Source of the DNA: a virus
Taxonomy: Duplodnaviria; Caudoviricetes
Reading direction: 5' to 3' (one strand)
DNA length: 64,000 nucleotides
IMG/VR virus record: IMGVR_UViG_3300043447_000100
Coordinates: 119,667 to 183,666 of that record
Shown here: piece after piece, positions 1 to 64,000 of the stretch
How positions within the stretch are numbered: position 1 is the first letter of the stretch
Layout: every line of letters starts with the position of its first letter
The notes under the pieces: model-generated
The model's input: only the letters and a program-made list of their open reading frames with translations
Databases searched by the model: none
Told to the model about the DNA's origin: nothing
Translations under genes and position numbers: made by a program

Positions 1-85
1 ACTTCTTCTATGTCACGTATGAATCCTTCATACTACTACCCTTAGACTTAGTTTATCAGACACTTAAAATTTGAAAGGAAATAAA

Positions 86-1099
86 ATGTCTTTAGCAGCT
101 ATCCGCGCCAAATTGGCCGCACAAGAAAATCGTGGTCAGTCACAACAAACTCAAGCAAGTGACAACATCATCTATCCTCACTGGAACATGCCAGAAGGAA
201 CCACAGCAAATATCCGCTTCTTACCTGATGCTGATCCAAACAACTCATTCTTCTGGATTGAGCGTAACATGATCAAGTTGCCATTCATTGGCGCAAAAGG
301 TATCAACGCAGATAAAGAATACATTGTACAAGTACCATGCGTAGAAATGTATGGCGACAACTGCCCAATCTTGGCAGAAGTTCGTACTTGGTACAAAGAC
401 GAATCTCTCAAAGAGATGGCTAACAAATACTGGAAGAAGCGTACATACTTGTTCCAAGGTTTCGTTCGCTCAAACCCAATCGCAGACGACAAGCAACCTG
501 AGAATCCTATCCGTCGTTTTGTTATCTCTCCTCAAATCTTCCAAGTCATCAAGTCATCATTGATGGACCCTGAGATTGAAGAATTGCCAACAGACGCACT
601 ACGCGGTCTAGACTTCCGCATTGTTAAAACAAGCAAAGGCGGTTATGCTGACTACTCAACTTCAGGTTGGGCTCGTAAAGAATCTGCTCTAACAACAGAA
701 GAACAAGAAATCATTTCTAAGTTCGGCTTGTTCAACTTGAGTGAATTCTTGCCTAAGAAGCCAAGCGAAAGCGAATTGAAAATCATCAAAGAAATGTTTG
801 AAGCATCAGTCGATGGTCGTCCTTATGACCTAGACAAGTGGGGCGCATACTACAAGCCATGGGGCTTAGACGCTAAGCAAACCGGCGACGGCGAATCAAT
901 CTCCGTACCAGTTTCACGCCCAGCACCAGTTGCTCAAACCACACCAGCTCCTGTAGCAGAAACCGCTCCTTGGGAAGCAGACGCCGCTGAAGCCGCTGAG
1001 TCTATCAAACCAGCCGCACCAGCAGCCGAAGCTCCTAAGACAAGCGATAAGGCAAACGACATCCTAGCGATGATTCGTAGCCGTCAAAAAGCAGTTTAA
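86..1099 (+). CDS. Single-stranded DNA-binding protein (T4 gp32-like)
   Basis: IRFLPD, CPI, GYADYSTS motifs; Ala/Pro-rich linker; upstream of uvsX; AAAGGA RBS before ATG 86. Confidence 0.85.
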   Translation: MSLAAIRAKLAAQENRGQSQQTQASDNIIYPHWNMPEGTTANIRFLPDADPNNSFFWIERNMIKLPFIGAKGINADKEYIVQVPCVEMYGDNCPILAEVRTWYKDESLKEMANKYWKKRTYLFQGFVRSNPIADDKQPENPIRRFVISPQIFQVIKSSLMDPEIEELPTDALRGLDFRIVKTSKGGYADYSTSGWARKESALTTEEQEIISKFGLFNLSEFLPKKPSESELKIIKEMFEASVDGRPYDLDKWGAYYKPWGLDAKQTGDGESISVPVSRPAPVAQTTPAPVAETAPWEADAAEAAESIKPAAPAAEAPKTSDKANDILAMIRSRQKAV

Positions 1100-1110
1100 T
1101 AAACTGTCCA

Positions 1111-1143
1111 TAATAAGATAACGCCTCGAGCGTTATCTTATTA
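1111..1143 (+). terminator. Inverted repeat / probable terminator after ssb
   Basis: TAATAAGATAACGC-ctcga-GCGTTATCTTATTA, perfect 14-bp stem. Confidence 0.6.
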
Positions 1144-1158
1144 TATTAGGAGCAACAA

Positions 1159-1716
1159 ATGAAAATCAAAGCTGTCGTCATTAAGTGGCGAACACCATTC
1201 AGTTGTAGTTTGATGGAAAGCATCATGTCTTCTGAGGTGGAAACAACTTTGTCTGATTGGATAAAAAATACGAATAATAACGAATACTTGATGATAGGCG
1301 GCGCCGTTGTAGGTTACTACACTAAGCCAAGAATGACGCAAGACATAGATGTGTTGTATCGTTTATCTTCATCGATACCTAATGAAGTTGAAGGTTTCAA
1401 ACATCATCGTGAACACGCATTTGAGCATCAACAAACGGGTGTAGAAGTTGAAACGCTAGATTCTGAATTTCTCGGTATATCCCAAGATTTGGTAGAACAG
1501 GTATTCGACAATTCAAGTATCGCGGATGGTGTTAGAATACCTAGTCCCTCCGGAATCGTTGCGTTAAAAGTATGTCGTGCCGATCTTCAAGATATTGCTG
1601 ATATTCACGCTGTTGCTCAAATACATGAAATAGATTTGACTGAATGGAATTTAGATGAAAATAAAATTAAGTTCGTCGAAGAAAGATTAGGGTACTCACT
1701 CAGGAGAAGAATATGA
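1159..1716 (+). CDS. Nucleotidyltransferase-fold protein (AbiEii/MNT-like)
   Basis: IGGxxV...PRMTQDIDVL (GG and DxD), C-terminal LK...DLQDI. Confidence 0.6.
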   Translation: MKIKAVVIKWRTPFSCSLMESIMSSEVETTLSDWIKNTNNNEYLMIGGAVVGYYTKPRMTQDIDVLYRLSSSIPNEVEGFKHHREHAFEHQQTGVEVETLDSEFLGISQDLVEQVFDNSSIADGVRIPSPSGIVALKVCRADLQDIADIHAVAQIHEIDLTEWNLDENKIKFVEERLGYSLRRRI

Positions 1717-1943
1717 CATTACCTGACGAGCGTTATCGCTCATTAAAACAAGCAAAGAAATTGCTAGAAGAACTGGTAGACCCTGGAAAAACACCACGTG
1801 TGCCAGCAGTTGTCCGCGAACGAGCACGAGGAGTTCTACGACACTTTCCTAGCGATTATGAATTTGAAGTAATGGCTTCTAATTGTCCAAACTTACTTGA
1901 CACTAAGCCGTTCTCAGTTTACAATACTACTATCAACAAATAA
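1713..1943 (+). CDS. Hypothetical phage protein
   Basis: AGGAG RBS, ATGA overlap with previous gene, phage-like codon usage. Confidence 0.7.
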   Translation: MTLPDERYRSLKQAKKLLEELVDPGKTPRVPAVVRERARGVLRHFPSDYEFEVMASNCPNLLDTKPFSVYNTTINK

Positions 1944-1951
1944 GGAATAAC

Positions 1952-3031
1952 ATGGCTACTAAACCATTTGACTTGTCGAAGTTTCGTAAAGACATTACAA
2001 AATCAATCGACGGTCTATCAATCGGCTTTCACGATCCTACAGACTGGATCTCAACAGGCAACTATGCTCTCAATTATCTAATCTCAGGTGATTTCAAGAA
2101 GGGCGTACCACTAGGCAAAGTAACAGTATTCGCTGGCGAATCTGGTAGTGGCAAATCATATATCTGTTCAGGTAACTTAGTAAAGAACGCACAAGAGCAA
2201 GGTATCTATGTTGTCTTAATCGACAGTGAGAACGCACTTGATGAATCCTGGTTACACGCTCTAGGCGTACAAACCACTGACGACAAGCTACTCAAGCTAA
2301 ACATGGCCATGATTGATGACGTTGCTAAAACAATCTCAACATTCATGAAAGACTACAAGGCCATGGCCGAAGACGAGCGTCCTAAAGTCTTATTCGTTGT
2401 TGACTCCTTAGGTATGCTAATGTCACCAACAGAAGTAAATCAGTTCGATGCTGGTGATATGAAGGGTGATATGGGTCGTAAGGCCAAAGCACTCAAAGCA
2501 CTAGTTACTAACTGTGTCAATATGTTCGGTAGTTGTAACGTTGGCTTAGTTGCCACAAATCACACTTATGCTTCACAAGACCCATACAATCCAGATCCTA
2601 ACGTTAGTGGCGGTCAAGGCTTTGTTTATGCTAGTTCTATTCTTGTTGCTATGAAAAAGCTCAAGTTGAAAGAAGACGAAGACGGCAACAAAGTATCCGA
2701 AGTTCTAGGCATTCGTGCTGGCTGTAAGATTATGAAAACTCGTTATGCTAAGCCATTCGAGGACATTCAAATTCAAATCCCATACGAAACAGGTATGAAC
2801 CCTTACTCCGGTTTCTTTGACTTGTTAGAAGCACGTGGCTTAGTCAAGAAAGAAGGCAATCGCTATACTTACACAGACTTGAACGGCGAGATTCACAAAT
2901 ACTTTCGCAAAGAGTGGTCTAAGAACACTAACGGCATCATGGACTTAGTGATGACAGAGTTCTCAGAAAAAGAAAAGCGTGAGACACAAGCACAACTAAA
3001 CGAAACAAATGAAACTGAAATTGCTGAATAA
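1952..3031 (+). CDS. uvsX: RecA-like recombinase UvsX
   Basis: GESGSGKS Walker A, IDSENA, VVDSLG, NHTY, SGG motifs. Confidence 0.93.
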   Translation: MATKPFDLSKFRKDITKSIDGLSIGFHDPTDWISTGNYALNYLISGDFKKGVPLGKVTVFAGESGSGKSYICSGNLVKNAQEQGIYVVLIDSENALDESWLHALGVQTTDDKLLKLNMAMIDDVAKTISTFMKDYKAMAEDERPKVLFVVDSLGMLMSPTEVNQFDAGDMKGDMGRKAKALKALVTNCVNMFGSCNVGLVATNHTYASQDPYNPDPNVSGGQGFVYASSILVAMKKLKLKEDEDGNKVSEVLGIRAGCKIMKTRYAKPFEDIQIQIPYETGMNPYSGFFDLLEARGLVKKEGNRYTYTDLNGEIHKYFRKEWSKNTNGIMDLVMTEFSEKEKRETQAQLNETNETEIAE

Positions 3032-3054
3032 ATAACAGCGGAGGAAAAATTTCA

Positions 3055-3321
3055 ATGGCATTAGATATCGTTACTCAAGTATGGGATATTGTAAAAGAAA
3101 CAATACACCCAACAGACCGCGAAACAGCGGCCGAGCACATCGTGGGAATGTTGATCGACAATGACTACTCACCGGCAGAAATCAAAAGTGCTTTCAGAGG
3201 CGACTCTGATTTTGCAACTGCCTTAAAGTATTACAACGATCAAGAATCTGAATACGAGGAAGACTACGAAGAATACGAAGAAGAACAACTTGATTTCGAC
3301 GACGAAGAAGATTGGGATTAA
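3055..3321 (+). CDS. Small acidic hypothetical protein
   Basis: GGAGG RBS; Asp/Glu-rich tail; between uvsX and uvsY. Confidence 0.7.
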   Translation: MALDIVTQVWDIVKETIHPTDRETAAEHIVGMLIDNDYSPAEIKSAFRGDSDFATALKYYNDQESEYEEDYEEYEEEQLDFDDEEDWD

Positions 3322-3777
3322 ATGAACTGGTACACGCAGGTAACTAACGATCTAGCAGTACTGCCTGATTTTATTGAACACTATACAAACGAACTAGCAC
3401 AAGCAAAACTTGAAGTTAGCATCAAAGGTAGTGTCGAGAAAAATCTAGCAGGGTTGCCTGGTATCACCGAGTATCGCTTCAATCAACTACAAGAGATCGA
3501 AGCGGTCCTCAACTTTCTCAACATCAAGCTACGCAAGATTCGTTCGACTACATTCAAGAAATTCTTTGAAGGGTATGCTCGTGCATTAACAAGCCGCGAT
3601 GCTGAAAAGTATGTTGAAGGTGAGCCCGACGTAATCGACATGGAAACACTTATCAACGAGGTCGCACTCTTACGCAATCGCTGGTTAGGCATTATGAAGG
3701 GCTTAGAAGCTAAGCAATGGCAACTAGGTCACATCGTTCGTTTGCGTACAGCGGGCATGGAAGACGCAACAATCTAA
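3322..3777 (+). CDS. uvsY: Recombination mediator UvsY-like
   Basis: Helical 151 aa, KYVEGEPD and C-terminal IMKGLEAKQWQL..IVRLRTAG pattern; near uvsX. Confidence 0.7.
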   Translation: MNWYTQVTNDLAVLPDFIEHYTNELAQAKLEVSIKGSVEKNLAGLPGITEYRFNQLQEIEAVLNFLNIKLRKIRSTTFKKFFEGYARALTSRDAEKYVEGEPDVIDMETLINEVALLRNRWLGIMKGLEAKQWQLGHIVRLRTAGMEDATI

Positions 3778-4712
3778 TGACGCTAAAGCCGGTAAATCTT
3801 AACGTGCGCTCAGTCACGATAGAGGACATCGAGAATCACAAGTTGATTTCTGATGAAGCACTTGCTCGTGACCTAAACAACGTCAAACGATTCAACGCCG
3901 ACGAGAACACAAACTCGTTCGCAGGCAACCCTTTCTTGTATCACTATCAGTTCAAGAACTTACTGCGCTGTAAACGAGCAGACGGCAAAAATATCTACGA
4001 CACATGGTCAGACCCCGTACAACGAGACAAACTGTTCGAAGATACACTCAAGCGCAACAGAGGCGGAGCAACAGCCGCTGGCAATGTGTTTGAGTGCTAT
4101 CGTATCAACAAGGGCAGTGTTGTAATGTTCAAATCAACAACAGCAAAATACTTGTACAAAAAGTACGGCGCTACCAGAGTGCTTGATCCGACAGCAGGTT
4201 GGGGCGGTCGTATGATCGGCGCATGGGCACTAGGCATCGACTACACGGGCATCGATACAAACATTGAAATGAAACCTGCGTATGATGCTATGATTCAACA
4301 TCTACTACAACACGACGATACATCACTGTTTACATTCGATAGGGTATCAGAGCTACAAATGCTGTGGCAAAGTTGCCTCGATATCGACTTCTCTAAACTT
4401 GATTATGACTTTGTGCTAACAAGCCCACCGTATGTCAACTTAGAAATCTACGAACACATGACTGAGTGGTCAAGCGACGAATCGTTTTATCTAGGCTTCT
4501 TCATACCACTGTTCGACAAGTGTAGAGCACACATCAAAGCAGGCGGCCACATTGCCTTCAACATATCACCTAAGATGTATGAGGATGCGCTAAAGTTCGG
4601 CCTACCTCCATGCGATATTGAAGAAGACCTCAAGCAACAGATGGGTCAAAAACACGTGGCACTAAAGACCGGCAAGAAAAAGCAAGATAAAGTATACATT
4701 TGGCGCTGTTGA
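3777..4712 (+). CDS. DNA amino-methyltransferase (N4-C/N6-A)
   Basis: Motif I VLDPTAGWGGR, motif IV TSPPY; TAATG coupling gives start 3777. Confidence 0.8.
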   Translation: MTLKPVNLNVRSVTIEDIENHKLISDEALARDLNNVKRFNADENTNSFAGNPFLYHYQFKNLLRCKRADGKNIYDTWSDPVQRDKLFEDTLKRNRGGATAAGNVFECYRINKGSVVMFKSTTAKYLYKKYGATRVLDPTAGWGGRMIGAWALGIDYTGIDTNIEMKPAYDAMIQHLLQHDDTSLFTFDRVSELQMLWQSCLDIDFSKLDYDFVLTSPPYVNLEIYEHMTEWSSDESFYLGFFIPLFDKCRAHIKAGGHIAFNISPKMYEDALKFGLPPCDIEEDLKQQMGQKHVALKTGKKKQDKVYIWRC

Positions 4713-4737
4713 CAATAAATGGTAGACCTGTTATACT
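4709..4737 (+). promoter_or_regulatory. Sigma70-type early promoter
   Basis: TTGACA-17 nt-TATACT with extended -10 TG. Confidence 0.8.
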
Positions 4738-4744
4738 ACCATCT

Positions 4745-5392
4745 ATGACTACGAAACACACTCTACTCACAGTCCTAGCCGCCGCCAATCGTGCGGCCAC
4801 CATCAACGGCCAGTACGTCAAGTTCACAGTACCGGCACTTCGTGACCCTGACGGCCAACTCGTTCGGCCTGAGAAACTGCCCAACCGCGTAGTCATTGCC
4901 GAGTTGCTCAAGACACCTGACGCTATTACTACAGAAGACTACGAGCAAGCAGAGAAAATTAGAACTTTCTTACAAGGACTAACACTAAAGTTCTTACAAC
5001 GAGGTTCTCTCAGTCAGTTCGACAGCAAGCTACTGGCCCTCTCTAGCCTAGACGAAGTAAGCACTGACTCACTTGCTATCCTTGCGTATTCGCCCTACTC
5101 GCTGATGCAATATGAGGAGCAAGAGTATGCTAATACTAAACGCTTACAAGCAGTCAAGAAATATCTGGCCGCACCTAATACTAAAGTATCAGTAACCGCG
5201 GAAGTAATACGAACTACTTACAGCCAGCAGTATAACTGCTACTTCATTGAGGCAGTCACCGCTTGTAATCATAAAGTATTCTTTTCTTACAAAGAGTCTC
5301 TTGTACTACAAAAGCATTACACTATTCAGGGCAAGGTCAAGTCTAACCGTGACGACTTCGTAACGCAACTCAACTATGTCAAATTGTTGTAA
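4745..5392 (+). CDS. Hypothetical protein, possible C-terminal OB fold
   Basis: ATG 7 nt after -10 box; ends ..IQGKVKSNR..TQLNYVK. Confidence 0.6.
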   Translation: MTTKHTLLTVLAAANRAATINGQYVKFTVPALRDPDGQLVRPEKLPNRVVIAELLKTPDAITTEDYEQAEKIRTFLQGLTLKFLQRGSLSQFDSKLLALSSLDEVSTDSLAILAYSPYSLMQYEEQEYANTKRLQAVKKYLAAPNTKVSVTAEVIRTTYSQQYNCYFIEAVTACNHKVFFSYKESLVLQKHYTIQGKVKSNRDDFVTQLNYVKLL

Positions 5393-5441
5393 AAATACAA
5401 CACCCACCCCACTTGACAATAAATGGCAATCCTGCTACAAT
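5385..5441 (+). promoter_or_regulatory. Early promoter with upstream palindromic operator
   Basis: TGTTGTAAAAATACAACA (5385-5402) then TTGACA-17-TACAAT (5413-5441). Confidence 0.8.
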
Positions 5442-5474
5442 ACTTGTATTGAAACTGATAACGAAAGGCACTCT

Positions 5475-6563
5475 ATGAATCAAGTTCGCATCGCCCGTGG
5501 TGAGTATCACTCTAAGCCCGTGACTGGCACCTTCACTCTCGTCAAGCCATATCAAGCCGGCAAACGCGGCGGCTTCGTGACTGTGGTCAACGACGGCACC
5601 CTGGGCAATGAACCTGTTGCTGGCAAACCTGCCCGAATCCTGGTAAAAACCTCGGCCGACTTTGAGTATCTGTCGGGCGCAGGTATTCAAGTTCCCGCCG
5701 GCATCGTAGCCTTCACCCCTGCCCCACTCGCCGCTCCCGTAGCAGAACCTGTGTCTACTGAGACTGACGAGGAAATCATGAACCGCATCGGCGAACGCTT
5801 CGGCATTCAAACTGAAATGACACGTGCGGCAATCGCTGGCCAAATTCGTGCCATGATTATCTCAGGCGCACCTGGTGTCGGTAAGTCTCACGGTGTCGTA
5901 TCTGAACTCGAAAAGTTCTCGCTGTTCGATCAACTCGCAGGTAACAAAATCAAGTATGAAGTTGTCAAAGGTGCTACTACCGCTCTTGGTTTGTACGCTA
6001 CCTTGTACAAGCACAGCGACCACAATCATGTGTTGGTGTTCGATGACTGCGACAGCGTTTTCGCTGACGAACTCTCGCTCAACATTCTGAAGGCCGCCCT
6101 TGATTCCGGCAAGACCCGCAAGATTTTCTGGAACTCTGATTCAGCCTTGCTCCGTCGTGAAGGCATCCCCGATTCGTTCTCGTTCAATGGTACTGTTATC
6201 TTCATTACCAACTTGAACTTTGAAGCAACTCGTAGTAAGAAACTCCAAGACCACTTGGAAGCCCTTCAGTCTCGTTGTCACTTCTTGGACTTGACCATTC
6301 ATACAGCACGTGAAAAGATGCTCCGTATTCGTCAAGTTCACCGTGATGTGACTAACGATCCTAACGCACCTGCTGGCGGATTGTTCTCCGAGTATGATTT
6401 GCCTGCTGGTATGGACGCTGAAATTTTGGACTTCATCTGGGAAAATCACCAGCACTTCCGCGAAATTAGTTTGCGCATGGCACTCAAAGTTGCTGACTTG
6501 TACAAAATCAATCCAGAAAAATGGAAGTTGCTTGCTAAGAGCACTTGTATGAAGCCTCACTAA
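5475..6563 (+). CDS. AAA+ ATPase
   Basis: GAPGVGKS Walker A, VLVFDDCD Walker B, FITN sensor, ALQSR arginine finger. Confidence 0.8.
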   Translation: MNQVRIARGEYHSKPVTGTFTLVKPYQAGKRGGFVTVVNDGTLGNEPVAGKPARILVKTSADFEYLSGAGIQVPAGIVAFTPAPLAAPVAEPVSTETDEEIMNRIGERFGIQTEMTRAAIAGQIRAMIISGAPGVGKSHGVVSELEKFSLFDQLAGNKIKYEVVKGATTALGLYATLYKHSDHNHVLVFDDCDSVFADELSLNILKAALDSGKTRKIFWNSDSALLRREGIPDSFSFNGTVIFITNLNFEATRSKKLQDHLEALQSRCHFLDLTIHTAREKMLRIRQVHRDVTNDPNAPAGGLFSEYDLPAGMDAEILDFIWENHQHFREISLRMALKVADLYKINPEKWKLLAKSTCMKPH

Positions 6564-6590
6564 TCTGCTCTGCCTTTCGTGAGCATTTAC

Positions 6591-6613
6591 AGCCACCTTC
6601 GGGTGGCTTTTTT
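6591..6613 (+). terminator. Rho-independent terminator
   Basis: AGCCACC-TTCG-GGTGGCT followed by T-run. Confidence 0.9.
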
Positions 6614-6710
6614 ATTGCCAAAACATTTGACACTTTGCTACTCTTTGTGTAAAATAGGCTGATACATACCGCTATTGTAACCGGTAAATATTGGCCTAGG
6701 AGAAACAAAC

Positions 6711-6986
6711 ATGAGTAAGAAACCAACATTCACAACATCAGTATTTGACTTTGATGACTTAGAGAGTCCAGAAACTGAATGGCGAGGCATGCCAGAATTC
6801 AATCAACCAGACAACGGAGCATTCCGACAAATCATTGTGTCATTCGATGACCAAGCTGGTGTAGATGCGTTCGAGAAACTAATCGGCCAACCGCTAACAG
6901 AAAAAACTAAATCGCTATGGTTCCCACAACGTGAGCGGAACAACGTAGTAGACCTATTCTACGTAAGTGAGGACAAGGATGAGTAA
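6711..6986 (+). CDS. Small protein coupled to the glycosyltransferase
   Basis: AGGAG RBS; EWRGMPEF motif; overlaps next gene. Confidence 0.7.
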   Translation: MSKKPTFTTSVFDFDDLESPETEWRGMPEFNQPDNGAFRQIIVSFDDQAGVDAFEKLIGQPLTEKTKSLWFPQRERNNVVDLFYVSEDKDE

Positions 6987-7929
6987 TCCTCAGTTCCCGT
7001 TATACATTCCAACAAAAGGTCGTGCCGATAGTCGTCTAACAAGTAAAGCGTTTGACTTTATGCGGATGCCTCACTATCTTGTAGTTGAGCCACAAGAATG
7101 TGAAATGTATGAAACAGAAATTAGAAAGTGGGAAAAGGAAACTGGCTGTAAGTCATACGCCACTGTCTTAGAGATGGACTTACGCTACAAAGAAACATAC
7201 GAACTACTTGACGACTTGGGATTAACAAAGTCAACAGGCCCAGGGCCAGCACGTAACTTCGCATGGGACCACTCAATCAAAAACGGCTTTGAGTGGCACT
7301 GGGTTCAAGATGACAACATCAGAAACTTCTTGAGACTAAATAATAACTTGAAGATCAAACTAGCAGACGGTACTGGCTTCCGTGTTATGGAAGACTTCGT
7401 ACTCAGATATGAGAACGTGCTAATGGCTGGTCCTAACTATCGCTCATTCGCTTCACAAAATGCTTCGATGCCACCGTATGTTAAGGGCACTCGCATCTAC
7501 TCTTGTAATCTAATCAAGAACGATAGTAAGTGGGTAACAGGTGAAAGAGCAGGTCAACCTATGCGCTGGCGCGGTCGTTACAATGAGGATACGATTCTAT
7601 CACTTGATATGCTAACACAGGGCTTTCAGACGATTCAGTTCAACGCCTTCCTACAAGACAAGCTACGCACTCAAGTACTAGGCGGCGGCAACTCAGGCGA
7701 GTTCTACTTCAAAGAAGGCACAGCACCTAAGAGTCGTATGCTCAAAGAAGCGTATCCACAATACACAGAACTTGTGTGGAAGTTTCAACGTGAGCATCAT
7801 CACGTTGACTACACGCCGTTCAAAGATACGCCGCTGATTCGCAAGAAGGATTTTGTATTGCCAGTAGGCATCAACAACTATGGCATGGAGTTGAAAACAA
7901 TTTCGCCAGATACACCAGGAAGAGTATAA
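6979..7929 (+). CDS. GREB1/TET-associated-like GT-A glycosyltransferase
   Basis: YIPTKGRA, ARNFAWD, DDNI (DxD-like), RYNED, GGN motifs. Confidence 0.65.
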   Translation: MSNPQFPLYIPTKGRADSRLTSKAFDFMRMPHYLVVEPQECEMYETEIRKWEKETGCKSYATVLEMDLRYKETYELLDDLGLTKSTGPGPARNFAWDHSIKNGFEWHWVQDDNIRNFLRLNNNLKIKLADGTGFRVMEDFVLRYENVLMAGPNYRSFASQNASMPPYVKGTRIYSCNLIKNDSKWVTGERAGQPMRWRGRYNEDTILSLDMLTQGFQTIQFNAFLQDKLRTQVLGGGNSGEFYFKEGTAPKSRMLKEAYPQYTELVWKFQREHHHVDYTPFKDTPLIRKKDFVLPVGINNYGMELKTISPDTPGRV

Positions 7930-9389
7930 TGACAGGAACAGTAGTAATGACGATCAAAGATGAAGTCAATGTAAAGTTTGACGGCATCGACCCACAAGAT
8001 CGTAGAGCGTTAGTAAAGATGTTTTCGTATGAGGTGCCTGGCGCCCGTTACTTACCATCAGTCAAGCTAGGTCGTTGGGACGGCAAAGTGTCGTACTTCA
8101 ATTTGAGCGGCACAAGTTACATCAACCTACTTGATAGAATCATTCCCTTCTTAGATAAGCAGGGCTATGATATCGAGTTGAACGATATCAGAAACTACTC
8201 TACGAATTTTACATTCAATGAGATTGATGAGAACAGTTTTAGCGACCGCTTATGGCCAGCAGGTCACCCAGCCGCGGGCCAACCTATTATTCTACGTGAT
8301 TATCAAGTAGAGATTGTCAATAACTTCTTAAAGAACCCACAATGCTTACAAGAAGTAGCAACGGGCGCTGGTAAGACATTGATGACCGCGGCACTATCCC
8401 TATCAGTTGAGCAAATGGGCCGTTCAATCGTAGTTGTGCCTAACAAAGACTTGGTCAAACAAACAGAAGCAGACTATAAGAACTTAGGCTTAGATGTAGG
8501 CGTATACTTCGGTGATAGAAAAGAATGGGGCAAGACTCATACAATCTGTACATGGCAGTCACTCAACGTCTTGCTAAAGAACACAAAGTCAGGCGAAGCA
8601 GAAGTAACAATCGGCGAGTTTGTTGAAGATGTAGTATGCTTAATCATTGACGAAGCGCATCAAGCAAAAGCAGACGCACTTAAAGAACTGCTAACAGGCG
8701 TAATGAGTCACATTCCTATTCGCTGGGGTTTGACCGGCACGATTCCTAAAGATCAGTATGCCGCACAAGCACTCTACTGTACAATCGGTCCGGTGATTCA
8801 CCGACTAAGCGCCGCTACACTTCAAGATCAGGGCGTCTTATCTCAATGTCACGTAAACGTAATTCAACTACAAGACGAGGTAGAATACGCAAACTATCAA
8901 AGTGAGTTGAAGTACTTGTTAGAGAACAAGCAACGCATGGACAAGATGGGCGAAATGATTCACGCTATCTCACTTGAGGGCAACACGCTTGTGTTAGTTG
9001 ATAGAATCGCGGCAGGTCTTGCTCTTGTAGAACGATTGCCAGGCGCAGTATTCGTCAACGGCGATACAAAATCAGACAAACGAAAGGCAGAGTACGATGA
9101 AATTGCGACGAGCGACAAGAAGATTATTGTGGCTACATATGGTGTGGCTGCGGTTGGTATTAACATCCCTCGGATTTTTAATCTCGTGCTTATTGAGCCT
9201 GGGAAGAGTTTCGTACGGGTTATCCAATCGATTGGTCGTGGCATCCGCAAAGCTGAGGACAAAGATTTCGTCCAAATCTGGGACATAACTTCCTCTTGTC
9301 GCTTCGCTAAACGACACCTAACAGCACGTAAGGCTTTCTATAAGGAAGCAAATTATCCATTTACTGTTGAGAAAATTTCTTATAAGTGA
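7929..9389 (+). CDS. uvsW: SF2 DNA helicase UvsW-like
   Basis: LRDYQ, ATGAGKT, DEAH, GLTGT, QSIGRGIR. Confidence 0.9.
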   Translation: MTGTVVMTIKDEVNVKFDGIDPQDRRALVKMFSYEVPGARYLPSVKLGRWDGKVSYFNLSGTSYINLLDRIIPFLDKQGYDIELNDIRNYSTNFTFNEIDENSFSDRLWPAGHPAAGQPIILRDYQVEIVNNFLKNPQCLQEVATGAGKTLMTAALSLSVEQMGRSIVVVPNKDLVKQTEADYKNLGLDVGVYFGDRKEWGKTHTICTWQSLNVLLKNTKSGEAEVTIGEFVEDVVCLIIDEAHQAKADALKELLTGVMSHIPIRWGLTGTIPKDQYAAQALYCTIGPVIHRLSAATLQDQGVLSQCHVNVIQLQDEVEYANYQSELKYLLENKQRMDKMGEMIHAISLEGNTLVLVDRIAAGLALVERLPGAVFVNGDTKSDKRKAEYDEIATSDKKIIVATYGVAAVGINIPRIFNLVLIEPGKSFVRVIQSIGRGIRKAEDKDFVQIWDITSSCRFAKRHLTARKAFYKEANYPFTVEKISYK

Positions 9390-9401
9390 TATAATGTTAA
9401 T

Positions 9402-9902
9402 ATGAATATTTTACAACTAACAGACGAGAAGTACGACCTTACGAATCTACCCGAAGAGGTAGAAGACCTGCGCTTTGCTATCTTAGATAATAGCAACCCG
9501 CAGGCAGTTGATTACTTCTACATACCGCTTATCTTCTTAGAGTCATTCAACTCGCCGGCATTAGTGCTGAAGATTGGCGATAGGACAGTCAAGATGCCAC
9601 TCGACTGGCAAATCTTGATTGGTGAACCTGACTTAGGTGACCTAGAAACAATCCCACTAACTTCTATTACAGATCGCGGCTTCAAAGCATTTCAGTTCAA
9701 CCCTATCTCAGGCTTCAAACCTTCATTCTTAGACATTGAAATCATAGATGTGTATCACGATGTTACTTGGTACGCACCTAGACTAAAGAACGGTCAGTTC
9801 TTGTGTGTGCCCATCGACGACGGTCATAAACCTCGTTGTGTTTACTTTGTCAAAGAGATTAGCAAGAACGCAGAGATTGTAGACTTCTCACAGGTATTCT
9901 AA
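9402..9902 (+). CDS. Hypothetical protein
   Basis: Clean ORF behind TTGAGA-17-TATAAT (9367-9395), coupled to next gene. Confidence 0.7.
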   Translation: MNILQLTDEKYDLTNLPEEVEDLRFAILDNSNPQAVDYFYIPLIFLESFNSPALVLKIGDRTVKMPLDWQILIGEPDLGDLETIPLTSITDRGFKAFQFNPISGFKPSFLDIEIIDVYHDVTWYAPRLKNGQFLCVPIDDGHKPRCVYFVKEISKNAEIVDFSQVF

Positions 9903-10513
9903 TGGCAACTAAAAAACAGGCAACTAAGAAAACAGCTATTCCCTCAGACGAAAAGTTTGAAAATGTAGACTTTGACCTATTCAAAGCGATTGAAGCGATT
10001 GATAAGAAAGACTACGGCTGGTTTGACACACTTACAGAAGACCAGCAAAAGAAGTTTGTGCCGTATATGATGCTACACTGGATCAGCGCAGTCAAAGCTA
10101 CGGGTATGCTAGGTGCGTATTATGTAATGAGCACTGATGCTAATGCTAACAAGTATATGTTCAACGAGCGAGTACAGCAACATCCTAAACTACAATGGTT
10201 GATGTTGTGCGCCGCATCGCCAGGCATGGGCAAGCAGTTTCATCAGTGGATCCCACACTTGAAAGCAAAGTTCGGCACACTTGAAGAACAGGCAACTAAG
10301 AAAGATGCTAGGGAATACTTTGAGAAAGTTTATGCGACTGCTAGTAAAGACGACATTGACTTGATTACAGGTCACTATGTAGGCGAACAAAATCATCAGT
10401 ACAGATTATCAAAACTATTCCCTGAAATGAAGATTGATGATGTACGAGCATTAGCCGCAGTTGTAACATCAGAAGACATTGACAAATATGAAGAAGAAGC
10501 CGGCTACAGATAA
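9902..10513 (+). CDS. Putative clamp-loader small subunit (gp62-like)
   Basis: DLFKAIEAID...KKFVPYMMLHWIS...HPKLQW pattern; replication cluster. Confidence 0.5.
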   Translation: MATKKQATKKTAIPSDEKFENVDFDLFKAIEAIDKKDYGWFDTLTEDQQKKFVPYMMLHWISAVKATGMLGAYYVMSTDANANKYMFNERVQQHPKLQWLMLCAASPGMGKQFHQWIPHLKAKFGTLEEQATKKDAREYFEKVYATASKDDIDLITGHYVGEQNHQYRLSKLFPEMKIDDVRALAAVVTSEDIDKYEEEAGYR

Positions 10514-11183
10514 GCCATACAGTTGTGAGCATTGCGGCGCAGGCTTCGTTCGTGAGGCTTCGCTGTTCACACACTTATGTGAAAAGAAGCGTAGATGGGA
10601 TGAACGAGACATGCCATCATCACGCTTGGGCTATATCGCATGGCTTGAGTTTTACAAGCGCAACTATCCTAGTAAAAAAGACACAGACTTCAAAGCATTT
10701 GCTAAGAGCACATACTACACAGGCTTTATCAAGTTCGGGCTTTACTGTCATTCAATCAACGCAATCAACCCTACTGCTTTCATGGGCTGGTTACTGTCTA
10801 ACAAAGTAGCGATTGATAACTGGACATCAGACGCACAGTATGAGAAATACTTAGTTGAGTATCTACGCTTAGAAGATCATGGTGATGCTATCAAGCGAAG
10901 TATTGAAACCCTCTCAGAGATTGCCGAAGAGCAAGGTATGTTAGTTAGCGATGTACTACGAGTAGGCAACGCAAACAAGATTTGTCATCTTATCACAGTA
11001 GGCAAGATTAGTCCGTGGATTATTTACAACTGTGATAGCGGCATTGAATTCATGGGACACATAATGCGTTCAGGACAAGTTCAACACATTTACAAGTACA
11101 TCGACCCTGAAATTTGGCAAATCAAATTCAAACGACAAAGTAGTGATACTGAAATAGTAAAACAGGCATTGAAACACTTATGA
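10488..11183 (+). CDS. Protein with N-terminal C2H2/C2HC-like zinc finger
   Basis: YSCEHCGAGFVREASLFTHLC. Confidence 0.65.
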   Translation: MKKKPATDKPYSCEHCGAGFVREASLFTHLCEKKRRWDERDMPSSRLGYIAWLEFYKRNYPSKKDTDFKAFAKSTYYTGFIKFGLYCHSINAINPTAFMGWLLSNKVAIDNWTSDAQYEKYLVEYLRLEDHGDAIKRSIETLSEIAEEQGMLVSDVLRVGNANKICHLITVGKISPWIIYNCDSGIEFMGHIMRSGQVQHIYKYIDPEIWQIKFKRQSSDTEIVKQALKHL

Positions 11184-11776
11184 CACAATTTCGTAGCGAC
11201 ATTGATATTGACTGCGCTGATCGTGAGCAAGTAATGTCACGTATAAACGCAACACAGGCTTCAGTTAGAGAAAACTGGAAAGTTCGTCGTCATGCTTCAG
11301 GCGCATACATCACGCCTATTCCTTATGACCCAGTACATGATGTTGCCGCCCTTGATTACAAGACAGCAGAAGAGCGCGGCTATGTGAAACTTGACTTGTT
11401 GAACGTACACGTTTATGGTCACGTTAGGGATGAAGCACACTTAGTTGAATTGATGCGAGAGCCTAACTGGAAGATGTTGCGTGATCCTGATATTGTCAAA
11501 CGATTAGTTCAGATTCATAGCCAGTATGACATTATGAGACAGATGCCTGAACCTATCAACAGCATACCTAGATTAGCAATGTTCTTGGCTGTGATTCGCC
11601 CTAGTAAGCGACATTTGATTGGTAAGACTTGGGCAGAAGTTGCCGAGACGATTTGGGATAAGACTGAAGATGGGTATGTGTTTAAGAAAAGTCACGCTAT
11701 TGCGTATGCTACCCTGACTGTTGTAAATATGAATCTGTATGAAGAAAATCCTACGGCATTCGTTTTACCAGAGTAA
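11180..11776 (+). CDS. Miniature DnaE (Pol III alpha)-like protein
   Basis: SDIDID, HASG, KLDLL, LAVIRP, YVFKKSHAIAY family-C motifs in 198 aa. Confidence 0.75.
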   Translation: MTQFRSDIDIDCADREQVMSRINATQASVRENWKVRRHASGAYITPIPYDPVHDVAALDYKTAEERGYVKLDLLNVHVYGHVRDEAHLVELMREPNWKMLRDPDIVKRLVQIHSQYDIMRQMPEPINSIPRLAMFLAVIRPSKRHLIGKTWAEVAETIWDKTEDGYVFKKSHAIAYATLTVVNMNLYEENPTAFVLPE

Positions 11777-12128
11777 TTGATCTTCGCTTGATTCGCTTCT
11801 TGGTTAGATCATTCATACTGGTAGCGGGTCCGTGAATAATCTCTAAGCCTTTGTTGGTAAACGTTCGCAAGAATGGCTTGAATGGCATCCAATCTTCACG
11901 TAAGAAGATATGAATTGGTATTTGATGATTGCTACCCCACCACCATTCGTCGGCCAATTCAAGGAATAATTCCTTCATTTCTTTATGTACTATGCTACCA
12001 TAGTCATAGAATGTAGTAATACTGTCATCCCTGTTTTGAACAATGCCCACATATTCATTGCCACCGTAGCTGCATACGGTTATGAATGGGTGCTCTTGGG
12101 ACAGTTTTTCAAAGAATTCTCTGCTCAT
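11751..12128 (-). CDS. Hypothetical protein
   Basis: 125-aa ORF fills the gap; late-type CTAAATA upstream on minus strand. Confidence 0.7.
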   Translation of the reverse strand: MSREFFEKLSQEHPFITVCSYGGNEYVGIVQNRDDSITTFYDYGSIVHKEMKELFLELADEWWWGSNHQIPIHIFLREDWMPFKPFLRTFTNKGLEIIHGPATSMNDLTKKRIKRRSITLVKRMP

Positions 12129-12213
12129 TAGTTACGATGGGTTTGTTCCATTAGTTTATTTAGTCAGGTCATAGTTTTGGATATTTTTACGATAAATACA
12201 AAAAGGATAAAAA

Positions 12214-13014
12214 ATGTCGGCCCAAACTAAAGTCTATTTCTACGTTCAACGTCAACCAGTGGTTCTCATTGAATCTGGAGCCGCATCTAGGAGGTATGAA
12301 ACCGTGTACGCAAAAGAACTAACAATCACCAAGGGCACAAACAATACGCTTGAGTTTGCGTTCGTTAATCAGGACCAAAAGCATGTAAATATCGAAAACA
12401 ACGATATCACATTCCGCATCCTAGATAGTCAAGCCCAGCAGATTCTATTCCAGAAGACTCTAACGCCAATCTATCCAGTTACCGGTATCACTTCGGTTCG
12501 ACTAACTGCGGAGGATATTGAGGCAATCGAAACTCAGCGTTGCTACTATACCTTAGAAGAGTCAATGGGATATGCTGTTTATGTTGACAGCAAAGGCGGC
12601 ACTCGTGGTGTGTTAAACGTAGTCGAAGGTACGATTCCTGAGTTCACACCAAGTACAGTTGTTACACTTGAACCACATACGCTACCGACACCACCAGTCG
12701 CACCATCAGCATCAGTAGCATACAATTCAAGCGTTATTCAGACCAAAGCAGTTGCTAAGAATACGATTCAAGTCAATCTTTCAGGCTTCACAGGCAACAT
12801 AATTATTCAAGGTTCAACTACAGATTCATTCACTTCATCGTATGATATCACGACTACAACCTTAACTAACAGTTCAGCAACTTATGGCTTCGAAGTCCAA
12901 GGCTTTCATCCATACTTGCGAGTTAGAGTCGTAAACTTTCCAACAGTAACTACCAATCCAGATTCAACAGTCACACTATCACATGGTGAAGTGACTTCTA
13001 TTTTGGCAAGATAA
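12214..13014 (+). CDS. Putative virion structural protein (BppU-like N-terminus)
   Basis: GATAAATA late motif upstream; beta-rich, Thr/Ser-rich. Confidence 0.5.
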   Translation: MSAQTKVYFYVQRQPVVLIESGAASRRYETVYAKELTITKGTNNTLEFAFVNQDQKHVNIENNDITFRILDSQAQQILFQKTLTPIYPVTGITSVRLTAEDIEAIETQRCYYTLEESMGYAVYVDSKGGTRGVLNVVEGTIPEFTPSTVVTLEPHTLPTPPVAPSASVAYNSSVIQTKAVAKNTIQVNLSGFTGNIIIQGSTTDSFTSSYDITTTTLTNSSATYGFEVQGFHPYLRVRVVNFPTVTTNPDSTVTLSHGEVTSILAR

Positions 13015-13063
13015 GTTACCAATATCTATTGAAATGTCAACTTAGATACTGTATAATAGCAGT

Positions 13064-14029
13064 ATGCTTGATATTTTAACACTAATTCCTGGTAGAAAGA
13101 CATTCGCTCGTGGCGGCTGGCACACGTTCAATGCTATTTGCTGTACACATCGCGGCGAAACACCAGACAAGCGCAGACGCGGTGGTGTAATCTTAACGCC
13201 TGGCGGCTGGAGCTATCACTGCTTCAACTGTCATTTCAAATGCGGCGTTACTGAAGGTCAACACTACTCAGCAAAAACAAAAGAACTATTACGCTGGTGC
13301 GGACTTGATTCGATGGAGATCGAGCGCCTTAGTTTTGAATCGTTCGCATCTAAACCTGAGAACTTAATCAATCAAGTTAACAAGCCCATCGTAATCACAT
13401 TCGACCGCAAGCATCTACCTGATAATAGCGAAGCACTCAACCCAGAAGACCCGCGACATGCCGAGCACGTTGAGTACATCAAGTCACGAGGCTTGCCGCT
13501 CAAAAGTTATCCTTTCCATGTAACGCCCGACGCTAAGTTTGAGCGAGACAAGCATCGTCTAATCATACCTTATTTCTATCATGGAGAGATTGTAGGATAT
13601 ACTAGCAGATATTACGACAACAGAGTACCTAAGTATGTGTCCGAGCAACAAACAGGCTACATATTCAACGTAGACGCTCAAAAAGAAAGCAGACAATCAT
13701 GTATACTAGTAGAAGGGCAATTTGATGCTATCAGCATCGGCGGTTGCGCTTATCTAGGCAGTACGATCACAGACGATCAAGCAAGACTATTAACAAAAAT
13801 TAGAAAACAAATCATCGTTGTGCCAGATAGAGACAAGGCAGGCATGAGTGTTTGTGACAGAGCATTAGAATTAGGTTATCGAGTTAGTATCCCTGAATGG
13901 AGCCCGGAAGTTAAAGATGTCAATGACGCTGTTAAGCGATATGGTAAATTCCCTACCTTGCTTAGTATACTGCAGTCAGCAACATCTAGTCGAATCACAA
14001 CAGAAATGAACAAGAGGAAATTTAAATGA
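13064..14029 (+). CDS. DNA primase (T4 gp61-like)
   Basis: Zn ribbon (CC..H..YHCFNC), VEGQFDA TOPRIM, PDRDKAG, KDVND. Confidence 0.88.
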   Translation: MLDILTLIPGRKTFARGGWHTFNAICCTHRGETPDKRRRGGVILTPGGWSYHCFNCHFKCGVTEGQHYSAKTKELLRWCGLDSMEIERLSFESFASKPENLINQVNKPIVITFDRKHLPDNSEALNPEDPRHAEHVEYIKSRGLPLKSYPFHVTPDAKFERDKHRLIIPYFYHGEIVGYTSRYYDNRVPKYVSEQQTGYIFNVDAQKESRQSCILVEGQFDAISIGGCAYLGSTITDDQARLLTKIRKQIIVVPDRDKAGMSVCDRALELGYRVSIPEWSPEVKDVNDAVKRYGKFPTLLSILQSATSSRITTEMNKRKFK

Positions 14030-15468
14030 CACAACCACAAACTTACGGCCCAGAAATACAAGAACTATTTGTCAGAATGATGCTGACAGACCCAACACTC
14101 TACACTCGGGTATCAAACATCTTAGACAGCGACAACTTTGACAAGCGCATCAAGCCCTCAGTCAAGTTCATCAAAGAATACACAGACAAATACTCAAATG
14201 TACCAGATGCCGCTCAAATTAAAGCAACAACAGGTCTAGAAGTTGATAAAATTCAAGACGGTCTGCGTGACAGCGATGTGAACTGGTTCTTAGACGAGTT
14301 CGAGAAGTTTACAAAGCGACAAGCACTCGAACGAGCAATCTTAGAAAGTGCTAAGCTACTTGAAGACGGCAACTACGGCCCGGTAGAGAAGCTAATCAAA
14401 GACGCAGTTCAAATCTCGCTACAGAAAGACATGGGCACAGACTACTTTGCTGACCCTGCCGCTCGTATCAACAAATACTTCAACTCAGGCGGTCAAGTAT
14501 CAACAGGCTGGCAACAACTCGACCGTCTACTCTACGGCGGCTTCTCACGAGGCGAACTCAATATCTTCGCAGGCGGCTCGGGCTCCGGCAAGTCGCTGGT
14601 CATGATGAACATGGCGCTCAACTGGTTACAGCAAGGTATGTCAGGCGTGTATGTGTCGCTAGAACTTTCAGAAGAACTAACCTGTTTGCGTAGTGATGCG
14701 ATGTTGACTGCTATGAGCACAAAAGACATTCGTAAAGACATATCACAAACCGAGCTAAAAGTCAAGATGGCGTCTAAGAGCGCAGGTCAGTATCGTGTCA
14801 AAGCAATGCCTGCTCAGTCAAACGTAAACGACATTCGTGCGTATCTAAAAGAAGTTCAGATTCAGACAGGTATCAAAGTTGATTTCGTCATGGTCGACTA
14901 CCTTGACCTAGTTATGCCTGTGTCAGTCAAAGTCAACCCTAACGATCAGTTCATCAAAGACAAGTATGTGTCAGAAGAACTACGCAATCTAGCAAAAGAG
15001 CTAGGAGTCTTGCTAGTCACAGCATCACAGTTGAATCGTTCGGCGGTTGAAGAGATTGAGTTTGATCACTCGCACATCGCCGGCGGTATCTCAAAGATCA
15101 ACACCGCTGACAACGTGTTCGGCATCTTTACGAGCCGAGCAATGCGAGAGCGCGGCGTGTATCAGATTCAGTGTATGAAGAGTCGTAGTTCTACTGGCGT
15201 CGGTCAGAAGATTGACTTGACCTACAACATTGAGACAATGCGCATCACAGATGAGGGCGAGTCTCAAGGCGAGACAAACGTGGCAGCCTCATTCCTAAGC
15301 AAGATCAAGGGCGCCGGAGTGCCTGCCTCTCAAGTCACGACCTTCAACCCATCAATCGTACCGTCAAACGGCGAGGGCCAACCCGAGGAAGATCATAAGA
15401 AAGTCAAGGCTGACATTCAAAGCAACAAGCTGGCCAGCATGTTAAATCAACTAAAGAAGCCTGGCTGA
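14026..15468 (+). CDS. Replicative DnaB-like helicase (T4 gp41-like)
   Basis: GGSGSGKS, SLELSE, VDYLDL, TASQLNR, MKSR. Confidence 0.92.
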   Translation: MTQPQTYGPEIQELFVRMMLTDPTLYTRVSNILDSDNFDKRIKPSVKFIKEYTDKYSNVPDAAQIKATTGLEVDKIQDGLRDSDVNWFLDEFEKFTKRQALERAILESAKLLEDGNYGPVEKLIKDAVQISLQKDMGTDYFADPAARINKYFNSGGQVSTGWQQLDRLLYGGFSRGELNIFAGGSGSGKSLVMMNMALNWLQQGMSGVYVSLELSEELTCLRSDAMLTAMSTKDIRKDISQTELKVKMASKSAGQYRVKAMPAQSNVNDIRAYLKEVQIQTGIKVDFVMVDYLDLVMPVSVKVNPNDQFIKDKYVSEELRNLAKELGVLLVTASQLNRSAVEEIEFDHSHIAGGISKINTADNVFGIFTSRAMRERGVYQIQCMKSRSSTGVGQKIDLTYNIETMRITDEGESQGETNVAASFLSKIKGAGVPASQVTTFNPSIVPSNGEGQPEEDHKKVKADIQSNKLASMLNQLKKPG

Positions 15469-15492
15469 TAAGTCCAAGATAAATACAATATT

Positions 15493-15750
15493 ATGAAGCG
15501 TAACACCCGCAGCCTATTAGAAGAACTTGAAGATATTAGCAAGAACCGTGATACTAAGCATATCATCGAAAGTCGTGCTAATAACGTCATATCTTCAGCG
15601 ATTCACCTACTTGAGGTAATCGAGCGTAATTTTACTCCTGAGCAGGCAGCTGTCCTAGAGAAAAAATTACTAGTAGCCATCAAGAACAGAGATCAAAATA
15701 AGTTTGTCAACGGGTTAAAGCGCACTCAGAATCAAAATCCTGAGGCATAA
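15493..15750 (+). CDS. Hypothetical late protein
   Basis: GATAAATA 7 nt before ATG. Confidence 0.65.
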   Translation: MKRNTRSLLEELEDISKNRDTKHIIESRANNVISSAIHLLEVIERNFTPEQAAVLEKKLLVAIKNRDQNKFVNGLKRTQNQNPEA

Positions 15751-15833
15751 CAGCCGACTTTTTTTAGAAAAAGATAAATAACATTAGGAACATAGTGTTC
15801 CAACCATTATAGATCATTTAAGGAGAAATCAAA

Positions 15834-16175
15834 ATGGCAGGCTTTACAAAAACAAATGGCACATACGGCCCAATCGGTTCAGTTATCAACCCATTCGGTC
15901 CAGGCGTTACTGTATTCAGTGGTGACCTAGGCGCTGACCCATCAGCACAAATTGGCCCAGGCCAAGCTGTTGAGAAGGTTATCGAGTACTTCACACAACT
16001 AGGTACAGTTGCTATGTATCAAGTTAACACTACCGGCGCTTACAAAGTTGTTCTATACCCAGCAGGTTACCCAGTAACTGCCGCTGCAGCTCAGACAGCT
16101 ATTCGTGCTTTCGGTACAGTTAACGGTTACGACCTAAGTGGCGCTACTGTTACTTCTGGCGACCTAATCGCCTAA
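15834..16175 (+). CDS. Putative small virion protein
   Basis: Late motif, TAAGGAG RBS, strongly biased codons, own terminator. Confidence 0.55.
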   Translation: MAGFTKTNGTYGPIGSVINPFGPGVTVFSGDLGADPSAQIGPGQAVEKVIEYFTQLGTVAMYQVNTTGAYKVVLYPAGYPVTAAAAQTAIRAFGTVNGYDLSGATVTSGDLIA

Positions 16176-16193
16176 TCAGTTTCTAACTGAACG

Positions 16194-16222
16194 AAAAAGC
16201 CCAGATTTTTCTGGGCTTTTTT
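16194..16222 (+). terminator. Rho-independent terminator
   Basis: AAAAAGCCCAGA-tttt-TCTGGGCTTTTTT. Confidence 0.85.
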
Positions 16223-16240
16223 ATTGTCTCTAAATATCGT

Positions 16241-16672
16241 GTGCGAATCATTTGTAAAACACTTTTCGATATTACTCAGACTAATGTAAACACTCGTAGA
16301 ACAACGCCTACAGGCAATATCAATCACGAGCGTCAACGTGGTCAGCAAAGCAATTTCGAGACTCTTTTGCAAATCATTTCCATGAGAGCCCAGCCTGAAA
16401 ATATTCAGCCTCCAGAAAAGACTATGGAGAGTTTAGACGGCAAGTGGGGCAACAAGTATACGAATGAGACTAAAGTTCCTGTGTGGACATTCTCATTTGA
16501 CGTAGTTTTCGGCGGAGTATTTGATGACGGTGTTTCAAAACTAGGATATCTATATGCGGACTGCTCTAATGTCCCTATGATAGCTAATTTAGAAGAATGG
16601 GCAGCCGCAGGAAGCTCATTGAACTCATCAGTAGAACTACGAAACGTATATTTTGAGGTATCACATGGTTAA
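16241..16672 (+). CDS. Hypothetical late protein
   Basis: CTAAATA just upstream of GTG start. Confidence 0.6.
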   Translation: MRIICKTLFDITQTNVNTRRTTPTGNINHERQRGQQSNFETLLQIISMRAQPENIQPPEKTMESLDGKWGNKYTNETKVPVWTFSFDVVFGGVFDDGVSKLGYLYADCSNVPMIANLEEWAAAGSSLNSSVELRNVYFEVSHG

Positions 16673-17144
16673 CAAGTCAATTTCAGAAGTCTATTCAGAG
16701 CTAAGCAACATCGTAGGCAAAACAATGTCTAAGATTGCTCATGGGGTGCTTATAAAAACTGAACATGGCGTAGTAGTCTATAACAAATACGTCATAGTCA
16801 AGACCGCTGATGGCGTTGATCTTTATACCAGAACTGGCCAAGAGGAAATTATGTCCTTCAATTCAGCAAAAACCGCCCTAATCTGGTCGATCCTAGACAA
16901 CAGCCTTCAAGTCTCAGCCGCAAGACGAGTCCGAGAACTAGACACTCTGCTATATAGCGCCAACTTTGACGTTGAGGTCCACAAAACCTACAAAAAGAAG
17001 ACAAAAACCGAAGATTATCTAATCTACTACAGCAAATACCAGCATGCCAGGGTCAGACAAAAACAGTTTCTGTTAGAATTAGATAAATACACTATATTAG
17101 CACAACGGTGCCAATCCAAAGGAACAAAACATGAAATTAAATGA
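16665..17144 (+). CDS. Hypothetical protein
   Basis: GAGG RBS; overlaps neighbours. Confidence 0.6.
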   Translation: MVNKSISEVYSELSNIVGKTMSKIAHGVLIKTEHGVVVYNKYVIVKTADGVDLYTRTGQEEIMSFNSAKTALIWSILDNSLQVSAARRVRELDTLLYSANFDVEVHKTYKKKTKTEDYLIYYSKYQHARVRQKQFLLELDKYTILAQRCQSKGTKHEIK

Positions 17145-17862
17145 AATGAATCTAGGCAAAAAAGAAACAGCTAAACGTGCTCTAAAGGAGAACTTTGAGT
17201 TGAACCTAAACTTTGACAAGTTAGGCATGAAGCAAACTAAGAATATGCTAACTCGTGTTCGTGGTCTAATCAAAGAATCACGTACTAGCAGTTCATATCA
17301 CGTTCGTCATCAAAACGCTGGCTATATGAAGCTAGTAATGATGGAACAAGCCCTAGCAAGTCACTATGGTGATCTACGTGTTCAACAGCAAATCATGATG
17401 GAGAACGAAGAAGTTCAGAAGTCACAAGTTATCTTAGCTGCACAAGACATGGTAGACACAATTCAGAAGATGATTGAAGACATTTCTAAGATGAAGGTCG
17501 AAGAAGTTAACGCAGTTGTTAACGGCATCAACAATGAATTCGGTACATCTGAAGGCGAGACATTTAATAGTGCGGTAACTGAAGCTCTTGGTGCTCTAGA
17601 ACAAGCTCTTTCACAAGCTAAGCAAGGCGTATCTAGTGCTATGGGTGCTCTAACTGGTGAAGGCGGCGGTGACTTCGGTGGCGATGCTGGCGGCGACTTA
17701 GGTGGCGCTGATCTAGGAGCAGGCGATGAAGGAATGGGCGACATGGGTGCTGATCTCGGCGGCGATGATATGGGCGGCGATATGGGTGGTGAACTACCTG
17801 AAATGCCAGCAGGTGAAGAAGAAGCCGAAGACGTAGGCAATGCTGGTAGAGAGATGCGCTAA
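17131..17862 (+). CDS. Putative head scaffold/core-like protein with Gly/Asp/Met-rich tail
   Basis: Coiled-coil character, GGDMGG low-complexity acidic tail, late motif upstream. Confidence 0.45.
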   Translation: MKLNEMNLGKKETAKRALKENFELNLNFDKLGMKQTKNMLTRVRGLIKESRTSSSYHVRHQNAGYMKLVMMEQALASHYGDLRVQQQIMMENEEVQKSQVILAAQDMVDTIQKMIEDISKMKVEEVNAVVNGINNEFGTSEGETFNSAVTEALGALEQALSQAKQGVSSAMGALTGEGGGDFGGDAGGDLGGADLGAGDEGMGDMGADLGGDDMGGDMGGELPEMPAGEEEAEDVGNAGREMR

Positions 17863-18221
17863 TGAAATTATTTGAGCTAGACGCTGGCTTTGATAATGAT
17901 GATCCGCTACGAGTAGCCACTGCGGCTGCTCTAGCACGAGTAAAATCAGATATTGAAGACAGTGCTTACAAAGGCGAGTTCAAAGTCAAGAGTCTATTGA
18001 AGATTCTACATGACTATGACGTTGATATCGATCATGCTCAATTAATCGAGTTATCAAAGGAAGAGCCTTGGAGCAATCTAATCGCTAAAATCAAAGGCGA
18101 TCACGTTATTTTCAAAGGTGATCCTGATGAAAGTTCAGACACAATGAAGCCAGACGAAACAACAGATACACTCGAAAAAATGGCAGGTAGAGCCGGTAAG
18201 AAACAAGAAAAAGGACTGTAA
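17862..18221 (+). CDS. Hypothetical late protein
   Basis: TAATG coupling; followed by terminator. Confidence 0.6.
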   Translation: MKLFELDAGFDNDDPLRVATAAALARVKSDIEDSAYKGEFKVKSLLKILHDYDVDIDHAQLIELSKEEPWSNLIAKIKGDHVIFKGDPDESSDTMKPDETTDTLEKMAGRAGKKQEKGL

Positions 18222-18232
18222 AGTCCTTTTTT
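18208..18232 (+). terminator. Rho-independent terminator
   Basis: AAAAGGAC-tgtaaa-GTCCTTTTTT. Confidence 0.75.
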
Positions 18233-18280
18233 GTTATCCAAAACATTTGCGTTCTGTAGTACTAAGTGCTATAATACACA

Positions 18281-18997
18281 ATGCCCTATATTCCTAAATT
18301 CGATTACAAACCATTATCTCGTGCCAATGTTGACGGTAAACGCTTATACGCAACACCAGACGGCAAAAAACTACCCTCAGTAACAACAATCTTAGACGCT
18401 ACTAAGCCTGAAGAAGAAAAACGTGCTCTTATGGAGTGGCGTAAGGCAGTAGGTGAAGCTAAAGCTCAAGCTATCACAACAGAAGCGGCAAATCGCGGTA
18501 CTCGTATGCACTCGTACTTAGAAAAGTACATCAAAGAAGGCACAATGCCGCCGAAAGCATCAAACCCTTTTACCTGGGCAAGTCATGCTATGGCCCACGA
18601 AGTAGTAAATCAAGGCTTAGTTAAAGCAGACGAGTTCTGGGGCATTGAAGTGCCTCTTTACTTCCCTGGCGTGTATGCTGGTACGACAGACTGCGTAGGT
18701 ATTCATCAAGGCCGCGAAGCAATCATGGACTTTAAGCAGTCAAACAAAGTCAAAAAGCGTGAGAACATCTCGGGCTACTTCTTACAGTTATGTGCTTATG
18801 CTGAGGCACACAATGAACTTTACGGCACTAACATCAACACCGGCGTGATCTTGATGTGTGTCAAACCTGAGATGGACGCTAATCAAAACGTCAAGTCTCA
18901 ACCGCAATATCTTGAGTTTGTATTAGAAGGTAGTGAGTTCGAACACTACAGAAACTTGTGGTGGCAACGCTTAGAGCAATATTACAGCAAGGTTTAG
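18281..18997 (+). CDS. PD-(D/E)XK exonuclease (Cas4/RecB-like)
   Basis: PSVTTIL, RGTRMH, E...AGTTD...MDFKQS, QLCAYA. Confidence 0.85.
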   Translation: MPYIPKFDYKPLSRANVDGKRLYATPDGKKLPSVTTILDATKPEEEKRALMEWRKAVGEAKAQAITTEAANRGTRMHSYLEKYIKEGTMPPKASNPFTWASHAMAHEVVNQGLVKADEFWGIEVPLYFPGVYAGTTDCVGIHQGREAIMDFKQSNKVKKRENISGYFLQLCAYAEAHNELYGTNINTGVILMCVKPEMDANQNVKSQPQYLEFVLEGSEFEHYRNLWWQRLEQYYSKV

Positions 18998-19041
18998 GAG
19001 CATAGCCATGATAAATAGTAGTATCAGGACATATTACTACC

Positions 19042-22000
19042 ATGGCAATTACTCAAAACAGCAGAATCATCAACAGAACCGGCAATCTAGCAGACCTACC
19101 TCAATTAGCACCAGGTGAACTAGGTTGGGCCAGTGATGTAAAGCGTCTATTCATCGGTAACGAAGCAAAAGACGGCGCAAATACAGTACCAGACAATACG
19201 GAAATCTTAACGATTTTCAACCCAGGTAGTGGCGCAGGTTCAAATACACAGATTCAAATCAACAAAGAGGGTGCTCTTTATGCCGAAGACTCCTTCAAGT
19301 ATGACTATGAAGCTAATACTCAGCTTCTAACAGTTCCTAACGTATCAGTTACAACACAAGTAACAATCGGCTCAAACGCTGGTGTAGATACCTCTGCTCT
19401 AGACCTAAACAACAAAGAACTAGTTGTTTATGGTAACGCTATTATCACTGGCGACATTACCGCCGCTGGTAACATTACCTATGTTAGTCAGAATCAACTA
19501 ACAGTTTCAGACCCTGTTATTCAGTTAGGTGTCGTATCAGGCAGTGGTCAGACAGCACAAGCGTATGTCGGCGACCGCGGCATTATGTTGAATCACCAGA
19601 GTTCTAAAGAAGCGGCATTCATGGGCTATATGCCTGGCGGTGATCAAACAAAGATGAACTTTGCTAACTATTTCGTCATGGGCGATGTAGCAAAGTATGC
19701 TAACGGCGAATTGTGGTACGAGCCTACACTGACTTCTAACAACGTTGTCTTAAAGAAGTTCGGCGATACAATCATGGGCAACATTGTCCTAGCTGAAACA
19801 GCAAACCCTACAAGTGACTTAGCTACAACTGCTAAAGTGATTGTTGGTAAGAATACACACATCTGGACAAAGTATGTTCAGAACGACAACAGTAATATTG
19901 AAATCAGAGCAAACGGCTCAACATCTACATCAAGTATCAGAGACTTCGGCGGTGCTGATAGTTATTTCTCTAATGCTACAAGTGATACCGGCAACATTAT
20001 CTTCAACGTTCGCAACGTAGCAAGCGTTATTGATGTATCGGCTGATCCTACCTTAGGCGACCCAGCTTATGCTAACGCAAACGTGATCAACGAATACAAG
20101 AACGGCAACGCTAACTACAACTCTAAGTCAACTACATATCTAAACGGTAACGTTGTTATTCAACGCATTAAGAGTAGTTTGATTCCTGCTGTTGACGGCG
20201 CACTAGGTGCTAATAGTGGCAGTGTAGGCAATGCTGTTGATGGCTATGACTTAGGTAGCGACAACTTTAGATGGCGTGATCTTTATCTTTCAGGCAACAC
20301 AATCTATCTAGGCGAAGCAGGCACAGCAAACGTAGGCAATCCTGGTGACCCTACTACTAACCCTGCTTACAAGAACAGTGCTAAGATTCAGATTGCTAAC
20401 TTAGTAACGACTACAGGTAACACATCTGCACTAACATTTATGGCGCCCGATACTGCTCACTATGTTCTTTACAAGAGCGGCGGCTCAAGTAAGTTGAGTT
20501 TGTTCAGTAACGTGGCACAAGGCCCTGGCGCTTATGCTAACGGCGCACTAGCACCAGTAGTAACACTAGACAGTAGCGGTAACGTAACAACTACAAGTAA
20601 CGTAGGCGGCGTAACTCAAACAGTTACAATGACACCATCTGGTAGTGTAACATCACAAACAACTGCGGCTAACGGCGCTGTTACGACAGTAGCAATCGCA
20701 AGTTCAACAAACCCTGCCGCAACCGGCGTATCAACACAGCAACAATATGCTAACGGTGATGTAATCAGTTACAGTAATCTATATGCTAACGGCACATTTA
20801 CAACCGCAGATAGCACAGGTAACTCAACAACAATCACACCTACCGGCATTACACTAACCGGCGGTAACATTCAGAGTACATCAGCAGGTACTAACCCGTT
20901 CAACGGCGACTTAGAAGTTGCTGGTTGGGCTAACGTACACGGCGGCACCTTAAACATCTCTGATACCGCTAAAGACATTTCAGGCGTTGTTACACAAGCA
21001 AACACTGCTATCATCTCATCTCTAAACAATACATTCAGTTTGTTGAACACTAACGTCAACACAGCAAACGTATTAGGTGCTGGTGCTACAATCAATATCG
21101 CACGTGATATCGCAACAAGTGGCGGCACACTATCAGTCGGCCCTACAGGCTTAGTAGCATCTGGAACTCGCTCATATACAATGGGCATGAGTGCTCCTAC
21201 AAACCCAGCGATTGTAACAACTACTAACCTGTTCAATACTAACGTTGATACCTTAAACTTTGCTGGTAGTGCTAACACTATCAACATGGGTACAACAAGT
21301 GGTACACTAACAGTCAACAACCCAACAGTTGTAGGCACACAGCCTGTACAAAACTTGTGGAACACTGTTACTTCAACGTTCAACATCTTTGGTAACGCTT
21401 CAACTATTAACGCAGGCGCCGCTAACTCAACCTTAAATCTACAAGCAAGTACAATCGTTGGTGTTTCTACACAAACAACACAAAACTTGTGGAACGCAAA
21501 TGCGACCACAGTTAACGCATTCGGTGCTGCCGATACAATGAACGTTGGTAATGCTAATAGTACACTGAACTTGTTAGCAAACACAATCGTAGGCACTGCT
21601 ACACAAACAACACAAAACTTGTGGAACGCAAACGCAACAACAGTCAATATGTTGGGCGCGGCCTCTACTATCAACATGGGCGCAGGCAGTGGCACACTAA
21701 CTATCGGCAACCCTATTGTCGTTGGTACACAAGCAACACAAAACTTGTGGAACACTACCGCGTCAACAGTCAACTTCGGCGGCGCTGCAACTGCTATCAA
21801 CATCGGTAACACTGCCGGTATTATGACGCTACGCAACCCAACAGTCGTAGGTACACAAACAACACAGTCACTATTCAACACAGTAGCAACTACGCTCAAC
21901 TTCGGCGGTGCTGCCACAACAACAAACATGGGTGCTGCCAACTCAGTACTCAACTTGCGTTCAAGCACTGTTGTAGGTACATCAACACAAACAACACAAA

Positions 22001-25000
22001 ACTTGTGGGATGCTAACGCAACTACAGTCAACTTTATCAGTGCAGCTATCAACGCTAACATTGCTAAGATTGCTACAACACTCAACCTAGCAAGTGAAGC
22101 AACTGCTGCACAAACTGCTAACGTTGCTCTAACATCAGGCACACAAACTGCCAACGTACTATACGCAGGCGGTGCTTCACAAACGGTTGATGCTATTCGC
22201 TCAGCAGGTACGCAAACTGCTAACGTACTCTACGCAACTGGTGATCAAACACTTGCTCTAGGTCACACAGCAGCCGATCAAACACTAACCGCGTTTACTG
22301 CTGCCAGTGATCAAACAGCAACTGCGCTAACTGCCGGTGCGACACTAACAGCAAACATCTTGTACAGTGCTGACGATCAAACTCTCAACTTAGGTCGCAC
22401 TGCTACTGACTTGACTGCTAACGTGCTGAACAGTGGTGCTACACAAGCACTAGATATCGCACGAGCAACTACTACTCTAACTGCTAATGCTTTCACAGCA
22501 GGTACAGATCAAACCTTAGTATTAGCAACTGCTGGTGCTGACTTGACTGCTAATGCTCTATCAGCAGTAAGCGATGCTACACTAACAATCGGCAGAACAG
22601 GTGCTACGCTAACAGCAACAGTACTACGCAGTGGTGACGATCAAACCTTAACTCTAGCAGTAAGCGATCAGAACCTAACAGCAAATGCGTTCTACAGCAC
22701 AGACGATCAGGCTCTCAACTTAGGTCGCACTGCTGGTGATCTAACAGCCAACTTGCTAAACGCAGGCGCTTCACAAACCCTAGAACTTGCTAAAGCAACT
22801 ACAACACTAGACGCTAACGTATTGTACAGTGGCGGTGATCAAGACTTGACACTAGGCACAACAGCAGGCTTTATGACTGCTAACGTGTTGTATAGTACAA
22901 ACAACATGAACGTAGACTTAGCTCGTTCAGCAGTCAACATCACAGGTAACGTACTAGCAAGTACAATGGATCAAACACTAGCCTTAGCAACTGCCGGCGG
23001 CATTCTAAGTGCTAATGCGTTCTACAGTACCTCAGATCAATCACTAGGCTTCGCAAGAACCGCCGCTAACTTAGCCGCAAACGTACTCTACTCAACTGAT
23101 ACAATGCAGTTGAACTTAGCACGTACTGCTTCTACTCTAGCCGCTAACGTTCTTTACAGTGCTGACGATCAGAACTTATCTCTAGGTCGCACCGCTAACG
23201 ATATGACAGCGAACTTGTTCTACGCAGGTCAAACACAAACAGCTAACGTATTGACAACAGGTTCAACACAAACAGCTAACGTACTAGTCAGTGGTGCAGC
23301 ACAAACCTTAACTCTAGCAGGAGCTACAACTACACAAAACTTAGTTCTTGCTAATGCTGGCGGCACACAAGTTATTGACGCATTTACAACTACAGGTACG
23401 CAAACATCTAACGTGTTAGTTGTAAGTGGTACCGCCTCACAAACTGCTAACATCGCTCAAGCACAAGGCACACAGACCTTAAACATTGCGACACTAAGTA
23501 CAGCAAGTAGTATCTACAACTTGTTTACAGGTCCTACAGGCTCAGGCAACACTAAGACAATCAACTTCGGCACAGGCGGTCAATCTAACACTACTAACTT
23601 CAACATTGGTAGTAACGCCGGTACAATGATTATCAACACACCAGCAATCGCCGGTTCACAAACAACTCAGTCACTATACAACACAACAGCAACAACAGTT
23701 AACTTTGCTGGTGCGGCTACTACTATCAATATGGGTGCTGGCAACGGTACTCTAAACTTGTTGTCAAACACAGTTGTTGGTACAGCTTCTCAAACTACAC
23801 AGAACTTGTGGGATGCTAATGCTACAACAATCAACTTCGGTGGTGCAGCTACTGCTATCAATATTGGTGCTACGAGCGGTACAGTCTTAATCGACAACCC
23901 AACAGTCGTAGGTAGTCAAGCTACTCAAAACTTGTGGGACAGCAACGCTACTACGATTAACTTCGGCGGCGCGGCTACTGCTATCAACATCGGCGCTACA
24001 ACTGGTACAGTCTTAATCGACAACCCAACAGTCGTCGGTAGTCAAGCCACACAAAATCTATGGGATGCTAACGCTACAACTATCAACTTCGGTGGTGCAG
24101 CAACGCAAATCAATATCGGCGCTACAAGTGGTACTGTCTTAATTGATAACCCAACTGTTGTCGGCTCACAAACAGTTCAGAACTTGTGGGACGCTAACGC
24201 AACTACAGTTAACTTCGCACGTGCTGCCACAACACTAAACATGGGTGCTACAAGTGGTACTGCTACCCTACAGAACCCAACAGTAGTTGGTACGCAAACA
24301 ACACAGAACTTGTGGAACACAGTAGCAACTACAGTTAACTTAGCCGGTACTGCCTCTACAATCAACATGGGCGCAACTGGTGGCACTACAACCCTACGCA
24401 GTTCAACAGTAGTTGGTACAGACACAACTCAAAACTTGTGGGACACAACTGCTACTACAGTCAACGCATTTGGTGCCGCATCTACTATCGCAATGGGCGC
24501 AAGTGGCGGCACAACAACCCTACGTAGTTCAACTGTAGTCGGCACAGGCGCAACACAAACTCTATGGAACACTACTGCTACTACAGTTAACGCATTCGGT
24601 GCGGCTACTGCTATTAACGTTGGCGCTACAAGCGGCACAGTAACTATCAACAACCCAACTGTTGTTGGTACACAAACAACACAGAACTTGTGGAACTCAA
24701 CTGCCACAACAGTGAACTTTGCTGGTGCTGGTACTGCGATCACAATCGGTGCTACTTCAGGCACTACTACAGTTCGCAACGACTTAGCAGTTAACGGCAG
24801 TGTAACACTAGGCGACGCTAACACAGACAACGTTGTATTCAATGCTGACGTAAACAGTAGCATTATTCCTAACAACAACGTTACTAACGACTTGGGTACA
24901 GCCGCACAACAGTGGCGCAACCTATTCGTACAAGACATAACATTGAGCGGTGACGTTGCTGTAAACGGTGGTGACATCACTACAACACAAACAACGTTCA

Positions 25001-25818
25001 ACCTAATCAACACTAACGCTACTACACTCAACGTAGGCGGCGCGGCTACTGCCTTAAACTTAGGTGCTACAACAGGTACTACGACAGTCAACAACAACTT
25101 GACTGTAGCAGGTGACGTAGCGGTCAACGGTGGTGATATCACAACTAACCAGACTACATTCAACTTAGTCAACGCAACTGCCACAACAGTCAACTTAGGC
25201 GGCTCAGCAAGTATCAACATGAGTGCGGCAGGTAGAACAACCGCAATCGCAGGTGCGACAACTATCGGTCAAACACTAGGCGTAACAGGCACATCTACAT
25301 TCACAGGCGCAGTAACTGTAAACAACGGTCTAACAGTCAGTGGTACAAACACACTAACAACTAGAACAATCACTACAGGTGCGTCAGGTACTACTGGTAC
25401 TATCACTGGTACTTGGACACTAGGTGCTGGTTCAACCTTACAAGCAACATACGCTGACTTGGCCGAACGCTACAAGAGTGATGACGATTATGAACCAGGT
25501 ACAGTGCTAATGATCGGCGGTGAAGCAGAAGTAACAGTCGCTACTCTCAAAGGCAAAAACAAACTTGCCGGTATCGTATCTACAAACCCTGCTTATGTTC
25601 TAAACTCTATGGAACAAGGCAGCGTCATCATCGGTCTAGCAGGTCGTGTCCCATGTTTTGTTATCGGCAAAATCGAGAAGGGTGATATGCTCACAATCAG
25701 TGCTATCCCAGGTGTAGCAACCAGCACTGAGGAGCCTATTGCCGTAATCGGTCGTGCTCTCCAAAACTACAACAGCGGCGAAGTCGGTATGATTGAAGTA
25801 ATGATCGGAAGAGCGTAA
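19042..25818 (+). CDS. Giant repetitive tail fibre/spike with C-terminal chaperone-like domain
   Basis: N-terminal LPQLAPGELGW, two DLG(S/T)..(R/Q)WR.L motifs, Thr/Ala/Asn repeats, C-terminal YADLAERY..GRVP..KGD. Confidence 0.8.
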   Translation: MAITQNSRIINRTGNLADLPQLAPGELGWASDVKRLFIGNEAKDGANTVPDNTEILTIFNPGSGAGSNTQIQINKEGALYAEDSFKYDYEANTQLLTVPNVSVTTQVTIGSNAGVDTSALDLNNKELVVYGNAIITGDITAAGNITYVSQNQLTVSDPVIQLGVVSGSGQTAQAYVGDRGIMLNHQSSKEAAFMGYMPGGDQTKMNFANYFVMGDVAKYANGELWYEPTLTSNNVVLKKFGDTIMGNIVLAETANPTSDLATTAKVIVGKNTHIWTKYVQNDNSNIEIRANGSTSTSSIRDFGGADSYFSNATSDTGNIIFNVRNVASVIDVSADPTLGDPAYANANVINEYKNGNANYNSKSTTYLNGNVVIQRIKSSLIPAVDGALGANSGSVGNAVDGYDLGSDNFRWRDLYLSGNTIYLGEAGTANVGNPGDPTTNPAYKNSAKIQIANLVTTTGNTSALTFMAPDTAHYVLYKSGGSSKLSLFSNVAQGPGAYANGALAPVVTLDSSGNVTTTSNVGGVTQTVTMTPSGSVTSQTTAANGAVTTVAIASSTNPAATGVSTQQQYANGDVISYSNLYANGTFTTADSTGNSTTITPTGITLTGGNIQSTSAGTNPFNGDLEVAGWANVHGGTLNISDTAKDISGVVTQANTAIISSLNNTFSLLNTNVNTANVLGAGATINIARDIATSGGTLSVGPTGLVASGTRSYTMGMSAPTNPAIVTTTNLFNTNVDTLNFAGSANTINMGTTSGTLTVNNPTVVGTQPVQNLWNTVTSTFNIFGNASTINAGAANSTLNLQASTIVGVSTQTTQNLWNANATTVNAFGAADTMNVGNANSTLNLLANTIVGTATQTTQNLWNANATTVNMLGAASTINMGAGSGTLTIGNPIVVGTQATQNLWNTTASTVNFGGAATAINIGNTAGIMTLRNPTVVGTQTTQSLFNTVATTLNFGGAATTTNMGAANSVLNLRSSTVVGTSTQTTQNLWDANATTVNFISAAINANIAKIATTLNLASEATAAQTANVALTSGTQTANVLYAGGASQTVDAIRSAGTQTANVLYATGDQTLALGHTAADQTLTAFTAASDQTATALTAGATLTANILYSADDQTLNLGRTATDLTANVLNSGATQALDIARATTTLTANAFTAGTDQTLVLATAGADLTANALSAVSDATLTIGRTGATLTATVLRSGDDQTLTLAVSDQNLTANAFYSTDDQALNLGRTAGDLTANLLNAGASQTLELAKATTTLDANVLYSGGDQDLTLGTTAGFMTANVLYSTNNMNVDLARSAVNITGNVLASTMDQTLALATAGGILSANAFYSTSDQSLGFARTAANLAANVLYSTDTMQLNLARTASTLAANVLYSADDQNLSLGRTANDMTANLFYAGQTQTANVLTTGSTQTANVLVSGAAQTLTLAGATTTQNLVLANAGGTQVIDAFTTTGTQTSNVLVVSGTASQTANIAQAQGTQTLNIATLSTASSIYNLFTGPTGSGNTKTINFGTGGQSNTTNFNIGSNAGTMIINTPAIAGSQTTQSLYNTTATTVNFAGAATTINMGAGNGTLNLLSNTVVGTASQTTQNLWDANATTINFGGAATAINIGATSGTVLIDNPTVVGSQATQNLWDSNATTINFGGAATAINIGATTGTVLIDNPTVVGSQATQNLWDANATTINFGGAATQINIGATSGTVLIDNPTVVGSQTVQNLWDANATTVNFARAATTLNMGATSGTATLQNPTVVGTQTTQNLWNTVATTVNLAGTASTINMGATGGTTTLRSSTVVGTDTTQNLWDTTATTVNAFGAASTIAMGASGGTTTLRSSTVVGTGATQTLWNTTATTVNAFGAATAINVGATSGTVTINNPTVVGTQTTQNLWNSTATTVNFAGAGTAITIGATSGTTTVRNDLAVNGSVTLGDANTDNVVFNADVNSSIIPNNNVTNDLGTAAQQWRNLFVQDITLSGDVAVNGGDITTTQTTFNLINTNATTLNVGGAATALNLGATTGTTTVNNNLTVAGDVAVNGGDITTNQTTFNLVNATATTVNLGGSASINMSAAGRTTAIAGATTIGQTLGVTGTSTFTGAVTVNNGLTVSGTNTLTTRTITTGASGTTGTITGTWTLGAGSTLQATYADLAERYKSDDDYEPGTVLMIGGEAEVTVATLKGKNKLAGIVSTNPAYVLNSMEQGSVIIGLAGRVPCFVIGKIEKGDMLTISAIPGVATSTEEPIAVIGRALQNYNSGEVGMIEVMIGRA
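21200..24780 (+). repeat. Internal coding repeats of the tail fibre
   Basis: ~38-40 aa units TQNLW.(T/N)ATTVNF.GAA..IN.GA..GT flanking a central block of ~11-aa TANVL/DQTL units; boundaries approximate. Confidence 0.8.
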
Positions 25819-25859
25819 CTAATAGGAGCATAGATATCGGCCGTGATAAGTAGATATCT

Positions 25860-26303
25860 ATGAATCCGTTTCAGTTATCTTTTCCTGAACGCCTACACTC
25901 GTGGCGTCATCTAAGACACGATAGAGACCATCTTTCAAAAAAAGACTTTATCGTAGCAGTAGACAAATGGTGGCAACAGGCACCGCTAGTCAAACAACAT
26001 CTTCACTGGAATGACCAAGAAAATTGGCCCGATCCATGGACGATGTTATCCGAAAACAACTATTGCCTATTGACAAGAGCAATGGGTATGATATACTCTT
26101 TATTACTATGCGGTATCAATGACATAGAATTAGTGATGGTATCTGACCAGCAGTGCGAGGAGCATTTCTTGGTCTTAGTCTCAGATGACGGCGCAAAATA
26201 TACGCTTAACTACTGGCCTGACTCTGTACTAAGTACTACTCTCGACCAATTCACTATTGTCCGAACGATATCGTTGGATCCCCTACAAAATAAGATAAAA
26301 TAA
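25860..26303 (+). CDS. Hypothetical protein
   Basis: WPDPW..L..N.YC..H pattern, possibly transglutaminase-like. Confidence 0.6.
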   Translation: MNPFQLSFPERLHSWRHLRHDRDHLSKKDFIVAVDKWWQQAPLVKQHLHWNDQENWPDPWTMLSENNYCLLTRAMGMIYSLLLCGINDIELVMVSDQQCEEHFLVLVSDDGAKYTLNYWPDSVLSTTLDQFTIVRTISLDPLQNKIK

Positions 26304-26305
26304 CA

Positions 26306-28630
26306 ATGACCACTATTCACGTAATTAAACGCAATGGCGAACGAGCACCACTCGATATTGCCAAAATCCAAAGACAAGTAAAAAATTGCTGTACCGGTAT
26401 CGACGGCGTATCACCATCTATGATTGAACTTCGAGCGCAGATTCAATTTACTGATGGTATGACTACAGAGACAATCGATCAGCTACTACTTCAAGCTATG
26501 GTAGGTTTGATTGACGAGACTGAGAACCCAGAAGTGAACAACGTCAACTATCAGCACTGCGCAGGTCGTCAGCGTAGTTCAATGTTACGCAAACAAGTAT
26601 ATGGCAATTATGAGCCTATCAGTTTATACGAAATAGTAAAGAAGAACGTAGAAGCAGGAATGTATACGCCTGAGTTATTAGAATGGTATACACGTGAAGA
26701 ATGGGACATTATCGACCTGTTCATTGACCATACAAAGGATGAAAAATACAGTTATGCCGCTATTGAGCAATTATGTGAAAAGTATCTGGTACAAAATAGA
26801 AGTACTGGTAAAGTATATGAAACACCTCAAGTTCGCTACGCAGTCGCATCTGCTACCGCGTTTCACAATGAAGACCCAAAGAACAGACTCAAACTTGTTA
26901 AAGACTATTATGAGTGCGCCAGCGATGGCCACTTTACACTCGCTACTCCCGTACTTGCTGGGCTTGGCACTACTACTAAGCAGTTCAGTAGTTGTGTTCT
27001 TATTTCCGCAGACGATACCCTTGATAGCATCTTTGCCGCTGGCGAGATGATGGCAAAGTATGCCTCGAAACGTGCTGGCATCGGCTTAGAGATCGGTCGT
27101 ATTCGTCCTCTAGGCGCACCGATTCGCAACGGTGAAATCAAACACACTGGTCTTATCCCATTCTTGAAGAAGTGGTTCGGTGACTTACGTAGTTGTTCAC
27201 AAGGTGGTATTCGTAACGCCTCTTGTACAGTATACCTACCGATCTGGCACTATCAGTTCGATGACTTTATCGTTCTAAAGAACAACCAAGGCACAGAAGA
27301 AACTCGTGTACGTCAGATGGACTATAGTGTTGTTATCTCTAAGCTATTCTGGCGCAGATACAAAGATGGTGGCGTAATCACTATGTTTGACCCGCATGAA
27401 GTGCCTGACTTATATGAAGCATACTATCGTAACAGCAAGCGATTCGAAGAACTCTACCTCAAGTATGAGAAGGATGCTACTAAGAAAAAGAAAGTAATTT
27501 CAGCAGAAGAAGTATTCAAGAACGGCGTACTCAAAGAACGCACAGACACTGGTCGTATCTACATCGTCAACATTGATAACGTAATCAATCAAGGCCCGTT
27601 TGATACTGAAACTGATCCTATCTACATGAGTAATCTCTGTAGTGAAATTCTCTTGCCAACTCGTCCATTCCAACGATTAGAAGATGATCGTGGTCGTATT
27701 GCTCTATGTACACTAGGCTCAATCAACATGGGCATTGGTCGTGATCCACAAAGCGTTCGTAAGGCTTGCCGTGTTTTAGTTCGTTCCCTAAGTAACTTAC
27801 TATCATACCAAGACTTCCTATCAGTACAGAGTAAATTAGCTAACGGCGACTTTGAACCACTAGGTGTAGGCGTTACTAACTTAGCATACTGGCATGCTCG
27901 TCGTGGTTACAAGTACGGCTCACCAGAAGCACTAGCTGATTTGAAGCGTTGGATGGAACACATTGCTTACTATCTAACAGAAGCCTCAGTTGAACTAGCA
28001 GAAGAACGTGGTGCTTGCTTACGTAGTGAACACACATGGTACGGCAAAGGCGTATTCCCATGGGAACGCCGCGCTGAAGGCGTGAATGAACTCACAGACT
28101 TCTCGCCATCTATGGACTGGGAACCACTACGTGAGCGAATGAAGAAGAGCGGCATTCGTAATGCTACACTAATGGCCGTGGCACCGGTCGAGTCCAGCTC
28201 AGTTGTGTTAAACTCCACCAACGGAATTGAAATGCCGATGGAATTGATTTCTGTAAAGGAATCGAAAGCTGGATCGTTTGTACAAGTCGTGCCAGAGTAC
28301 AAACGTCTAAAGAATCGTTATCAGCTAATGTGGGATCAACAAGATTGTACAGACTACTTAAAGACAGCCGCAGTTATTGCCGCTTATGTAGACCAGTCAA
28401 TCTCTACTAACACATTCTATAACCCTGCTAACTACGAAGGCGGTAAAGTGCCAGGTACTACTATCGCTAAGAACTTGATGTTGGGTGTACACTGGGGTCT
28501 AAAGACTTATTACTACTCACTCATCAACAAGCAAGGCGCTAAACACGCACTCAAAGAAGAAAACGTCATTCAATTCCAACCACCAGTTGAGATTGCCGAA
28601 GACGAAGACTGCGAGGCTTGTAAATTATAA
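26306..28630 (+). CDS. nrdA: Ribonucleotide reductase class Ia alpha subunit
   Basis: ATP cone VIKRNG, QFSSC, SNLCSEI, KTYYY, C-terminal CEAC. Confidence 0.97.
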   Translation: MTTIHVIKRNGERAPLDIAKIQRQVKNCCTGIDGVSPSMIELRAQIQFTDGMTTETIDQLLLQAMVGLIDETENPEVNNVNYQHCAGRQRSSMLRKQVYGNYEPISLYEIVKKNVEAGMYTPELLEWYTREEWDIIDLFIDHTKDEKYSYAAIEQLCEKYLVQNRSTGKVYETPQVRYAVASATAFHNEDPKNRLKLVKDYYECASDGHFTLATPVLAGLGTTTKQFSSCVLISADDTLDSIFAAGEMMAKYASKRAGIGLEIGRIRPLGAPIRNGEIKHTGLIPFLKKWFGDLRSCSQGGIRNASCTVYLPIWHYQFDDFIVLKNNQGTEETRVRQMDYSVVISKLFWRRYKDGGVITMFDPHEVPDLYEAYYRNSKRFEELYLKYEKDATKKKKVISAEEVFKNGVLKERTDTGRIYIVNIDNVINQGPFDTETDPIYMSNLCSEILLPTRPFQRLEDDRGRIALCTLGSINMGIGRDPQSVRKACRVLVRSLSNLLSYQDFLSVQSKLANGDFEPLGVGVTNLAYWHARRGYKYGSPEALADLKRWMEHIAYYLTEASVELAEERGACLRSEHTWYGKGVFPWERRAEGVNELTDFSPSMDWEPLRERMKKSGIRNATLMAVAPVESSSVVLNSTNGIEMPMELISVKESKAGSFVQVVPEYKRLKNRYQLMWDQQDCTDYLKTAAVIAAYVDQSISTNTFYNPANYEGGKVPGTTIAKNLMLGVHWGLKTYYYSLINKQGAKHALKEENVIQFQPPVEIAEDEDCEACKL

Positions 28631-28645
28631 ACTAAAGGAAAATAA

Positions 28646-29854
28646 ATGAAAAAGCGCAATTACACACAAGACACGGTACGCCGATTACAAGGTAGTGTCC
28701 AAGTCGAACACACACTAGCAAAACGTGGAGCACAAAAACTTCGCCAACTACTAGCAACTGAGCCATACATCAATACACTTGGTGCTTACAACGGACAGAT
28801 GGCAGTACAACACGCTAAAGCAGGACTCAAAGCAATCTATTTGAGTGGTTGGCAAGTAGCGGCTGCTAACAACACTGCTAATCAAACTTATCCTGATCAA
28901 TCCTTATACCCAGTTGATTCAGTGCCTAAAGTTGTCAAGGGAATCAATAACGCATTCCGTCGTGCGGATCAAATTGAGTACTCAGAGGGCAATCAAACTA
29001 CTGATTACTTTCTACCAATCGTAGCAGACGCAGAAGCCGGCTTCGGCGGTGCTCTCAACTCATACGAACTAATGTCGGCTATGATTGAAGCAGGCGCCGC
29101 TGGTGTACACTTTGAAGACCAACTAAGTAGTGAAAAGAAATGCGGCCACTTAGGTGGCAAAGTACTCATCCCTACAGGACAGATGATTCGCACACTAAAC
29201 GCGGCACGACTAGCAGCCGATGTTGCTGGCGTAGACACAGTTATCATGGCTCGTACGGACGCAGAATCAGCAACCTTAATCACAAGCGACCATGATCCAC
29301 TAGACAAGGATTACATTATTAATGAACGCACTGAAGAAGGCTTTTACAAATTTAAAAATGGCCTTGATGCTTGTATTAGCAGAGGTCTTGCTTATGCCCC
29401 TTACGCTGATCTCTTATGGTTCGAAACTAGTACACCTGATATCGCACAAGCTAAGAAATTCGCCGATGCTATACACACTCAATTTCCGGACCAAATGCTT
29501 GCTTATAATTGCAGCCCTAGTTTTAATTGGCGCAAGTTTTTAAGTGAAGACGAGTGCGAAACGTTTCAGCGTGAACTAGGTGAACTAGGATACAAGTTCC
29601 AGTTTATTACATTAGCAGGCTTCCACTCCGTCAATCTTGCTACATTCGAACTGGCAGAAGCATACAAGCAACGCGGCATGGCCGGTTACTCGGAGATGCA
29701 ACAGCGTGAGTTTGCGGCACAAGAACGCGGCTTTACAACAGTTAAACATCAGCGTGAAGTTGGTGTGGGTTATTTTGACTTAATCAGCGAAGCGGTTGGT
29801 GCCACATCAACAGTCGCTAATAAGTCATCAACAGAAGCAGATCAATTTCATTAA
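28646..29854 (+). CDS. aceA: Isocitrate lyase
   Basis: [28 protein letters not shown], catalytic [14 protein letters not shown]. Confidence 0.96.
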
Positions 29855-29860
29855 GGAGAT

Positions 29861-29929
29861 ATGATGGAACCATATTGCGAAAAATGTAATACAAGGCACG
29901 GCAGTAGTGAGCCGTGCTATAAAGGCTAA
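29861..29929 (+). CDS. Possible 22-aa Cys/His micropeptide
   Basis: TAAGGAG RBS; MMEPYCEKCNTRHGSSEPCYKG. Confidence 0.35.
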   Translation: MMEPYCEKCNTRHGSSEPCYKG

Positions 29930-29934
29930 TTGAT

Positions 29935-30117
29935 ATGATAGACGCCTATAACATCAGTTTCATGCTAAAAAATTTCTGGGCAAAACTAGCACTACCAGCA
30001 AGTGGTGCTAGTAATAGAGCACTAGAAGTACCAGTATATGTACAAGAGAACGATGAACTCAAACGAGTTGTGGACGTAATCGAACAAGACGGTAAAATCA
30101 TACTAGTCAAAGAATAA
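29935..30117 (+). CDS. Small hypothetical protein
   Basis: 60-aa ORF with phage-like codon usage. Confidence 0.55.
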   Translation: MIDAYNISFMLKNFWAKLALPASGASNRALEVPVYVQENDELKRVVDVIEQDGKIILVKE

Positions 30118-30228
30118 ACAAGGCACCATCGAGTGCCCTTTTCGCATAATACAGAGAGATAATTACACACCATTTTTCATAAATACTTGACCTAACAAAA
30201 ATAACAATAATAAGAAAGGTTGGGGGAA

Positions 30229-32304
30229 ATGAAAAAACTAATTGCGTCCGCAATTCTTGCGGTGGCGCCCGTACTCTCATGGGCGGATAATGTTTTAGTG
30301 ATTGATCCTGTTTACAGTAATCTAGCACAAAACGTAGAGAGTAGACTTGTAGCGGCTGGACACACCGTTACTATCACTACTGATACAACACAGATTCCAT
30401 CATCTACTGGTTCGTATCAGCAAGTATGGGACTTACGTCCACAAACAGCCTTATCATCAACAGAACAAACGGCCCTATCATCGTTTGTAACTGGTGGTGG
30501 TTTTGCCTACTTTGTGACAGAAAACCCAGGTTGCTGTATGGCACGTAACAATAGTGTTGCGGCGCTTATCACGAATCTAGGCGGCGGTACAACTAACATT
30601 GGTCCAGGTTGGGCTAACAACGTTGAATCAAATGTCAACACAACTTATATGACAAGTGGTATCACGGTAAACTATGCCGCTGTTGCCGCTATTGTAAACA
30701 GTCAAGGTATTCCACTTATCAGTGACGCTAACGGTAACGTATCTGGTATGAGTTGGATTGGTCGTGCTGGCGCTCTAGGCAGTGGCGTGACAGGTACTAT
30801 TGTAACTGTTGCTGACGTAAACTGGTTAGATGCTACTCGCTTCAATGCTACAGGCACAACAGCACAACAGCAGAACGTACAAGCACTAGATGATATCATT
30901 CGTGGTATCGTTGCTGGTACAGTAAGCGGCACAATCAGTGCTAGTGGTAATGGTTCTGGTGCTACTAACGGCAGTGGCGGCGGTAGCAGTAACAACAGCA
31001 ACAGTGGTCCATGGACTAACGCCGCAAACATTACTGTAAACAACAGTGGCACTATGATTGATGGCACTAACAACGGCGTATTCAACAACGCTGGCACAGT
31101 TGGTGCGGTTACTAACAACGGCATCTTTACAAACACTGGCACAATGGCTAGTATTGTAAACAACGGCACGTTCATTACTAACTCTACTACCTTAGCTACA
31201 TACTCACAGTCATCAACTGGCAGTACAGTACTAGACTATGGCAATCAGCTAACAGTAACTGGTGCCGCAACACTAGACGGTAACTTGACTCTACTAGGCA
31301 CAGTGCCATCAGTAGGTCGTTATACTGTTCTAACTGGTAACGGCGTAACTGGTACATACTCAAGCTACACTGGTGCTGGCGTACTACGATACACACCAAC
31401 TGAAGTTCAGTACTGGGTATTTCCATCCCAGCAAACTCTACAATCACAAGTTGACACACAAGCAACAGCACTAAGTCGTCTAACAGGCTTATCTGGCGCT
31501 TCAACACTAGGTTCACTAGGCAATGATTGTGGCAGTTTTGGTGATAAGGGTGGCTGTATTGCCGTCAACGTGGGCAGTAGTAAGACTGGTACTGGTGACC
31601 TAAACACAGCAGGTATTACAGTATCAAAGAGTATTGACGCTAACTGGAGAGCAGGTGTGTTTACATCATCTAACTTGAACAACCCAAGTTCTGGTGACGT
31701 AAGTTACGCAGCTAAGAACCCAGCACTAGGCGTAATGGTGGGCTGGAATGAAGGCGCTGATGGTATCGGCTACGGTGTAGGAGCATCAGCAGTTGTAAAC
31801 TCTGGAGACTACTCACTAGGCGGCTATCGTGCTGGTGCTAAGACTCAAGCATATCAAGTCAAAGCGACATTCACTAAGCCACTAGATGCTACTACATTCG
31901 TTACGCCATATGCGGGTGTTCGTTATAGTCGTACATCAGTAGATGGTTACACTGAAGTCGGCCCTGTATTCCCACTAACATTCGGCGGTGTTACACAAAC
32001 ATCAACTGACTTGTTAGTAGGTGTAAGTGCTTCTACCAAAGTAGCTGATGGTCTAACAGCCTCAGTAAACGCTGGTGTAGTACATAATCTAGACTACAAT
32101 GCTGGTACAGTAACAGCAACTGGTGAGCCAGGCACATACCAATCTAATCTAGTTGACACACGTAAGACAAGTGCCTCACTAGGTGCTGGTCTAAGCTACG
32201 CTATCGACAAGGAAACTAAGATCGGTGCTAGTATTGGCTGGCAACAGAAGGGCACAACATCTGATATCTCATCCGTTGGTGTAAACCTAACTAAGTCATT
32301 CTGA
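30229..32304 (+). CDS. Autotransporter-like outer-membrane protein
   Basis: Signal peptide MKKLIASAILAVAPVLSWA, Asn/Gly/Thr passenger repeats, beta-barrel with TPYAGVRY and terminal Phe. Confidence 0.8.
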   Translation: MKKLIASAILAVAPVLSWADNVLVIDPVYSNLAQNVESRLVAAGHTVTITTDTTQIPSSTGSYQQVWDLRPQTALSSTEQTALSSFVTGGGFAYFVTENPGCCMARNNSVAALITNLGGGTTNIGPGWANNVESNVNTTYMTSGITVNYAAVAAIVNSQGIPLISDANGNVSGMSWIGRAGALGSGVTGTIVTVADVNWLDATRFNATGTTAQQQNVQALDDIIRGIVAGTVSGTISASGNGSGATNGSGGGSSNNSNSGPWTNAANITVNNSGTMIDGTNNGVFNNAGTVGAVTNNGIFTNTGTMASIVNNGTFITNSTTLATYSQSSTGSTVLDYGNQLTVTGAATLDGNLTLLGTVPSVGRYTVLTGNGVTGTYSSYTGAGVLRYTPTEVQYWVFPSQQTLQSQVDTQATALSRLTGLSGASTLGSLGNDCGSFGDKGGCIAVNVGSSKTGTGDLNTAGITVSKSIDANWRAGVFTSSNLNNPSSGDVSYAAKNPALGVMVGWNEGADGIGYGVGASAVVNSGDYSLGGYRAGAKTQAYQVKATFTKPLDATTFVTPYAGVRYSRTSVDGYTEVGPVFPLTFGGVTQTSTDLLVGVSASTKVADGLTASVNAGVVHNLDYNAGTVTATGEPGTYQSNLVDTRKTSASLGAGLSYAIDKETKIGASIGWQQKGTTSDISSVGVNLTKSF

Positions 32305-32320
32305 TTTTATTCAGACTAGA

Positions 32321-32352
32321 GAATGGCGTACTAAGTACAGTACGCCATTTTT
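32321..32352 (+). terminator. Rho-independent terminator
   Basis: AATGGCGTACT-aagtac-AGTACGCCATTTTT. Confidence 0.85.
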
Positions 32353-32434
32353 CTTTGTGTAAAGTATCTGTTTACTTGTGTGCTTTGGATAAAGTAAATA
32401 TTGACTCCGTGTAAAAAAGTGTTATAATAGTTAG

Positions 32435-32596
32435 ATGAAGAAACTATGGAGAATATGGGCAAAAGCACTAGGCGAGAAAAGTGGCAACACTGACGCCGAG
32501 AGTGACTTGATTGCCCTAGTCAGAACTGTTATAATACTAACTTATCTGGTCACAAACTGCTTTATCGTAGCAGGTGTGATTCGTCATTGGAATTAA
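32435..32596 (+). CDS. Small membrane protein (53 aa, not in ORF track)
   Basis: MKKLWRIWAKALGEKSG...FIVAGVIRHWN, one TM segment, behind TTGACT..TATAAT (32401-32428). Confidence 0.7.
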   Translation: MKKLWRIWAKALGEKSGNTDAESDLIALVRTVIILTYLVTNCFIVAGVIRHWN

Positions 32597-32597
32597 C

Positions 32598-33206
32598 ATG
32601 AGAATTGATGAAATTTTAAGAATCTCGACTCAGGACTTCCCGATTAGAAATGTTCAAAAGTTGTTGCCAATGACCAAAGATGGCTACGGTACAATCGATG
32701 ATCTTCAAGTGAGATATCTTGAGAGTGGTGATGAGCGCATAATTATTTTATCTAACGGAGATAAAATAGCGGCTTTTGCTGGATTTATTTCTAGACTAAA
32801 CGGTAAAGTTTGGCAAGCCAAGAATTTACAAACTTATGGAGAGTACAGAGGAAATAATTTAGGTGCTAAAATATATAAGTACGTAAAAGAGATAATGAAA
32901 AAGTCCATTCAGAGTGATGTAGAGCAATCAAGTTCGGCGGAAAAATTGTGGACAAAAACTTTGCCAAGTTTAGGGATATATCCAAAAATATTCGACACTG
33001 AAACTGAATATATCATTGATGAATCTAATCCTAACGCTTATCGAGTAGCCATTGAGAAGTTATATACTTCGAACGAAAACGACCCTGACAAATTTAGATA
33101 TACATGGATACTGGAACAGTCGGATCACTATGCGGAACACAGTATTCTAAAAGAGAATCAACTACTGATGCCATATACGGGCATATGGTATAACTTTAAA
33201 ACATAG
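32598..33206 (+). CDS. GNAT-fold-like protein
   Basis: EYRGNNLGAKIY acetyl-CoA loop-like; SDVEQSSSAEKLW. Confidence 0.5.
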   Translation: MRIDEILRISTQDFPIRNVQKLLPMTKDGYGTIDDLQVRYLESGDERIIILSNGDKIAAFAGFISRLNGKVWQAKNLQTYGEYRGNNLGAKIYKYVKEIMKKSIQSDVEQSSSAEKLWTKTLPSLGIYPKIFDTETEYIIDESNPNAYRVAIEKLYTSNENDPDKFRYTWILEQSDHYAEHSILKENQLLMPYTGIWYNFKT

Positions 33207-33216
33207 AAAGAATAAA

Positions 33217-33906
33217 ATGAGCGAAGGACAATACGATTATAAAAATGATGACAACACCAGGTGGCATTTCTACGAGTCTTGGTTACAGGAGATGCCTCAG
33301 AGAATCAAGGCAAGAAATGACTTTCCAGGGTTGTTGAATAATTTACAAGAATTTATTTCTATATTTGGTGAAAACCAGATCAGTCAAAACATATTCAAAT
33401 CAGAAAGCGAATCAACTCTCTATGTGTTCGGTAGACTTTCCAACGAAGTATCAGTAATAACTTATATGGAAAAAACACAACAGTCTGTAAAAATAATGAA
33501 CACTCAGAAAAATGAAAAATTCAAAGGCACAAGGCCAGGGGCCGTTGATCTCTATCTGAACGCTCTTGAAATAGTAAAACCAAAATCCCTTATGTTTACT
33601 AGTGACAATCAAATGACTGATCGTGGTTTGGAAATATGGAAGAAATTATTGTCTATGGGAAAACATATTAGTGTTTATGACGTAACTAATAAATCAAGAG
33701 CTGGTCAGACCCTGAAGCAACTAAGTTCGCCTGAAGAGTTGGAACAATACTTTAGAAATGATCTTGTCGGACAGCATTACCGATATGTACTATCTGAATC
33801 AATAGAAGAATTCAATAATTACACATATTGTAATTTTATGACAAGAAGAATATGCGAAAGCGCTGGAACAATAAATGATGATTTTTACAAGGACGAAGAC
33901 AAATGA
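33217..33906 (+). CDS. GNAT-fold-like protein
   Basis: SDNQMTDRGLEIWKKL resembles the neighbour's motif; AT-rich. Confidence 0.45.
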   Translation: MSEGQYDYKNDDNTRWHFYESWLQEMPQRIKARNDFPGLLNNLQEFISIFGENQISQNIFKSESESTLYVFGRLSNEVSVITYMEKTQQSVKIMNTQKNEKFKGTRPGAVDLYLNALEIVKPKSLMFTSDNQMTDRGLEIWKKLLSMGKHISVYDVTNKSRAGQTLKQLSSPEELEQYFRNDLVGQHYRYVLSESIEEFNNYTYCNFMTRRICESAGTINDDFYKDEDK

Positions 33907-33917
33907 GCAAAGAACAA

Positions 33918-34412
33918 TCAAGGAACAATCTGCCAACCACTGACAGATTTTCTTTTGCCTCTTATTACTTCTATCAAATTACTTTGATGAACATTATAAG
34001 TGTTGGCCATCTCGTACTGAGTAGCGGTTATTATCTGGCCAGTCGTCTTATTTTTAAAAGTATGCGTGGAGGGGTCGTATGATGGATGAGAGATTCCCTT
34101 CTTTAACAAATGATGTGTGCCGTTCTGTACTCTTTGATTATTTGCTAGAGTCGCTATCTCGGACAACTTGTCCGATGACATTCCCATTCTATGAGCAATC
34201 ATTTGACACGCTTTGTATTCACCGAGAGAATAATGAATATCATAGTGTTCTTGAAGTGATACTGCTTTTAGATTGGAAGGCTCATTGTTTTGATGGTCAC
34301 CGTCGATATGATGAATGTCAAATCGTCGACCAAATTCATCCTTTGGAATCTCTCCAAAATGTTTTATATAGATATGCCTATAATTAATATGCTTTCTTTT
34401 ATAAAATTTCAT
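33918..34412 (-). CDS. HNH homing endonuclease
   Basis: DIHHIDGDHQNNEPSNL..EHYDIH; C-terminal NUMOD1-like HTH. Confidence 0.88.
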   Translation of the reverse strand: MKFYKRKHINYRHIYIKHFGEIPKDEFGRRFDIHHIDGDHQNNEPSNLKAVSLQEHYDIHYSLGEYKACQMIAHRMGMSSDKLSEIATLANNQRVQNGTHHLLKKGISHPSYDPSTHTFKNKTTGQIITATQYEMANTYNVHQSNLIEVIRGKRKSVSGWQIVP

Positions 34413-34437
34413 CAACTATTTATATAAATATTACACT

Positions 34438-35547
34438 ATGTCAAAAGAACAATACAATTTGAGCCAACAAACAAACTATCTAAAACGAACAATGTTTCTT
34501 GACCCTGCTGGTCCAGTAACAGTACAACGCTTTGAAGAAGTCAAGTACCCAAAGATTGCTAAGTACGAAGAAACAGCACGTGGATTCTTCTGGGTGCCTG
34601 AAGAAGTCTCACTAACAAAAGACAAGATTGACCATAAAGATGCGACAGATGCTATCAAGCACATCTTTACTAGTAATCTACTTCGTCAAACAGCACTAGA
34701 CTCTATTCAAGGTCGTGCGCCAGCACAAGTGTTCGGCCCAGTTATCTCTATCCCTGAACTTGAAGGCTTAGTAAGTAACTGGTCATTCTTTGAAACTAAC
34801 ATTCACTCTAAGTCATACTCACACATCATTCGTAACGTCTATGGTGTCCCTAAAGAAGTATTCAATACAATTCACGACACAAAAGAAATCGTAGACATGG
34901 CTTCTAGCGTAGGTCGCTACTATGATGAGTTACACAAACTCAACTGTATCAAAGAAACAGACGGCGACCCAAACAACTGCCCAGAGAAGTCACACATCAA
35001 AGCAATCTGGCTAGCACTACACGCCTCTTACGCACTAGAAGCCTTACGTTTCATGGTATCATTTGCTACATCCTTAGCGATGGTCGAGAACAAGATTTAC
35101 ATCGGCAACGGCAACATCATTTCACTCATCCTACAAGATGAATTGTTACACACAGAGTGGACAGCATGGCTAATCAACAACGTAGTCAAAGATGACCCTA
35201 GATTCGCCGCTATCGTAGATGAATGTGCCGCTGAAGTATATGCCTTATATGAGTCAGTCATTGCCGAAGAAAAAGCATGGGCAGACTACTTATTCATCAA
35301 GGGCCCAGTTATTGGCCTAAACGCTGAAATCTTAAAAGACTTTGTTGACTTCACTGCTTTCAACAGACTAAAAGATATCGGCATCCGCTATCAAGGCGCT
35401 CACCCCAAGACTACTCCTATTCCATGGTTCAACAAACACGTGAACATTGGCAAGAAGCAGTCAGCACTACAAGAGACAGAATCAACAAACTATGTTATCG
35501 GCGTTATGTCCGATACTGTTGACAAAGAAGCCCTACCCGCGCTATAA
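34438..35547 (+). CDS. nrdB: Ribonucleotide reductase class Ia beta subunit
   Basis: FFWVPEE, LDSIQG, ETNIHSKSY, LEALRF, QDELLH. Confidence 0.96.
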   Translation: MSKEQYNLSQQTNYLKRTMFLDPAGPVTVQRFEEVKYPKIAKYEETARGFFWVPEEVSLTKDKIDHKDATDAIKHIFTSNLLRQTALDSIQGRAPAQVFGPVISIPELEGLVSNWSFFETNIHSKSYSHIIRNVYGVPKEVFNTIHDTKEIVDMASSVGRYYDELHKLNCIKETDGDPNNCPEKSHIKAIWLALHASYALEALRFMVSFATSLAMVENKIYIGNGNIISLILQDELLHTEWTAWLINNVVKDDPRFAAIVDECAAEVYALYESVIAEEKAWADYLFIKGPVIGLNAEILKDFVDFTAFNRLKDIGIRYQGAHPKTTPIPWFNKHVNIGKKQSALQETESTNYVIGVMSDTVDKEALPAL

Positions 35548-35568
35548 TATAATACAAAGGAAAATAAA

Positions 35569-35814
35569 ATGATTAAAGTATACGGCAAACCACAGTGCCC
35601 ATTCTGTGACCAAGCAAAAGCACTCCTAGAGAGTAAAGGTGTCGAGTATGAATACATCGACATTACTAAACAACCAGAAGCTCGTGAGATGTTAGTCGAA
35701 GCGGGCTTCCGCTCGGTACCACAAATCTACAACGGCACACACCACATCCCAGGCGGCTTTCAAGGCTTAGCTGGTATGTCAGAAGAAGAATTTAACACAA
35801 AGGTAAGAAACTAA
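35569..35814 (+). CDS. Glutaredoxin
   Basis: CPFC, SVPQI, GGF. Confidence 0.92.
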   Translation: MIKVYGKPQCPFCDQAKALLESKGVEYEYIDITKQPEAREMLVEAGFRSVPQIYNGTHHIPGGFQGLAGMSEEEFNTKVRN

Positions 35815-36119
35815 TGCAACTCGCACTAAAACCAAACACAGTATACACGTTTAAGCTAACAAGTGGTGAAGAACTAATCACTAAAGTTATTCAGTCAGGC
35901 GGCGACTTCCTAAAAATTGAAGAGCCTGTATCCATCGCTCCTAGCGCCAAGGGCATGGGCTTTATGCCAACAGTATTTACTGCTGATCCTAAGGGAGAAT
36001 TCATGCTAAATACTAGTACTATCACTGTGTATTCTGAAACTGATGAAGATATCAAGATGAAGTATCTTGAAGCAACAACAGGCATCAAAGTACCAGAGAA
36101 GAAAATCGTACTAGGATAA
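35814..36119 (+). CDS. Sm-like-fold hypothetical phage protein
   Basis: FKLTSGEELI..Y..ATTGI pattern. Confidence 0.6.
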   Translation: MQLALKPNTVYTFKLTSGEELITKVIQSGGDFLKIEEPVSIAPSAKGMGFMPTVFTADPKGEFMLNTSTITVYSETDEDIKMKYLEATTGIKVPEKKIVLG

Positions 36120-36122
36120 ACA

Positions 36123-36407
36123 ATGGCTGGATTGAGCAGAGTAGGAGATACAAACGGAGTTGGCGGCACCCTAACGAACGCGGCAAGCACCGTGTTTATC
36201 AACGGCAAGCCAGCCGCGCTTCACGTGAGTCCTATTACTCCTCATTCACCATTTGGTAGACCACATCCACCACATGCTTCATCAAAAACAACTGGCGGTG
36301 TAACATCTACGGTATTCATTGAAGGTAAACCAGCAGTTATGAAGGGTACAAGTACATCTTGTGGACATAGCATAGCAGACGGTAGCGGAGACGTATTCGG
36401 ATCATGA
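36123..36407 (+). CDS. PAAR spike-tip protein
   Basis: RVGD, VFINGKPAA, His-rich loop, SCGH..GSGDVF. Confidence 0.88.
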   Translation: MAGLSRVGDTNGVGGTLTNAASTVFINGKPAALHVSPITPHSPFGRPHPPHASSKTTGGVTSTVFIEGKPAVMKGTSTSCGHSIADGSGDVFGS

Positions 36408-38983
36408 GTTTTTCAGGCAAATTTACCCCACTACAACTAAACGTACTAAGTTCATTCACTGGTGCGCCTAATCACGCAGCCGATTCGACACTAGGTATAC
36501 CTGCTAATACTTCTGGTGATCCTGAAGGCATTGAAATTTCTAGTGCTACTAGAACTTACGCCGGTTCATGGTCAACTAGTTATACACCAGGCAAGTTAGT
36601 AAACGATACCGCCTTAAAAAATCTAACTCTTGCTATTCAAACAGCATACACTAACTTAGGCGCAACCCCATCTCAAGCTAACGTTAACATCTACAGAGCA
36701 ATGCTACAAATAGGACAAAGCGTTTGCCCTGCGTTGGGTAACAGCAGACCAGACACATTCATGCCTACATACGCTGGTTACGGCAGTTGGGACGAAACAA
36801 CCGGCAATCAGTTGAGTGGTAACTACCCGCCTAAAAACTACCCGGCTGTCACTAAGTACAGTTATGTACAACAGGCCGCAGGTAAACTAGCATGGCTCTA
36901 TTCTTGGCCAGCACGAGCATACACAACGGGCGGCCAAGATCAAATCAGCAGTTGGCAAAAACCATACGACTCCTACAAAGCTATTCTTGAACCTACAGCA
37001 ACAGACGGCTTAAACTCAATCACGCTATTAGGCACCGCTTACAACAATGAGTATGATGCTTATTTCAAAGACGGCTTCATCGGTACTATTGCTAAGCAAG
37101 CATACTATGAAATGTGGCGCGGTAAATCATTCAACAGATTCAACCTATTCTGCGATTCATTTCAGAAAGCATATTCGTTCAAAGAATCACAAAACAAGCG
37201 CATCGCAAGTTTAGCAAACTCTAAGAGTTTCAAAAGCGGCATGTTTAGTAACATGGACGATTTGACTACCAGTGATATCAGTGGCGTGTCTATTGCGTTT
37301 GCTGCATTCGGTACAGACTTGTTAAACACAGGTAGAGCAATCGACTTATCACAAATCAACAAGTTCGGACTACCTAGCGTATTACTACGCACCTTACAAG
37401 ACAACAAGTGCTTAACACAAGCAGTCAAAATTGCTATGACCTTGTATTCTGATTTACAAGCAACAGAAGTACTTGACATACTATCAACAGATTACACACC
37501 GACAAATGAGCAAGAAGTAAAACTCTACAAATCATTCGGCTTAATTACAGGCAATGACTTAGATGAAATCTTATTCTCTCTAAACTGTAAAACAGCAGGC
37601 ATTACTTACCTAAGCGACTTACTTGATATCAAGAAGTTGATGCCTACTTCATACACAACCCTAACTGTACCTCAGTACAACTTAGACAGAAACATATCTA
37701 ACAGTGCTAAGATTTACAAGTTCATTTTCAGCGGCAGCGGCGCTAACCCTTCAATCGAAAACTGGGGTACATATCTAGAAGGCATTCTTTCAAAAGACTT
37801 AGTGCTTACTAACGGCGCATTTTCAATGACAATGCAACAAATCAAGTTCATTAGAAGTATGAAGATTGAAAAGTTCGCCCAGATTGTTGCTAACCTAGAG
37901 TTAGTAACTAAGGGCATGAACTTGATTACGACTACAAACGGCACAGCAGTAAACACCTCATTCGTAGACAATACACTTGATAAGATAGCGTTAGGTACTG
38001 GCGCTGACGGCACATATAAGATGGCTGATTTCTTTGGCTCGGCTGCTGGCTATCCATACATTGATTATTATTACGATAAAATTATTTCGTCAATCAACTC
38101 ATTAGCTACTACCGCACTCAAAGACATATACACTCAGATGTTAGCAGCCGCTACAGCGTCAAACTGGTCATTACTAAGCACTAAGATCGTCGAAGCAAAC
38201 GCAGAAATCGCCGCAATTAGAACTAGAAGCACAATAAATGCGGCTCAGATGGATCAACTCAATTTCATGTGGAACAAACTAGGTTCACAAATGACTACTG
38301 AGCAAAGAATGCAGCCGTATGTTATTGATAATCCTCAACAACTGCTAGAGAACGTACCTGAATTCAGTGTTGAGAGTTTCGTAAGTCAAATTGAAGCGTA
38401 TGCTATTGACAATGCTGACGGTCAAAGTTCTAGAATTTTAGGCTTACTATCTGACCAACGCTATGTTGGTGGCCAATCACTAGTTGCCGCACTCAGAGAA
38501 GCACGTAACGCAACACGATTAGAGCGAACTGACGGCGAACTACAGAACGATGTCAGCAATTATGTTGATACTTGTGCTGCAAGTGCTCTGGCCACCGTTG
38601 TAAACGGCACTATAACGGCAGTTACGATAAATACATCAGGAGCTGGATACTCAGTTGCCAATCCACCATCAGTGATGGTGTATCCGGTCAACGTGGATGT
38701 ACAAGCCACATTCACTCCTAAAATATCTACCATTGATGGTAGTGTGACCAGTATCGTTGTTACTAACGGAGGTAAAGGATACAATCAAGATACGGTCCGT
38801 TTGGTGATTCAATCACCGCCACAGTGTCAGTACTCTGATAGCTCATCGCAACAGAGTCTAGTAGACACACCTTGGGGCCAATTAGTTGAACCTGAACTAA
38901 TAGCCGATACATCAAGCCAGCTTGATGTCCAAGAAGCCATCGCCCAAGTTACCCTATGTAACTGCGATTGCTGGGACGTATAA
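36404..38983 (+). CDS. Large putative baseplate/tail structural protein
   Basis: Coupled to PAAR; C-terminal ITxxGxGY repeats. Confidence 0.55.
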   Translation: MSFSGKFTPLQLNVLSSFTGAPNHAADSTLGIPANTSGDPEGIEISSATRTYAGSWSTSYTPGKLVNDTALKNLTLAIQTAYTNLGATPSQANVNIYRAMLQIGQSVCPALGNSRPDTFMPTYAGYGSWDETTGNQLSGNYPPKNYPAVTKYSYVQQAAGKLAWLYSWPARAYTTGGQDQISSWQKPYDSYKAILEPTATDGLNSITLLGTAYNNEYDAYFKDGFIGTIAKQAYYEMWRGKSFNRFNLFCDSFQKAYSFKESQNKRIASLANSKSFKSGMFSNMDDLTTSDISGVSIAFAAFGTDLLNTGRAIDLSQINKFGLPSVLLRTLQDNKCLTQAVKIAMTLYSDLQATEVLDILSTDYTPTNEQEVKLYKSFGLITGNDLDEILFSLNCKTAGITYLSDLLDIKKLMPTSYTTLTVPQYNLDRNISNSAKIYKFIFSGSGANPSIENWGTYLEGILSKDLVLTNGAFSMTMQQIKFIRSMKIEKFAQIVANLELVTKGMNLITTTNGTAVNTSFVDNTLDKIALGTGADGTYKMADFFGSAAGYPYIDYYYDKIISSINSLATTALKDIYTQMLAAATASNWSLLSTKIVEANAEIAAIRTRSTINAAQMDQLNFMWNKLGSQMTTEQRMQPYVIDNPQQLLENVPEFSVESFVSQIEAYAIDNADGQSSRILGLLSDQRYVGGQSLVAALREARNATRLERTDGELQNDVSNYVDTCAASALATVVNGTITAVTINTSGAGYSVANPPSVMVYPVNVDVQATFTPKISTIDGSVTSIVVTNGGKGYNQDTVRLVIQSPPQCQYSDSSSQQSLVDTPWGQLVEPELIADTSSQLDVQEAIAQVTLCNCDCWDV

Positions 38984-39033
38984 CAATAATAACAAGTCTT
39001 CAGCTTAGCTTCTTACGAGTCAAAGGACAATCT

Positions 39034-39594
39034 ATGCTTATTTCAAGAAGCGTTATAACGCTATGCGTTATGCTATTCGCTACATTTTTTGTAGCATCAA
39101 ATCTAGGTCAGTCGCAGCCAATGCCACTACCACCAGTAGCCAAATTAGATATCAAGCAAGCACAATGTATTGCCACTGCTATCTACTACGAAGCACGTAA
39201 CGAACCACTAGCAGGCCAAGTAGCAGTTGCTAAAGTCATTATGAACAGAGTGCTACACAAGTTTGCTAAAGACCCATGCTCAGTTGTGTATCAACGCACA
39301 CCTATCGCAGACAGTAGTGGCAATGTTGTGGGCACCTTATGTCAATTCTCATGGGTATGTGAGAATCGTGGCCAGCCCAGCATCAAAAGCGCAAAGTATG
39401 CTCAAGCACTAGCAATCGCTACAGAAGTAATGATTACTGACAAGTGGGACAACTTACTGCCTAATAACGTGCTGTTCTTTCACGCAATCACGGCCGCACC
39501 TCAGTGGGTCTATAAGAAAGTAACAACAATCGGCAATCACGTATTCTACAGCAAAGGCCGAGAAAAGAAAGTTACTTCTGATAAGAAGGCTTGA
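39034..39594 (+). CDS. SleB-like cell-wall hydrolase (Hydrolase_2)
   Basis: CIATAIYYEARNE, VIMNRV, CQFSW, IGNHVFY; N-terminal signal/anchor. Confidence 0.9.
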   Translation: MLISRSVITLCVMLFATFFVASNLGQSQPMPLPPVAKLDIKQAQCIATAIYYEARNEPLAGQVAVAKVIMNRVLHKFAKDPCSVVYQRTPIADSSGNVVGTLCQFSWVCENRGQPSIKSAKYAQALAIATEVMITDKWDNLLPNNVLFFHAITAAPQWVYKKVTTIGNHVFYSKGREKKVTSDKKA

Positions 39595-40327
39595 AGCGTA
39601 GCAGTTTCAACACATAATACGTTACATCAATCTGCCACCACTTCTCACCAAAGTTCATTTGTGTAGGAGTAGCGTGGTGATTGTTGTGCCAACCTTCGCC
39701 CCAAACAAAGATGCCAGTCAACCAGTGATTAGTGCTTGTATCTTTGCTTTCGTGATCTTGCCAACCTACCATGTGTGATAATGTGTTGATACTGCTACCA
39801 GCATGCCACAAAATAAAGCTAGGGAACAACCATAGATATATGATAGCAAACGGGTCATAAGTCCAGCAAGCAACCGCATACAAGCCATGAACTAGCCAAT
39901 AGTTCTTGTGTAATTGTAGATGAAATTTGCTACGTAGCATATCAGGCACATATCGAACATGCGGTTCATGAAACATACTGAAGAACTGTACCTTCCACCA
40001 TGGTTGATGGTGTGGCGAGTGTGGGTCACGATCGGTGTCTGTGAAGCGATGATGCTCACGATGTACAGAGCACCACGCAATAGTGCTACCTGTACCGCCG
40101 ATGGTGCCACACAAACTACCAAAATATTCCCACCACTTAGGCGCCAAGTAACTCTTGTGACTGAGTAAGCGATGATATGTGCCACTCATGCCAATCGAGC
40201 CAGTAAAGAAGAACACGACAAACGCGGCAAGATAATGTTGCCAGCTACCCCACATCAACATAAATATCACGCTAATGTGAGTAATGATCTGGAATAATAA
40301 TAGGTAGTTTATTTTGGATGTTTTCAT
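39572..40327 (-). CDS. Membrane fatty-acid (delta-9-like) desaturase
   Basis: His boxes HRLLSH, HREHH, GEGWHNNHH; DTDRDPHSP. Confidence 0.9.
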   Translation of the reverse strand: MKTSKINYLLLFQIITHISVIFMLMWGSWQHYLAAFVVFFFTGSIGMSGTYHRLLSHKSYLAPKWWEYFGSLCGTIGGTGSTIAWCSVHREHHRFTDTDRDPHSPHHQPWWKVQFFSMFHEPHVRYVPDMLRSKFHLQLHKNYWLVHGLYAVACWTYDPFAIIYLWLFPSFILWHAGSSINTLSHMVGWQDHESKDTSTNHWLTGIFVWGEGWHNNHHATPTQMNFGEKWWQIDVTYYVLKLLRFKPSYQK

Positions 40328-40367
40328 TATCATATTTAGTTGACAACAACTAACAAGGAGTATTATA

Positions 40368-40523
40368 ATGAGTGACGGCGGTAAAGGCAGTAAGCCTAGA
40401 CCATTTTCCATTCCACAGGAAGAGTTCGGTAACAGAATTGATGCTATCTTTGGTAAGAAGCAACCACGCCCACAATGGGTACCACCACCTCTACCTGATA
40501 CCAACAAGCAAGAACAGAAATGA
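40368..40523 (+). CDS. Small hypothetical protein (51 aa, not in ORF track)
   Basis: AAGGAG RBS; MSDGGKGSKPRP...; ATGA overlap with next gene. Confidence 0.65.
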   Translation: MSDGGKGSKPRPFSIPQEEFGNRIDAIFGKKQPRPQWVPPPLPDTNKQEQK

Positions 40524-41035
40524 CTTTATCAAGTTCCGACGCCAGACACACCTTCCAAGCTACTAAGTATCTTGAGCGTAAGGCTGAGGAGGGCAAAACT
40601 CCAGATAACGATGAGGACGTGCTGGCCATGGTAGACTTTTATAAGTCAGCAAAGCAACAAAAGTTCGAGCGTGAGCAAGATCCAGAGTGGCAAAAGAACA
40701 ACATGGAATACGATTTACGGACCACTCAGTGGATCCTAGACAAAGTTCGTTCTAGCGAAGTCTATGCTCAGAACTTATATGCCGCTATGTGTAACAATGA
40801 GTTCATGAAGCTGGAGACTATTCCTATCTTGATGGAACAAACTTGGAGTTGTAGCTGGCGTTATGCCGGAGGCATCATTGCTGATATGCGACAAGAAGGC
40901 GACTACATTGACTGGTACTGTAGCGGTATTAGAAACGAGAACGATAGTAGTGGCTTCGTTGGAGAGTGCGTGGTCACTGATGAAATTAGAGAAGACCTGC
41001 TGAAACTAGGCTGGAAAACAATAGAGGAACAATAG
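40520..41035 (+). CDS. Hypothetical phage protein
   Basis: YAQNLYAAMCNN, WSCSWR..GG, DYIDWYCSG. Confidence 0.7.
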   Translation: MTLSSSDARHTFQATKYLERKAEEGKTPDNDEDVLAMVDFYKSAKQQKFEREQDPEWQKNNMEYDLRTTQWILDKVRSSEVYAQNLYAAMCNNEFMKLETIPILMEQTWSCSWRYAGGIIADMRQEGDYIDWYCSGIRNENDSSGFVGECVVTDEIREDLLKLGWKTIEEQ

Positions 41036-41036
41036 T

Positions 41037-41675
41037 ATGGATTTTGAGGCGCTTAGAGCAAGTAGATTCTATCAAATAGGTAGATGGGTCAACGATGAGG
41101 AGACTGGCGAATCTTCGATGGTCGAACAATCAGTATTTGACACGGTGCCGTTTAGTCATAGTGAAATTTCTAACTTGAAACAGCGAGATTTTTCTAATAA
41201 TGGACCAACGGTTGCGCCAAGTCTGCATAAGTTGCTTGACCCAGTCATTATGCCAGTTGAGATGCGAGATTTGATAGTTGACCAGTGGACTGAAGTTAGT
41301 TCAATAATTGATACGGTTGGCAAAAAGTCATTCAACAGCCTTTTGATCATTCAGCCTCCTGGAGCCTTCAATCCCAAGCATAAGCATCGTTCAGTAACAA
41401 AGCGAACAATAACATTTTGTTACAAGTATGATGAGGACAGAATCATTGACGAAATGAAAAGCAAGCTAAGAATCGAACTAGAAGAGGGCAAGGAAACAGT
41501 CATAATGTATCCAGATGTTCCTAAAACTCTGATGCTATTCACTGATAACTACCCACACAAGAGTATTTCATACGAGTGGCGATTTTACTGGGTCTACGAT
41601 TTTGATGAGCATGTGGACATTCCAAAAGACGTTTTTGCTACAATGAGCGACTGGAATGTGCTAGAATGTTGCTAA
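41037..41675 (+). CDS. Cupin-like protein (paralogue of 50154-50855)
   Basis: HKH...H metal-ligand pattern; shared motifs with 50154 ORF. Confidence 0.55.
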   Translation: MDFEALRASRFYQIGRWVNDEETGESSMVEQSVFDTVPFSHSEISNLKQRDFSNNGPTVAPSLHKLLDPVIMPVEMRDLIVDQWTEVSSIIDTVGKKSFNSLLIIQPPGAFNPKHKHRSVTKRTITFCYKYDEDRIIDEMKSKLRIELEEGKETVIMYPDVPKTLMLFTDNYPHKSISYEWRFYWVYDFDEHVDIPKDVFATMSDWNVLECC

Positions 41676-41705
41676 TGTAGGAAAAATAGCTATTTCAACC
41701 ACGAT

Positions 41706-41911
41706 TTGACAAAAAATACTAAATAACTTACAATAGCAAACATCAAAGACAAAAGTTTGGAACAGTGTTGTAAAAATACAACAAAAAAGTTCTTGACAGG
41801 AACTCAAACTCCTGTTACACTAGAGTCTTAGATTAGTTGAAGAGAGCTTAACAACTTTTGGATAACAAAAGAAAAATAGTTCTTGACAATAAATGCTAAA
41901 TAGATTACAAT
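41706..41911 (+). promoter_or_regulatory. Three tandem sigma70 promoters driving leader and tRNA operon
   Basis: TTGACA-17-TACAAT (41706-41734), TTGACA-17-TACACT (41793-41821), TTGACA-17-TACAAT (41883-41911); palindrome at 41766-41783. Confidence 0.85.
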
Positions 41912-41967
41912 ACAACCTAGACGCTGATAATTCGGTCAGCGCCTAGTAAACTTTTAAAGAGAAAACA

Positions 41968-42147
41968 ATGAACAAACTGTCATTACACTGCCAATTTAGA
42001 ACATTGCCCCAAGCGCAGGGAACGACTTCGCTCGTATCCGGCTATTGGTCAAATGCGTCTAAATCAGCCATGGGTGCCAGCATTGCGTTTATTGGTAATG
42101 ATCGCCCAGAGCACACCACAGGGTTCTTAGAGGGAGTAACTACATAA
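41968..42147 (+). CDS. Putative attenuator leader peptide (59 aa, all 20 amino acids)
   Basis: MNKLSLHCQFRTLPQAQGTTSLVSGYWSNASKSAMGASIAFIGNDRPEHTTGFLEGVTT; 3' end overlaps antiterminator arm. Confidence 0.65.
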   Translation: MNKLSLHCQFRTLPQAQGTTSLVSGYWSNASKSAMGASIAFIGNDRPEHTTGFLEGVTT

Positions 42148-42212
42148 GTAGAATCCCTTAATCTAACAAGATACTAAGAACCCTGAGACCAAAATCTCAG
42201 GGTTTTGTTTTT
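42119..42212 (+). terminator. Mutually exclusive antiterminator/terminator
   Basis: Terminator AACCCTGAGA(42179-88)/TCTCAGGGTT(42195-204) plus T-tract; CAGGGTTCTTAG(42119-30) pairs perfectly with CTAAGAACCCTG(42174-85). Confidence 0.8.
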
Positions 42213-42249
42213 GGGCGATACGATTTTATAAAAAGTGTGAAATGAAAAA

Positions 42250-42449
42250 GGGAAACGAGGTCCCGCTCCGCACTTAAAACATGGAGCAAACGGGCGGACA
42301 GTAGGATGAAATCTGTGGCGATAACGCGGAGAGTAAAATCACTGGCTAGAGCACTGACTCTAGCATATCCTCTATTAAGTTAGAGGGTATTCTTAAACAC
42401 ATTAAGCTGACATGGGCTGAAATGCCGCAGATAGTGTGTTTGATAATAC
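42250..42449 (+). ncRNA. Structured non-coding leader of tRNA operon
   Basis: Stems GCTCC/GGAGC, GCTAGAG/CTCTAGC, CCTCTA/TAGAGG, AAACACATT/AGTGTGTTT; no ORF. Confidence 0.5.
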
Positions 42450-42450
42450 T

Positions 42451-42536
42451 GGAGTGAATGGAACAATGGTGTTCTAGCGGGCTGTAACCCCGTGGTGCTA
42501 CGGCACAGGTAGGTTCGATCCCTACTCACTCCACCA
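42451..42536 (+). tRNA. tRNA-Tyr(GTA)
   Basis: Cloverleaf, long variable arm, CCA. Confidence 0.85.
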
Positions 42537-42542
42537 CAATTT

Positions 42543-42617
42543 GGGGACAGTAGCGGGCTACGGTTCTCCCTTGCAAGGAGGATGTCTAGAAGGGTTCAAC
42601 TCCCTCGGTCTCCACCA
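42543..42617 (+). tRNA. tRNA-Ala(TGC), atypical short D-arm
   Basis: Loop CTTGCAA, G3:U70, CCA. Confidence 0.7.
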
Positions 42618-42623
42618 AGTTTA

Positions 42624-42685
42624 AGGATAGTAACAGCAACTTTATACACTAGACTTTTAATCTAACCTGTAAAAATTCTATCCTG
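42624..42685 (+). ncRNA. CAGCAA clamp RNA 1 (Lys-UUU anticodon hairpin)
   Basis: AGGATAG/CTATCCTG terminal stem, CAGCAA, TAGA-CTTTTAA-TCTA. Confidence 0.65.
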
Positions 42686-42694
42686 TTTTATAAT

Positions 42695-42771
42695 GGCTCA
42701 GTAGTTCAGTCTGGCAGAACGTCGGTCTCCAAAACCGAATGTCGGAGGTTCAAATCCTTCCTGGGTCGCCA
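42695..42771 (+). tRNA. tRNA-Trp(CCA) with U11-A24
   Basis: TCGGT-CTCCAAA-ACCGA; D-stem GTTC/GAAC; CCA. Confidence 0.92.
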
Positions 42772-42778
42772 TCTTTGT

Positions 42779-42856
42779 TGGGGTATAGCTTAGTCTGGTC
42801 TAAAGCAACGGTCTTTGAAATCGTGATCACTGGTTCGAATCCAGTTACCTCTGCCA
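42779..42856 (+). tRNA. tRNA-Gln(TTG)
   Basis: Loop CTTTGAA; CCA. Confidence 0.88.
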
Positions 42857-42865
42857 ACAATTTAT

Positions 42866-42939
42866 TCCCGCGTAGCTCAATGGCAGAGCAAAGTGCTGAT
42901 AACGCTGAGACACAAGTTCGATTCTTGTCGTGGGAACCA
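42866..42939 (+). tRNA. tRNA-Ile(GAT)
   Basis: Loop CTGATAA; CCA. Confidence 0.88.
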
Positions 42940-42944
42940 CACAT

Positions 42945-43021
42945 GCACCTATCGTCTAATTGGTTAGGACGCTAGACTTTCAATCTGGAAACGTGGGGTT
43001 CGAATCCCCCTAGGTGCACCA
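42945..43021 (+). tRNA. tRNA-Glu(TTC)
   Basis: Loop CTTTCAA; CCA. Confidence 0.88.
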
Positions 43022-43027
43022 AACAAT

Positions 43028-43103
43028 GCCACGGTAGTCCTCAGGGTAGGGCATCTGATTGTCTATCAGACTTAGGCGGGTTCGAGTCCCGTCCGTGGCG
43101 CCA
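43028..43103 (+). tRNA. tRNA-Asp(GTC)
   Basis: TCTGA-TTGTCTA-TCAGA; GCCA. Confidence 0.88.
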
Positions 43104-43259
43104 AATGTAAGATAGTTGTGTTCGCGTCCTGCAGGTAAGGGCACAACCGTATCATCACGGACGGGCGTAGTAACCGTGTAATCAAATGCGACTCAGAAAT
43201 TTTATTCCGCAGAATCCGAGCCGCGTTAAATACTTGACTTAAAGTCAAGAAAGAGAATT

Positions 43260-43664
43260 ATGTTTTCAAATAGTTTAAAGCAGGGAAATGCGGGATTGGG
43301 TCAGGCTATAGCCTATTTTACAAAGAATGGTTATGGTGTGGCATTGCCACTCACTGATAGTGAAGATTGGGACTTGATAGCGTCTAAAGACGGGATGCTA
43401 CAAAAAGTTCAAGTTAAGTCAAGTGGTCAACAGCCAGATGGGGTAGCCGCTTTTGAGATTTCAGTAAAGGGTGGTAACAATGGAAAAAATCTAACTTGTA
43501 AATATGTAGATGAACAAGATTGGGATTTATTGTTTCTATATCACATCAAGACTGAACTAACGGCATTGATACCAAAAGATAAAATCGTGTCAAAGAATTT
43601 TATTTCTTTTGGTAAACAATCAAAATACAAAGAATTTATAATTTATTCCGGTGAAGCAAACTAG
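43260..43664 (+). CDS. PD-(D/E)XK homing endonuclease inside tRNA operon
   Basis: QG..G...AIAYF, WDLI, KVQVK; AT-rich; stop codon inside downstream tRNA-Asn. Confidence 0.8.
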   Translation: MFSNSLKQGNAGLGQAIAYFTKNGYGVALPLTDSEDWDLIASKDGMLQKVQVKSSGQQPDGVAAFEISVKGGNNGKNLTCKYVDEQDWDLLFLYHIKTELTALIPKDKIVSKNFISFGKQSKYKEFIIYSGEAN

Positions 43665-43722
43665 GTGTGGGCGGAGGACTGTTAATCCTTGAAGTCAGGT
43701 TCGAATCCTGAGACCGGAGCCA
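43647..43722 (+). tRNA. tRNA-Asn(GTT), atypical D-arm
   Basis: Loop CTGTTAA; T-arm; GCCA. Confidence 0.75.
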
Positions 43723-43729
43723 AATATTT

Positions 43730-43817
43730 GCCCAGGTGGTGTAATGGTAGCCACGCCATCTTGAGGTGGTGGTACGAATAAAGTAGTGTGCGAGTTCGAG
43801 TCTCGCCCTGGGCACCA
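43730..43817 (+). tRNA. tRNA-Leu(GAG)
   Basis: Loop TTGAGGT, long variable arm, ACCA. Confidence 0.88.
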
Positions 43818-43827
43818 AAAGTTTTAT

Positions 43828-43903
43828 GGAGTTATTAGTGTAGTGGTCTGCACCGCGGGTTGTGATTCCGCTAGTATGAGTTCGATCCTCATATAACTCC
43901 CCA
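43828..43903 (+). tRNA. tRNA-His(GTG)
   Basis: G-1:C73, loop TTGTGAT. Confidence 0.88.
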
Positions 43904-43910
43904 ATTTATT

Positions 43911-43986
43911 GCCGCAGTAGCTCCAATGGTAGAGCAGAGGATTGAAAATCCTTGTGTTACTGGTTCGAGTCCAGTCTGTGGCACCA
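43911..43986 (+). tRNA. tRNA-Phe(GAA)
   Basis: Loop TTGAAAA; ACCA. Confidence 0.9.
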
Positions 43987-43992
43987 AATATC

Positions 43993-44067
43993 GCTCATAT
44001 AGTATAACGGCTATTACACTCGCTTGGTATGCGAGTGATCGCAGTTCGATTCTGCGTTTGAGCACCA
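43993..44067 (+). tRNA. tRNA-Thr(GGT)
   Basis: CTCGC-TTGGTAT-GCGAG; ACCA. Confidence 0.82.
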
Positions 44068-44072
44068 ATTAT

Positions 44073-44150
44073 GCCTCCGTAACTCAGTGGACTTAGAGTA
44101 CTTCGCTACGAACGAAGGAGTCGGGCGTTCGAATCGCTCCGGAGGCTCCA
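44073..44150 (+). tRNA. tRNA-Arg(ACG)
   Basis: CTTCG-CTACGAA-CGAAG; CCA. Confidence 0.88.
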
Positions 44151-44156
44151 CACAAC

Positions 44157-44231
44157 GGTGATATGACGTAGATGGATGCGTAGCGGTTTCATAAGCCGAC
44201 GAGAGTGGCTCGGTACCACTTATCACCACCA
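44157..44231 (+). tRNA. tRNA-CAT (Met or Ile2), atypical T-loop
   Basis: Loop TTCATAA; GGTGATA/TATCACC acceptor; T-loop CTCGGTA. Confidence 0.7.
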
Positions 44232-44237
44232 AATCAT

Positions 44238-44331
44238 GGAGAGTAATGCAGCGGGGATGGTCCTGCGACGGGCCTTGAAAACCCGGTTCTGCTTAGCGGC
44301 GGATGGGGTTCGACTCCTCTGCTCTCCGCCA
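44238..44331 (+). tRNA. tRNA-Ser(TGA)
   Basis: Loop CTTGAAA, long variable arm, GCCA. Confidence 0.82.
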
Positions 44332-44336
44332 AGTTT

Positions 44337-44452
44337 AGGATCAGTTCAGCAAATCTTAATACAAGCAGTATGTCGTGGGTTCGACCCCCACCTTCGTTCT
44401 CATGGACGATGTAGCTCAGTTGGTAGAGCGACCGCCTAAAAAGATGATCCTG
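44337..44452 (+). ncRNA. CAGCAA clamp RNA 2 (permuted tRNA module, YrlA-like order)
   Basis: AGGATCA/TGATCCTG; T-arm GTGGG-TTCGACC-CCCAC, loop-closed acceptor, then D-arm GCTC-AGTTGGTA-GAGC. Confidence 0.75.
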
Positions 44453-44466
44453 TTAGTTTGACCATT

Positions 44467-44583
44467 AGGTTCTTTTCAGCAACTTTAAATAATCTTTCTG
44501 GAAAAAAGAGGGTCCAGGTTCGAATCCTGGCAGTAGGTTGGTCACTACTGTGGTGTAATGGTAGCACGTAAAAAGAGAACCTG
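44467..44583 (+). ncRNA. CAGCAA clamp RNA 3 (fully permuted tRNA, GGA anticodon)
   Basis: AGGTTCT/AGAACCTG; TCTTT-CTGGAAA-AAAGA, T-arm CCAGG-TTCGAAT-CCTGG, CAGTAG/CTACTG acceptor, D-arm. Confidence 0.75.
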
Positions 44584-44588
44584 TTAAT

Positions 44589-44666
44589 GCCTCTATGGAC
44601 AAATTGGTAAAGTCGGCTCTCTCAAAAGGAGCAGTTCTCTCTGTTCGAATCAGAGTAGAGGCACCA
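44589..44666 (+). tRNA. tRNA-Leu(CAA) with short variable loop
   Basis: GCTCT-CTCAAAA-GGAGC; ACCA. Confidence 0.82.
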
Positions 44667-44785
44667 TATTGAAATACATTCATCATTGATCGTCGGCCTT
44701 GAGAGGTTGGTAGCCTGGACCGCACGATGAAGCAGCCTAACCAGCGCGGTGAAAAGACCCCTTACGTCGAGAGTGTGTTTCAATA
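44667..44785 (+). ncRNA. Unknown structured RNA between tRNAs
   Basis: 15-bp closing helix TATTGAAATACATTC/GAGTGTGTTTCAATA around a GC-rich core. Confidence 0.55.
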
Positions 44786-44786
44786 T

Positions 44787-44861
44787 GGTCGGTTATTTCA
44801 GCGGTAGAATATCGTATTGACATTGCGAAGGTCACTGGTTCGATCCCAGTACCGACCACCA
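44787..44861 (+). tRNA. tRNA-Val(GAC)
   Basis: Loop TTGACAT; ACCA. Confidence 0.88.
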
Positions 44862-44866
44862 AGTTT

Positions 44867-44968
44867 AGGATGAATACAGCAAACACTTTTCTGCAACCAA
44901 ACTTTCTGCAGGCTGGCCCGCTGGGGGCGTGTCGTGGGTTCGAGTCCCGGCTTAGACACATCATCCTG
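44867..44968 (+). ncRNA. CAGCAA clamp RNA 4 (T-loop module)
   Basis: AGGATGA/TCATCCTG; CAGCAA; GGG-TTCGAGT-CCC. Confidence 0.65.
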
Positions 44969-44976
44969 TTTTATAT

Positions 44977-45050
44977 GCGTGTGTAGTTTAATGGTAAAAT
45001 CAAACGTTGCCAACGTTTAGTCGAGAGTTCGATTCTCTCCACCCGCACCA
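44977..45050 (+). tRNA. tRNA-Gly(GCC)
   Basis: AAACG-TTGCCAA-CGTTT; CCA. Confidence 0.85.
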
Positions 45051-45058
45051 ATTTTTAT

Positions 45059-45132
45059 CTGGGTATATGATAGTGGCAGTCGCCGGGCCTTGGATGCCTG
45101 TAGTGGGAGTTCGATTCTTCCTACCCAGACCA
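45059..45132 (+). tRNA. tRNA-Pro(TGG)
   Basis: Loop CTTGGAT; C1:G72, ACCA. Confidence 0.85.
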
Positions 45133-45141
45133 CAATTTAAT

Positions 45142-45262
45142 CCCGCTGTCGTCTAATGGTTAGGACACTTATAAAAGGGTGACTCTGTTAAGAGTACGTT
45201 CAGCAATTTTCTTATTCCATGTTAAGGAAGGAATCTGGGTTCGAATCCCAGCAGTGGGGCCA
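45142..45262 (+). ncRNA. tRNA-Asn(GTT)-like gene interrupted by a CAGCAA element
   Basis: CCCGCTG/CAGTGGG-GCCA acceptor, D-arm, ~46-nt insert containing ACTCTG..AGAGT..CAGCAA, CC-ATGTTAA-GG, T-arm. Confidence 0.7.
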
Positions 45263-45269
45263 ATATTAT

Positions 45270-45347
45270 GTACTGATACCAGAGCGGTCTAATGGCTCGG
45301 ATTGCAAATCCGTTGTTTCGTCGGTTCGAATCCGACTCAGTACTCCA
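45270..45347 (+). tRNA. tRNA-Cys(GCA)
   Basis: Loop TTGCAAA; TCCA. Confidence 0.88.
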
Positions 45348-45353
45348 AATAAT

Positions 45354-45443
45354 GGATAGTTGCCCGAGTGGTTAAGGGAGCGGTTTGCTAAACCGTCGTT
45401 GGCGAAAGCTGGCGCATAGGTTCGAATCCTATACTATCCGCCA
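45354..45443 (+). tRNA. tRNA-Ser(GCT)
   Basis: Loop TTGCTAA, long variable arm, GCCA. Confidence 0.92.
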
Positions 45444-45920
45444 ATCAGTATCTAGTGGTATCTTTAGAATAAGCATTAAGATACTATCATCAGTAGGCTG
45501 ATAATCATGAGGTACTAAGCCATTGAATATAATTGGTCTATCTACAATAACAGTTTCTAACAGAGTTGACTTGATATCATTTAGTTCGCTCAATCTCATC
45601 CTTCTTGATGGATGTAGAGTTTCTCTAGTTCCTGAGTAACTGTAAAAGTTCATAGTCAATGAACCTTCTAGAGGAATGATAACAAGTCCGTTGTTGCCAG
45701 GACTAATATACGGCTTCACATAAGTTGATAGCCTACCTAGTTCGACATTGTGACGAGCGTGAGCAATATTAGGAAACTGTTCGAACACACTATCAACGCA
45801 ATCTTTGCCTATCAGATCATCCGTGACTTGATACAGAGATTTGATTCTAGACTTATTAGCGACACTAAATAACTCAATCAATGATTCCCTGTCATAGTGA
45901 CAGTCAACAAATTTATACAT
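45429..45920 (-). CDS. Hypothetical cupin-like protein
   Basis: IIPLEG...FNGLVPH; late motif upstream; stop lies within tRNA-Ser on opposite strand. Confidence 0.55.
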   Translation of the reverse strand: MYKFVDCHYDRESLIELFSVANKSRIKSLYQVTDDLIGKDCVDSVFEQFPNIAHARHNVELGRLSTYVKPYISPGNNGLVIIPLEGSLTMNFYSYSGTRETLHPSRRMRLSELNDIKSTLLETVIVDRPIIFNGLVPHDYQPTDDSILMLILKIPLDTDWRIV

Positions 45921-45938
45921 AGCGATATTTAGTAACTA

Positions 45939-46691
45939 ATGAAAACAGTAGGATTTTACGGCAATAGTGATTGTGCTTATAGAGGCCCAAACAGTTATAT
46001 TGACTTGTTTGCTGAAAAACACGGTCTTGAGATTGTAAACACTGGCGTTAGACAAGGAAGCGAAGAACGTATCCTATATGAACTTAAAAAGACAAAGCCT
46101 GATTTGGCAATTATATTTCATTGTGAGGCACAGTTTCTATTTTTGCCAGGTTGCGATAGAGATATCGGAATAAACAATGTCGCTGAACACAGAGGCGAAT
46201 ACTTGTTTAAGGATTGGTCTCAGGAACATACTAAATTGCATAACGAAAAATTTATCAAAAGATTTGAAACTCCTGAAAACTTTTCTAAGGCAACACAAAC
46301 TTATAGAAAATATTTCTACACGCCTGATTTACAAATGAATAGATTTTATGGCGCTCTAGTTCAGATTGATGGGTATTGCGTAACTAAGAACATACCAGTA
46401 ATTCATGTATGGCATAAATCTATACCTAGTTGGTTCAAGTTCACCAGTGGTATGGTAAATATGGATATACTAGATATATTCAAACAGTACAAAGTGCCAT
46501 CAAACATATTCAACGTAAACGGCATTACTGACGAAGGTAACGTAAAAGTTTGCGAACGATTAACGGAGTTGGTGGAGTCTATGACCCCCTCTCCAGGAAG
46601 GTTGGCAGAGAGGCTTAATGCGTCAATTTCGAAAATTGATAATCCTGATAAAGGGTTCGTGGGTTCAAATCCCACACCTTCCGCCATATGA
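45939..46691 (+). CDS. SGNH-like hypothetical protein
   Basis: GFYGNSDC, NTGVRQGS; last 30 codons run through tRNA-Ser(CGA). Confidence 0.55.
   Translation: MKTVGFYGNSDCAYRGPNSYIDLFAEKHGLEIVNTGVRQGSEERILYELKKTKPDLAIIFHCEAQFLFLPGCDRDIGINNVAEHRGEYLFKDWSQEHTKLHNEKFIKRFETPENFSKATQTYRKYFYTPDLQMNRFYGALVQIDGYCVTKNIPVIHVWHKSIPSWFKFTSGMVNMDILDIFKQYKVPSNIFNVNGITDEGNVKVCERLTELVESMTPSPGRLAERLNASISKIDNPDKGFVGSNPTPSAI
46596..46686 (+). tRNA. tRNA-Ser(CGA)
   Basis: TCAAT-TTCGAAA-ATTGA, long variable arm, GCCA. Confidence 0.88.
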
Positions 46692-47320
46692 TTACATTTG
46701 AAGATTGTTTATTAGAAATACCAGAACTAACTTATGATAGAACGAAGTTAGTAGAGGTGTTTGAACAAACAAAAGACTATGCTAGAGTAAAGTCTTTGCC
46801 ATGGGCCAATCCGGCGCTAAACGCAGTTGAAACTGCCAAAAACGTTGTGATTCAAAGTCACGACTACATGATGATGAAGGAAGATGAGCGTGGCAAAGGC
46901 ATTAACCTGCTAGACTTTCCATACATTCGAGAATTAGTTGATCGTTTAGACATTGAGATTAACGACACAAACTTAGATATCATGTGGAACAGACCAGGCT
47001 TTAAATTCTGGCCACACGTAGATAAATGGGCCGCATCAGTATTTGTTTGGCCGATCTTAGCAGACGGTGAGTTCAATCCCATTGACTTTTATAACTACGA
47101 TGGCGAGATAGTATTAGGGCGAGAGTATCGTCAATTAACAGAGAAAGATATAGCACTAACGCACAACTATAGTGACAAACATGCTACAGTATTCAACAGT
47201 CACTTAATACATGGTGTGCGCACGGTAAAGAATCATCGTGTGTTCCTTAGATTGAGAACCAACGAAGAATTCAGTTCTATTAGAACTCGTTATCTTAGTA
47301 AAAAATTGATTTTAATATAA
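46688..47320 (+). CDS. 2OG-Fe(II) oxygenase/cupin-like protein
   Basis: PHVD...IHGV...R facial triad pattern. Confidence 0.6.
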   Translation: MITFEDCLLEIPELTYDRTKLVEVFEQTKDYARVKSLPWANPALNAVETAKNVVIQSHDYMMMKEDERGKGINLLDFPYIRELVDRLDIEINDTNLDIMWNRPGFKFWPHVDKWAASVFVWPILADGEFNPIDFYNYDGEIVLGREYRQLTEKDIALTHNYSDKHATVFNSHLIHGVRTVKNHRVFLRLRTNEEFSSIRTRYLSKKLILI

Positions 47321-48280
47321 ATCAATCTCGGCAACAGCAGTTTTACCGCCAAAGCCAAGATTAGTTTTTAGCATCTTGGTGTATGTGAATGAGGTTGATT
47401 CAGTAATGATACGACTATCAGTGGCTATCTTTTCTCCAACTATCTTGTTGGGAAGTAAAATATTGTTTCGCTTACCATCTAGTGTCATAGCAAGTTCAAC
47501 AGCGCCACTAGCGCACATACAGTGTCCTAGATAACCTTTGTATCCTACAATAGGAATATTGTTCTTAATAACTCGATTGAAGTATTCATACTCGGTCCGA
47601 TCACCTACTGGAGTACCAGTAGCATGAGCGTTCCACAGTTCAATCTTATCATAATTGATGCCAGTGATGTTATTGACAATATCATCAACCGCGCCAGGAC
47701 TAGCAACTAAACTACTGTTAGTATAAAACGCATATTGTTGAACGACTGCTATAGGTGATAGAATGTGTTTTACTGTTGTTGCTTTGATTAGATATGCCGC
47801 AATACCTGTGCCCATTTTGAAACCTCGTGATGACGAGTCAAATGGCAAACCGCTATCTTGATCAAGCGCACCAAAACTATTGAAATGCCAGTGCCAGTAT
47901 GCGCTATTAACATCATCAGCGCAAACTACAATAGCAGGTCTGCCAGTAGCACTACTTAATAAGGTAGCAGTATAGAGTGCGTATAAGGAACTAGCACATG
48001 CCGCTTGAACATTTAAGATTTGACTGTTAATGCCTAGTAGAGCGCCAACGTGACTTACTAAGCCATCAACTGCGATATTGCGTAATTCACTGGGTTTGCC
48101 ACGTCGGCGGCCACCTAGATAGTCTTGCCATACACTTTCATCATCACGCTTTAGACCGTGTAGAGTTGAGATTACTAATGGGTAATCTGATTCAATATGT
48201 TGAGTGAATGAGGAATCGTTGAGTATAGATTCTAAGTCCCAAGTGGTAGTCCAACGATAGTCGAGAATTTCTGTAATCAT
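47312..48280 (-). CDS. Beta-ketoacyl-ACP synthase-like (FabB/FabF), shortened N-terminus
   Basis: AACASS, NAHATGTPVGD, KGYLGH, NLGFGG. Confidence 0.85.
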   Translation of the reverse strand: MITEILDYRWTTTWDLESILNDSSFTQHIESDYPLVISTLHGLKRDDESVWQDYLGGRRRGKPSELRNIAVDGLVSHVGALLGINSQILNVQAACASSLYALYTATLLSSATGRPAIVVCADDVNSAYWHWHFNSFGALDQDSGLPFDSSSRGFKMGTGIAAYLIKATTVKHILSPIAVVQQYAFYTNSSLVASPGAVDDIVNNITGINYDKIELWNAHATGTPVGDRTEYEYFNRVIKNNIPIVGYKGYLGHCMCASGAVELAMTLDGKRNNILLPNKIVGEKIATDSRIITESTSFTYTKMLKTNLGFGGKTAVAEIDLY

Positions 48281-48774
48281 TTGATGGGAGCAATATGAAA
48301 AATCTTATTCTTTCTTTCTATGATGGCCTTAGATGCAGAAGTATAACATGGACCACCCAATTTCTTATCGCATCCAGTTGGATTTCCATAACAGGCTCCA
48401 GTTTGACAGTTAGTATGAACTTTAATTACATTACCGTCATGATTTAATATATTAAACTCTCCTGTTATCTGATTGCCTGTGTTCCACGCAGTTCTTTGTA
48501 ATCTAATTGAATCAGTGCTGTCGCCATAAAAATTCATAAAAATATTAATAGCATCCACTGTTTTGAAGCCGTGTATTCTCATGGTATATGTCCATAAATT
48601 TTCTTCTCTTTGAGATAGAACTTTGGTTATGTGAAATTTATCATAGTATAATAAAGAGTTTTCGAACATTTTAGAAAAAATAGAATTTAAAAAATGTTCA
48701 TATTCTTTCTCCCTAATTGTTTGAAAGAAATTTGGAGAGGAATGAATGTAAATAATTTCAAATATGAAAAACAT
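48277..48774 (-). CDS. Hypothetical protein, very AT-rich, Cys-rich C-terminus
   Basis: ORF behind minus-strand GATAAATA; ATGA overlap with ketosynthase. Confidence 0.5.
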   Translation of the reverse strand: MFFIFEIIYIHSSPNFFQTIREKEYEHFLNSIFSKMFENSLLYYDKFHITKVLSQREENLWTYTMRIHGFKTVDAINIFMNFYGDSTDSIRLQRTAWNTGNQITGEFNILNHDGNVIKVHTNCQTGACYGNPTGCDKKLGGPCYTSASKAIIERKNKIFHIAPIK

Positions 48775-48789
48775 GAAAGTATTTATCAA

Positions 48790-48862
48790 TGAAGCGGCCG
48801 GGCGAGTATCGAACTCTCATTTCTGCTTGGAAGCAGTGTTTTTCCCCTTAAACTACGGCCGC
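48790..48862 (-). pseudogene. Degenerate tRNA-Gly(TCC)
   Basis: GCGGCCG/CGGCCGC acceptor, CTGC-TTCCAA-GCAG (6-nt loop), GTTCGA T-loop, ends TTCA. Confidence 0.65.
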
Positions 48863-48863
48863 A

Positions 48864-49325
48864 CTAAACTCTATTGTCGTTATTTATGTACTTGGCGCAC
48901 CAGTCATAAAAATGTATCAACTGACAGAAGAATAGGATATCGCAAGATTGTTCCCCTCGTAGTGTAAAAGGCTCAAAGTTATATTTTGGTCTATCAGCAA
49001 TATTTAGATATCTAGAATTCTTTGGAGATTCTTGTATAGTAGTAACTGTTTTGGTTACAGGATCCCTTAATTTTTCTGATAGAGTTGCTATTTCCATATC
49101 ACGATCATATATTGTAGTGAAAACTTTTTTCACCGCAATCTCTGCGCCTTCAATAAGTTTTATTTTAAATGTAACTGGCTTACCTGGAACGCAGTAAGTT
49201 TTGTATACTACTGTACAGTTTTCTGATATAGTGTATTCCTCATCTTTGTCATTTACTTTTGTAATTTTTATGACAGCCGGGCCACTAGTCTCTAGTTCAA
49301 ATTTAACTTCTGTGTATGTGCTCAT
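48864..49325 (-). CDS. Hypothetical protein
   Basis: ATGA coupling with upstream minus-strand gene. Confidence 0.55.
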   Translation of the reverse strand: MSTYTEVKFELETSGPAVIKITKVNDKDEEYTISENCTVVYKTYCVPGKPVTFKIKLIEGAEIAVKKVFTTIYDRDMEIATLSEKLRDPVTKTVTTIQESPKNSRYLNIADRPKYNFEPFTLRGEQSCDILFFCQLIHFYDWCAKYINNDNRV

Positions 49326-50110
49326 CGCTTTTGTTCCTCGAATAACGATGGTAAATCTTTTACTTTCTTGTAAAAGTATTCTGAAATGGCATGATGTGTT
49401 TTACTACCGAACGCAAACATAGGACTTGAAAAATCATAGGGTACTTTTTTATCGAAACGATTGATGTTTAAGTCATACAACTTGATATTTTTAGCATCGC
49501 AAATTGATTTTACCGCATGATAGTTTTTGAAGAAGTTATAGTTATCGCTTTTCCAGTCAATGTATGACCAGTAATCTTCCATTGGAATATTGTTGTAGTC
49601 AGATGCTTTGATGATATTTGTGAATGTCTTACTTACAAATTCTCTTCTAGCAGAGTGTGGCCACAATAAGCATATATGACTGATTTGTGTAGGAAGAACT
49701 TGAGTTACTTTTACTAAGAATCTATGAATTGTTTCTGGACTTGCGCCGATTATGCCGCAGTTCATAACAGTAGCATCAGGAATTTTATTTTGTAATTTGG
49801 TAGCCCATAGATCATCATAGTACACGTTCATGCCGAACGTATCAGTACAACCAAGACAAAGAATAATATTGTCTTTTTCTTTGAGTTCTTCGATATTGTA
49901 GTCCCAGTTACTTCTATATCCCTGTTTGTTAAATTTGAATTCCATATCACGATACACGGAGTTCATTTTTTTAACGCAGTTTGTGTACTCTTCTGGCTTG
50001 ATATCAACCGCATGAATATCTTGATACGCATGTGGGAATTCTGCTTTAAAGTAAATATCTCTAAAGCGATCTTTACCAAGATAGTACTCTATTTTTTCTG
50101 TTTCGGTCAT
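49322..50110 (-). CDS. SGNH-like hypothetical protein
   Basis: FNKQGYRS, LGCTDTFG, NCGIIGAS, LWP..RRE. Confidence 0.6.
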   Translation of the reverse strand: MTETEKIEYYLGKDRFRDIYFKAEFPHAYQDIHAVDIKPEEYTNCVKKMNSVYRDMEFKFNKQGYRSNWDYNIEELKEKDNIILCLGCTDTFGMNVYYDDLWATKLQNKIPDATVMNCGIIGASPETIHRFLVKVTQVLPTQISHICLLWPHSARREFVSKTFTNIIKASDYNNIPMEDYWSYIDWKSDNYNFFKNYHAVKSICDAKNIKLYDLNINRFDKKVPYDFSSPMFAFGSKTHHAISEYFYKKVKDLPSLFEEQKR

Positions 50111-50153
50111 AGGCTTATTTAGTAGCACAGATTCTAGTATACTAAATATCGCT

Positions 50154-50855
50154 ATGAATAAAATATCGCCAGAAAAATTCCAAGAATTAAAACAAAGCCA
50201 GTTCTATAAGAATGGACAGTTGCGATCTACTTTTTCTGGTATACAAGTAGAAACAGTAAACGCCGCATTTGACACCATGCTAGTTGAGTCAGCGCCACCA
50301 ACCGAGTTTATATGGAAGGGCAGAAATTCAAGAGCAACTGGACTGTATTCTAATGATGTTAATGGTTTAGATAAACTTGGCGAACAAAATCCAATCAATC
50401 TACAGCATTTACATAAGGTGCTTAGTATTGAAGGCGACTATATTCCACAAGAGTTTAGAATAGAAATATGTAGACAATGGAATGAAGTTAACGAGGTCGT
50501 CAATAAAATAAAATCACAATCGTCCGCTAAGGTAGTTGCTAGTGAAATATTTCTGGTTTGTCCGGATACCAATATCGGTAAACATAGACACAAGTTTGCT
50601 AAGCAGACGCTGACATTTGGTTATAGATTTAGTACGGATTCTGACGGCAGTTATCTAATGTTGTGGCCAAATAATGAGGAACAGCATTATGAGTTTCCAC
50701 TAAGTAACAAATTTTGGTTCACCTTCAAGGATCATGCGGATCATGGCGCACAAGTAAACAGTTGGATGTTTTTCTGGTTCTTTGACTTCGATCAACATAT
50801 TGATATTCCTGAAGAAATGCCATTCGTTAAAACTGATACTAAAAATTCTTGTTGA
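50154..50855 (+). CDS. Cupin-like protein (paralogue of 41037-41675)
   Basis: HRH...DH; WFFDFDQHIDIP. Confidence 0.55.
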   Translation: MNKISPEKFQELKQSQFYKNGQLRSTFSGIQVETVNAAFDTMLVESAPPTEFIWKGRNSRATGLYSNDVNGLDKLGEQNPINLQHLHKVLSIEGDYIPQEFRIEICRQWNEVNEVVNKIKSQSSAKVVASEIFLVCPDTNIGKHRHKFAKQTLTFGYRFSTDSDGSYLMLWPNNEEQHYEFPLSNKFWFTFKDHADHGAQVNSWMFFWFFDFDQHIDIPEEMPFVKTDTKNSC

Positions 50856-50883
50856 TAAATAACACATTAGCGAGGCTTCTATC

Positions 50884-51654
50884 ATGACAGAACGATTAAC
50901 AAGAAAACAACTACCACACTACGCAAAAATCAAAATGCGTGTTGACCTTGAGCGTCTGCGCAAGTATATCATTGATAACGGCTATACTGATTATTCTCGT
51001 TTTAACGATATCAATATCAGCGAAGAGAGTGATAGCAATCAAAAAGGATTCGTGTTAGCCAATCAATTCTGTCGCAACAACTACTTTAAAGAAGAAGGCA
51101 GTCCTATGTTAGTGGGCGAAGCGTTCAAGCAACTTTACTTGACTAGCATCCCACCCGAAAAGATGAACACATCACGTGAACGTCTAGAAGAAACTAGTAA
51201 CAGTATCTTTAGTCGTCAACGTAGATTGAAGCGTGACAGTGACGTTTATGTAAACGAAGCAGATGAATACAACTACACTGAGCGTAACGAACACTATAGT
51301 GGTATGCTTGCTGAAATCTTAGACGGCTTCAAGTCGCCTAAGACTCGTGTTCGTCTAGCAGTAATCGCACCAGGCTTCACAATCAAACCTCACTTTGATT
51401 ACGACCCTAGTTATGTTACTCGCTATCACATTCCTATCTTTACTAACCCTGATGTAAAATTCGGCGCAAAGACAAAGAACGGCGATGTTGAGTATCACAT
51501 GGCGGCAGACGGTAGCGTTTACTTCTTCAATGCTGGCTTAGTACACTGGGTACACAACGGCGGCACTGAACCTAGACTACACTTGCTGATAGACACTAAC
51601 GGTCAAGACGACTTAGAAATATTAGAGGACGAAACAGAGGTAATTTATCAATGA
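50884..51654 (+). CDS. Aspartyl/asparaginyl beta-hydroxylase-like 2OG-Fe(II) oxygenase
   Basis: RVRLA..PG..IKPHFD, RYHIPI.TN, HWVHNGG..RLHL. Confidence 0.8.
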   Translation: MTERLTRKQLPHYAKIKMRVDLERLRKYIIDNGYTDYSRFNDINISEESDSNQKGFVLANQFCRNNYFKEEGSPMLVGEAFKQLYLTSIPPEKMNTSRERLEETSNSIFSRQRRLKRDSDVYVNEADEYNYTERNEHYSGMLAEILDGFKSPKTRVRLAVIAPGFTIKPHFDYDPSYVTRYHIPIFTNPDVKFGAKTKNGDVEYHMAADGSVYFFNAGLVHWVHNGGTEPRLHLLIDTNGQDDLEILEDETEVIYQ

Positions 51655-52307
51655 CAAACATTTTCAAGCACGACAACTTACGGATGATTATCTTACATCA
51701 TCTATTACTAGTTTATGGAATTTATACTTACGGTTTCAACATCTGGGTAGCATTAGGCTGTTTCATCTATACGATCATTTATAACGTCTATATCAATGGC
51801 AAACTGATTCATTTACGTATGGCTCATGGTAGATACCGAGATAATTTCTGGAACATTTTTGCTACAATCTATTCATTGTTTGCTGGTGGTACAGGTAGTC
51901 CTCTTAGCTTCTCATACATTCATCGTCAGCATCATAAGTTTGTTGACACTGAGCGTGACCCACATAGTCCAAAATACGTAGGTAAGTTGAAAGTGTGGTT
52001 CTTGATGTGGCGCTTAGGCCCAATGGAGCCAAGCTACATTAGAGATTTTATGAAGAGCAAGTTTCAGGTATGGATTCATCGCAACTGGACTAGATTACAA
52101 GTAGCAATTTTGATCGGTTTATGGCTGATCAATCCTCTTATTGTATTGATTGTTATTACGCCAACAATCGTGATGACTCTACATTATAGCGGATTTATAA
52201 ATGTGCGAGGACACTGGTACGGAGAGGTTAGAAATATTCCAGAAATCAGATTCACACAACCAGCAAGTTGGCGACACAAAGAGCATCACGATTATAAATT
52301 TGAGTAA
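51651..52307 (+). CDS. Second fatty-acid desaturase-like protein
   Basis: HLRMAH, HRQHH, DTERDPHSP, HKEHH. Confidence 0.8.
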   Translation: MTNIFKHDNLRMIILHHLLLVYGIYTYGFNIWVALGCFIYTIIYNVYINGKLIHLRMAHGRYRDNFWNIFATIYSLFAGGTGSPLSFSYIHRQHHKFVDTERDPHSPKYVGKLKVWFLMWRLGPMEPSYIRDFMKSKFQVWIHRNWTRLQVAILIGLWLINPLIVLIVITPTIVMTLHYSGFINVRGHWYGEVRNIPEIRFTQPASWRHKEHHDYKFE

Positions 52308-52350
52308 TACTTTTTACTTACTTGACAACAACTTCCCACTGTGATATACT
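52304..52350 (+). promoter_or_regulatory. Early promoter with GTAATACT box
   Basis: GTAATACTTTTTACTTAC abutting TTGACA-17-TATACT. Confidence 0.7.
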
Positions 52351-52382
52351 ATCATTAGTGGGAATTTTATTTGGAGAACAAA

Positions 52383-52892
52383 ATGTTGAACCCCTGGATT
52401 CAAAACACATCGTTAATTGATATCAAGCGTGGTACACACATGGACGCTGGTCCTAACTCCATGCTGATTCAAATTTGCGATCCGCCTGGAGACTTCCCTA
52501 CCCCTCACTATCAGTTTGCGTCAGTTCATCAGTTTCAGTTCCTCGATGTTGAGGAAACTGATCATGTGATTGACGAGGCAATGCGTTGCTCTCATGATCA
52601 GGCACGTAGTTTAGTGCTTTTGCTCAAGCAAGCGTTTGCTAACAGAACTAACGTAATTGTTCACTGTCACGCTGGTGTTTGTCGTAGTGGCGCTGTTTGT
52701 GAAGTTGGCGTTATGCTGGGCTTCCGTGATACAGAAGTGTTCCGTAGTCCTAACTTGTTAGTCAAGCATCGTATGATGCGGGCACTCGGTTGGACTTATG
52801 ACGAGAATGAGCCACATACTATCAACGGGCAACAATACGAATATAGCAACGGCGGAATAATTCTGCCACCTACACACGAAGGTGATATTTAA
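52383..52892 (+). CDS. Cys-dependent (PTP/DSP-fold) phosphatase
   Basis: VHCHAGVCRS CX5R motif. Confidence 0.85.
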   Translation: MLNPWIQNTSLIDIKRGTHMDAGPNSMLIQICDPPGDFPTPHYQFASVHQFQFLDVEETDHVIDEAMRCSHDQARSLVLLLKQAFANRTNVIVHCHAGVCRSGAVCEVGVMLGFRDTEVFRSPNLLVKHRMMRALGWTYDENEPHTINGQQYEYSNGGIILPPTHEGDI

Positions 52893-53371
52893 TGAAGAAC
52901 AAGTGTTATGTATTAGTAGGCGTTCCTGGTAGCGGCAAGAGTACTTGGATCAAGAATCAAGATTGGGCTAAGGATATCCCTGTTGTATCTACTGACAACT
53001 TTGTAGAAGCACACGCCAAGGAAGTAGGCAAGACTTACTCGGAAGTGTTTGATAGTTATATGAAGGTAGCAGTCAGATTGATGGCTAACCAAGCCTTGGT
53101 ATGTCAAGCTAACAAGCTGGACATTATCTGGGACCAAACTTCAACTACAATCGGCGCCCGTCGTAAGAAGTTCAACACCCTGTTGAACGATCAATATGAC
53201 TTTATCGCTGTGGTGTTCAAGACGCCTGCTACCGAAGAATTGAAGCGCCGTTTAGATTCACGCCCTGGTAAGACAATTCCATGGCACGTTGTATCACAAA
53301 TGGCGGCTCAGTTAGAAGCAGAGCCACCAACAGAAGCGGAAGGCTTCAAGGAAATTTGGTATGCGGCCTGA
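52892..53371 (+). CDS. Polynucleotide kinase-like P-loop kinase
   Basis: GVPGSGKSTW, VSTD, IWDQT, R...R lid. Confidence 0.8.
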   Translation: MKNKCYVLVGVPGSGKSTWIKNQDWAKDIPVVSTDNFVEAHAKEVGKTYSEVFDSYMKVAVRLMANQALVCQANKLDIIWDQTSTTIGARRKKFNTLLNDQYDFIAVVFKTPATEELKRRLDSRPGKTIPWHVVSQMAAQLEAEPPTEAEGFKEIWYAA

Positions 53372-54023
53372 GGGTCTCGGATACTAAGTTAAGATGCTCT
53401 AGGGATAATGTCTCAGTAAACCCGTCTGGGCAAATATCCTTAGAGACAAAGCTACCTCCGAAGTTAGTCTTAATAGACTTCTCCCATTCGTATGCTTCCC
53501 TACCAGTAGAAAATAATTTAGTTGCGATGACCTCATAATCGCCATTCTTACGATGACCATAAAGTCTCCCTTGTAGATTACTTGATATTCCGTATTTGAT
53601 AAAACTATCGAATTTAAGTAGATAGCCGTGTGAGGGTAGATTCCATTTAAAGATATGTTCTACACAAGCCGGGCAGCCACCGCCGCGTAGAATTCTATTA
53701 GAGTTTGATAGCCATTCATAACCGCAGATATGCTTGAATAAAGTATTACTCTTAGCGTTTGTATAATCGCCTATGAGTTCAATTCCTCTATCTGCTATCT
53801 CTAAGTTAATTGATTCCTTGGTACGACGGGTACTATCTATAACGCAAGTTGGACAACCAACGCCGTTAAAAATTCTATTTGGTGTAGAAGTAAAATTATG
53901 GTTGTTCGAGCATTTAAATGAAGTCTTCGTCAATGATCCTAAGTATTCTCCAGTAATTGAGATACCATTGTCCAATGATTTAAGTTTATTAACGACAGAT
54001 GAATGAGTTAGCTTGGCGCCCAT
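53346..54023 (-). CDS. Homing-endonuclease-like protein (zinc ribbons plus GIY-YIG-like domain)
   Basis: Two C..H..GCP.C repeats; YLL..IKYGIS..R..E. Confidence 0.7.
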   Translation of the reverse strand: MGAKLTHSSVVNKLKSLDNGISITGEYLGSLTKTSFKCSNNHNFTSTPNRIFNGVGCPTCVIDSTRRTKESINLEIADRGIELIGDYTNAKSNTLFKHICGYEWLSNSNRILRGGGCPACVEHIFKWNLPSHGYLLKFDSFIKYGISSNLQGRLYGHRKNGDYEVIATKLFSTGREAYEWEKSIKTNFGGSFVSKDICPDGFTETLSLEHLNLVSETLRPHTKFP

Positions 54024-54105
54024 AGATATATTATATCATATTTATGATGTTTTGGCAATTAAAATGGTAATAATTAAAAACACTAAATAGATTTAGGAGA
54101 ACAAT

Positions 54106-54777
54106 ATGAAACGAGTAATTGAGATTAGAGCCGCAGAAGGCGGAGAGGATAGTAAGTTGTTTGTGCGTGACTTAGCAAACGCATATAAGAAGTTTGCTGA
54201 GCGTAAAAGCTGAGCAGTTCGCCTGATAAATGAGTATCTTGGCGAAGTTCACTTAGAAGTTCAAGGTACTGATTTATCCGGCTTAGAAAATGAAGCCGGT
54301 GGACACCGTATTCAACGTGTCCCGCCCACAGAGCGTAAGGGCCGTGTACATACAAGCACAGTCACAGTCGCAATCGTGGACCCTAGTGTGCCTCAGTTCA
54401 CACTCAACGAACGAGATTTGAAGATTGAGTGGTACAGCGGCACAGGTGCCGGCGGTCAACACCGCAACAAGCATCAAAACAGTTGTAGACTGACACACGT
54501 GCCGTCAGGTACGATAGTCACCGCACAGTGTCGTAGTCGTGAAAACAGTTATGCTCAAGCCCTGACTGATTTATCCAAAAAGGTTGTAGAGAACCTACAA
54601 TCAGTGTATAATAGCAAGGTAAGCAAAGATAGACAAAAGCAAGTCGGCTCTGGTATGAGAGGCGACAAAATAAGGACTTATCGTTTTCAAGACGATAAGG
54701 TTCAAGATCACAGGTCAATGAACGAAGCCAGCGTGAAAAAAGTATTAAGCGGCAACTTCGACTTATTATGGAAATAA
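54106..54777 (+). CDS. Class I peptide release factor-like protein (RF1-type PxT, no domain 1) with in-frame UGA at codon 36
   Basis: IEIRAAEGG..AERKS*AV..EAGGHRIQRVPPTE..GRVHTS..GAGGQHRNK..IRTY in one frame from ATG 54106 (AGGAG RBS); TGA at 54211-54213. Confidence 0.85.
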
Positions 54778-54778
54778 A

Positions 54779-54994
54779 ATGTATAAAGTAAAATGGAAAG
54801 ACAAATACGGTATCGATAGAGTTCATAATTGTATGTCACTCGCTGATGCCCTAGAATATAACAAGACAGTAAACAGACCAGGCACCTTAATCATAGGTGA
54901 AGGTATCGAGATAGTTGGCTCCATGGGAGTTGACTCAATCAAAGACGGACTATGCCCAGACGGTGTAGAATATAGTTGGAGAAAAAGACGATGA
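54779..54994 (+). CDS. Hypothetical protein
   Basis: Coupled ORF ending CPDGVEYSWRKRR. Confidence 0.6.
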   Translation: MYKVKWKDKYGIDRVHNCMSLADALEYNKTVNRPGTLIIGEGIEIVGSMGVDSIKDGLCPDGVEYSWRKRR

Positions 54995-55536
54995 GAACAT
55001 GGATCACCTCTGACCTACACTTCGGTCACACAAACATTATGAAGTTTTGCCCTCATACTCGTTCACGTTTCAAAGACGTTGACGACATGAATGAAACAAT
55101 GATTCGTGAATGGAATCAAATCGTCGAACCAGGCGATCTAGTTTACATTCTAGGCGACTTTGCGTTTCTACCTAGTGACAAGGCAGTAAAGATTGCTAAC
55201 AGATTGAACGGCGACAAGATTCTTGTTGAGGGTAATCACGACCGTAAGTTGTTGAATGATCCTGTGTTTCGCCGTTGCTTCAAAGAAGTACACCAGTATT
55301 TGAGCATCACATACAACAAGCACCGTATCTGTATGTTTCACTATCCTATCGCGGAGTGGGACCAAATGCACAGAGGCGCTCTACACTTTCACGGACACTT
55401 ACACGGCGGCAAGAGCGGCCTAGAACAGTACCGCGCACGTGATATGGCATTCGATGCTACTGGCTTCATTGTGGTAGAAATGGAACGTGCTATCAACGAT
55501 GCCATGACAGGCAAGATCAAAGGCCACCACGTTTGA
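54991..55536 (+). CDS. Calcineurin-like metallophosphoesterase
   Basis: SDLHFGH, LGD, GNHD, HYP, HGHLH. Confidence 0.9.
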   Translation: MRTWITSDLHFGHTNIMKFCPHTRSRFKDVDDMNETMIREWNQIVEPGDLVYILGDFAFLPSDKAVKIANRLNGDKILVEGNHDRKLLNDPVFRRCFKEVHQYLSITYNKHRICMFHYPIAEWDQMHRGALHFHGHLHGGKSGLEQYRARDMAFDATGFIVVEMERAINDAMTGKIKGHHV

Positions 55537-55551
55537 GATAAATACTCTATT

Positions 55552-56703
55552 ATGAAGATTTCTGACTTACTCAACGAAGACAAAAAAGGCCCTAAGATCA
55601 TCAAGCCCAAGAAATCCAGCGGCGGCGTTCGCTACAATAGCGAAGTCGGCCTTATGGCCGGCTTTATGCGACTACCGCTAGAAGAATTTGATCCTATGAA
55701 TCCTGAGCGCACAATGCCTGAACGATTGTTAGGCGATGCTCAAAGTGTTTACAAGGACATCAAAAATCTATTAGCGCCTGTCTATGATGAGGCAATGTTT
55801 GCTAAGTGGTACAACCTAGGCGAAGTCTATGGTTACGCTATGAATGAGAAGCTAACAAATACAAGTCGTCGTGTTACAGCATTCGGCTGGGCCGGAGGAG
55901 CAAATCAAAGCGAAAGCGGCCCTAGTGATGTTGAGTTTATCGGCAGTGACGTGGCAGGCGTATCAGTCAAAGCAGAAGGCGGCATTACGCTGGCCAACCT
56001 AACTCCTAAGACCTTAGGCCTAGAACCGCCTCCTAAAGAGGACGTATTTGCCGCGTATGCTCAGACAGAGTATCTTCAAATGAAGCGCAACGTATTCACA
56101 GAAGTAATGAATATCGCTAAGAGACAACCTGGCGTTCCTGTTGCCGCACTTAGTGATGCGTATTCAGTAACGTTCAACCCTGATACAAATACATTCATTT
56201 GTAAAGGCAAGAAAACAGTTGATTACACTGCTGATCAAATCATGAAAGAGTTGAATCGTAATGCTACATGGCAACGCGGCTTCGGCGACTGGTTCCAAGC
56301 AAACTTCGCTGACTACAAGCACTTTGCTGACCCTCTATTCAAGAAGGTAGCAGTAGCGTTTGAAAAGATCATCGAAGATAACCTCAAAGACAGTAAGAAG
56401 TTAGCCGGCATCTTACAGTTCGCAAAGATACCTTACTTCTATGCGACACCTAAGAGCCTGTACTATGTACCTAGTATTGATGAAGTTGAAGATTTAGAAA
56501 TCAAGGGCATCAAATATGCTGACCCTGACGGCACTTCGCAGTTGTTCAAGGCAATCATCGGCCGCAAAGACAGCATTGAAGGCGCTAATGCCGAGCTTGA
56601 TATCTATGTTAGATATGCTAACGGTATGTTTGAGACAAACCCGACAGTCAGAGTTCAGAGCCTCAAGAACCCACAGTTCATCGCCTGGGAAAAGTTAGTG
56701 TAA
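55552..56703 (+). CDS. Hypothetical late protein, possible PD-(D/E)XK-like fold
   Basis: GATAAATA upstream; SDVEF...GVSVK. Confidence 0.5.
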   Translation: MKISDLLNEDKKGPKIIKPKKSSGGVRYNSEVGLMAGFMRLPLEEFDPMNPERTMPERLLGDAQSVYKDIKNLLAPVYDEAMFAKWYNLGEVYGYAMNEKLTNTSRRVTAFGWAGGANQSESGPSDVEFIGSDVAGVSVKAEGGITLANLTPKTLGLEPPPKEDVFAAYAQTEYLQMKRNVFTEVMNIAKRQPGVPVAALSDAYSVTFNPDTNTFICKGKKTVDYTADQIMKELNRNATWQRGFGDWFQANFADYKHFADPLFKKVAVAFEKIIEDNLKDSKKLAGILQFAKIPYFYATPKSLYYVPSIDEVEDLEIKGIKYADPDGTSQLFKAIIGRKDSIEGANAELDIYVRYANGMFETNPTVRVQSLKNPQFIAWEKLV

Positions 56704-56746
56704 TACTAAAGTAGTACTTGACAATAAATCAGCCTCCTGATACAAT
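56700..56746 (+). promoter_or_regulatory. Early promoter with GTAATACT palindrome
   Basis: GTAATACTAAAGTAGTAC abutting TTGACA-17-TACAAT. Confidence 0.75.
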
Positions 56747-56777
56747 ATCTACTTAGATAGTTGATAAGGAGATTGAA

Positions 56778-57284
56778 ATGACAGATATCGTTGAAAAGGC
56801 CAGAGTATTTGCTACGGCGGCCCACGCGGCTGTCTCTCAACTCCGCAAGTACACCTTCGAACCCTACATCGTTCACCCCGCAGAAGTTGTTAGCATCGTT
56901 CGCTCGGTGCCACACACTCCTGAAATGTTAGCGGCTGCTTGGTTACACGACACAGTAGAAGACACCGGCGTTAGTATCGAGACAATTCGTGCTGAATTCG
57001 GCGACAAGGTAGCAGAGTTAGTCGGATGGTTAACGGACGTTAGTCGCCCTGAACAAGGCAACCGTGCCGTTCGTAAGGCAATCGACCGTGCTCACACAGC
57101 ACAAGCGCCTGCCGAAGCTCAGACAGTTAAGTTAGCCGACTTAATCTCTAACACAAGATCAATCATGGCACACGATGAAAAGTTTGCCAAGACCTACTTA
57201 GCAGAGAAGCGGGCTTTATTAGAAGTAATGACTAAGGGTGATGCTACATTGATGGCAATCGCTCGTAAGAACATCGAGATATAG
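56778..57284 (+). CDS. HD-domain small alarmone hydrolase-like ((p)ppGpp hydrolase/Mesh1 type)
   Basis: AH..Q.RK..EPYIVHP, WLHDTVEDT, VKLADLISN. Confidence 0.85.
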   Translation: MTDIVEKARVFATAAHAAVSQLRKYTFEPYIVHPAEVVSIVRSVPHTPEMLAAAWLHDTVEDTGVSIETIRAEFGDKVAELVGWLTDVSRPEQGNRAVRKAIDRAHTAQAPAEAQTVKLADLISNTRSIMAHDEKFAKTYLAEKRALLEVMTKGDATLMAIARKNIEI

Positions 57285-57293
57285 GAGTCTATT

Positions 57294-57482
57294 ATGGATA
57301 CTCGTGTTGAAATTCGACCAGCAACTAAGGAATATCCAAAATATCAAGTTCTGGTTTTTGAAATGAAATTTGATACCATTCGGCAATCGTCTGGATGGGT
57401 GTTGAAGATGTGTAAAGAATACCGTCTACGAGCCGATGCTGAGACATTCGCTACTCGTTACGGCTGGACTAAGGAAATTTAA
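57294..57482 (+). CDS. Hypothetical protein
   Basis: AGGAG RBS; 62 aa. Confidence 0.55.
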   Translation: MDTRVEIRPATKEYPKYQVLVFEMKFDTIRQSSGWVLKMCKEYRLRADAETFATRYGWTKEI

Positions 57483-57483
57483 A

Positions 57484-58506
57484 ATGCGTAAACTAGCAAC
57501 TATTAGACGAATTGATGCTATCGACCCTATCCCGGGCGCTGATGCTATTGAAGTAGCAACAGTCGGCGGCTGGAAAGTAGTCGCTAAACGGGGTGAGTAC
57601 AGGCCTGGTGACATGGCTGTTTACTGTGAAGTGGACTCATGGATTCCATCTAAGCTGGCTCCGTTCTTGACTAAGCCTGGTCATTTCCCCAAGACATTCG
57701 AAGGAATCGAAGGTGAACGACTAAAGACTATCAAGCTACGTGGTCAACTATCACAAGGCTTGCTACTCAACCTGGATCATGTTATCCCTGAAACACACTC
57801 ATTCGGTGAAGATTCAGATGTGACAGAGTATCTTGGTATCGTCAAGTGGGAAAAGGCAATGCCTGCTCAACTAGCGGGCACTGCTAAGGGTAACTTCCCT
57901 TCACTTATCCCTAAGACTGACCAAGAACGTGTTCAAAACTTGAAGAAGGAAATCGAGGCTTGCCAAGGACTGACTTTTGAAGTCACTGAAAAGTACGAAG
58001 GTTCTTCAATGACTGTTTACCGTTCAGTCGGTGATTCAGGTGAGATGGAATTTGGCGTATGCTCACGTAATCTAAATTTGAAAGAAGTTGAGGGCAACAC
58101 TTTCTGGGATGTAGCACGTGCCGAAGACATTGAAGCTAAGATGATTGCCGTGGACGAGTTCTGGTCATTTGCTATTCAAGGTGAATTGATTGGGCCGGGA
58201 ATTCAAGGCAACATCTACGGATTGACTAAACCTCAATTCTGTGTGTTTGATGTGTACGACATTCAGACAGGTAAGTACCTACCGCCGAAAGCTCGTAGAG
58301 AGTTGATTGAGCGTATGGGCTTGCGCCATGTTGCTGTGTTGAACGAAGAATATGTACTAACACAAACAGTCGAAGAAATCATTGCTACTGCTGAAGGGCA
58401 ATCAACAATGGCCGCGACTGAACGTGAAGGCATCGTATTCAAGCAAGTAGATGGCGGTATTACTTTCAAGGCTATTTCTAACCGGTACCTATTAAACGAG
58501 AAGTAA
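57484..58506 (+). CDS. ATP-dependent RNA ligase, DRB0094/Rnl5-like
   Basis: N-terminal OB (I.PI.GADAIE, LRGQLSQGL), TEKYEGSS, QGELIGPGIQGN, EGIVFK, FKAIS. Confidence 0.9.
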   Translation: MRKLATIRRIDAIDPIPGADAIEVATVGGWKVVAKRGEYRPGDMAVYCEVDSWIPSKLAPFLTKPGHFPKTFEGIEGERLKTIKLRGQLSQGLLLNLDHVIPETHSFGEDSDVTEYLGIVKWEKAMPAQLAGTAKGNFPSLIPKTDQERVQNLKKEIEACQGLTFEVTEKYEGSSMTVYRSVGDSGEMEFGVCSRNLNLKEVEGNTFWDVARAEDIEAKMIAVDEFWSFAIQGELIGPGIQGNIYGLTKPQFCVFDVYDIQTGKYLPPKARRELIERMGLRHVAVLNEEYVLTQTVEEIIATAEGQSTMAATEREGIVFKQVDGGITFKAISNRYLLNEK

Positions 58507-58507
58507 A

Positions 58508-58849
58508 ATGAGTAAGCGTAAAATCCTAGATGTAGAAGTAAACGACTACATCGACTTCTATGATGTACTTGATGGCAAGACTCCTGACGGTGTTGTTGAA
58601 GCCATGAAGTACTATCAAGAACACTACAAGGGTCGTGATATTTACTTTGATATTCAGTCATACGGATATGATGGCGGGAAAGAATTGAAACTCAGGGAAC
58701 GCCGTCCAGAGACTGATAAAGAGTTTGAGAAGCGTACTCAGGCAGAAAAGAAAGAACGTGCCGTCAAGCGAGAAGCTAAGGCAGTAAAAGAAGCCAGAGA
58801 ACGTGCTGAGTATGAACGATTGAAAAAGAAGTTCGGAGAACTATCGTGA
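58508..58849 (+). CDS. Hypothetical protein with basic coiled coil
   Basis: ETDKE..EYERLKKKFG. Confidence 0.65.
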   Translation: MSKRKILDVEVNDYIDFYDVLDGKTPDGVVEAMKYYQEHYKGRDIYFDIQSYGYDGGKELKLRERRPETDKEFEKRTQAEKKERAVKREAKAVKEARERAEYERLKKKFGELS

Positions 58850-59022
58850 GTAAACAAGTAGTCTATAAAGGTTCTGTCTTAGCGAACGGCTCACAAGCCC
58901 TTGAACTTTGGCAGAACTGGCAGAAAGCAAAAGCGGATCGTAATCAACATCAAAAGAAGTTGGACGATCATATGAAACAACTAGATAAGAATCTAGCAGA
59001 CCTTTTAGAGAGATACAAATGA
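58846..59022 (+). CDS. Small hypothetical protein (58 aa, not in ORF track)
   Basis: GTGA overlap, GGAG RBS; MSKQVVYKGSVLANGS... Confidence 0.55.
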   Translation: MSKQVVYKGSVLANGSQALELWQNWQKAKADRNQHQKKLDDHMKQLDKNLADLLERYK

Positions 59023-59069
59023 TTTAGAACTTTTTCTTATGGTAGCACTTACTTACCACTAAATAAGAT

Positions 59070-59723
59070 ATGAAACAAACATTAGCATATCTATACAAGT
59101 GGACTGAATTATCAACAAGTAAGTGGTACATTGGTGTCCGCTTCGCAAAAGGCTGACATCCGAATGATGGTTACATCTGTTCTAGTAGATTAGTAAAACC
59201 TATGATTACTGAGAATAGTGAAAACTGGAAAAGAGAAGTTCTATGTATTGGGTTGCCGGACGATATGATTTCTTTGGAAGAAAAATATCTCTCGTTACTT
59301 GACGCAAAAAATGACCCGATGAGTTACAATCAACATAACGGCGACGGTGACTTTAGATTCAAGGGATATGGTGGAAATGACTCGCCCTTGAAGGGAAGAG
59401 TCGGTAACAGAAAAGGCAAAAAGAATACACCAGAACATAATGCCAAGAACTCAGCCGCTCGTAAGGGTAAGCCTGCGCCTAACAAAGGCAAGCCAATGAG
59501 TGATGCTCAAAGAGAAAAATTGAGAATAGCAAATACTGGGGTCCCTAAAACAAAAGAAGCAAATAAGAAAAGATCAGAAGCACTAAAGGGTAGAACTAAA
59601 ACAGATGAACATAAAGCAAATGTGTCGGCCGCTCTAACTGGTAAACAACGCCCGAAAGTAGTATGTAGATTATCAGACAGAAAAGAAATGTGTTTAGCTC
59701 ACTTCAACAGGTATGTAAAATGA
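59070..59723 (+). pseudogene. GIY-YIG/NUMOD3 homing endonuclease with in-frame TGA at codon 29
   Basis: AYLYKW..KWYIGVR..KG*HPNDGYICSS continues in frame into ORF 59202; NUMOD3-like basic repeats; TGA 59154-59156. Confidence 0.75.
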
Positions 59724-60634
59724 TAACAAAAGATTTGATAAAGAAATATGTGACTGATAATCCTAAGTTAGTATCAATGAAGAACTCGGCAAAGTATCCT
59801 GAACTATATGTTTTGAAATACAAAAAGTCAGTATTCTATGATAACACCTGGGATGAATTCTTGGAACATTGTAGAGGAACGGTTGTAGATAAAGATTTCA
59901 ATCTAATATCTTATCCGTTCAAAAAAATATATAACTACAATGTAGAAGCTCGTGCTCCTGTGTTTGACGACACTGATGAAGTTTTGGCTTTCCGCAAAGT
60001 CAATGGGTTTATGTGTTCGGCAACTTGGCACAACGGTGATGTGTTGGTTAGTACTACTGGTACTACTGACTCGGAGTTTGTTGGCTATGCTAAGGAAATG
60101 ATGACCAAGCATATGCCTTGGGCCGACTGGCAAATGGCATTCAGTTCAGCAGACATGATCGGCTTGACTGTTATGTTTGAATGTGTACACCCAATGGACC
60201 CACACATCGTTCCTGAAAAGGAAGGTATGTATGTTCTGGGCTACCGTGAAAATCGGTGGGACTCTAAAGTAGGTCACTCTGAAACTGTGTTGGACATCAT
60301 GAGCGATACATTCAAGTGCTATGTGCCAGAGTGCTACCGCGTAACAGTGGGAGAACTAAAGCGGATGGCAAAGGATGTCAAGCACGAAGGTTTTGTATTC
60401 TATCACGCAGATGGTCGCTCGGCTAAAATCAAGTCGCCATACTATCTAACAAGTAAGTGGGTTGCCCGCAATCCTCGTACTGACAAGTTAGTGGACTTGA
60501 AGCGTGATATCAAACAAAACTTGGACGAAGAGTACTACCCACTGGTAGATGCTATTCGTGCTAACATTGTTGAATACACAGCTATGGACGAGCAAGCTCG
60601 ACTAGCTTGGGTGCGTAACTTTGTGAGCAAGTAA
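59720..60634 (+). CDS. T4 Rnl1-like RNA ligase
   Basis: CRG..PFKKIYNY, KVNG motif I, STTGT, FE, EGFV, KIKSPYY. Confidence 0.82.
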   Translation: MITKDLIKKYVTDNPKLVSMKNSAKYPELYVLKYKKSVFYDNTWDEFLEHCRGTVVDKDFNLISYPFKKIYNYNVEARAPVFDDTDEVLAFRKVNGFMCSATWHNGDVLVSTTGTTDSEFVGYAKEMMTKHMPWADWQMAFSSADMIGLTVMFECVHPMDPHIVPEKEGMYVLGYRENRWDSKVGHSETVLDIMSDTFKCYVPECYRVTVGELKRMAKDVKHEGFVFYHADGRSAKIKSPYYLTSKWVARNPRTDKLVDLKRDIKQNLDEEYYPLVDAIRANIVEYTAMDEQARLAWVRNFVSK

Positions 60635-60636
60635 CT

Positions 60637-60849
60637 ATGACAGAAGTACAAGCCCTACTCAATCACGAAGCGTGGTTGAGTAACAACGGAAAAGGTGATA
60701 GTGAGGAACGCAAGGTCGTACACAGGCAAATCATTGCTCTGCGCGGTACTACTTTCCCTGGCTGTCATGGCGATGATGATTGTAGTACCTATGTGCTTAG
60801 CACTTGTCCGTTTAGAATCGACTGTGGTAGTAGTTTAGATTTGGACTAA
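60637..60849 (+). CDS. Small Cys-rich hypothetical protein
   Basis: Tightly packed ORF. Confidence 0.5.
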   Translation: MTEVQALLNHEAWLSNNGKGDSEERKVVHRQIIALRGTTFPGCHGDDDCSTYVLSTCPFRIDCGSSLDLD

Positions 60850-60890
60850 GTCCTGTTGACAACTACTACTATCAGTGTTACAATGTACCT

Positions 60891-61103
60891 ATGAACAAAT
60901 TAGAAGAACTTAAAAAACAACTGTATGTTGACACAAGCGGTCGCTGGGTTTCTACTACAGACTTCGATGGTGCGCTTGAGTTACTTGTAGTTGATATCAT
61001 TCAACATATTACGATCAATGCTACTGCGTTTGATGGTGATGTACAACGAGGCATGAAGAATGCCGCTCGACTTGTAAAAGAGTTCTATCTGGAGACTCCT
61101 TGA
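60891..61103 (+). CDS. Hypothetical protein
   Basis: ATG 6 nt after TTGACA-17-TACAAT (60856-60884). Confidence 0.6.
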   Translation: MNKLEELKKQLYVDTSGRWVSTTDFDGALELLVVDIIQHITINATAFDGDVQRGMKNAARLVKEFYLETP

Positions 61104-61110
61104 GGATGAA

Positions 61111-61326
61111 ATGTACGATGCTGGTGTAACTGCATTAGTCGAGGCATTGAATACTCAACACCCATGGGAAGACTGGTGGGCATGGTATCCCGTGACTACG
61201 ATAGGTGGTCATCGTGTATGGGGTAAAAAGATTAGTCGCCGTGTAAAGATGAAGTACGGCGATCAACGATTGAACTTAGAGTACGAATACGGTACCGTGT
61301 TTGATATCTTACAGGAAGCAAAATGA
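61111..61326 (+). CDS. Hypothetical protein
   Basis: WWAWYPV..G..VW motif; GAGG RBS. Confidence 0.6.
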   Translation: MYDAGVTALVEALNTQHPWEDWWAWYPVTTIGGHRVWGKKISRRVKMKYGDQRLNLEYEYGTVFDILQEAK

Positions 61327-61553
61327 ACGAACGAATTAAACTACTTGCTGAACAGGCTACTAAACACTATCCGGCAACAGAATCATCTGGTGAGTTTTCA
61401 ACCTTTGATAAAGAAAAGTTCGCCGAGTTGATTGTGATGGAATGTTCGCAATTCTTAGTAGACAAGTTTGATTTTTGTGGCAACGAAATTCTTGCCGCTG
61501 AAGAACTAGCTAAGAATTTTGGTGTTAAATGGACTTTTAGGATTGAAGAATGA
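61323..61553 (+). CDS. Hypothetical protein
   Basis: MNERIKLLAEQA..EKFAELIV.EC; ATGA overlaps. Confidence 0.65.
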   Translation: MNERIKLLAEQATKHYPATESSGEFSTFDKEKFAELIVMECSQFLVDKFDFCGNEILAAEELAKNFGVKWTFRIEE

Positions 61554-61891
61554 ATCACGAAGTAGAACGATACGAAGGCGAGTTACGAACACTACGAGAG
61601 AAGGTAGCGGTCTATGAAGACCTCTTACACTCACTTCAAATGTATGCCGCTGTTACTCTTGACCAAGCCGCTATTGCTCACGCTCTTAGTATTATCTGTG
61701 ACTGGAGTTATGCTCATCGTGCGGGTAACGGTGAGCCAACAGAAGAAGAACAAGAGCGTATGGTACGCCGACAGTTTGATAGACTAAAGAACGGCGAGTA
61801 CAGAGATAGCGTGTGGAACAGTGGTGTTGATACACAATTCAAACAAGCAGGCAAGTTATCCAAAAATGTTCCCAAGAAAAAAAAGCGGTGA
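61550..61891 (+). CDS. Hypothetical protein
   Basis: WSYAHRAGNGE motif. Confidence 0.6.
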   Translation: MNHEVERYEGELRTLREKVAVYEDLLHSLQMYAAVTLDQAAIAHALSIICDWSYAHRAGNGEPTEEEQERMVRRQFDRLKNGEYRDSVWNSGVDTQFKQAGKLSKNVPKKKKR

Positions 61892-61920
61892 TACAATCAC
61901 TGTATAAATAAAAAAGTTAT

Positions 61921-61996
61921 TCCCTGATAGCTCAGACGGTAGAGCGACGGACTGTTAATCCGCAGGTCCCTGGTTCGATCCCAGGTCGGGGAGCCA
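61921..61996 (+). tRNA. tRNA-Asn(GTT)
   Basis: Canonical cloverleaf, GCCA. Confidence 0.93.
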
Positions 61997-62020
61997 TCTA
62001 ACATAAACGAAAGAAACAAA

Positions 62021-62179
62021 ATGACTTGTAGAGGTTACGATCCTAAAGCAGTAAAAGTTGGTAAGCCAGTTAAAGCACTAGCCGCTACTTACCTTAATAA
62101 AGATCAGCGCAGAGCCTTCATTAAAAGCTATGTAAAGATTCTTGAAAGTGAATTACGCACTTCCGGCGGCAAGAAGTAA
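62021..62179 (+). CDS. Small basic protein (52 aa, not in ORF track)
   Basis: MTCRGYDPKAVKVGKPVK..GGKK between two tRNAs. Confidence 0.55.
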   Translation: MTCRGYDPKAVKVGKPVKALAATYLNKDQRRAFIKSYVKILESELRTSGGKK

Positions 62180-62190
62180 TAAAGAATAAA

Positions 62191-62265
62191 GCCCGATTAG
62201 CTCAGGGGTAGAGCAACCGCCTTGTAAGCGGTAGGTCGTCTGTTCGAATCAGACATTGGGCACCA
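62191..62265 (+). tRNA. tRNA-Thr(TGT)
   Basis: Loop CTTGTAA; ACCA. Confidence 0.93.
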
Positions 62266-62267
62266 AC

Positions 62268-62302
62268 AAAAAAGCAGAGCATAAAAACTCTGCTTTTTCT
62301 TT
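62268..62302 (+). terminator. Rho-independent terminator
   Basis: AAAAAGCAGAG-cataaaaa-CTCTGCTTTTT. Confidence 0.8.
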
Positions 62303-62311
62303 CTAAAACAC

Positions 62312-62598
62312 TTGACACAAAATACACTTCCTGATACAATAGAGCCTTAGACAGTTGAGAAACAAACTGGCGTTAGTATAATGGATAATACAGTGAGCTT
62401 CTACCTCACGAATGTGGGTTCGATTCCTGCACGCCGGACCAGTTCTTTGATTTGTTGTTAAAATACAACACAAAAGTAGTTGACAATAAATCAAAGACCT
62501 GATACAATATGTATCTAGTCAGTTGAAAAGGTGATCGAGCCTAACAACTAAAATTCTTTAACAAAGTGCTTGACAATAAATCTAAGACCTGCTACAAT
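62312..62598 (+). promoter_or_regulatory. Three sigma70 promoters for second tRNA cluster
   Basis: TTGACA-17-TACAAT at 62312, 62480, 62570; palindrome 62453-62470. Confidence 0.85.
62367..62441 (+). tRNA. tRNA-Arg(TCT)
   Basis: GTGAG-CTTCTAC-CTCAC; ACCA. Confidence 0.88.
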
Positions 62599-62671
62599 AG
62601 AGGCTTAGTTGATTAAGTCAACACTAGTTCTTTAACAAGTTAAATTTCACATGGTCCCGTTAAGTTCGGGA

Positions 62672-63044
62672 TACCATGTGTGAGTACATTATCATCAATA
62701 GGATGTAGAGTCTATGGGTCATGCCTGTAGGAGTTCTCCTAGCGATGATAAGGTTACCGAATCCGTTAGGGTTCTATTGAGGTTACGCTGACCGGCGGGT
62801 CGGGCCTCCTTAGAGCTATGAAGCAGATAAACGGATAACAGAGGGACACAAGGTGTACTGCCCGTGAAACGGCTACATTCTCCCCGAGTTATATGTCAGT
62901 TGTCAGAAAAGCGACGGTGTTATTCGGCAGTAATGTTTGTGAGCGAAAAGACATTCGCAAGTCCCAGACAAGATACATGGCATCTATAAGCCCATGTTGA
63001 GTTGCAGTCATCACGAACCCTAAGAAATGTATTCACACATGGTA
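62672..63044 (+). ncRNA. Large (~370 nt) unknown structured RNA
   Basis: 19-bp closing helix 62672-90/63026-44, several internal helices, no ORF, behind strong promoters. Confidence 0.7.
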
Positions 63045-63050
63045 AATATT

Positions 63051-63135
63051 GCGACTGTGGTGTAATCGGTAGCCACAGGAGACTTAAAATCTCCCGCGTA
63101 ATTGCGTGTCGGTTCGAGTCCGACCAGTCGCACCA
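63051..63135 (+). tRNA. tRNA-Leu(TAA)
   Basis: GGAGA-CTTAAAA-TCTCC; variable arm; ACCA. Confidence 0.92.
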
Positions 63136-63142
63136 ATATTAT

Positions 63143-63217
63143 GGAGCTATCGTCTATCGGTTAGGACACAAGGTTTTCATCCTTGGAAGCGGGGTTCGAT
63201 TCCCCGTAGCTCTTCCA
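63143..63217 (+). tRNA. tRNA-Glu(TTC)
   Basis: CAAGG-TTTTCAT-CCTTG; CCA. Confidence 0.88.
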
Positions 63218-63262
63218 AATAAATATCACAGTAGTGATACAGTGATAAGTAATAGTATATTT

Positions 63263-63339
63263 GGGTCGTTAGCTCAGTTGGTACGAGCGTCTGCCTTACA
63301 CGCAGAATGTCGGCGGTTCGAGCCCGTCACGACCCACCA
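63263..63339 (+). tRNA. tRNA-Val(TAC)
   Basis: Loop CTTACAC; ACCA. Confidence 0.93.
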
Positions 63340-63345
63340 AATAAT

Positions 63346-63430
63346 GCGGATGTGGCGTAATTGGTAGCCGCACCAGATTTAGGTTCTGGCGAGTAAAATC
63401 GTGTGAGTTCGAGTCTCACCATCCGCACCA
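63346..63430 (+). tRNA. tRNA-Leu(TAG)
   Basis: CCAGA-TTTAGGT-TCTGG; ACCA. Confidence 0.93.
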
Positions 63431-63448
63431 ATCATTCTTGGAGTAAAC

Positions 63449-63871
63449 ATGCCAGGATTATATAAAGAAAGAACTTGTCCAAATTGTGGCAAGATCAAAC
63501 GAATGCACCCAGATCAGTTATGCTGTAGTCAAACTTGTGCTAGTGAATTGGCACGAAAAGACAAAATAAATCGTTGGCTATTAGGTGAAGAAATAAAAAC
63601 ATCTAGGGGCAAAACGAGTACTGCTAGATGGATTCGTGATTACATGCTAGAACAGTCAAATTTCAAATGTTCTAAATGTAACTGGGGTGAGACAAATTTA
63701 TTTACTGGAAAAATCCCTCTAGAATTAGAACACAAAGATGGCAATTTTATGAATAATAAAATTGATAATCTAGAAGTTTTATGTCCTAACTGTCACGCTT
63801 TAACTGCTACTTATAAAGGAGCCAATAAGAGTGCCGGCAGACCTAGGGCGAAATATTATAGAGGAACATGA
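63449..63871 (+). CDS. HNH endonuclease within tRNA cluster
   Basis: CPNC..CSQTC, CSKC, LELEHKDGN..NN..NLEVLCPNCH. Confidence 0.9.
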   Translation: MPGLYKERTCPNCGKIKRMHPDQLCCSQTCASELARKDKINRWLLGEEIKTSRGKTSTARWIRDYMLEQSNFKCSKCNWGETNLFTGKIPLELEHKDGNFMNNKIDNLEVLCPNCHALTATYKGANKSAGRPRAKYYRGT

Positions 63872-63951
63872 TAATACACTGATGTGTGACCGCGTCATTC
63901 ACAGAGTGAGAGGCCTACTAAAGCTGTAGGATGTCAGTGTAGTTTTTATAT

Positions 63952-64000
63952 GGATGTGTAGGAAAATTGGTAACCCCAGGAGACTGTAAATCTTCCGCCT
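63952..64000 (+). tRNA. tRNA-Tyr(GTA), truncated by window end
   Basis: GGATGTG, D-arm, GGAGA-CTGTAAA-TCTTC. Confidence 0.75.

Follow-up and report, generated by a model that had tools for sequence, protein, structure and literature searches.

The reason why phages carry tRNA genes is debated, with codon matching, compensation for the loss of host tRNAs and escape from tRNA-targeting defences all under discussion, and to our knowledge almost nothing is known of how the expression of these genes is controlled. In the attenuators of amino-acid operons (trpL, hisL, leuL, thrL, pheL and ilvL), a stalled ribosome leads to read-through. T-box riboswitches answer tRNA status through terminator/antiterminator control as well, and do so by binding uncharged tRNA directly with no need for an ORF. 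In Pseudomonas aeruginosa, complete translation of the PA5471.1 leader of armZ leads to a 3:4 terminator, and ribosome stalling (by antibiotics or in a mutant of cca, the tRNA CCA-adding enzyme) leads to read-through; this leader is very short and its response depends on few codons (Q3 and F4) (PMC13041342). For Sinorhizobium, two reports describe a terminated leader transcript (rnTrpL) and a leader peptide (peTrpL) with functions of their own (PMC6614838, PMC7968998).

The locus described here lies in a 64-kb stretch of DNA (the window) that forms the 3' end of a 183.7-kb IMG/VR virus record. This record was estimated to be about half complete, and thus its source is probably a very large phage. 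A close relative was absent from 50,697 GenBank phage records; DNA and tblastn searches of GenBank phages matched tRNA genes only and detected neither the leader nor the gene upstream of it. The comparison material consisted throughout of metagenomic contigs, from which protein and DNA searches recovered 19 loci that together contain 13 distinct versions of the leader unit. These versions were grouped into a main type (peptides 75-96% identical), L001/L020, L021, L022 and a short L015 type, with peptide identities of 35-45% between lineages, including the L015 type compared to the window. At one locus (L019), the conserved RNA found downstream of the leader lies at the contig end and the upstream sequence is missing. 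A second copy of the leader was searched for in the genome and none was found. All 13 versions have a common order of sigma70 promoter, ORF, antiterminator and terminator.

The first-pass annotation of the window had claimed three sigma70 promoters, a 59-codon ORF at 41968-42147, an intrinsic terminator after this ORF and 22 tRNA genes after the terminator, and each of these elements was recovered, all on the + strand. The promoters are near-consensus and start at 41706, 41793 and 41883. P1 (41706-41734, TTGACA-17-TACAAT, 11 of 12 matches) is kept in L001, L006 and L009, and P2 (41793-41821, TTGACA-17-TACACT, 10 of 12 matches plus a TG) is also kept in relatives. P3 (41883-41911, TTGACA-17-TACAAT, 11 of 12 matches) is nearest to the leader and was found in every main-type relative, with one equivalent promoter in L015. 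When the + strand from 41911 to 52322 was examined for a further consensus sigma70 promoter, none was present; thus, early transcription of the array must cross the terminator.

The predicted transcript begins with a stem-loop (41917-41946) that has a conserved loop, ATAATTC(G/T)GT, and a stem in which 7 of 10 pairs show at least one two-sided change across relatives. This stem-loop is missing in L015 and L022, and may serve for binding or for stabilisation. Its assignment to the Rfam family freshwater-2 was rejected, based on a score of 16 bits compared to a gathering threshold of 49.9 and no repeat of the match in seven relatives. The leader ATG at 41968 is located 57 nt 3' of the P3 -10 box and is preceded at a distance of 6 nt by a weak Shine-Dalgarno-like AAAGAG (41956-41961), which is unchanged in the main-type relatives and L001. 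Weak AAGGA-like sites are the general pattern in genes of this phage.

The leader ORF (59 codons plus a TAA stop at 42145-42147) was examined for evidence of coding. Its frame is the only one open in all 13 variants, with stops in nearly all variants for each of the other five frames (26-60 stops per frame when summed over variants). Across indels, in-frame blocks are retained that include the start M-x-K/H, a W, S-x-M, GND-R, a P and GFL-G. Synonymous encoding was also detected, as 11 of 38 identical residues of L001 and L020 are specified by different codons. Values of dN/dS were mostly 0.2-0.6, with some pairs near 1. Taken together, the dN/dS values, in-frame blocks and synonymous changes are what marks a frame that is translated and weakly to moderately constrained, and the leader ORF is likely translated. 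Some purifying selection acts on the peptide, and thus this is not a pure 'any sequence' leader; the same selection suggests that the peptide may have a function of its own. Profile searches of the 59-aa product against Pfam and PHROGs gave no matches, and its homologues were metagenomic ORFs only. AlphaFold2, run on a 10-sequence alignment, predicted no secondary structure (pLDDT 47.6); this outcome fits an unfolded peptide and is weak evidence given the shallow alignment. The N-terminal two thirds of the peptide are 35-45% identical between lineages.

Downstream of the ORF, the intrinsic terminator (42177-42212, TTTTGTTTTT) is composed of a 12-bp stem with a 6-nt loop (stem-loop 42177-42206) followed by a T-run to 42212. 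It is conserved in the relatives, with changes in the upper stem. A competing antiterminator is formed by region 2 (42119-42130, within ORF codons 51-55) and region 3 (42174-42185). The two regions had been noted as an exact 12-nt complement and this was borne out; when the upstream 200 nt were shuffled 5000 times, a complement of 12 nt was reached once. The description of region 2 as the last codons of the ORF did not hold, as five more codons precede the TAA. The reading frame across the 12-mer is ACA GGG TTC TTA GAG, in which the TAG at 42128-42130 is not read as a codon. Between the two regions are an inner hairpin (42131-42158, AGGGA..CTAC-ATAA-GTAG..TCCCT) with the stop codon in its loop and a small hairpin, ATCT-AACA-AGAT (42161-42172). 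The AGGGA/TCCCT and CTAC/GTAG pairs claimed for the inner hairpin both enclose the stop codon, in agreement with the first reading. Nine nucleotides of region 3 also belong to the terminator 5' arm, and thus the two forms are mutually exclusive. The antiterminator is transcribed before the terminator and, therefore, should form by default.

Folding for both conformers had been proposed as a check and, when performed, yielded the terminator form and the antiterminator form. The stretch 42100-42215 folded into the terminator form (-39.7 kcal/mol, z = -4.9), and the whole transcript from the P3 start folded into a long hairpin that corresponds to the antiterminator (z = -5.1 compared to shuffles). 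For the window, the antiterminator was calculated at -29 kcal/mol (region 4 absent) and the terminator conformer at -24 kcal/mol (region 2 blocked). Across variants, the antiterminator ranged from -19 to -33 kcal/mol and the terminator conformer with region 2 blocked from -15 to -29 kcal/mol in ten variants, or from -20 to -36 kcal/mol over all 13. Thus, the antiterminator and terminator are of similar energy in the 13 variants. At full length, the window, L006, L008 and L015 have the antiterminator as their minimum-energy fold, and the remaining variants have the terminator.

The position of the stop codon within this structure is retained through extensive replacement of sequence. It was found inside the antiterminator in 13 of 13 variants, enclosed by 17-30 pairs, with L015 enclosing it by 6 pairs plus the inner hairpin. 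For the inner hairpin itself, at least four unrelated sequences were found (the window type, a GAGAAGATTCC type, an AGATTAC/GTAATCT type and a GTTACT/AGTAAC type), with the stop in the loop of each. The L015 region 2/3 pair is different (GGGTCC/GGACCC), and it again overlaps the terminator arm of its own unit. In L001, the helix carries a compensatory change of C:G to T:A. The region 2:3 helix does not vary at most of its pairs; as region 2 encodes G-F-L-E-G and region 3 is mostly terminator stem, conservation alone is weaker proof here than it would seem. In six of nine aligned variants, one region 2:3 pair is lost through a synonymous change of TTA to CTA, and in the variants with this change region 2 is also able to form a small local hairpin. 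In many relatives, a 6-bp local hairpin (GUUCCU/AGGAGC) is able to hold region 2. Helices predicted within the ORF showed almost no covariation and were missing from L001. Across variants, region 3 starts 19-27 nt past the stop codon, which places it beyond the footprint of a terminating ribosome, such that the terminator could still form. No upstream 1:2 anti-antiterminator or pause hairpin of the trp type was evident in the window.

At the 3' ends of the leaders, the module composed of the inner hairpin and C-terminal tail was found swapped between lineages, with an L001-type tail (..GEKIPRV) in the main-type L006 and a window-type tail (..GETT) in the L001-type L020; these swaps point to recombination inside the attenuator.

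The first element beyond the terminator, and thus the first to be gated by it, is a conserved structured RNA (42226-42450) that ends at the 5' end of tRNA-Tyr. This RNA of approximately 210-250 nt was found in the window, L001, L004, L006, L009, L012, L015, L018, L020, L021 and L022 and is better conserved than the leader itself. Its two 5' hairpins show compensatory changes (GGGA/TCCC to GAGA/TCTC in one case; GCTCC/GGAGC to ACTCC/GGAGT and GCAAC/GTTGT in the other). The stretches AAACGGGCGGAC and GGATGAA are invariant, as is the hairpin loop GGCGATAAC on a freely covarying stem, and a long closing stem adjoins the 5' end of the tRNA. A search of GTDB genomes with this downstream RNA gave no matches. 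Rfam 15 gave sub-threshold hits only for the leader and downstream RNA, including rnk_leader at 17 bits compared to a gathering threshold of 50, which was not repeated in relatives.

The tRNA array (42451-46686) is composed of 20 tRNAs detected by ARAGORN and 2 by Rfam. In the relatives, the conserved RNA and tRNAs are always 3' of the leader unit, with an inserted gene between them in two loci. The upstream neighbours vary by locus, on either strand, and include genes for radical SAM/SPASM, TauD, Asp/Arg hydroxylase and desaturase proteins. Thus, the leader unit keeps to the tRNA array and has no fixed protein neighbour. FA_desaturase, Asp_Arg_Hydrox, TauD and radical SAM/SPASM genes adjoin the leader in relatives, and an ORF on the - strand of the window (39572-40507) displays the histidine boxes of a membrane fatty-acid desaturase when its translation is inspected by eye. 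Insertions in and around the tRNA arrays look mobile. A T5orf172 gene is inserted straight after the leader terminator of L005 (3342-4022), a promoter plus a 62-aa ORF occupies the same position in L022 (603-791), and an ORF for a PD-(D/E)XK endonuclease (PF11645, phrog_5018) is found within the window array (43260-43664).

The window has a second tRNA cluster (61921-63430) with tandem consensus promoters at 62480 and 62570. The approximately 440 nt that precede its tRNA-Leu (63051) contain no ORF of more than 41 aa, no terminator and no Rfam match. The attenuator design is thus not general in this phage, and this 440-nt stretch may be another long structured leader or RNA.

From the elements of the leader unit, their mutual exclusivity, their energies and their conservation, we infer that the ORF is translated and that its translation controls termination. 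The unit would be a ribosome-mediated transcription attenuator, in which full translation leads to termination and lagging ribosomes lead to read-through; we place the probability of this reading at roughly 0.55. By this model, host RNA polymerase would start at P1-P3, and the last ten codons of the ORF and its stop would be held in the antiterminator by pairing of regions 2 and 3 around the inner hairpin. With the antiterminator formed by default, the polymerase would read through. A ribosome close behind the polymerase would reach the end of the ORF and melt the antiterminator, which would free region 3 for the terminator and end the transcript at 42212. A ribosome that lagged or stalled in the first ~45 codons would leave the antiterminator intact, and the conserved RNA and tRNAs would be transcribed. 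Output would thus rise when elongation is slow. The leader ORF is four times longer than classical leaders, and at this length ribosome-polymerase coupling would be needed over 180 nt for termination.

The composition of the leader was also analyzed. The first-pass claims that the window ORF contains all 20 amino acids and 39 distinct codons, that 26 of its first 27 codons are distinct and that four Thr, four Gly, five Ser and four Leu codons are used were all reproduced. Codon runs for any one amino acid were not found. Compared to a simulation under phage codon usage, the 39 distinct codons exceed the mean of 32.5 (sd 2.5, P(>=39) = 0.007), and 0.5% of the real 59-codon windows of phage genes have at least 39. 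The leader also has 13 rare codons compared to a mean of 3.65 in phage genes, and the chance that all 20 amino acids would be present under phage codon usage is 0.03. By contrast, open and unbiased random sequence of the same base composition, generated by mononucleotide shuffles, averages 38.2 distinct codons (P = 0.45) and has all 20 amino acids with P = 0.15. The proposed simulation thus gave a divided answer, with the leader an outlier among phage genes and within the range of unbiased sequence, and exceptional codon diversity of the window alone was dropped as a claim, since it amounts to an absence of codon bias. Codon bias in the whole record is very strong (family shares of 1% for GGG, 1% for CGG, 2% for AGG, 3% for TCC, 4% for CTG and 5% for GGA), and Cys makes up 0.6% of its residues.

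Amino-acid completeness is more telling than codon diversity. All 20 amino acids were found in 12 of 13 versions, which are all versions of 53-61 codons, with 16 amino acids in the 35-codon version of L015. These relatives use 35-44 distinct codons in 53-61 and exceed the uniform expectation by a mean z of +1.4, with individual significance for some only. Rare residues are kept by presence and are free in position, as exemplified by Cys, which is residue 8 of the main type, residue 21 of L001 and residue 33 of L022 and is found in L005 at the C-terminus only. When residues identical to the window were fixed and all others were drawn anew from three backgrounds, the probability of all 20 amino acids was 0.09-0.39 for L005, 0.05-0.10 for L001, 0.18-0.31 for L021 and 0.04-0.25 for L022, and the joint chance by this conditional redraw, which is not phylogenetically rigorous, was about 2e-3 to 6e-5. 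That completeness is kept at 35-45% identity argues that the all-amino-acid property is selected. A leader of conserved length and codon diversity with poor amino-acid conservation had been proposed as a test in relatives; in these, the ORF and complementarity are kept at 35-45% identity, the peptide is under some purifying selection and L015 is of only 35 codons.

The match of the leader codons to the tRNAs of the phage was also examined. The record has 27-28 tRNAs and no tRNA-Lys, and is incomplete. Phage tRNAs could read 78% of leader codons compared to 83% for phage genes, and the codons unreadable by the tRNAs of the record include Lys, several Ser, GGA/GGG, CCC and GCC. A leader matched to the phage tRNA set was thus rejected on these values from a record that is only about half complete. 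For the attenuator as originally proposed, the geometry stood up, being conserved in 13 relatives through sequence replacement.

These compositional data bear on a broader form of the attenuator model, in which the leader would be selected as a universal sensor that includes all 20 amino acids in an unbiased mix and is rich in rare codons, such that loss, cleavage or non-charging of any tRNA, or slow elongation in general, would stall the lead ribosome, preserve the antiterminator and turn on a near-complete set of replacement tRNAs and the conserved RNA. We advance this extension tentatively, as possible and clearly less probable than attenuation itself; it has some statistical support, which comes from composition. 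Anticodon nucleases as the trigger are a conjecture.

Other explanations of the leader unit were weighed against attenuation. The ORF could be an ordinary early gene that yields a small protein at high levels and is followed by a partly leaky terminator of its own, with the tRNAs expressed by constitutive read-through and the stop-codon hairpin serving in mRNA stability or processing, for instance as an RNase III site that parts the mRNA from the tRNA precursor. Conservation of the frame, purifying selection and the W, S-x-M, GND-R and GFL-G blocks would be expected of such a gene, three strong promoters would agree with a demand for large amounts of the product, and promoters of the same type are common on small early genes in this genome. 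However, the hairpin and the terminator exclude each other, with an overlap that is kept in L015 despite its different sequences and through the four inner hairpins, and the unit is always found with the tRNA array, whichever protein genes are next to it. The peptide also has no family or predicted fold (pLDDT of 47.6), is only 35-45% identical over its N-terminal two thirds and has 13 rare codons (compared to the mean of 3.65), unlike the expressed genes of this phage. We consider this explanation unlikely, though it is the most serious of the three.

Less probable still is that the locus is a timing device, in which the terminator would halt early transcription by host polymerase until a later phage protein or RNA factor rendered the polymerase terminator-resistant, with the ORF incidental. 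Phage early-operon terminators that are overcome by antitermination factors are known (lambda N/nut and HK022 put), and the 5' stem-loop has the covarying stem and conserved loop that a binding site would have; the site of the factor could be this stem-loop or the conserved RNA after the terminator. A timing device leaves unexplained the constant placement of the stop codon at the tip of the hairpin with which the terminator competes. Furthermore, L015 has no 5' stem-loop and yet has the ORF, antiterminator and terminator, and the known antitermination RNAs in Rfam gave no matches. Finally, the region from promoter to terminator could be a structured small RNA of ~300 nt with an incidental and untranslated frame, which would agree with the folding z of -5.1 and with a codon usage that resembles non-coding sequence. 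This we regard as very improbable, as the frame is open in 13 of 13 variants with the other frames stopped in nearly all, and it outlasts indels and ~60% amino-acid divergence with in-frame blocks and synonymous changes; the helices internal to the ORF, by contrast, barely covary and are missing from L001.

If the attenuator model is correct, this phage lineage would supply tRNAs on demand, with the array up when translation slows. The array would also be linked functionally to tRNA-repair and translation-rescue genes 10 kb away, namely those for two RNA ligases, a PNK-like kinase, an RF-1 domain protein and an HD hydrolase. By Pfam, the region 52371-60634 encodes a PTP-like phosphatase, an AAA_33 (PNK-like) kinase, an RF-1 domain protein (of which the listed ORF covers 133 aa only), a metallophosphoesterase and an HD_4 protein, as well as an RNA ligase with a PHA02142 OB domain, a NUMOD3 protein and a T4 Rnl1-type RNA ligase. 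This gene set makes it plausible that tRNA damage is a selective pressure in this phage. A peptide selected for amino-acid completeness, in place of a codon run, would add a new principle to the design of attenuators, and the leader could be used as a compact reporter of global tRNA status.

In comparison to the systems described above, the leader unit is similar to trpL, hisL, leuL, thrL, pheL and ilvL in its promoter-proximal ORF, an antiterminator that shares a strand with the terminator and the placement of the stop codon. Unlike these amino-acid-operon leaders, it has no codon runs for a single amino acid and instead includes every amino acid, most of them 1-3 times, in 53-61 codons compared to 14-32. 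It also differs from trp-type leaders in that a 1:2 anti-antiterminator was not seen in the window, and thus its untranslated state should be ON. The genes gated here are for phage RNA and tRNAs, by contrast to the biosynthetic enzymes of amino-acid operons. With T-box riboswitches the proposed system would share terminator/antiterminator control that answers tRNA status; the T-box, however, has no counterpart to the leader ORF, and the locus matched neither this nor any other Rfam family. A function of its own, as described for rnTrpL/peTrpL, would fit the purifying selection on the peptide and the three strong promoters, but a sequence relation is absent and a function in trans is unsupported here. 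The proposed logic is most like that of PA5471.1-armZ, in that a finished leader would lead to termination and any stall to read-through. Unlike this bacterial resistance regulator, the unit described here places a long, compositionally complete leader over phage tRNAs and RNA, and it is the phage setting, the gated RNA and tRNAs, the length of the leader and its compositional completeness that set it apart.

What the first reader, a model, noticed from the sequence alone, without database searches (positions are those of the whole stretch)
45142..45262. tRNA-Asn-like gene with a ~46-nt insert whose removal restores a perfect anticodon stem
Seen: intact acceptor, D- and T-arms, G73 and CCA. 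After the D-arm the sequence reads A-CTT-[ATAAAAGGGTGACTCTGTTAAGAGTACGTTCAGCAATTTTCTTATT]-CC-ATGTTAA-GGAAG. Deleting the bracket gives CTTCC/GGAAG around a GTT loop. The insert is too small for a group I/II intron and holds the CAGCAA clamp. Inference: a non-canonical tRNA intron, or an aminoacylatable tRNA with a protein-binding appendage.
Basis: partly seen in the sequence, partly recalled or inferred. Interest (0 to 1): 0.72.

Follow-up and report, generated by a model that had tools for sequence, protein, structure and literature searches.

The report
tRNA carrying a Ro60-type protein handle
This phage gene encodes a complete, CCA-ending tRNA look-alike. Its anticodon stem carries a conserved side arm that is probably not an intron but the docking "handle" found on small RNAs travelling with a Ro60-like protein in many phages.

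Summary
Window 45142-45262 (+) is a 121-nt tRNA-shaped gene with a 7-bp acceptor stem, D and T arms, G73 and CCA. Deleting 46 nt gives a perfect 75-nt cloverleaf with a GTT loop.

The insert is not private to this gene. It is the "CAGCAA module": a covarying short helix, an A-rich strand on one side and WCAGCAA on the other. The window holds four more copies in the opposite topology, and I found 268 distinct copies in other phage contigs. There the module forms the RNA's termini and encloses hairpins or circularly permuted tRNA bodies, the YrlA layout.

The module travels with a DUF2828/DUF7788 protein, and my model of that protein folds like Ro60.

Sixteen homologues keep the five-helix fold through compensatory changes. 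Their "anticodon" varies, two have 8-nt loops, and no insert-less allele was found.

Best reading (0.62): an unspliced, tRNA-shaped partner RNA (Y-RNA analogue) of a phage Ro60-like protein. Splicing is a weaker rival.

Caveat: the Ro60-like gene is absent from this 52%-complete contig.

This scan reached the same reading on other genomes. I found the family in neither Rfam nor the papers searched.

The parts
45142..45262 (+). Whole 121-nt tRNA-shaped RNA gene. It sits in a normal tRNA slot between tRNA-Pro (45059-45132) and tRNA-Cys (45270-45347).
45142..45148 (+). Acceptor stem 5' strand CCCGCTG. It pairs with 45252-45258 (CAGTGGG). G73 is at 45259 and the encoded CCA at 45260-45262.
   Evidence: Six of the 7 pairs covary among 16 homologues.
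45151..45166 (+). D arm GTCT-AATGGTTA-GGAC, with A14, G18 and G19 present.
45168..45170 (+). CTT, the upper three nucleotides of the anticodon-stem 5' strand (positions 27-29). They pair across the insert with AAG at 45228-45230.
   Evidence: Paired in every sequence with letters on both sides. Pair 29:41 changes U-A to G-C in L018 and L117. The rival local pairing is broken in 4 of 16.
45171..45181 (+). A-rich strand of the handle, ATAAAAGGG-TG. It corresponds to the 'AAAAAG' strand of the open-form modules.
45182..45195 (+). Handle helix ACTCT / AGAGT closed by loop GTTA. In the open forms this is the terminal stem, and the CUGU(U) that follows its 3' strand lies here across the last helix bases and the loop (CTGTT).
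   Evidence: Two fully kept covarying pairs, plus a third inner position paired in only 6 of 16. 37 different helix sequences occur among 268 open-form copies.
45198..45206 (+). GTTCAGCAA, the conserved single-stranded motif of the handle. CAGCA is invariant in all 16 homologues.
45207..45216 (+). Variable AT-rich linker TTTTCTTATT between the handle and the lower anticodon stem.
   Evidence: Length and sequence vary among homologues and no conserved pairing is seen.
45217..45230 (+). Lower anticodon stem and loop: CC-ATGTTAA-GG, then AAG. The GTT triplet is at 45221-45223.
   Evidence: In homologues the loop is ATGTCAA (x10), ATTCGAA, ATTGAAA, or the 8-nt loops ATTGTCAA and ATCGAAAA.
45235..45251 (+). 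T arm CTGGG-TTCGAAT-CCCAG.
   Evidence: Three covarying pairs.

Best explanation
The gene encodes a non-spliced, tRNA-shaped small RNA.

Inferred from position: it is transcribed with the tRNA array and trimmed like its neighbours, RNase P at the 5' end and the encoded CCA at the 3' end.

Shown by comparison: it folds into a full cloverleaf with a fifth arm. This arm leaves the anticodon stem after its third base pair (between positions 29 and 30). The arm is the 'CAGCAA handle': a 5-7 bp helix flanked by an A-rich strand and by WCAGCAA.

Inferred from gene linkage and from analogy with Ro60/Y-RNA particles: the handle is the docking site for a phage Ro60-like ring protein (DUF2828 + DUF7788, phrog_850). 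The tRNA body is then the effector part, with a free CCA end and an exposed anticodon loop. It would present a tRNA mimic to tRNA-binding host or phage factors, for example tRNA-directed nucleases, PNPase or the RNA-repair enzymes encoded 7-15 kb downstream.

The finding is the circular permutation of the YrlA-like RNAs next to it. In those, the handle holds the RNA ends and the acceptor is closed by a loop. Here the acceptor holds the ends and the handle is closed by a 4-nt loop.
For: 1. The same module occurs four more times in the window in the open topology, with different but complementary helix strands: 42624-42686, 44337-44454, 44467-44585 and 44867-44970.

2. The loci fetched by pattern contain 268 distinct open copies with 37 helix sequences. 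Cargo length is bimodal, 24-40 nt or 60-100 nt, and 87 cargoes have a T-loop motif.

3. 49 of about 120 loci fetched only by the RNA pattern also encode a homologue of the REP5 phrog_850 protein within a few kb. The background is 710 of 50,697 phage records.

4. Modules abut the gene in Listeria, Mycobacterium, Synechococcus, Campylobacter and Escherichia phages.

5. Four of 5 larger contigs of the closest relatives that carry the finding's orthologue encode the protein, next to the tRNA array and flanked by open modules.

6. My AlphaFold model of that protein has pLDDT 83. Its 13 best PDB matches are all Ro60/TROVE structures, at probability 1.0 and TM 0.4-0.6. The vWA MIDAS motif DxSGS is invariant.

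7. The five-helix fold is kept in 16 homologues.

8. The 'anticodon' is not conserved on a conserved body (GTC, GTT, TCG, TGA), and two homologues have 8-nt loops. The window already has tRNA-Asn twice and tRNA-Asp once.

9. No insert-less allele of this body exists in 2.9 million viral contigs, against 11 insert-bearing contigs.

10. Synechococcus phage BUCT-ZZ01 has two closed-form tRNAs with the handle at the same 29/30 site, directly downstream of its Ro60-like gene.

11. Literature:
- YrlA Y RNAs mimic tRNA, and M. smegmatis YrlA is cut by RNase P and gets CCA (PMC4201824).
- Thermus phage phiLo Ro60 binds stem-plus-motif RNAs encoded beside it (PMC12135203).
- Bas63 gp130 is Ro60-like, lies ahead of the tRNA genes and counters the ppl defence (bioRxiv 10.1101/2024.10.10.617714).
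Against: - No TROVE, DUF2828 or DUF7788 gene is present in this phage's 183.7-kb contig. None is in a 13.9-kb metagenome contig that overlaps its end, although that contig holds three more modules. The contig is only about 52% complete, so the partner may lie elsewhere or be missing.
- Binding of the handle to the protein has not been shown for any member. It is inferred from linkage.
- The canonical Ro60 motif GNCGAA is absent.
- The perfect restoration of a 5-bp anticodon stem and a 7-nt loop is also what a splicing model predicts. The phage encodes a kinase, phosphatases and two RNA ligases.
- The effector role of the tRNA body is conjecture.
Confidence: 0.62

Rival explanations
1. The 46 nt are a new, non-BHB kind of tRNA intron. 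The handle would be a processing signal: an unknown endonuclease, possibly recruited by the Ro60-like protein, cuts at both junctions and a phage RNA ligase seals the exons into a decoding tRNA-Asn. The permuted neighbours would mature through a circular intermediate, as in Cyanidioschyzon.
For: Removal restores a perfect cloverleaf that ARAGORN calls tRNA-Asn. The pairs that bridge the insert are conserved and one covaries. All tertiary-interaction nucleotides, G73 and CCA are intact. The same module flanks circularly permuted tRNA bodies, the pattern known for BHB introns in archaea and algae. The window encodes a PNK-like kinase, phosphatases, and Rnl2- and Rnl1-type ligases. Lak megaphages have unexplained tRNA introns (PMC6784885).
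Against: More than half of all modules enclose only a 24-40-nt hairpin, so there are no exons to join. The distance from CAGCA to the 3' junction varies from 8 to 13 nt and the linker is unpaired, so there is no ruler and no BHB (inspection). No splicing endonuclease (PF01974) or RtcB is in the contig. No known ribozyme matches. The anticodon changes among orthologues and two have 8-nt loops. The tRNA would be redundant with two tRNA-Asn genes. The closed acceptor loop of the permuted neighbour is conserved in sequence (GTTGGTC). The motif-bearing Class I RNAs of Dictyostelium are mature RNAs (PMC7919456).
Confidence: 0.12
2. The handle-bearing RNA is a working, chargeable tRNA that keeps its appendage. 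It is aminoacylated (Asn here, Asp in most relatives) and used either in translation or to deliver an aminoacyl group or the bound protein to a target.
For: The acceptor stem, G73, CCA, elbow nucleotides and a 7-nt loop with U33 and A37 are intact. One BUCT-ZZ01 closed form has a fully canonical Asn body and a CTGTTAA loop. Minihelix-plus-handle RNAs ending in GCCA exist (L026 and L083).
Against: A 46-nt arm on the anticodon stem is unlikely to fit the ribosomal A and P sites (inference). A32 is unusual. Loop length and triplet vary among orthologues, including TGA on a body without a long variable arm. The body's D arm is closest to the Glu-type tRNA D arm, not to the Asn or Asp tRNAs of the window.
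Confidence: 0.15
3. The handle is recognised by some other factor than the Ro60-like protein, for example one of the phage RNA-repair enzymes, Hfq or a host protein. In that case the gene linkage is indirect.
For: This contig has five modules, and three more lie on the overlapping contig, yet no Ro60-like gene was found. RNA-repair genes lie between the two tRNA arrays. An RtcB-like ligase sits near the Listeria phage locus.
Against: Modules abut the Ro60-like gene in phages of five host genera that share little else. Enrichment is about 40% against 1.4% background. Stem-plus-motif RNAs beside the gene are the established Ro60 pattern (PMC4201824, PMC12135203).
Confidence: 0.08
4. A tRNA gene inactivated by insertion of a small mobile or repeat element, that is, a pseudogene.
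For: CTTAT occurs at both ends of the insert in the window copy. Homing endonuclease genes lie in and near the array.
Against: The direct repeat is not conserved in homologues. The insert and the tRNA body are both kept with compensatory changes across 16 diverged homologues. The module helix covaries between copies rather than being identical, as transposon ends would be.
Confidence: 0.02

Closest known systems
YrlA-type Y RNAs bound by bacterial and mycobacteriophage Ro60/Rsr (Rfam RF02553; Chen et al. 2014, PMC4201824)
   Same: A small RNA made of a protein-binding stem with a short single-stranded motif beside its 5' strand, plus a tRNA-mimicking domain with T arm, D arm and acceptor-like stem. 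It is encoded beside a Ro60-fold protein. M. smegmatis YrlA is even cut by RNase P and receives CCA.
   Different: The motif is WCAGCAA, not GNCGAA. The protein is the DUF2828/DUF7788 branch. In the finding the topology is inverted: normal tRNA order, open acceptor with encoded CCA, and the handle closed by a loop. A complete anticodon arm is kept. The Rfam model gives no hit on the finding and only 31 bits (cut-off 69) on the permuted neighbour.
Thermus phage phiLo Ro60 with Yrl1/Yrl2 (PMC12135203; PDB 9KOP, 9L5Y)
   Same: A phage Ro60-fold protein that binds stem-plus-motif RNAs encoded next to its gene. It is the best structural match of the relative's protein.
   Different: The phiLo RNAs carry CGAA and no tRNA body. 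Sequence identity of the proteins is about 16-17%.
Bas63 (Felixounavirus) gp130, Ro60-like anti-ppl factor (bioRxiv 10.1101/2024.10.10.617714)
   Same: Apparently the same protein family, judged from Felixounavirus membership and the gene's place ahead of the tRNA array (not aligned here). The authors guessed that some 'tRNAs' are Y RNAs. A Felixounavirus (REP5) carries the modules, including a permuted tRNA.
   Different: No RNA partner was identified there. The closed, CCA-ending form is not described.
Class I RNAs of dictyostelid amoebae (PMC7919456)
   Same: A short covarying terminal stem, a conserved 11-nt motif directly after the 5' strand with T3, C6, C9, A10 and A11 fixed (this fits nnTnnCAGCAA-type motifs), CUGU after the 3' strand, and variable cargo.
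   Different: Eukaryotic and 42-65 nt long, with no tRNA body. Their known binder is an RRM protein. The relationship was not tested here beyond the paper's text.
BHB introns and split or permuted tRNA genes of archaea and Cyanidioschyzon (general knowledge; reviewed in PMC3400036)
   Same: One shared RNA module appears both as an insert inside tRNA genes at non-canonical positions and at the outer ends of circularly permuted tRNA genes.
   Different: No bulge-helix-bulge geometry and no splicing endonuclease. The module has conserved sequence and also encloses non-tRNA cargo.
Enigmatic tRNA introns of Lak megaphages (PMC6784885)
   Same: Short unexplained inserts in phage tRNA genes.
   Different: Lak inserts were placed by eukaryote-mode tRNAscan. 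No CAGCAA module is reported, and insert-less alleles exist there but were not found here.

Membership tests
Canonical decoding tRNA | Cloverleaf with 7-bp acceptor, D and T arms, elbow nucleotides, discriminator and CCA | tested here: met
   U8, A14, A15:U48, G18G19, T54-T55-C56 and A58 are present.
Canonical decoding tRNA | Contiguous anticodon arm; recognised by tRNA models | tested here: not met
   A 46-nt interruption lies between positions 29 and 30. Default ARAGORN gives no call and the Rfam tRNA model gives no hit at E<=1.
Canonical decoding tRNA | Anticodon and 7-nt loop conserved among orthologues | tested here: not met
   GTC, GTT, TCG and TGA occur, and two homologues have 8-nt loops on one conserved body.
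Group I / group II tRNA intron | Ribozyme core of at least ~200 nt, in the anticodon loop | tested here: not met
   The insert is 46 nt, lies in the stem, and has no Rfam intron or ribozyme hit.
BHB (archaeal/eukaryal) tRNA intron | Two 3-nt bulges separated by a 4-bp helix at the splice sites | tested here: not met
   Both possible registers were checked by eye. The flanks cannot pair that way, and the linker is variable.
BHB (archaeal/eukaryal) tRNA intron | Splicing endonuclease (PF01974) available | tested here: inconclusive
   None in the 183.7-kb contig. The genome is about half complete and the host is unknown.
YrlA Y RNA (RF02553) | GNCGAA(N)G motif near the 5' end | tested here: not met
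   The motif at the equivalent place is GTTCAGCAA (definition from PMC4201824).
YrlA Y RNA (RF02553) | tRNA-like domain in the order V-T-AS-D with the termini in the handle stem | tested here: not met
   The finding has normal tRNA order. The neighbours 44337-44454 and 44467-44585 do have the YrlA order.
YrlA Y RNA (RF02553) | Scores above the Rfam gathering threshold | tested here: not met
   No hit on the finding. The neighbour scores 31 bits against a cut-off of 69.
YrlA Y RNA (RF02553) | Encoded within a few kb of a Ro60 orthologue | tested here: inconclusive
   Not in this contig. True in 4 of 5 larger contigs of close relatives.
CAGCAA-handle RNAs of phage Ro60-like proteins (not in Rfam or in the papers searched) | Short helix whose sequence varies but stays paired | tested here: met
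CAGCAA-handle RNAs of phage Ro60-like proteins (not in Rfam or in the papers searched) | WCAGCAA 2-4 nt after one helix strand, an A-rich run before the other, and CUGU(U) at or after it | tested here: met
   GTTCAGCAA is at 45198-45206, ATAAAAGGG at 45171-45179 and CTGTT at 45185-45189.
CAGCAA-handle RNAs of phage Ro60-like proteins (not in Rfam or in the papers searched) | Physical binding to the DUF2828/DUF7788 protein | not testable with these tools
   Only linkage and the Ro60 fold are shown.

The most novel reading that the evidence does not exclude
The handle is a splice and processing signal of a protein-guided tRNA maturation system unrelated to BHB or group I. A Ro60-like ring would hold handle-bearing or circularly permuted pre-tRNAs while a nuclease and the phage's own ligases cut out the handle. 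The phage could then switch a private set of tRNAs on during infection.
Probability: 0.08. Interest if true: 0.92.

Novelty: new variant of a known kind. Interest (0 to 1): 0.64.

Why it matters
Ro60/Y-RNA particles are conserved from bacteria to humans, yet their bacterial and phage roles are poorly understood. One phage Ro60-like protein is reported to defeat a bacterial defence, with no RNA partner identified.

This finding gives a concrete, sequence-defined candidate partner of an unusual kind. It is a complete tRNA with a free CCA end and an exposed anticodon loop, joined to a protein handle. It is conserved in many uncultured phages and in at least one cultured cyanophage.

If the reading is right:
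- tRNA gene counts in large phages are inflated by non-decoding mimics.
- "tRNA introns" in phages need re-examination.
- A tRNA body may be used to aim a Ro60-type particle at tRNA-handling enzymes or tRNA-cutting defences.

Handle and body can be mutated separately, which makes this directly testable.

Tried and rejected
- **ARAGORN's intron reading.** tRNA-Trp(cca) with a 42-nt intron at 31/32 needs a T.T mismatch and a 9-nt variable region, so I rejected it.
- **BHB motif.** Neither register fits.
- **Rod-like pairing of ATAAAAGGG with TTTTCTTAT.** It is possible in the window copy but not conserved in L002, L004 and others.
- **Target-site duplication (CTTAT...CTTAT).** Not conserved.
- **Known ribozymes or RNA families.** No Rfam hit at E<=1 on the gene and none on modules in five other phages.
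- **Splicing or ligation enzymes.** No RtcB and no tRNA splicing endonuclease in the contig.
- **Ro60-like gene in this phage.** No TROVE, DUF2828 or DUF7788 hit. I followed the contig end into metagenome contigs. An overlapping 13.9-kb contig adds 15 tRNAs and three modules but no Ro60-like gene. Another contig has the gene 600 nt upstream of the same terminal tRNA, which shows that the arrangement differs between relatives.
- **Insert-less allele.** None in IMG/VR.
- **BLAST of the region against cultured phages.** It finds only ordinary tRNA similarity for the finding itself. The neighbouring permuted element led to the Felixounavirus copies.
- **Sequence search of the relative's protein against PDB.** Nothing found. 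Only the fold search showed Ro60.

Full report
**Observation**

It has a 7-bp acceptor stem, T8, a D arm with G18G19, and A26. Then come CTT, 46 nt, and CC-ATGTTAA-GGAAG. A 4-nt variable region, a TTCGAAT T arm, G73 and an encoded CCA follow.

It fills a normal slot in a polycistronic tRNA array. It lies 9 nt after tRNA-Pro and 7 nt before tRNA-Cys.

Default ARAGORN and the Rfam tRNA model (E<=1) both miss it. With the 46 nt removed, ARAGORN calls tRNA-Asn(gtt) and RNAfold gives a clean cloverleaf. ARAGORN's own intron reading (Trp-cca) is inferior. Single-sequence folding energy is unremarkable, with z = -1.3.

**The insert is a recurrent module**

A scan of IMG/VR for the same D and T arms 50-80 nt apart gave 11 contigs with a homologous insert. 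Reading the rest of the array showed that the two halves of the insert also occur separately. These halves are A-rich-strand + helix strand + GTT, and helix strand + NNWCAGCAA.

The separate halves occur four more times in the window: 42624-42686, 44337-44454, 44467-44585 and 44867-44970. There they lie in the opposite order, with the two helix strands complementary to each other but different between copies.

In these open forms the module closes the RNA and encloses cargo:
- a 4-bp hairpin with a CTTTTAA loop;
- two circularly permuted tRNA bodies (T arm, loop-closed acceptor, D arm, one also with an anticodon arm);
- a T-arm-containing element.

The finding is therefore the circular permutation of its neighbours. 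Its acceptor is open and its handle is closed by GTTA.

**Spread of the module**

In all fetched loci I counted 268 distinct open modules with 37 helix sequences. The two inner helix positions use all four Watson-Crick pairs. Cargo length is bimodal, 24-40 nt or 60-100 nt, and 87 cargoes carry a T-loop motif. Pairing was a search criterion, so the diversity of helices is the informative part.

A variant module (AGACCNN-TTACAGCAA ... NNGGTCT-GGT), including a full permuted tRNA, sits in the tRNA array of the cultured Felixounavirus REP5.

**Link to a Ro60-fold protein**

In REP5 the array starts right after an 'RNA-binding protein' (phrog_850; DUF2828 + DUF7788).

- Homologues of this protein lie within the few kb of 49 loci that had been fetched by the RNA pattern alone.
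- The family occurs in only 710 of 50,697 phage records.
- Modules abut the gene on the same strand in Listeria LP-048, Mycobacterium DuncansLeg ('Ro-like RNA binding protein'), Synechococcus BUCT-ZZ01, Campylobacter Los1 and Escherichia REP5.
- Four of five larger contigs of the closest relatives, which carry the finding's orthologue, encode the protein beside the tRNA array with open modules touching it.

I aligned 29 homologues; the MIDAS motif DxSGS is invariant. I modelled the relative's protein at pLDDT 83 and searched the PDB. The 13 best matches are all Ro60/TROVE structures over the full length.

**Comparative structure of the finding**

Sixteen closed-form homologues align well. My five-helix structure is 97.7% paired, with 14 pairs changed on both sides. 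Slid controls give about 45%.

RNAalifold independently recovers the acceptor, D arm, handle helix, lower anticodon stem and T arm.

The three pairs that bridge the insert are kept in every sequence with letters at both positions, with one U-A to G-C exchange. The alternative local pair is broken in 4 of 16. So the anticodon stem forms around the branch in the unspliced RNA.

**Intron or appendage?**

Against splicing:
- Most modules enclose nothing that could be joined.
- The linker between CAGCA and the 3' junction varies from 8 to 13 nt and is unpaired.
- There is no BHB motif.
- No endonuclease or RtcB is in the contig, and no ribozyme matches.
- The loop triplet varies (GTC x11 including one 8-nt loop, GTT, TCG, TGA) and two loops have 8 nt.
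- The tRNA would be redundant.
- No insert-less allele exists in IMG/VR.
- The motif is retained in mature Class I RNAs of Dictyostelium, which share the stem / motif / CUGU layout (PMC7919456; text only).

For splicing:
- The restored stem is exact.
- The parallel with BHB biology is real: the same module in introns and in permuted genes.
- A kinase, phosphatases, and Rnl2- and Rnl1-type ligases are encoded at 52.4-60.6 kb.

I put the unspliced Ro60-handle reading at about 0.62. I give splicing 0.12, a chargeable working tRNA 0.15, another binder 0.08 and a pseudogene 0.02.

**Weak point**

This phage's own contig is 183.7 kb, about 52% complete, and the window end is the contig end. It has no Ro60-like gene. 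A metagenome contig overlapping its last 127 nt adds 15 tRNAs and three more modules but still no such gene.

**Known work**

- YrlA (PMC4201824) is the closest described RNA. The finding fails its motif, topology and score tests, so it works like a Y RNA but is not a YrlA member.
- Phage phiLo Ro60 binds neighbouring stem-plus-CGAA RNAs and host PNPase (PMC12135203).
- The PhageMaP preprint shows that Bas63 gp130 is Ro60-like and counters ppl, and it guesses that some 'tRNAs' are Y RNAs (10.1101/2024.10.10.617714).
- I found no paper or Rfam family that describes the CAGCAA module or a CCA-ending tRNA carrying it.

**Earlier notes of this scan**

I reached the YrlA/Ro60-like reading before opening the notes (the notes were opened). 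The notes show that the same family and the same reading were reported on many other genomes, including closed forms. They gave me the leads to the PhageMaP and Class I papers, which I then read myself.

Noticed in passing
window 42624-42686: Open CAGCAA module (AGGATAG / CTATCCT). Its only cargo is a 4-bp hairpin with a tRNA-Lys-like loop CTTTTAA. In a relative the stem covaries (TGAA/TTCA) and the loop is kept.
   Followed up: partly
window 44337-44454 and 44467-44585: Two adjacent open modules that enclose circularly permuted tRNA bodies in the YrlA order. The second keeps an anticodon arm whose triplet is GGA here and GCA or GTA in relatives. The loop that closes the acceptor (GTTGGTC) is conserved. 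Rfam YrlA scores 31 bits on the first.
   Followed up: partly
window 44867-44970: Open module (AGGATGA / TCATCCT) with an 80-nt cargo that holds a T-arm-like hairpin but no recognisable tRNA body.
   Followed up: no
window 44157-44228 and 44238-44327: Two tRNA genes that ARAGORN missed but Rfam found. One is a CAT-anticodon tRNA (38.9 bits). The other has a long variable arm and scored on the tRNA-Sec model (36.3 bits, below cut-off); it is probably Ser-TGA.
   Followed up: no
window 52371-60634: An RNA-repair gene set between the two tRNA arrays: a PTP/DSP-like phosphatase, an AAA_33 kinase, a metallophosphoesterase, an HD protein, an Rnl2-type ligase with a PHA02142 OB domain, a NUMOD3 endonuclease and a T4 Rnl1-type ligase.
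   Followed up: partly
window 43260-43664: A PD-(D/E)XK endonuclease ORF sits inside the tRNA array. An HNH ORF lies at about 63450-63900 before a further tRNA at the contig end.
   Followed up: no
L147 5582-5695 and 5711-5824 (Synechococcus phage BUCT-ZZ01, ON615601.1): Two closed-form tRNAs in a cultured cyanophage, directly downstream of its Ro60-like gene. The handle is at the same 29/30 site and the motif variant is TTCTGCAA. One has a canonical tRNA-Asn body and loop. This is a usable experimental system.
   Followed up: partly
L026 and L083 (IMG/VR loci; sequences): Minimal closed forms: a 6-7-bp acceptor-like helix ending in GCCA whose 'loop' is just the CAGCAA handle. They are a minihelix plus handle with no tRNA body.
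   Followed up: no
L165 (metagenome contig overlapping the window's last 127 nt): The tRNA array continues beyond the contig end with 15 more tRNA genes. Three more open modules lie about 12.6-13.1 kb further on, two of them with 150-170-nt cargo.
   Followed up: partly
all fetched loci: 97 of 156 small cargoes can form a 4-5-bp stem with a 7-nt loop that has U33 and R37, like an anticodon arm. The commonest triplets are TTT, TGT and TGA. No chance control was run.
   Followed up: no
window 48793-48862 (-): ARAGORN reports 'tRNA-???' with a 2-nt anticodon. It overlaps the ends of predicted ORFs and is probably a false call.
   Followed up: no

Follow-up and report, generated by a model that had tools for sequence, protein, structure and literature searches.

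A release-factor gene in the jumbo-phage contig studied here is split by an in-frame TGA, which raises the question of whether this stop breaks the gene or controls the synthesis of its product. The window, the 64,000-nucleotide stretch analysed, is the final 64 kb of a 183,666-base IMG/VR viral contig with a completeness of about 52% (CheckV); complete relatives of the phage span 235–364 kb, and a megablast of the locus against GenBank phages returned no match. The gene lies on the plus strand behind a Shine-Dalgarno AGGAG (54095–54099), six bases 5′ of ATG 54106, and AGGAG- or AAGGA-type sites occupy the equivalent place upstream of the gene in relatives. Codons 1–35 (54106–54210) account for the opening strand of domain 2 and its long helix, with EIRAAEGGED at residues 6–15. 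The TGA, codon 36, occupies 54211–54213 in the context AERKS*AV and is the recoding site discussed below. Codons 37–223 and the TAA stop (54214–54777, the stop itself at 54775–54777) encode the remainder of domain 2, domain 3 and domain 4, with PPT at 54322–54330 (residues 73–75) and GGQ at 54451–54459 (residues 116–118). The TGA is the sole interruption of this frame, and the readthrough product has 223 aa. The ribosome-binding site, the start, the single break and the release-factor motifs (EIRAAEGG, PxT, GGQ) given in a preliminary description of this DNA were all confirmed by reading the sequence. So was its remark that the ORF list contains just a 133-aa tail: that tail begins at GTG 54376, because the 54 codons after the TGA contain no in-frame ATG, GTG or TTG.

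Comparison with known families establishes the product as an RF1-type class-I release factor without domain 1, an assignment made by sequence and by modelled fold. The Pfam profiles PCRF (PF03462, 86.6 bits, cut-off 24) and RF-1 (PF00472, 71.7 bits, cut-off 35) both match, and the NCBIfam models for RF1, RF2 and PrfH score 205, 121 and 39 bits; the RF1 model (TIGR00019/NF001859) is matched at positions 107–334 of 347, its 205 bits standing against an equivalog cut-off of 400. Residues 87–314 of T. maritima RF1 match the product with E = 3e-42 (phmmer), codons 1–35 aligning with approximately residues 87–121. The ORF start, with its Shine-Dalgarno and ATG, corresponds to about RF1 residue 108, and domain 1 (~105 residues) is missing. 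Codon 36 falls opposite a conserved Trp (AERKGW in T. maritima RF1, AEARRW in E. coli RF1), which bears out the earlier statement that RF1 has Trp at the position of the stop. RIQRVPPTE...RVHTS aligns with RF1, and QRVPPTE, RVHTS and GGQ vary little or not at all within the family. A structure model built from 33 family members (pLDDT 90.7) has a strand at residues 2–9 and a helix at 13–33, and superposes on ribosome-bound T. thermophilus RF1 with a TM score of 0.91 and an rmsd of 1.8 Å; against RF2 the TM score is ~0.85. The 35 residues before the TGA, being the first strand and long helix of domain 2, are thus predicted to belong to the fold. Since it has the RF1-type reading elements, the product should act at UAA and UAG. 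It shares domains 2, 3 and 4, P-x-T, GGQ and the fold with canonical RF1 (prfA), which differs in having domain 1 and TGG for the Trp. Each complete relative has exactly one gene with an RF-1 domain.

The comparison with PrfH made in the preliminary description holds for the missing domain 1 and not otherwise. Both PrfH (RF-H), which occurs with RtcB2, and the phage protein are release-factor homologues without domain 1 that adjoin RNA-repair genes, but the stop-codon-reading motifs lost in PrfH are kept in the phage protein. Identity with PrfH (TIGR03072) was rejected on a score of 39.2 bits against a cut-off of 166.65 and a TM score of 0.70 (9mor_A), and the adjoining ligases are of Rnl type (PF09414/PF09511) rather than RtcB.

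Conservation and context of the internal TGA

Three IMG/VR scans yielded 240 loci, and removal of duplicates left 108 complete distinct genes whose proteins are 44–99% identical to that of the window gene. Codon 36 is TGA in 108 of these 108 relatives, which are phylogenetically related genes and not independent observations. Each contains exactly one in-frame stop, and the other Trp codons, two or three per gene, are TGG. Among 74 distinct genes, dN/dS is 0.099 over codons 2–35 and 0.101 over codons 37–90, and synonymous sites are near saturation (pS 0.63–0.77). As read from these alignments, purifying selection is acting both 5′ and 3′ of the TGA, and the conservation of the TGA despite near-saturated synonymous sites is far beyond chance. 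This combination of universal TGA, low dN/dS and saturation would not be expected from a neutral choice between TGA and TGG, from a pseudogene or from a sequencing error. The preliminary description had held that the full protein is made only when the UGA is read through, and had named close homologues with TGG as the observation that would speak against it; TGA was found in every homologue. With this universal TGA and with purifying selection on both flanks, where it had asked for dN/dS to be compared, the readthrough requirement is well supported. Dependence of full-length synthesis on the decoding of UGA36, kept by selection, is accordingly a reading that the comparative data strongly support. 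A screen of the whole contig for ORF pairs joined by one conserved stop gave mostly off-frame or antisense echoes of conserved genes; the release-factor gene alone stood out, its stop being kept in all three complete relatives.

The sequence around the internal TGA differs from that at genuine stops. In 106 of 108 genes a GGN codon occupies position 35 (AGC, Ser, in the window gene), and the TGA is followed by A (69%), G (24%) or C (6%), with T absent from this position throughout. Of 245 genuine TGA stops of the phages, 3.3% come after GGN and 37% have T as the next base, so that the context of UGA36 is, on these frequencies, unlike that of a terminator. There is no CUU at codon 35 and no conserved Shine-Dalgarno sequence upstream of UGA36, and the ORF stays in the zero frame. 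RNAalifold detected neither a conserved helix near the UGA nor covariation in 50 sequences from −30 to +120, which implies that this set lacks a SECIS-like or stimulatory hairpin. Given no conserved stimulatory RNA structure, the level of readthrough may be just a few percent. An RNA element at codons 37–45 was considered and is not claimed: synonymous variation is lower there within the closer clade, but distant clades differ in bases.

Recoding devices in the wider family of short factors

A profile search over 1.84 billion representatives recovered many short (217–236 aa) RF1-like proteins with 35–50% identity, in which residue 36 is W, F, Y, L or I, together with many 180–187-aa fragments that start just past the gate. 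A scan of bacteria for the family pattern, with one genome per species, gave 80 loci that were sorted by recoding type. Sixteen have an in-frame TGA, seven of them at codon 35/36 (the isolates include Thalassospira xianhensis and Rhodovibrio sodomensis) and nine at codons 43–57, mostly also after GGC. About 15 have a prfB-type CUU UGA cassette, and nine, mostly from Myxococcota-like genomes, have an amber form in which a Shine-Dalgarno sequence is followed by CUU UAG. In total some 24 bacterial loci have +1 frameshift cassettes at or near the site of the phage TGA, and in eleven the gene is an ordinary RF1 of full length with TGG. Where the frameshift form lies at codons 34–36, the UUU read after the shift gives Phe at the position of Trp36.

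Individual cassettes could be located within these loci. The sequence CGG GGN YAY CTT TGA CCT, after which the ORF goes on in the +1 frame, lies within domain 2 and occurs at 3061–3180 of each of L330, L351, L329 and L322, carried by Thiobacillus denitrificans, Novimethylophilus kurashikiensis, Achromobacter anxifer and a Hydrogenophilales MAG. Amber cassettes (SD-like GGAGG, CTT TAG C/G, ORF in +1) occur in L341, L354, L355, L358, L366, L367 and L369, at about 3090–3110 per locus and at about 1800 in L354. In a Hahella MAG (L295), codon 36 is TGG and a CTT TAG shift lies five codons later (3110–3130).

In a FastTree phylogeny built on the C-terminal 165 residues, with the gate left out, the 51 phage representatives all fall, together with all seven bacterial TGA36 genes and L295, in a single clade supported at 99%. 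The TGA36 design looks like a single old invention, retained in a family that, to judge from these loci, has repeatedly swapped recoding devices at this place. The analogy with the prfB frameshift drawn in the preliminary description is therefore apt in one respect and not in another: bacterial members of the family bear true CUU-UGA and CUU-UAG +1 cassettes, but the phage gene has neither CUU nor Shine-Dalgarno sequence and does not frameshift.

Readthrough as a gate on factor synthesis, and its alternatives

UGA is terminated by RF2, and it is the stop codon most readily misread, by tRNA-Trp(CCA). We consider it rather probable that programmed readthrough of the UGA, probably by tRNA-Trp, couples synthesis of an extra UAA/UAG factor to poor termination by RF2. 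Termination by RF2 at UGA36 would release only a 35-residue peptide, and readthrough, most likely by near-cognate tRNA-Trp(CCA) inserting Trp, would give the full 223-aa factor. Were UGA termination slow relative to the supply of tRNA-Trp, RF2 being scarce or overloaded, more factor would be made; the yield would track the ratio of readthrough to RF2-dependent termination, and the gene would thereby report RF2 insufficiency. The additional RF1-type activity would take UAA stops, which end 56% of the phage genes, and spare RF2 for UGA stops (31–41%). We infer the decoding tRNA, the dependence on RF2 and this load-balancing role, and in that sense the termination-stress sensor proposed in the preliminary description, responding to limitation of RF2, is plausible.

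Several features can be set against this proposal. The final stop of the release-factor gene is TAA in 103 of 108 genes (95%) against 56% genome-wide (binomial p ~4e-20, with kinship among the genes ignored), which makes the gene's own stop readable without RF2 and counts for the gate; three genes of the set end in TGA. The bacterial TGA and +1 frameshift devices of the family all respond to slow termination, which also counts for it, and amber (CUU UAG) cassettes fit an RF1-type reader that regulates itself. Left unexplained are the genes for tRNA(CUA), an amber suppressor, in two of the complete relatives, since at UAG this tRNA and an RF1-type factor would be competitors. They lie away from the main tRNA array, at G001:C1:174391–174465 (minus strand) and G002:C1:363408–363482 (plus strand), with none in G005. 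TAG is the rarest stop (5–8%), and no clear case of a TAG-interrupted gene was found next to the tRNA(CUA) of G001 or G002.

The alternative that survives best makes the UGA a timer: efficient reading would have to await expression of the phage tRNA array with its tRNA-Trp(CCA), so that synthesis of the factor would be put off to a fixed stage of the infection and RF2 would not be sensed. The window contains 27 tRNA genes, and the release-factor gene lies within or beside a tRNA array in all genomes examined (the window, G001, G002 and G005). The phage tRNA-Trp(CCA), the candidate UGA reader, is encoded at 42695–42771 on the plus strand (ARAGORN), and its D stem, GTTC...GAAC, contains a U11–A24 pair; A24 is the base of the Hirsh UGA suppressor, and U11–A24 is present in the tRNA-Trp of G000, G001 (two copies) and G005. 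In E. coli tRNA-Trp the G24A change promotes reading of UGA (PMC13092985), and stop codons have been proposed as timers for recoded phages (10.1101/2021.08.26.457843). By analogy with the suppressor, A24 in the phage tRNA could boost readthrough. However, the tRNA-Trp of G002 has G24 and yet G002 retains TGA36, and the +1 frameshift cassettes of bacterial family members at the same place answer slow termination independently of tRNA-Trp, which speaks for a sensor of termination rather than for a timer set by tRNA alone. We regard a timer as unlikely, though the least unlikely of the alternatives.

Other tRNA features of these genomes were also considered. The four-base-pair anticodon stem that has been linked to reading of UGA (PMC13092985) was rejected as an explanation, the phage tRNA-Trp genes having the ordinary 5 bp. 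A tRNA-like gene at 48793–48862 of the window (minus strand) has a perfect acceptor stem and T arm and a 14-nt anticodon arm, CTGC-TTCCAA-GCAG, that contains CCA; ARAGORN labels it tRNA-?(Gly|Trp), and it scores 26.9 bits with the Rfam tRNA model against a threshold of 29. It was rejected as a UGA reader, with its anticodon arm 3 nt short, its Rfam score below threshold and no counterpart in G001, G002 or G005. Inside the tRNA array of G002, at C1:227532–227606 on the minus strand, ARAGORN predicts a tRNA with a four-base anticodon, tttc, in an 8-nt loop.

The resemblance to prfB also allows true autoregulation, in which the short factor, alone or with RF2, recognises UGA and its own abundance closes the gate. 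As in the prfB (RF2) frameshift (SD, CUU UGA C), a class-I release-factor gene has an early in-frame UGA and a yield set by the slowness of termination; bacterial members of the short family carry the UGA-bearing prfB cassette itself, and the codon that gates prfB is read by the prfB product (PMC5009743, 10.1101/2024.09.24.614795). The phage site differs in several ways, being in domain 2 where that of prfB is in domain 1, and relying on readthrough in the same frame with no CUU and no SD-like stimulator. Moreover, the specificity elements of the phage product are all of RF1 type (the Gln of RIQRV, PPT, RVHTS), its RF1 score is well above its RF2 score (205 against 121 bits), and about nine family members gate with UAG, as suits an RF1-type reader. 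An RF1-type factor is not expected to terminate at the gating UGA, so the control would be cross-regulation, whose benefit is argued, rather than autoregulation of the prfB type. Autoregulation in the phage gene therefore seems to us improbable, somewhat more so than a timer.

Still less probable is that UGA is an ordinary sense codon here, through code 4 or 25 in the host or phage, a suppressor tRNA(UCA), or selenocysteine. Because the contig is about 52% complete, a suppressor gene of the window phage could have been missed, and full-length W36 database entries exist on short contigs. Against this, comparison of the genomes establishes a standard code in which TGA works as a stop. With code 11, greedy ORFs cover 94.6% of the contig, and treating TGA or TAG as a sense codon gains nothing; TGA terminates 46 of 149 greedy ORFs of the contig and makes up 33–41% of stops in the complete relatives G001, G002 and G005, and TAA or TGA together account for ~95% of stops. 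ARAGORN found no tRNA with a UCA anticodon in G000, G001, G002 or G005. A stop-codon-recoded phage (code 4, TGA = Trp) was rejected on these grounds of best coverage under code 11, TGA as 31–41% of stops and no tRNA(UCA). Selenocysteine insertion was rejected as well, there being no SECIS-like hairpin after the UGA among the 50 sequences folded. TGA ends genes throughout, including the three release-factor genes mentioned above, and a conserved in-frame TGA occurs in the release-factor gene only. The Jade, Lak and Agate phages likewise have class-I factors, RF1 or RF2, near tRNA genes that are thought to reshape termination in the infected cell (10.1101/2021.08.26.457843), but there the stop is reassigned genome-wide and the release-factor genes are plain, whereas here the code is standard and the in-frame stop is in the release-factor gene alone. 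A broken gene or assembly error, leaving only the 35-aa peptide, a C-terminal GGQ fragment or a pseudogene, is hardly credible: code 11 does call the 133-aa tail only, and databases hold many 183–187-aa fragments, but the same codon recurs in 108 independent assemblies, the gene is otherwise free of stops and frameshifts, both flanks have a dN/dS of 0.1, 54 codons without a start follow the TGA, and the segment before it is needed, in the model, for the domain 2 fold.

Gene neighbourhood and meaning of the gate

The surroundings of the release-factor gene are partly constant among relatives. A gene for a Cys-phosphatase of DSP/PTP type, known from weak Pfam matches (DSPc/PTP-type, 21–23 bits), lies at 52371–52892 on the plus strand; a homologue is found within 3 kb of the release-factor gene in 72 of 80 related loci, which makes it the most constant neighbour. 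Downstream, a 71-aa ORF (54779–54994, plus strand) starts one base past the release-factor stop (TAA A ATG) and has a homologue within 3 kb in 65 of the 80 loci; it matches no Pfam or PHROG family. In many relatives the next ORF begins within a few bases of the release-factor stop, and the 71-aa ORF may be translationally coupled to the release-factor gene. A metallophosphoesterase is encoded within that same distance in 49 of 80 loci and an AAA_33 kinase in 19 of 80.

In the window an RNA-repair set lies around the release-factor gene (52371–53371, 54976–55536, 56778–57284, 57436–58506 and 59690–60634), with tRNA arrays on both sides. The set comprises the Cys-phosphatase-like protein, an AAA_33 kinase, a metallophosphoesterase, an HD-domain protein and two RNA ligases downstream, one of PF09414 with a PHA02142 OB domain and one T4 Rnl1-like (PF09511). 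In Novimethylophilus, a 737-aa fusion of AAA_33 kinase, metallophosphoesterase and T4-type RNA ligase (L351:720–2933, plus strand) is encoded directly 5′ of the recoded short factor, an arrangement that echoes the phage neighbourhood. These associations, and they are associations only, suggest that the release-factor gene and its neighbours form a translation-maintenance module.

The remainder of the window is varied. Just 5′ of the release-factor gene lies an HNH/homing-endonuclease-like gene (53346–54023, minus strand; phrog_681, DUF4379 zinc finger), which, as it occurs in only one of 80 related loci, is probably a mobile insertion. Other ORFs encode a ribonucleotide reductase, a DnaB-like helicase and a UvsW-like helicase. 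An isocitrate lyase, an enzyme of the glyoxylate shunt (28646–29854, plus strand; PF00463, 341 bits), is likely an auxiliary metabolic gene, and an autotransporter beta-domain protein (30220–32304, plus strand) may point to a Gram-negative host. A gene resembling beta-ketoacyl synthases lies at 47312–48280 on the minus strand.

Programmed low-level readthrough of UGA by tRNA-Trp has a precedent in a bacterial virus, Q-beta, where it extends the coat gene into protein A1. In Q-beta, readthrough merely extends the C-terminus of a protein that is already functional, whereas the present gene would yield nothing functional without it, and what is gated here is a termination factor. The Mimivirus/Megavirus class-I release-factor gene (Jeudy et al. 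2012, PMC3521657) similarly encodes a viral termination factor that needs recoding, including readthrough, at internal stops. That factor is of eRF1 (eukaryotic/archaeal) type, in a giant virus of amoebae, and uses both frameshifting and readthrough; the present factor belongs to the bacterial RF1 type and to a lineage of tailed phages, and its gene has one UGA to be read. Borges et al. described phage-encoded RF1 and RF2 from recoded phages only, the genes themselves being in standard code (10.1101/2021.08.26.457843). Atkins et al. [quoted passage not shown] Full-text literature searches turned up no published account of such control for a bacterial-type release factor. The gate thus belongs among recoding-controlled release-factor genes, already known as a group, and its readthrough form in a bacterial-type factor appears, from the literature searched, to be new.

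Before the sequence of prfB was known, an in-frame stop read by a near-cognate tRNA had already been put forward as a way to regulate a release factor; according to Atkins et al. (2016), no bacterial release-factor gene was then found to use it (PMC5009743). In a large family of phage genes, such gating is now seen to be strictly conserved. The amber prfB-like cassette of its relatives is a version unseen in a survey of 8160 prfB genes, in whose motifs Prince et al. found TAG to be absent (10.1101/2024.09.24.614795). Since gene callers split or shorten release-factor genes of this kind, annotation pipelines should flag them. As a broader proposal, which we advance tentatively and with somewhat less than even confidence, jumbo phages and many bacteria may share an undescribed family of RF1-type factors without domain 1, whose synthesis would be tied to termination failure by interchangeable devices (UGA readthrough, CUU-UGA +1, CUU-UAG +1) at one hot spot. 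The UGA forms would then act as cross-feedback, in which insufficiency of RF2 leads to extra termination at UAA and UAG, and together with RNA-repair enzymes and tRNA arrays they may form a phage module that sustains translation under host attack or overload. As a natural and compact context, the phage site lends itself to the study of UGA readthrough. It also makes a test case for how RF1-type and RF2-type termination affect each other, and gives a clue to the handling of translation by huge phages in infected cells.

Follow-up and report, generated by a model that had tools for sequence, protein, structure and literature searches.

What is the long stretch without a substantial open reading frame that lies between two promoter-like sites and a leucine tRNA in a phage tRNA cluster? 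It occupies positions 62648-63044 of the window, by which we mean the whole 64-kb stretch of DNA analysed here, the final 64 kb of a 183,666-bp IMG/VR virus contig whose completeness is ~52% (CheckV), i.e. only about half a genome. The window contains 28 tRNA genes arranged as two clusters. An earlier sequence-only reading had proposed a large structured RNA that was neither RNase P RNA nor tmRNA, and had suggested a cmscan search of Rfam and an alignment of homologues as checks. Both were carried out, and the proposal was borne out by covariation over 12 aligned sequences and by the lack of any match in Rfam 15: positions 62648-63044 are a genuine gene, on the + strand, for a conserved and structured non-coding RNA. 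The carrier may be a large phage of a freshwater betaproteobacterium, a host suggested by the beta-proteobacterial-type permuted tmRNAs of its relatives. The parts of the locus are as follows.

62480..62508 (+): upstream promoter-like site, TTGACA, 17 nt, TACAAT, with TG; 11/12 matches
62570..62598 (+): proximal promoter-like site, 49 nt before the 5' hairpin; 11/12 matches
62608..62622 (+): small leader hairpin GTTGA/TCAAC, read from the sequence
62627..62638 (+): conserved leader motif GTTCTTTAACAA, core TTCTTTAA
62648..62680 (+): P0, the 5' hairpin; outer 8 bp 62648-55/62673-80, inner stem 62656-59/62667-70
62672..62690 (+): 5' strand of P1, the 19-bp closing helix; 95% paired, compensatory changes in 10/19 pairs
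62691..62749 (+): optional hairpin A, in which PA2 covaries
62751..62753 (+): 5' strand of the probable P1b, AGG (GGG in others); proposed partner 63019-63021
62757..62767 (+): 5' strands of P2a and P2b, CCGAAT and CCGTT; long-range helix, 100% paired
62770..62817 (+): P3, three-segment hairpin with a GGCG tetraloop; 98-100% paired, 10 compensatory pairs
62818..62825 (+): conserved junction ATGAAGCA, from the alignment
62826..62904 (+): P4 with variable module B; apical loop GTGAAAC
62905..62912 (+): conserved junction AGAAAAGC, from the alignment
62913..62927 (+): 3' strands of P2b and P2a (GACGG, 4-nt bulge, ATTCGG), from covariation
62928..62934 (+): conserved junction CAGTAAT, from the alignment
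62935..62942 (+): 5' strand of P5, an 8-bp helix; 96% paired, compensatory changes in 6/8 pairs
62943-46 with 62955-58 (+): S1, possible pseudoknot stem, doubtful
62950..62963 (+): S2 hairpin, 3-6 bp with an 8-nt loop; 3/3 pairs covary
62967..63003 (+): P6 (62967-69/63001-03) around AAGATA, P7 and TTGA; P6 and P7 100% paired
62976-80 with 62992-96 (+): P7 hairpin; AU/UA versus UA/AU in 4 versus 4 sequences
63004..63010 (+): conserved junction GCAGTCA, from the alignment
63011..63018 (+): 3' strand of P5, from covariation
63019..63021 (+): 3' strand of the probable P1b, CCT (CCC in others)
63026..63044 (+): 3' strand of P1; its last 8 nt repeat the 5' strand of P0
63051..63135 (+): tRNA-Leu(UAA), 6 nt after P1

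What had been noticed first in this copy holds up well. The two arms of the closing helix (62672-62690 and 63026-63044) are 95% complementary, and the 411-nt stretch has a predicted minimum free energy of -138.9 kcal/mol (z -5.26), with none of 100 shuffles as good. The claim that the stretch holds no ORF agrees with the ORFs found in it, all of which are at most 41 aa. Both of the strong promoters that had been called match TTGACA-17-TACAAT at 11 of 12 positions and carry the TG extension (62480-62508 and 62570-62598), and the RNA does end just before a leucine tRNA, tRNA-Leu(UAA), which begins at 63051.

A blastn search of the RNA against 50,697 phage records returned nothing similar. The first homologues were found via the 113-aa protein encoded just upstream (61550-61891), which led to three contigs bearing the RNA (L019, L020 and L021); conserved words of the first alignment then recovered L022-L026, L028, L032, L034 and L049. 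Besides the window copy, 12 loci on contigs from uncultured phages and metagenomes have homologues, of which nine are full or near-full length; this makes 13 carrier loci in total, 10 of which are full or near-full length. The last viral pattern scan returned one new homologue, four known loci and 15 chance matches, and a scan of bacterial and archaeal genomes gave three chance matches. The neighbouring RNA ligase, used as a lead, gave relatives that lack the RNA, and relatives searched with a covariance model of the 3' domain yielded no distant homologues. Two close relatives, L013 (84% identity in the neighbouring protein) and G001 (a complete genome of 168.9 kb), do not have the RNA, which is therefore dispensable or replaceable. 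No protein gene was found consistently adjacent to it among the loci, so no partner protein is indicated.

A comparative structure was derived from compensatory changes and scored on a 12-sequence alignment (A4). It contains 100 pairs, with 94.8% of cells paired versus 35-40% when the partners were slid by 1-3 columns, and compensatory (double) changes occur in 45 pairs versus 4-11 in the slid controls. None of 500 shuffles reached the observed pairing, cell count or covariation score. The homologue alignment thus backs a conserved fold, and the strand is fixed as + by the conservation of many G-U pairs, which would be A-C on the opposite strand.

The 19-bp P1 encloses two multi-helix domains with near-invariant junctions and two optional hairpin modules. 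In the 5' domain the long-range P2a/P2b (62757-67 with 62913-27) closes P3, the most conserved sequence block of the RNA, and the variable arm P4/B; P2 reads GU/AC versus AC/GU in 5 versus 5 sequences, and a C-G pair has become U-A in L020. In the 3' domain, the 8-bp P5 (62935-42 with 63011-18) encloses S2, P6 and P7. P5 covaries again in L032 and L049, the two homologues in which S2 has 5-6 bp. The 3-bp P1b is probable: it is paired in all nine sequences that reach it and is nearly invariant, so it gives no covariation signal either way. The pseudoknot stem S1 (GCGA/UCGC) is doubtful: 8 sequences show no change in it, and in L032 and L049 it shrinks to 2 bp. The almost invariant junctions are AGGGTTAC, ATGAAGCA, AGAAAAGC, CAGTAAT, AAGATA and GCAGTCA, and such constancy is expected of a defined tertiary structure; the ~50 invariant nucleotides of the RNA are concentrated in junctions. 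ATGA (62818-21) and TCAT (63008-11) are a candidate tertiary pair.

Against this fold, the internal complements listed in the sequence-only reading fared less well. All are literally present in the window, but three are not conserved and the fourth is only the base of the optional hairpin. The pairing TTAGGGTTC/GAACCCTAA is not kept in homologues, where GAAC (63015-18) sits in the covarying P5 instead, and a pattern scan for TTAGGGTTC...GAACCCTAA found chance matches only. Through deletion, the 3' partner of ATCCGTT/AACGGAT is missing from four homologues of full or near-full length (L019, L026, L025 and L049), and the change that compensates GU-to-AC at 62765-66 lies at 62914-15 (within GACGG, 62913-17), not in module B; this pairing, which the minimum-free-energy fold contains, was dropped for the covarying P2b. 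TCAATAG/CTATTGA is also not kept. TTATCATC/GATGATAA does form the base of hairpin A, but that hairpin is missing from most homologues. Judged by the alignment, most of the suggested pseudoknots are coincidences of one sequence, and the headline observation is far above chance. A separate 11-nt identity between the RNA region and tRNA-Glu is at about chance level.

The length of the RNA varies from about 280 to 400 nt because the two hairpin modules are optional. Hairpin A is missing in L019, L026, L022, L034, L028, L032, L049, L024 and L021; the four homologues that bear it agree throughout its inner ~30 nt (29 nt confirmed by exact search). Module B is ~70 nt in the window, and in other homologues it is a stem of a few pairs or a short hairpin. 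Each module comes and goes independently of the other, even between phages that share 99.6% identity just upstream, and both are therefore peripheral. Such losses, of about 60 and 69 nt between near-identical phages, together with the shortness of all ORFs, mark the RNA as non-coding. Minimal natural forms of ~280-300 nt occur in L019, L026 and L049. Between L019 (3092-3341) and the window (62440-62689) identity is 99.6% up to the 5' strand of P1 and falls to 87-89% inside the RNA, a drop that suggests a recombination boundary inside the RNA gene.

The sequence-only reading had also noted a local 5' hairpin competing with the closing helix. This hairpin, P0, is present, with 62648-55 paired to 62673-80 and an inner CCCG/CGGG stem, and it shows compensatory changes in the homologues. 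Its 5' strand (62648-55) and the final 8 nt of the P1 3' strand are identical in sequence, and both pair with 62673-80, so that the outer 8 bp of P0 and the outer part of P1 are mutually exclusive. The three segments change together in homologues (CACAUGG, CGUAUAG, CAUAUAG and UGUAUAG, each with its complement). P0 has 99% of its cells paired and compensatory changes in 4/8 pairs, while its inner stem differs in sequence and is paired in every homologue. When either state was forced, the predicted energies differed by -9 to +3 kcal/mol. Because the competing 5' hairpin is also conserved by covariation, P0/P1 is, on the covariation and the predicted energies, a conserved bistable or sequential-folding element. 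The exchange may serve as a folding aid, or it may gate whether the tRNA leader is single-stranded. A role for the P0 loop as an anticodon-loop mimic was rejected, as the loop is not conserved.

The promoters and tRNAs lie on the strand of the RNA in every locus. In 10 of the 13 loci an extended -10 promoter match precedes the RNA by 48-64 nt, and two other loci have TGnTATACT. Further downstream, the core TTCTTTAA of the leader motif occurs 19-25 nt before P0 in 12/13 loci, with similar copies at 62438-48 and 62545-64 of the window; it is possibly a processing site. Variable hairpins are present at the position of the leader hairpin in the upstream stretches of homologues. At the other end, a tRNA begins ~5-11 nt downstream in eight of the nine loci that reach the RNA 3' end (Leu-UAA in five, Glu-UUC in three). 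In L049, ~100 nt separate the RNA from the next tRNA, so the flush linkage is not obligatory.

The promoter cassette TTGACA..TGnTACAAT is present in three copies (62312-62350, 62479-62518 and 62569-62608); after each copy come a small hairpin and a motif of the TTCTTTAA type. It looks like a modular 'promoter plus leader' unit that is reused along the tRNA cluster and in relatives.

The explanation that we favor, at a probability of roughly 55%, is that this previously uncatalogued structured non-coding RNA (~280-400 nt) is a stable cassette of the phage tRNA operon that is released by RNase P. It would be transcribed from the + strand, from its own strong sigma-70-type promoter or promoters, together with the downstream tRNAs; no terminator lies between the RNA and the tRNAs that follow. 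As the nascent RNA emerges, P0 would hold the 5' strand of P1 until the later 3' strand takes over and the 19-bp P1 forms; P0 and P1 are both conserved and close in predicted energy. In the final fold, which the covariation shows, P1 closes the two multi-helix domains, P2-P3-P4 and P5-S2-P6-P7. RNase P cuts at the 5' ends of tRNAs and acts on phage RNAs other than tRNAs as well (PMC11143913), and from this established tRNA processing we infer that, by cutting where the next tRNA begins, it would leave the RNA 3' end a few bases past P1. The 5' end would likely be trimmed at the AU-rich conserved leader motif. By analogy with T4 rnaC/rnaD, ROOL and GOLLD, the mature RNA would be stable and act in trans, perhaps by binding a partner in translation or tRNA metabolism during infection.

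Non-tRNA RNAs are familiar from phage tRNA operons, where rnaC/rnaD of T4 (the species 1 and 2 stable RNAs, ~120-140 nt) and the stable RNAs of the T5 tRNA region are co-transcribed with tRNAs and freed by the tRNA-processing machinery. Like the T4 pair, the RNA described here is an ORF-free, self-closed fold other than a tRNA that lies within a phage tRNA cluster, shares the strand of the tRNAs and directly adjoins one of them. It differs from rnaC/rnaD in its length of 280-400 nt and its two multi-junction domains, and it has no sequence similarity to the T4/T5 RNAs (blastn, 50,697 phage records). We know of no description of a conserved P0/P1-type bistable closure in the T4/T5 stable RNAs.

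A second, much less probable reading is that the element acts in cis as a leader of the downstream tRNA. The large fold would be a sensor that tunes tRNA maturation, with the P0 state leaving the tRNA leader single-stranded and the P1 state locking it in a 19-bp helix only 6 nt from the RNase P site. A promoter always precedes the RNA, the tRNA is close in 8/9 loci, and the two mutually exclusive helices are conserved and near iso-energetic, all of which agrees with such a device. A mechanism of this kind has a precedent, since RNase P cleavage is controlled by a hairpin that sequesters the tRNA leader in the E. coli case that one report describes (PMC8925977). However, neither a terminator nor another expression platform is present, the downstream tRNA varies by locus (Leu or Glu) and is ~100 nt distant in L049, and relatives express the same tRNAs without the RNA (L013). 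Moreover, a processing timer would hardly call for 300 nt of invariant junctions. In riboswitch P1 switching and in leader-assisted 16S rRNA folding, a strand of the closing helix pairs alternatively with a nearby competitor. The P1 strand here also has a nearby alternative partner in P0, but the competitor is upstream of the fold, and there is no terminator, ribosome-binding site or known ligand.

It is also conceivable, though improbable, that the RNA opens a functional class of its own, as a bistable RNA with a sensing or catalytic role, and is more than another stable RNA. The P0/P1 exchange would then couple the folding of a ~300-nt tertiary core to tRNA 5' maturation, or to another RNA-processing or anti-defence activity.

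Slightly less probable again is a self-assembling, RNA-only particle of the ROOL or GOLLD kind, in which junctions and loops would join copies into a multimer that encloses or displays molecules. ROOL and GOLLD are large, elaborately folded phage or prophage RNAs without known function or partner, often adjoining tRNA islands, and the genomic setting here, a phage tRNA island with no partner gene, is the same (10.1101/2024.12.08.627333). The loops and junctions of our RNA are also highly conserved in sequence. Its size argues otherwise, as it is about half of ROOL (~580 nt) or less and far below GOLLD (over 800 nt), and it is known only from one lineage of uncultured phages. Inspection found no conserved self-complementary loop, and neither covariance model (GOLLD, RF01998; ROOL, RF03087) matches, in keeping with a lack of homology to either.

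A new ribozyme, self-cleaving or acting on pre-tRNA, is unlikely. Here the junctions would form an active site whose activity P0/P1 gates. The compact multi-junction architecture, with its ~50 invariant nucleotides mostly in junctions, and a location in a tRNA operon beside RNA-repair genes would suit a catalyst, but the RNA matches no Rfam ribozyme family, lacks the RNase P motifs CR-I and CR-V, and has no feature that marks a cleavage site.

The idea of a highly diverged representative of a known class (RNase P RNA, tmRNA, group I intron or Y RNA) is largely refuted. At gathering thresholds, Rfam 15 gave only tRNAs in the window, and with E-values of up to 10 cmscan gave nothing relevant for 62400-63100 or for the minimal homologue L028, by which measure the family is previously uncatalogued. 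In its length, its P1 joining the 5' and 3' ends, its two domains and its link to tRNA genes the RNA resembles bacterial RNase P RNA type A (RF00010). Unlike that RNA, it matches none of the RNase P RNA covariance models (bacterial A/B and archaeal) at E up to 10, and neither of the universal P4 core motifs, CR-I (GAGGAAAGUCC) and CR-V (ACAGAANNNGGCUUA), was found within 2 mismatches. An RNase P-like P4 built from TTAGGGTTC/GAACCCTAA was considered and rejected, because this long-range pairing is not conserved.

tmRNA was considered because the tRNA clusters of the same phage lineage hold permuted tmRNAs of equal size (RF01850, RF04321; ~370 nt), whose ends are likewise joined by a long helix. 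ARAGORN found no tmRNA, standard or permuted, in the window or in the whole, incomplete contig. The RNA has no CCACCA, T-arm/CCA acceptor piece, GGGG 5' acceptor strand or tag frame, and its internal ORFs do not have the ..LAA tail of the relatives' tag peptides. L022 and L028 each carry both a permuted tmRNA and the RNA; these features and this co-occurrence ruled tmRNA out. The circularly permuted tmRNAs of the relatives (L013 17260-17514, L005 15637-16006, L022 5451-5889 and L028 5037-5459) are two-piece, of beta-proteobacterial type, sit in tRNA clusters, and encode the tags ANASNDEVFALAA or ANDEQFALAA; true tmRNAs of relatives bear little resemblance to the RNA.

A group I intron has no Rfam match here either; the flanks are a promoter leader upstream and an intact tRNA downstream, and the RNA interrupts no gene. 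Y RNA and YrlA gave no Rfam match, and no TROVE (Ro60) protein (PF05731) is encoded in the 183.7-kb contig, about half a genome.

A DNA-level element, such as a MITE with terminal inverted repeats, or a chance palindrome is refuted despite the flanking 19-bp inverted repeats and the 8-nt direct repeat at the edges, since there are no dispersed copies (one in the contig, one per locus), the slot, strand and promoter are the same in all loci, the internal helices covary and strand-specific G-U pairs are conserved.

Large, intricate RNAs with strong covariation are rare and have repeatedly proved to be ribozymes, riboswitches or unusual assemblies. The well-supported new family joins the unexplained structured RNAs of phage tRNA islands (T4 rnaC/rnaD, ROOL and GOLLD). 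With ~45 compensatory pairs, near-invariant junctions, removable modules and a minimal form of ~280-300 nt it is a tractable object for study, and its mutually exclusive closure helices are a testable feature that could show how such RNAs fold or leave tRNA precursors.

In L013, which lacks the RNA, the equivalent slot after the promoter (11521-11800 and 11799-12115) holds a different strongly folded RNA (z -5.06) that includes a ~21-bp hairpin and is followed by unusual CCA-ending tRNA-like genes. This arrangement suggests cassette replacement.

Upstream of the tRNA cluster, at 54976-60634 of the window, lies a neighbourhood of RNA-repair genes for a phosphoesterase (metallophosphatase), an HD-domain protein and two RNA ligases, one with a PHA02142 OB domain and the other T4 Rnl1-like, along with a NUMOD3 homing-endonuclease-like ORF. 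Elsewhere in the window, a tRNA at 44157-44228 (+) was found by Rfam and missed by ARAGORN, and ARAGORN reported an odd tRNA with a two-base anticodon at 48793-48862 (-). Between tRNA-Asn and tRNA-Thr there is a basic ORF of 52 aa (62021-62179) without a Pfam match, and genes of 51-52 residues are called at its position in L019, L020 and L021. Directly after tRNA-Leu(UAG) lies a gene for a 140-aa HNH-type endonuclease (63449-63871); homologues are equally placed in L019 and L026, and further HNH genes are dispersed across the tRNA clusters of relatives.
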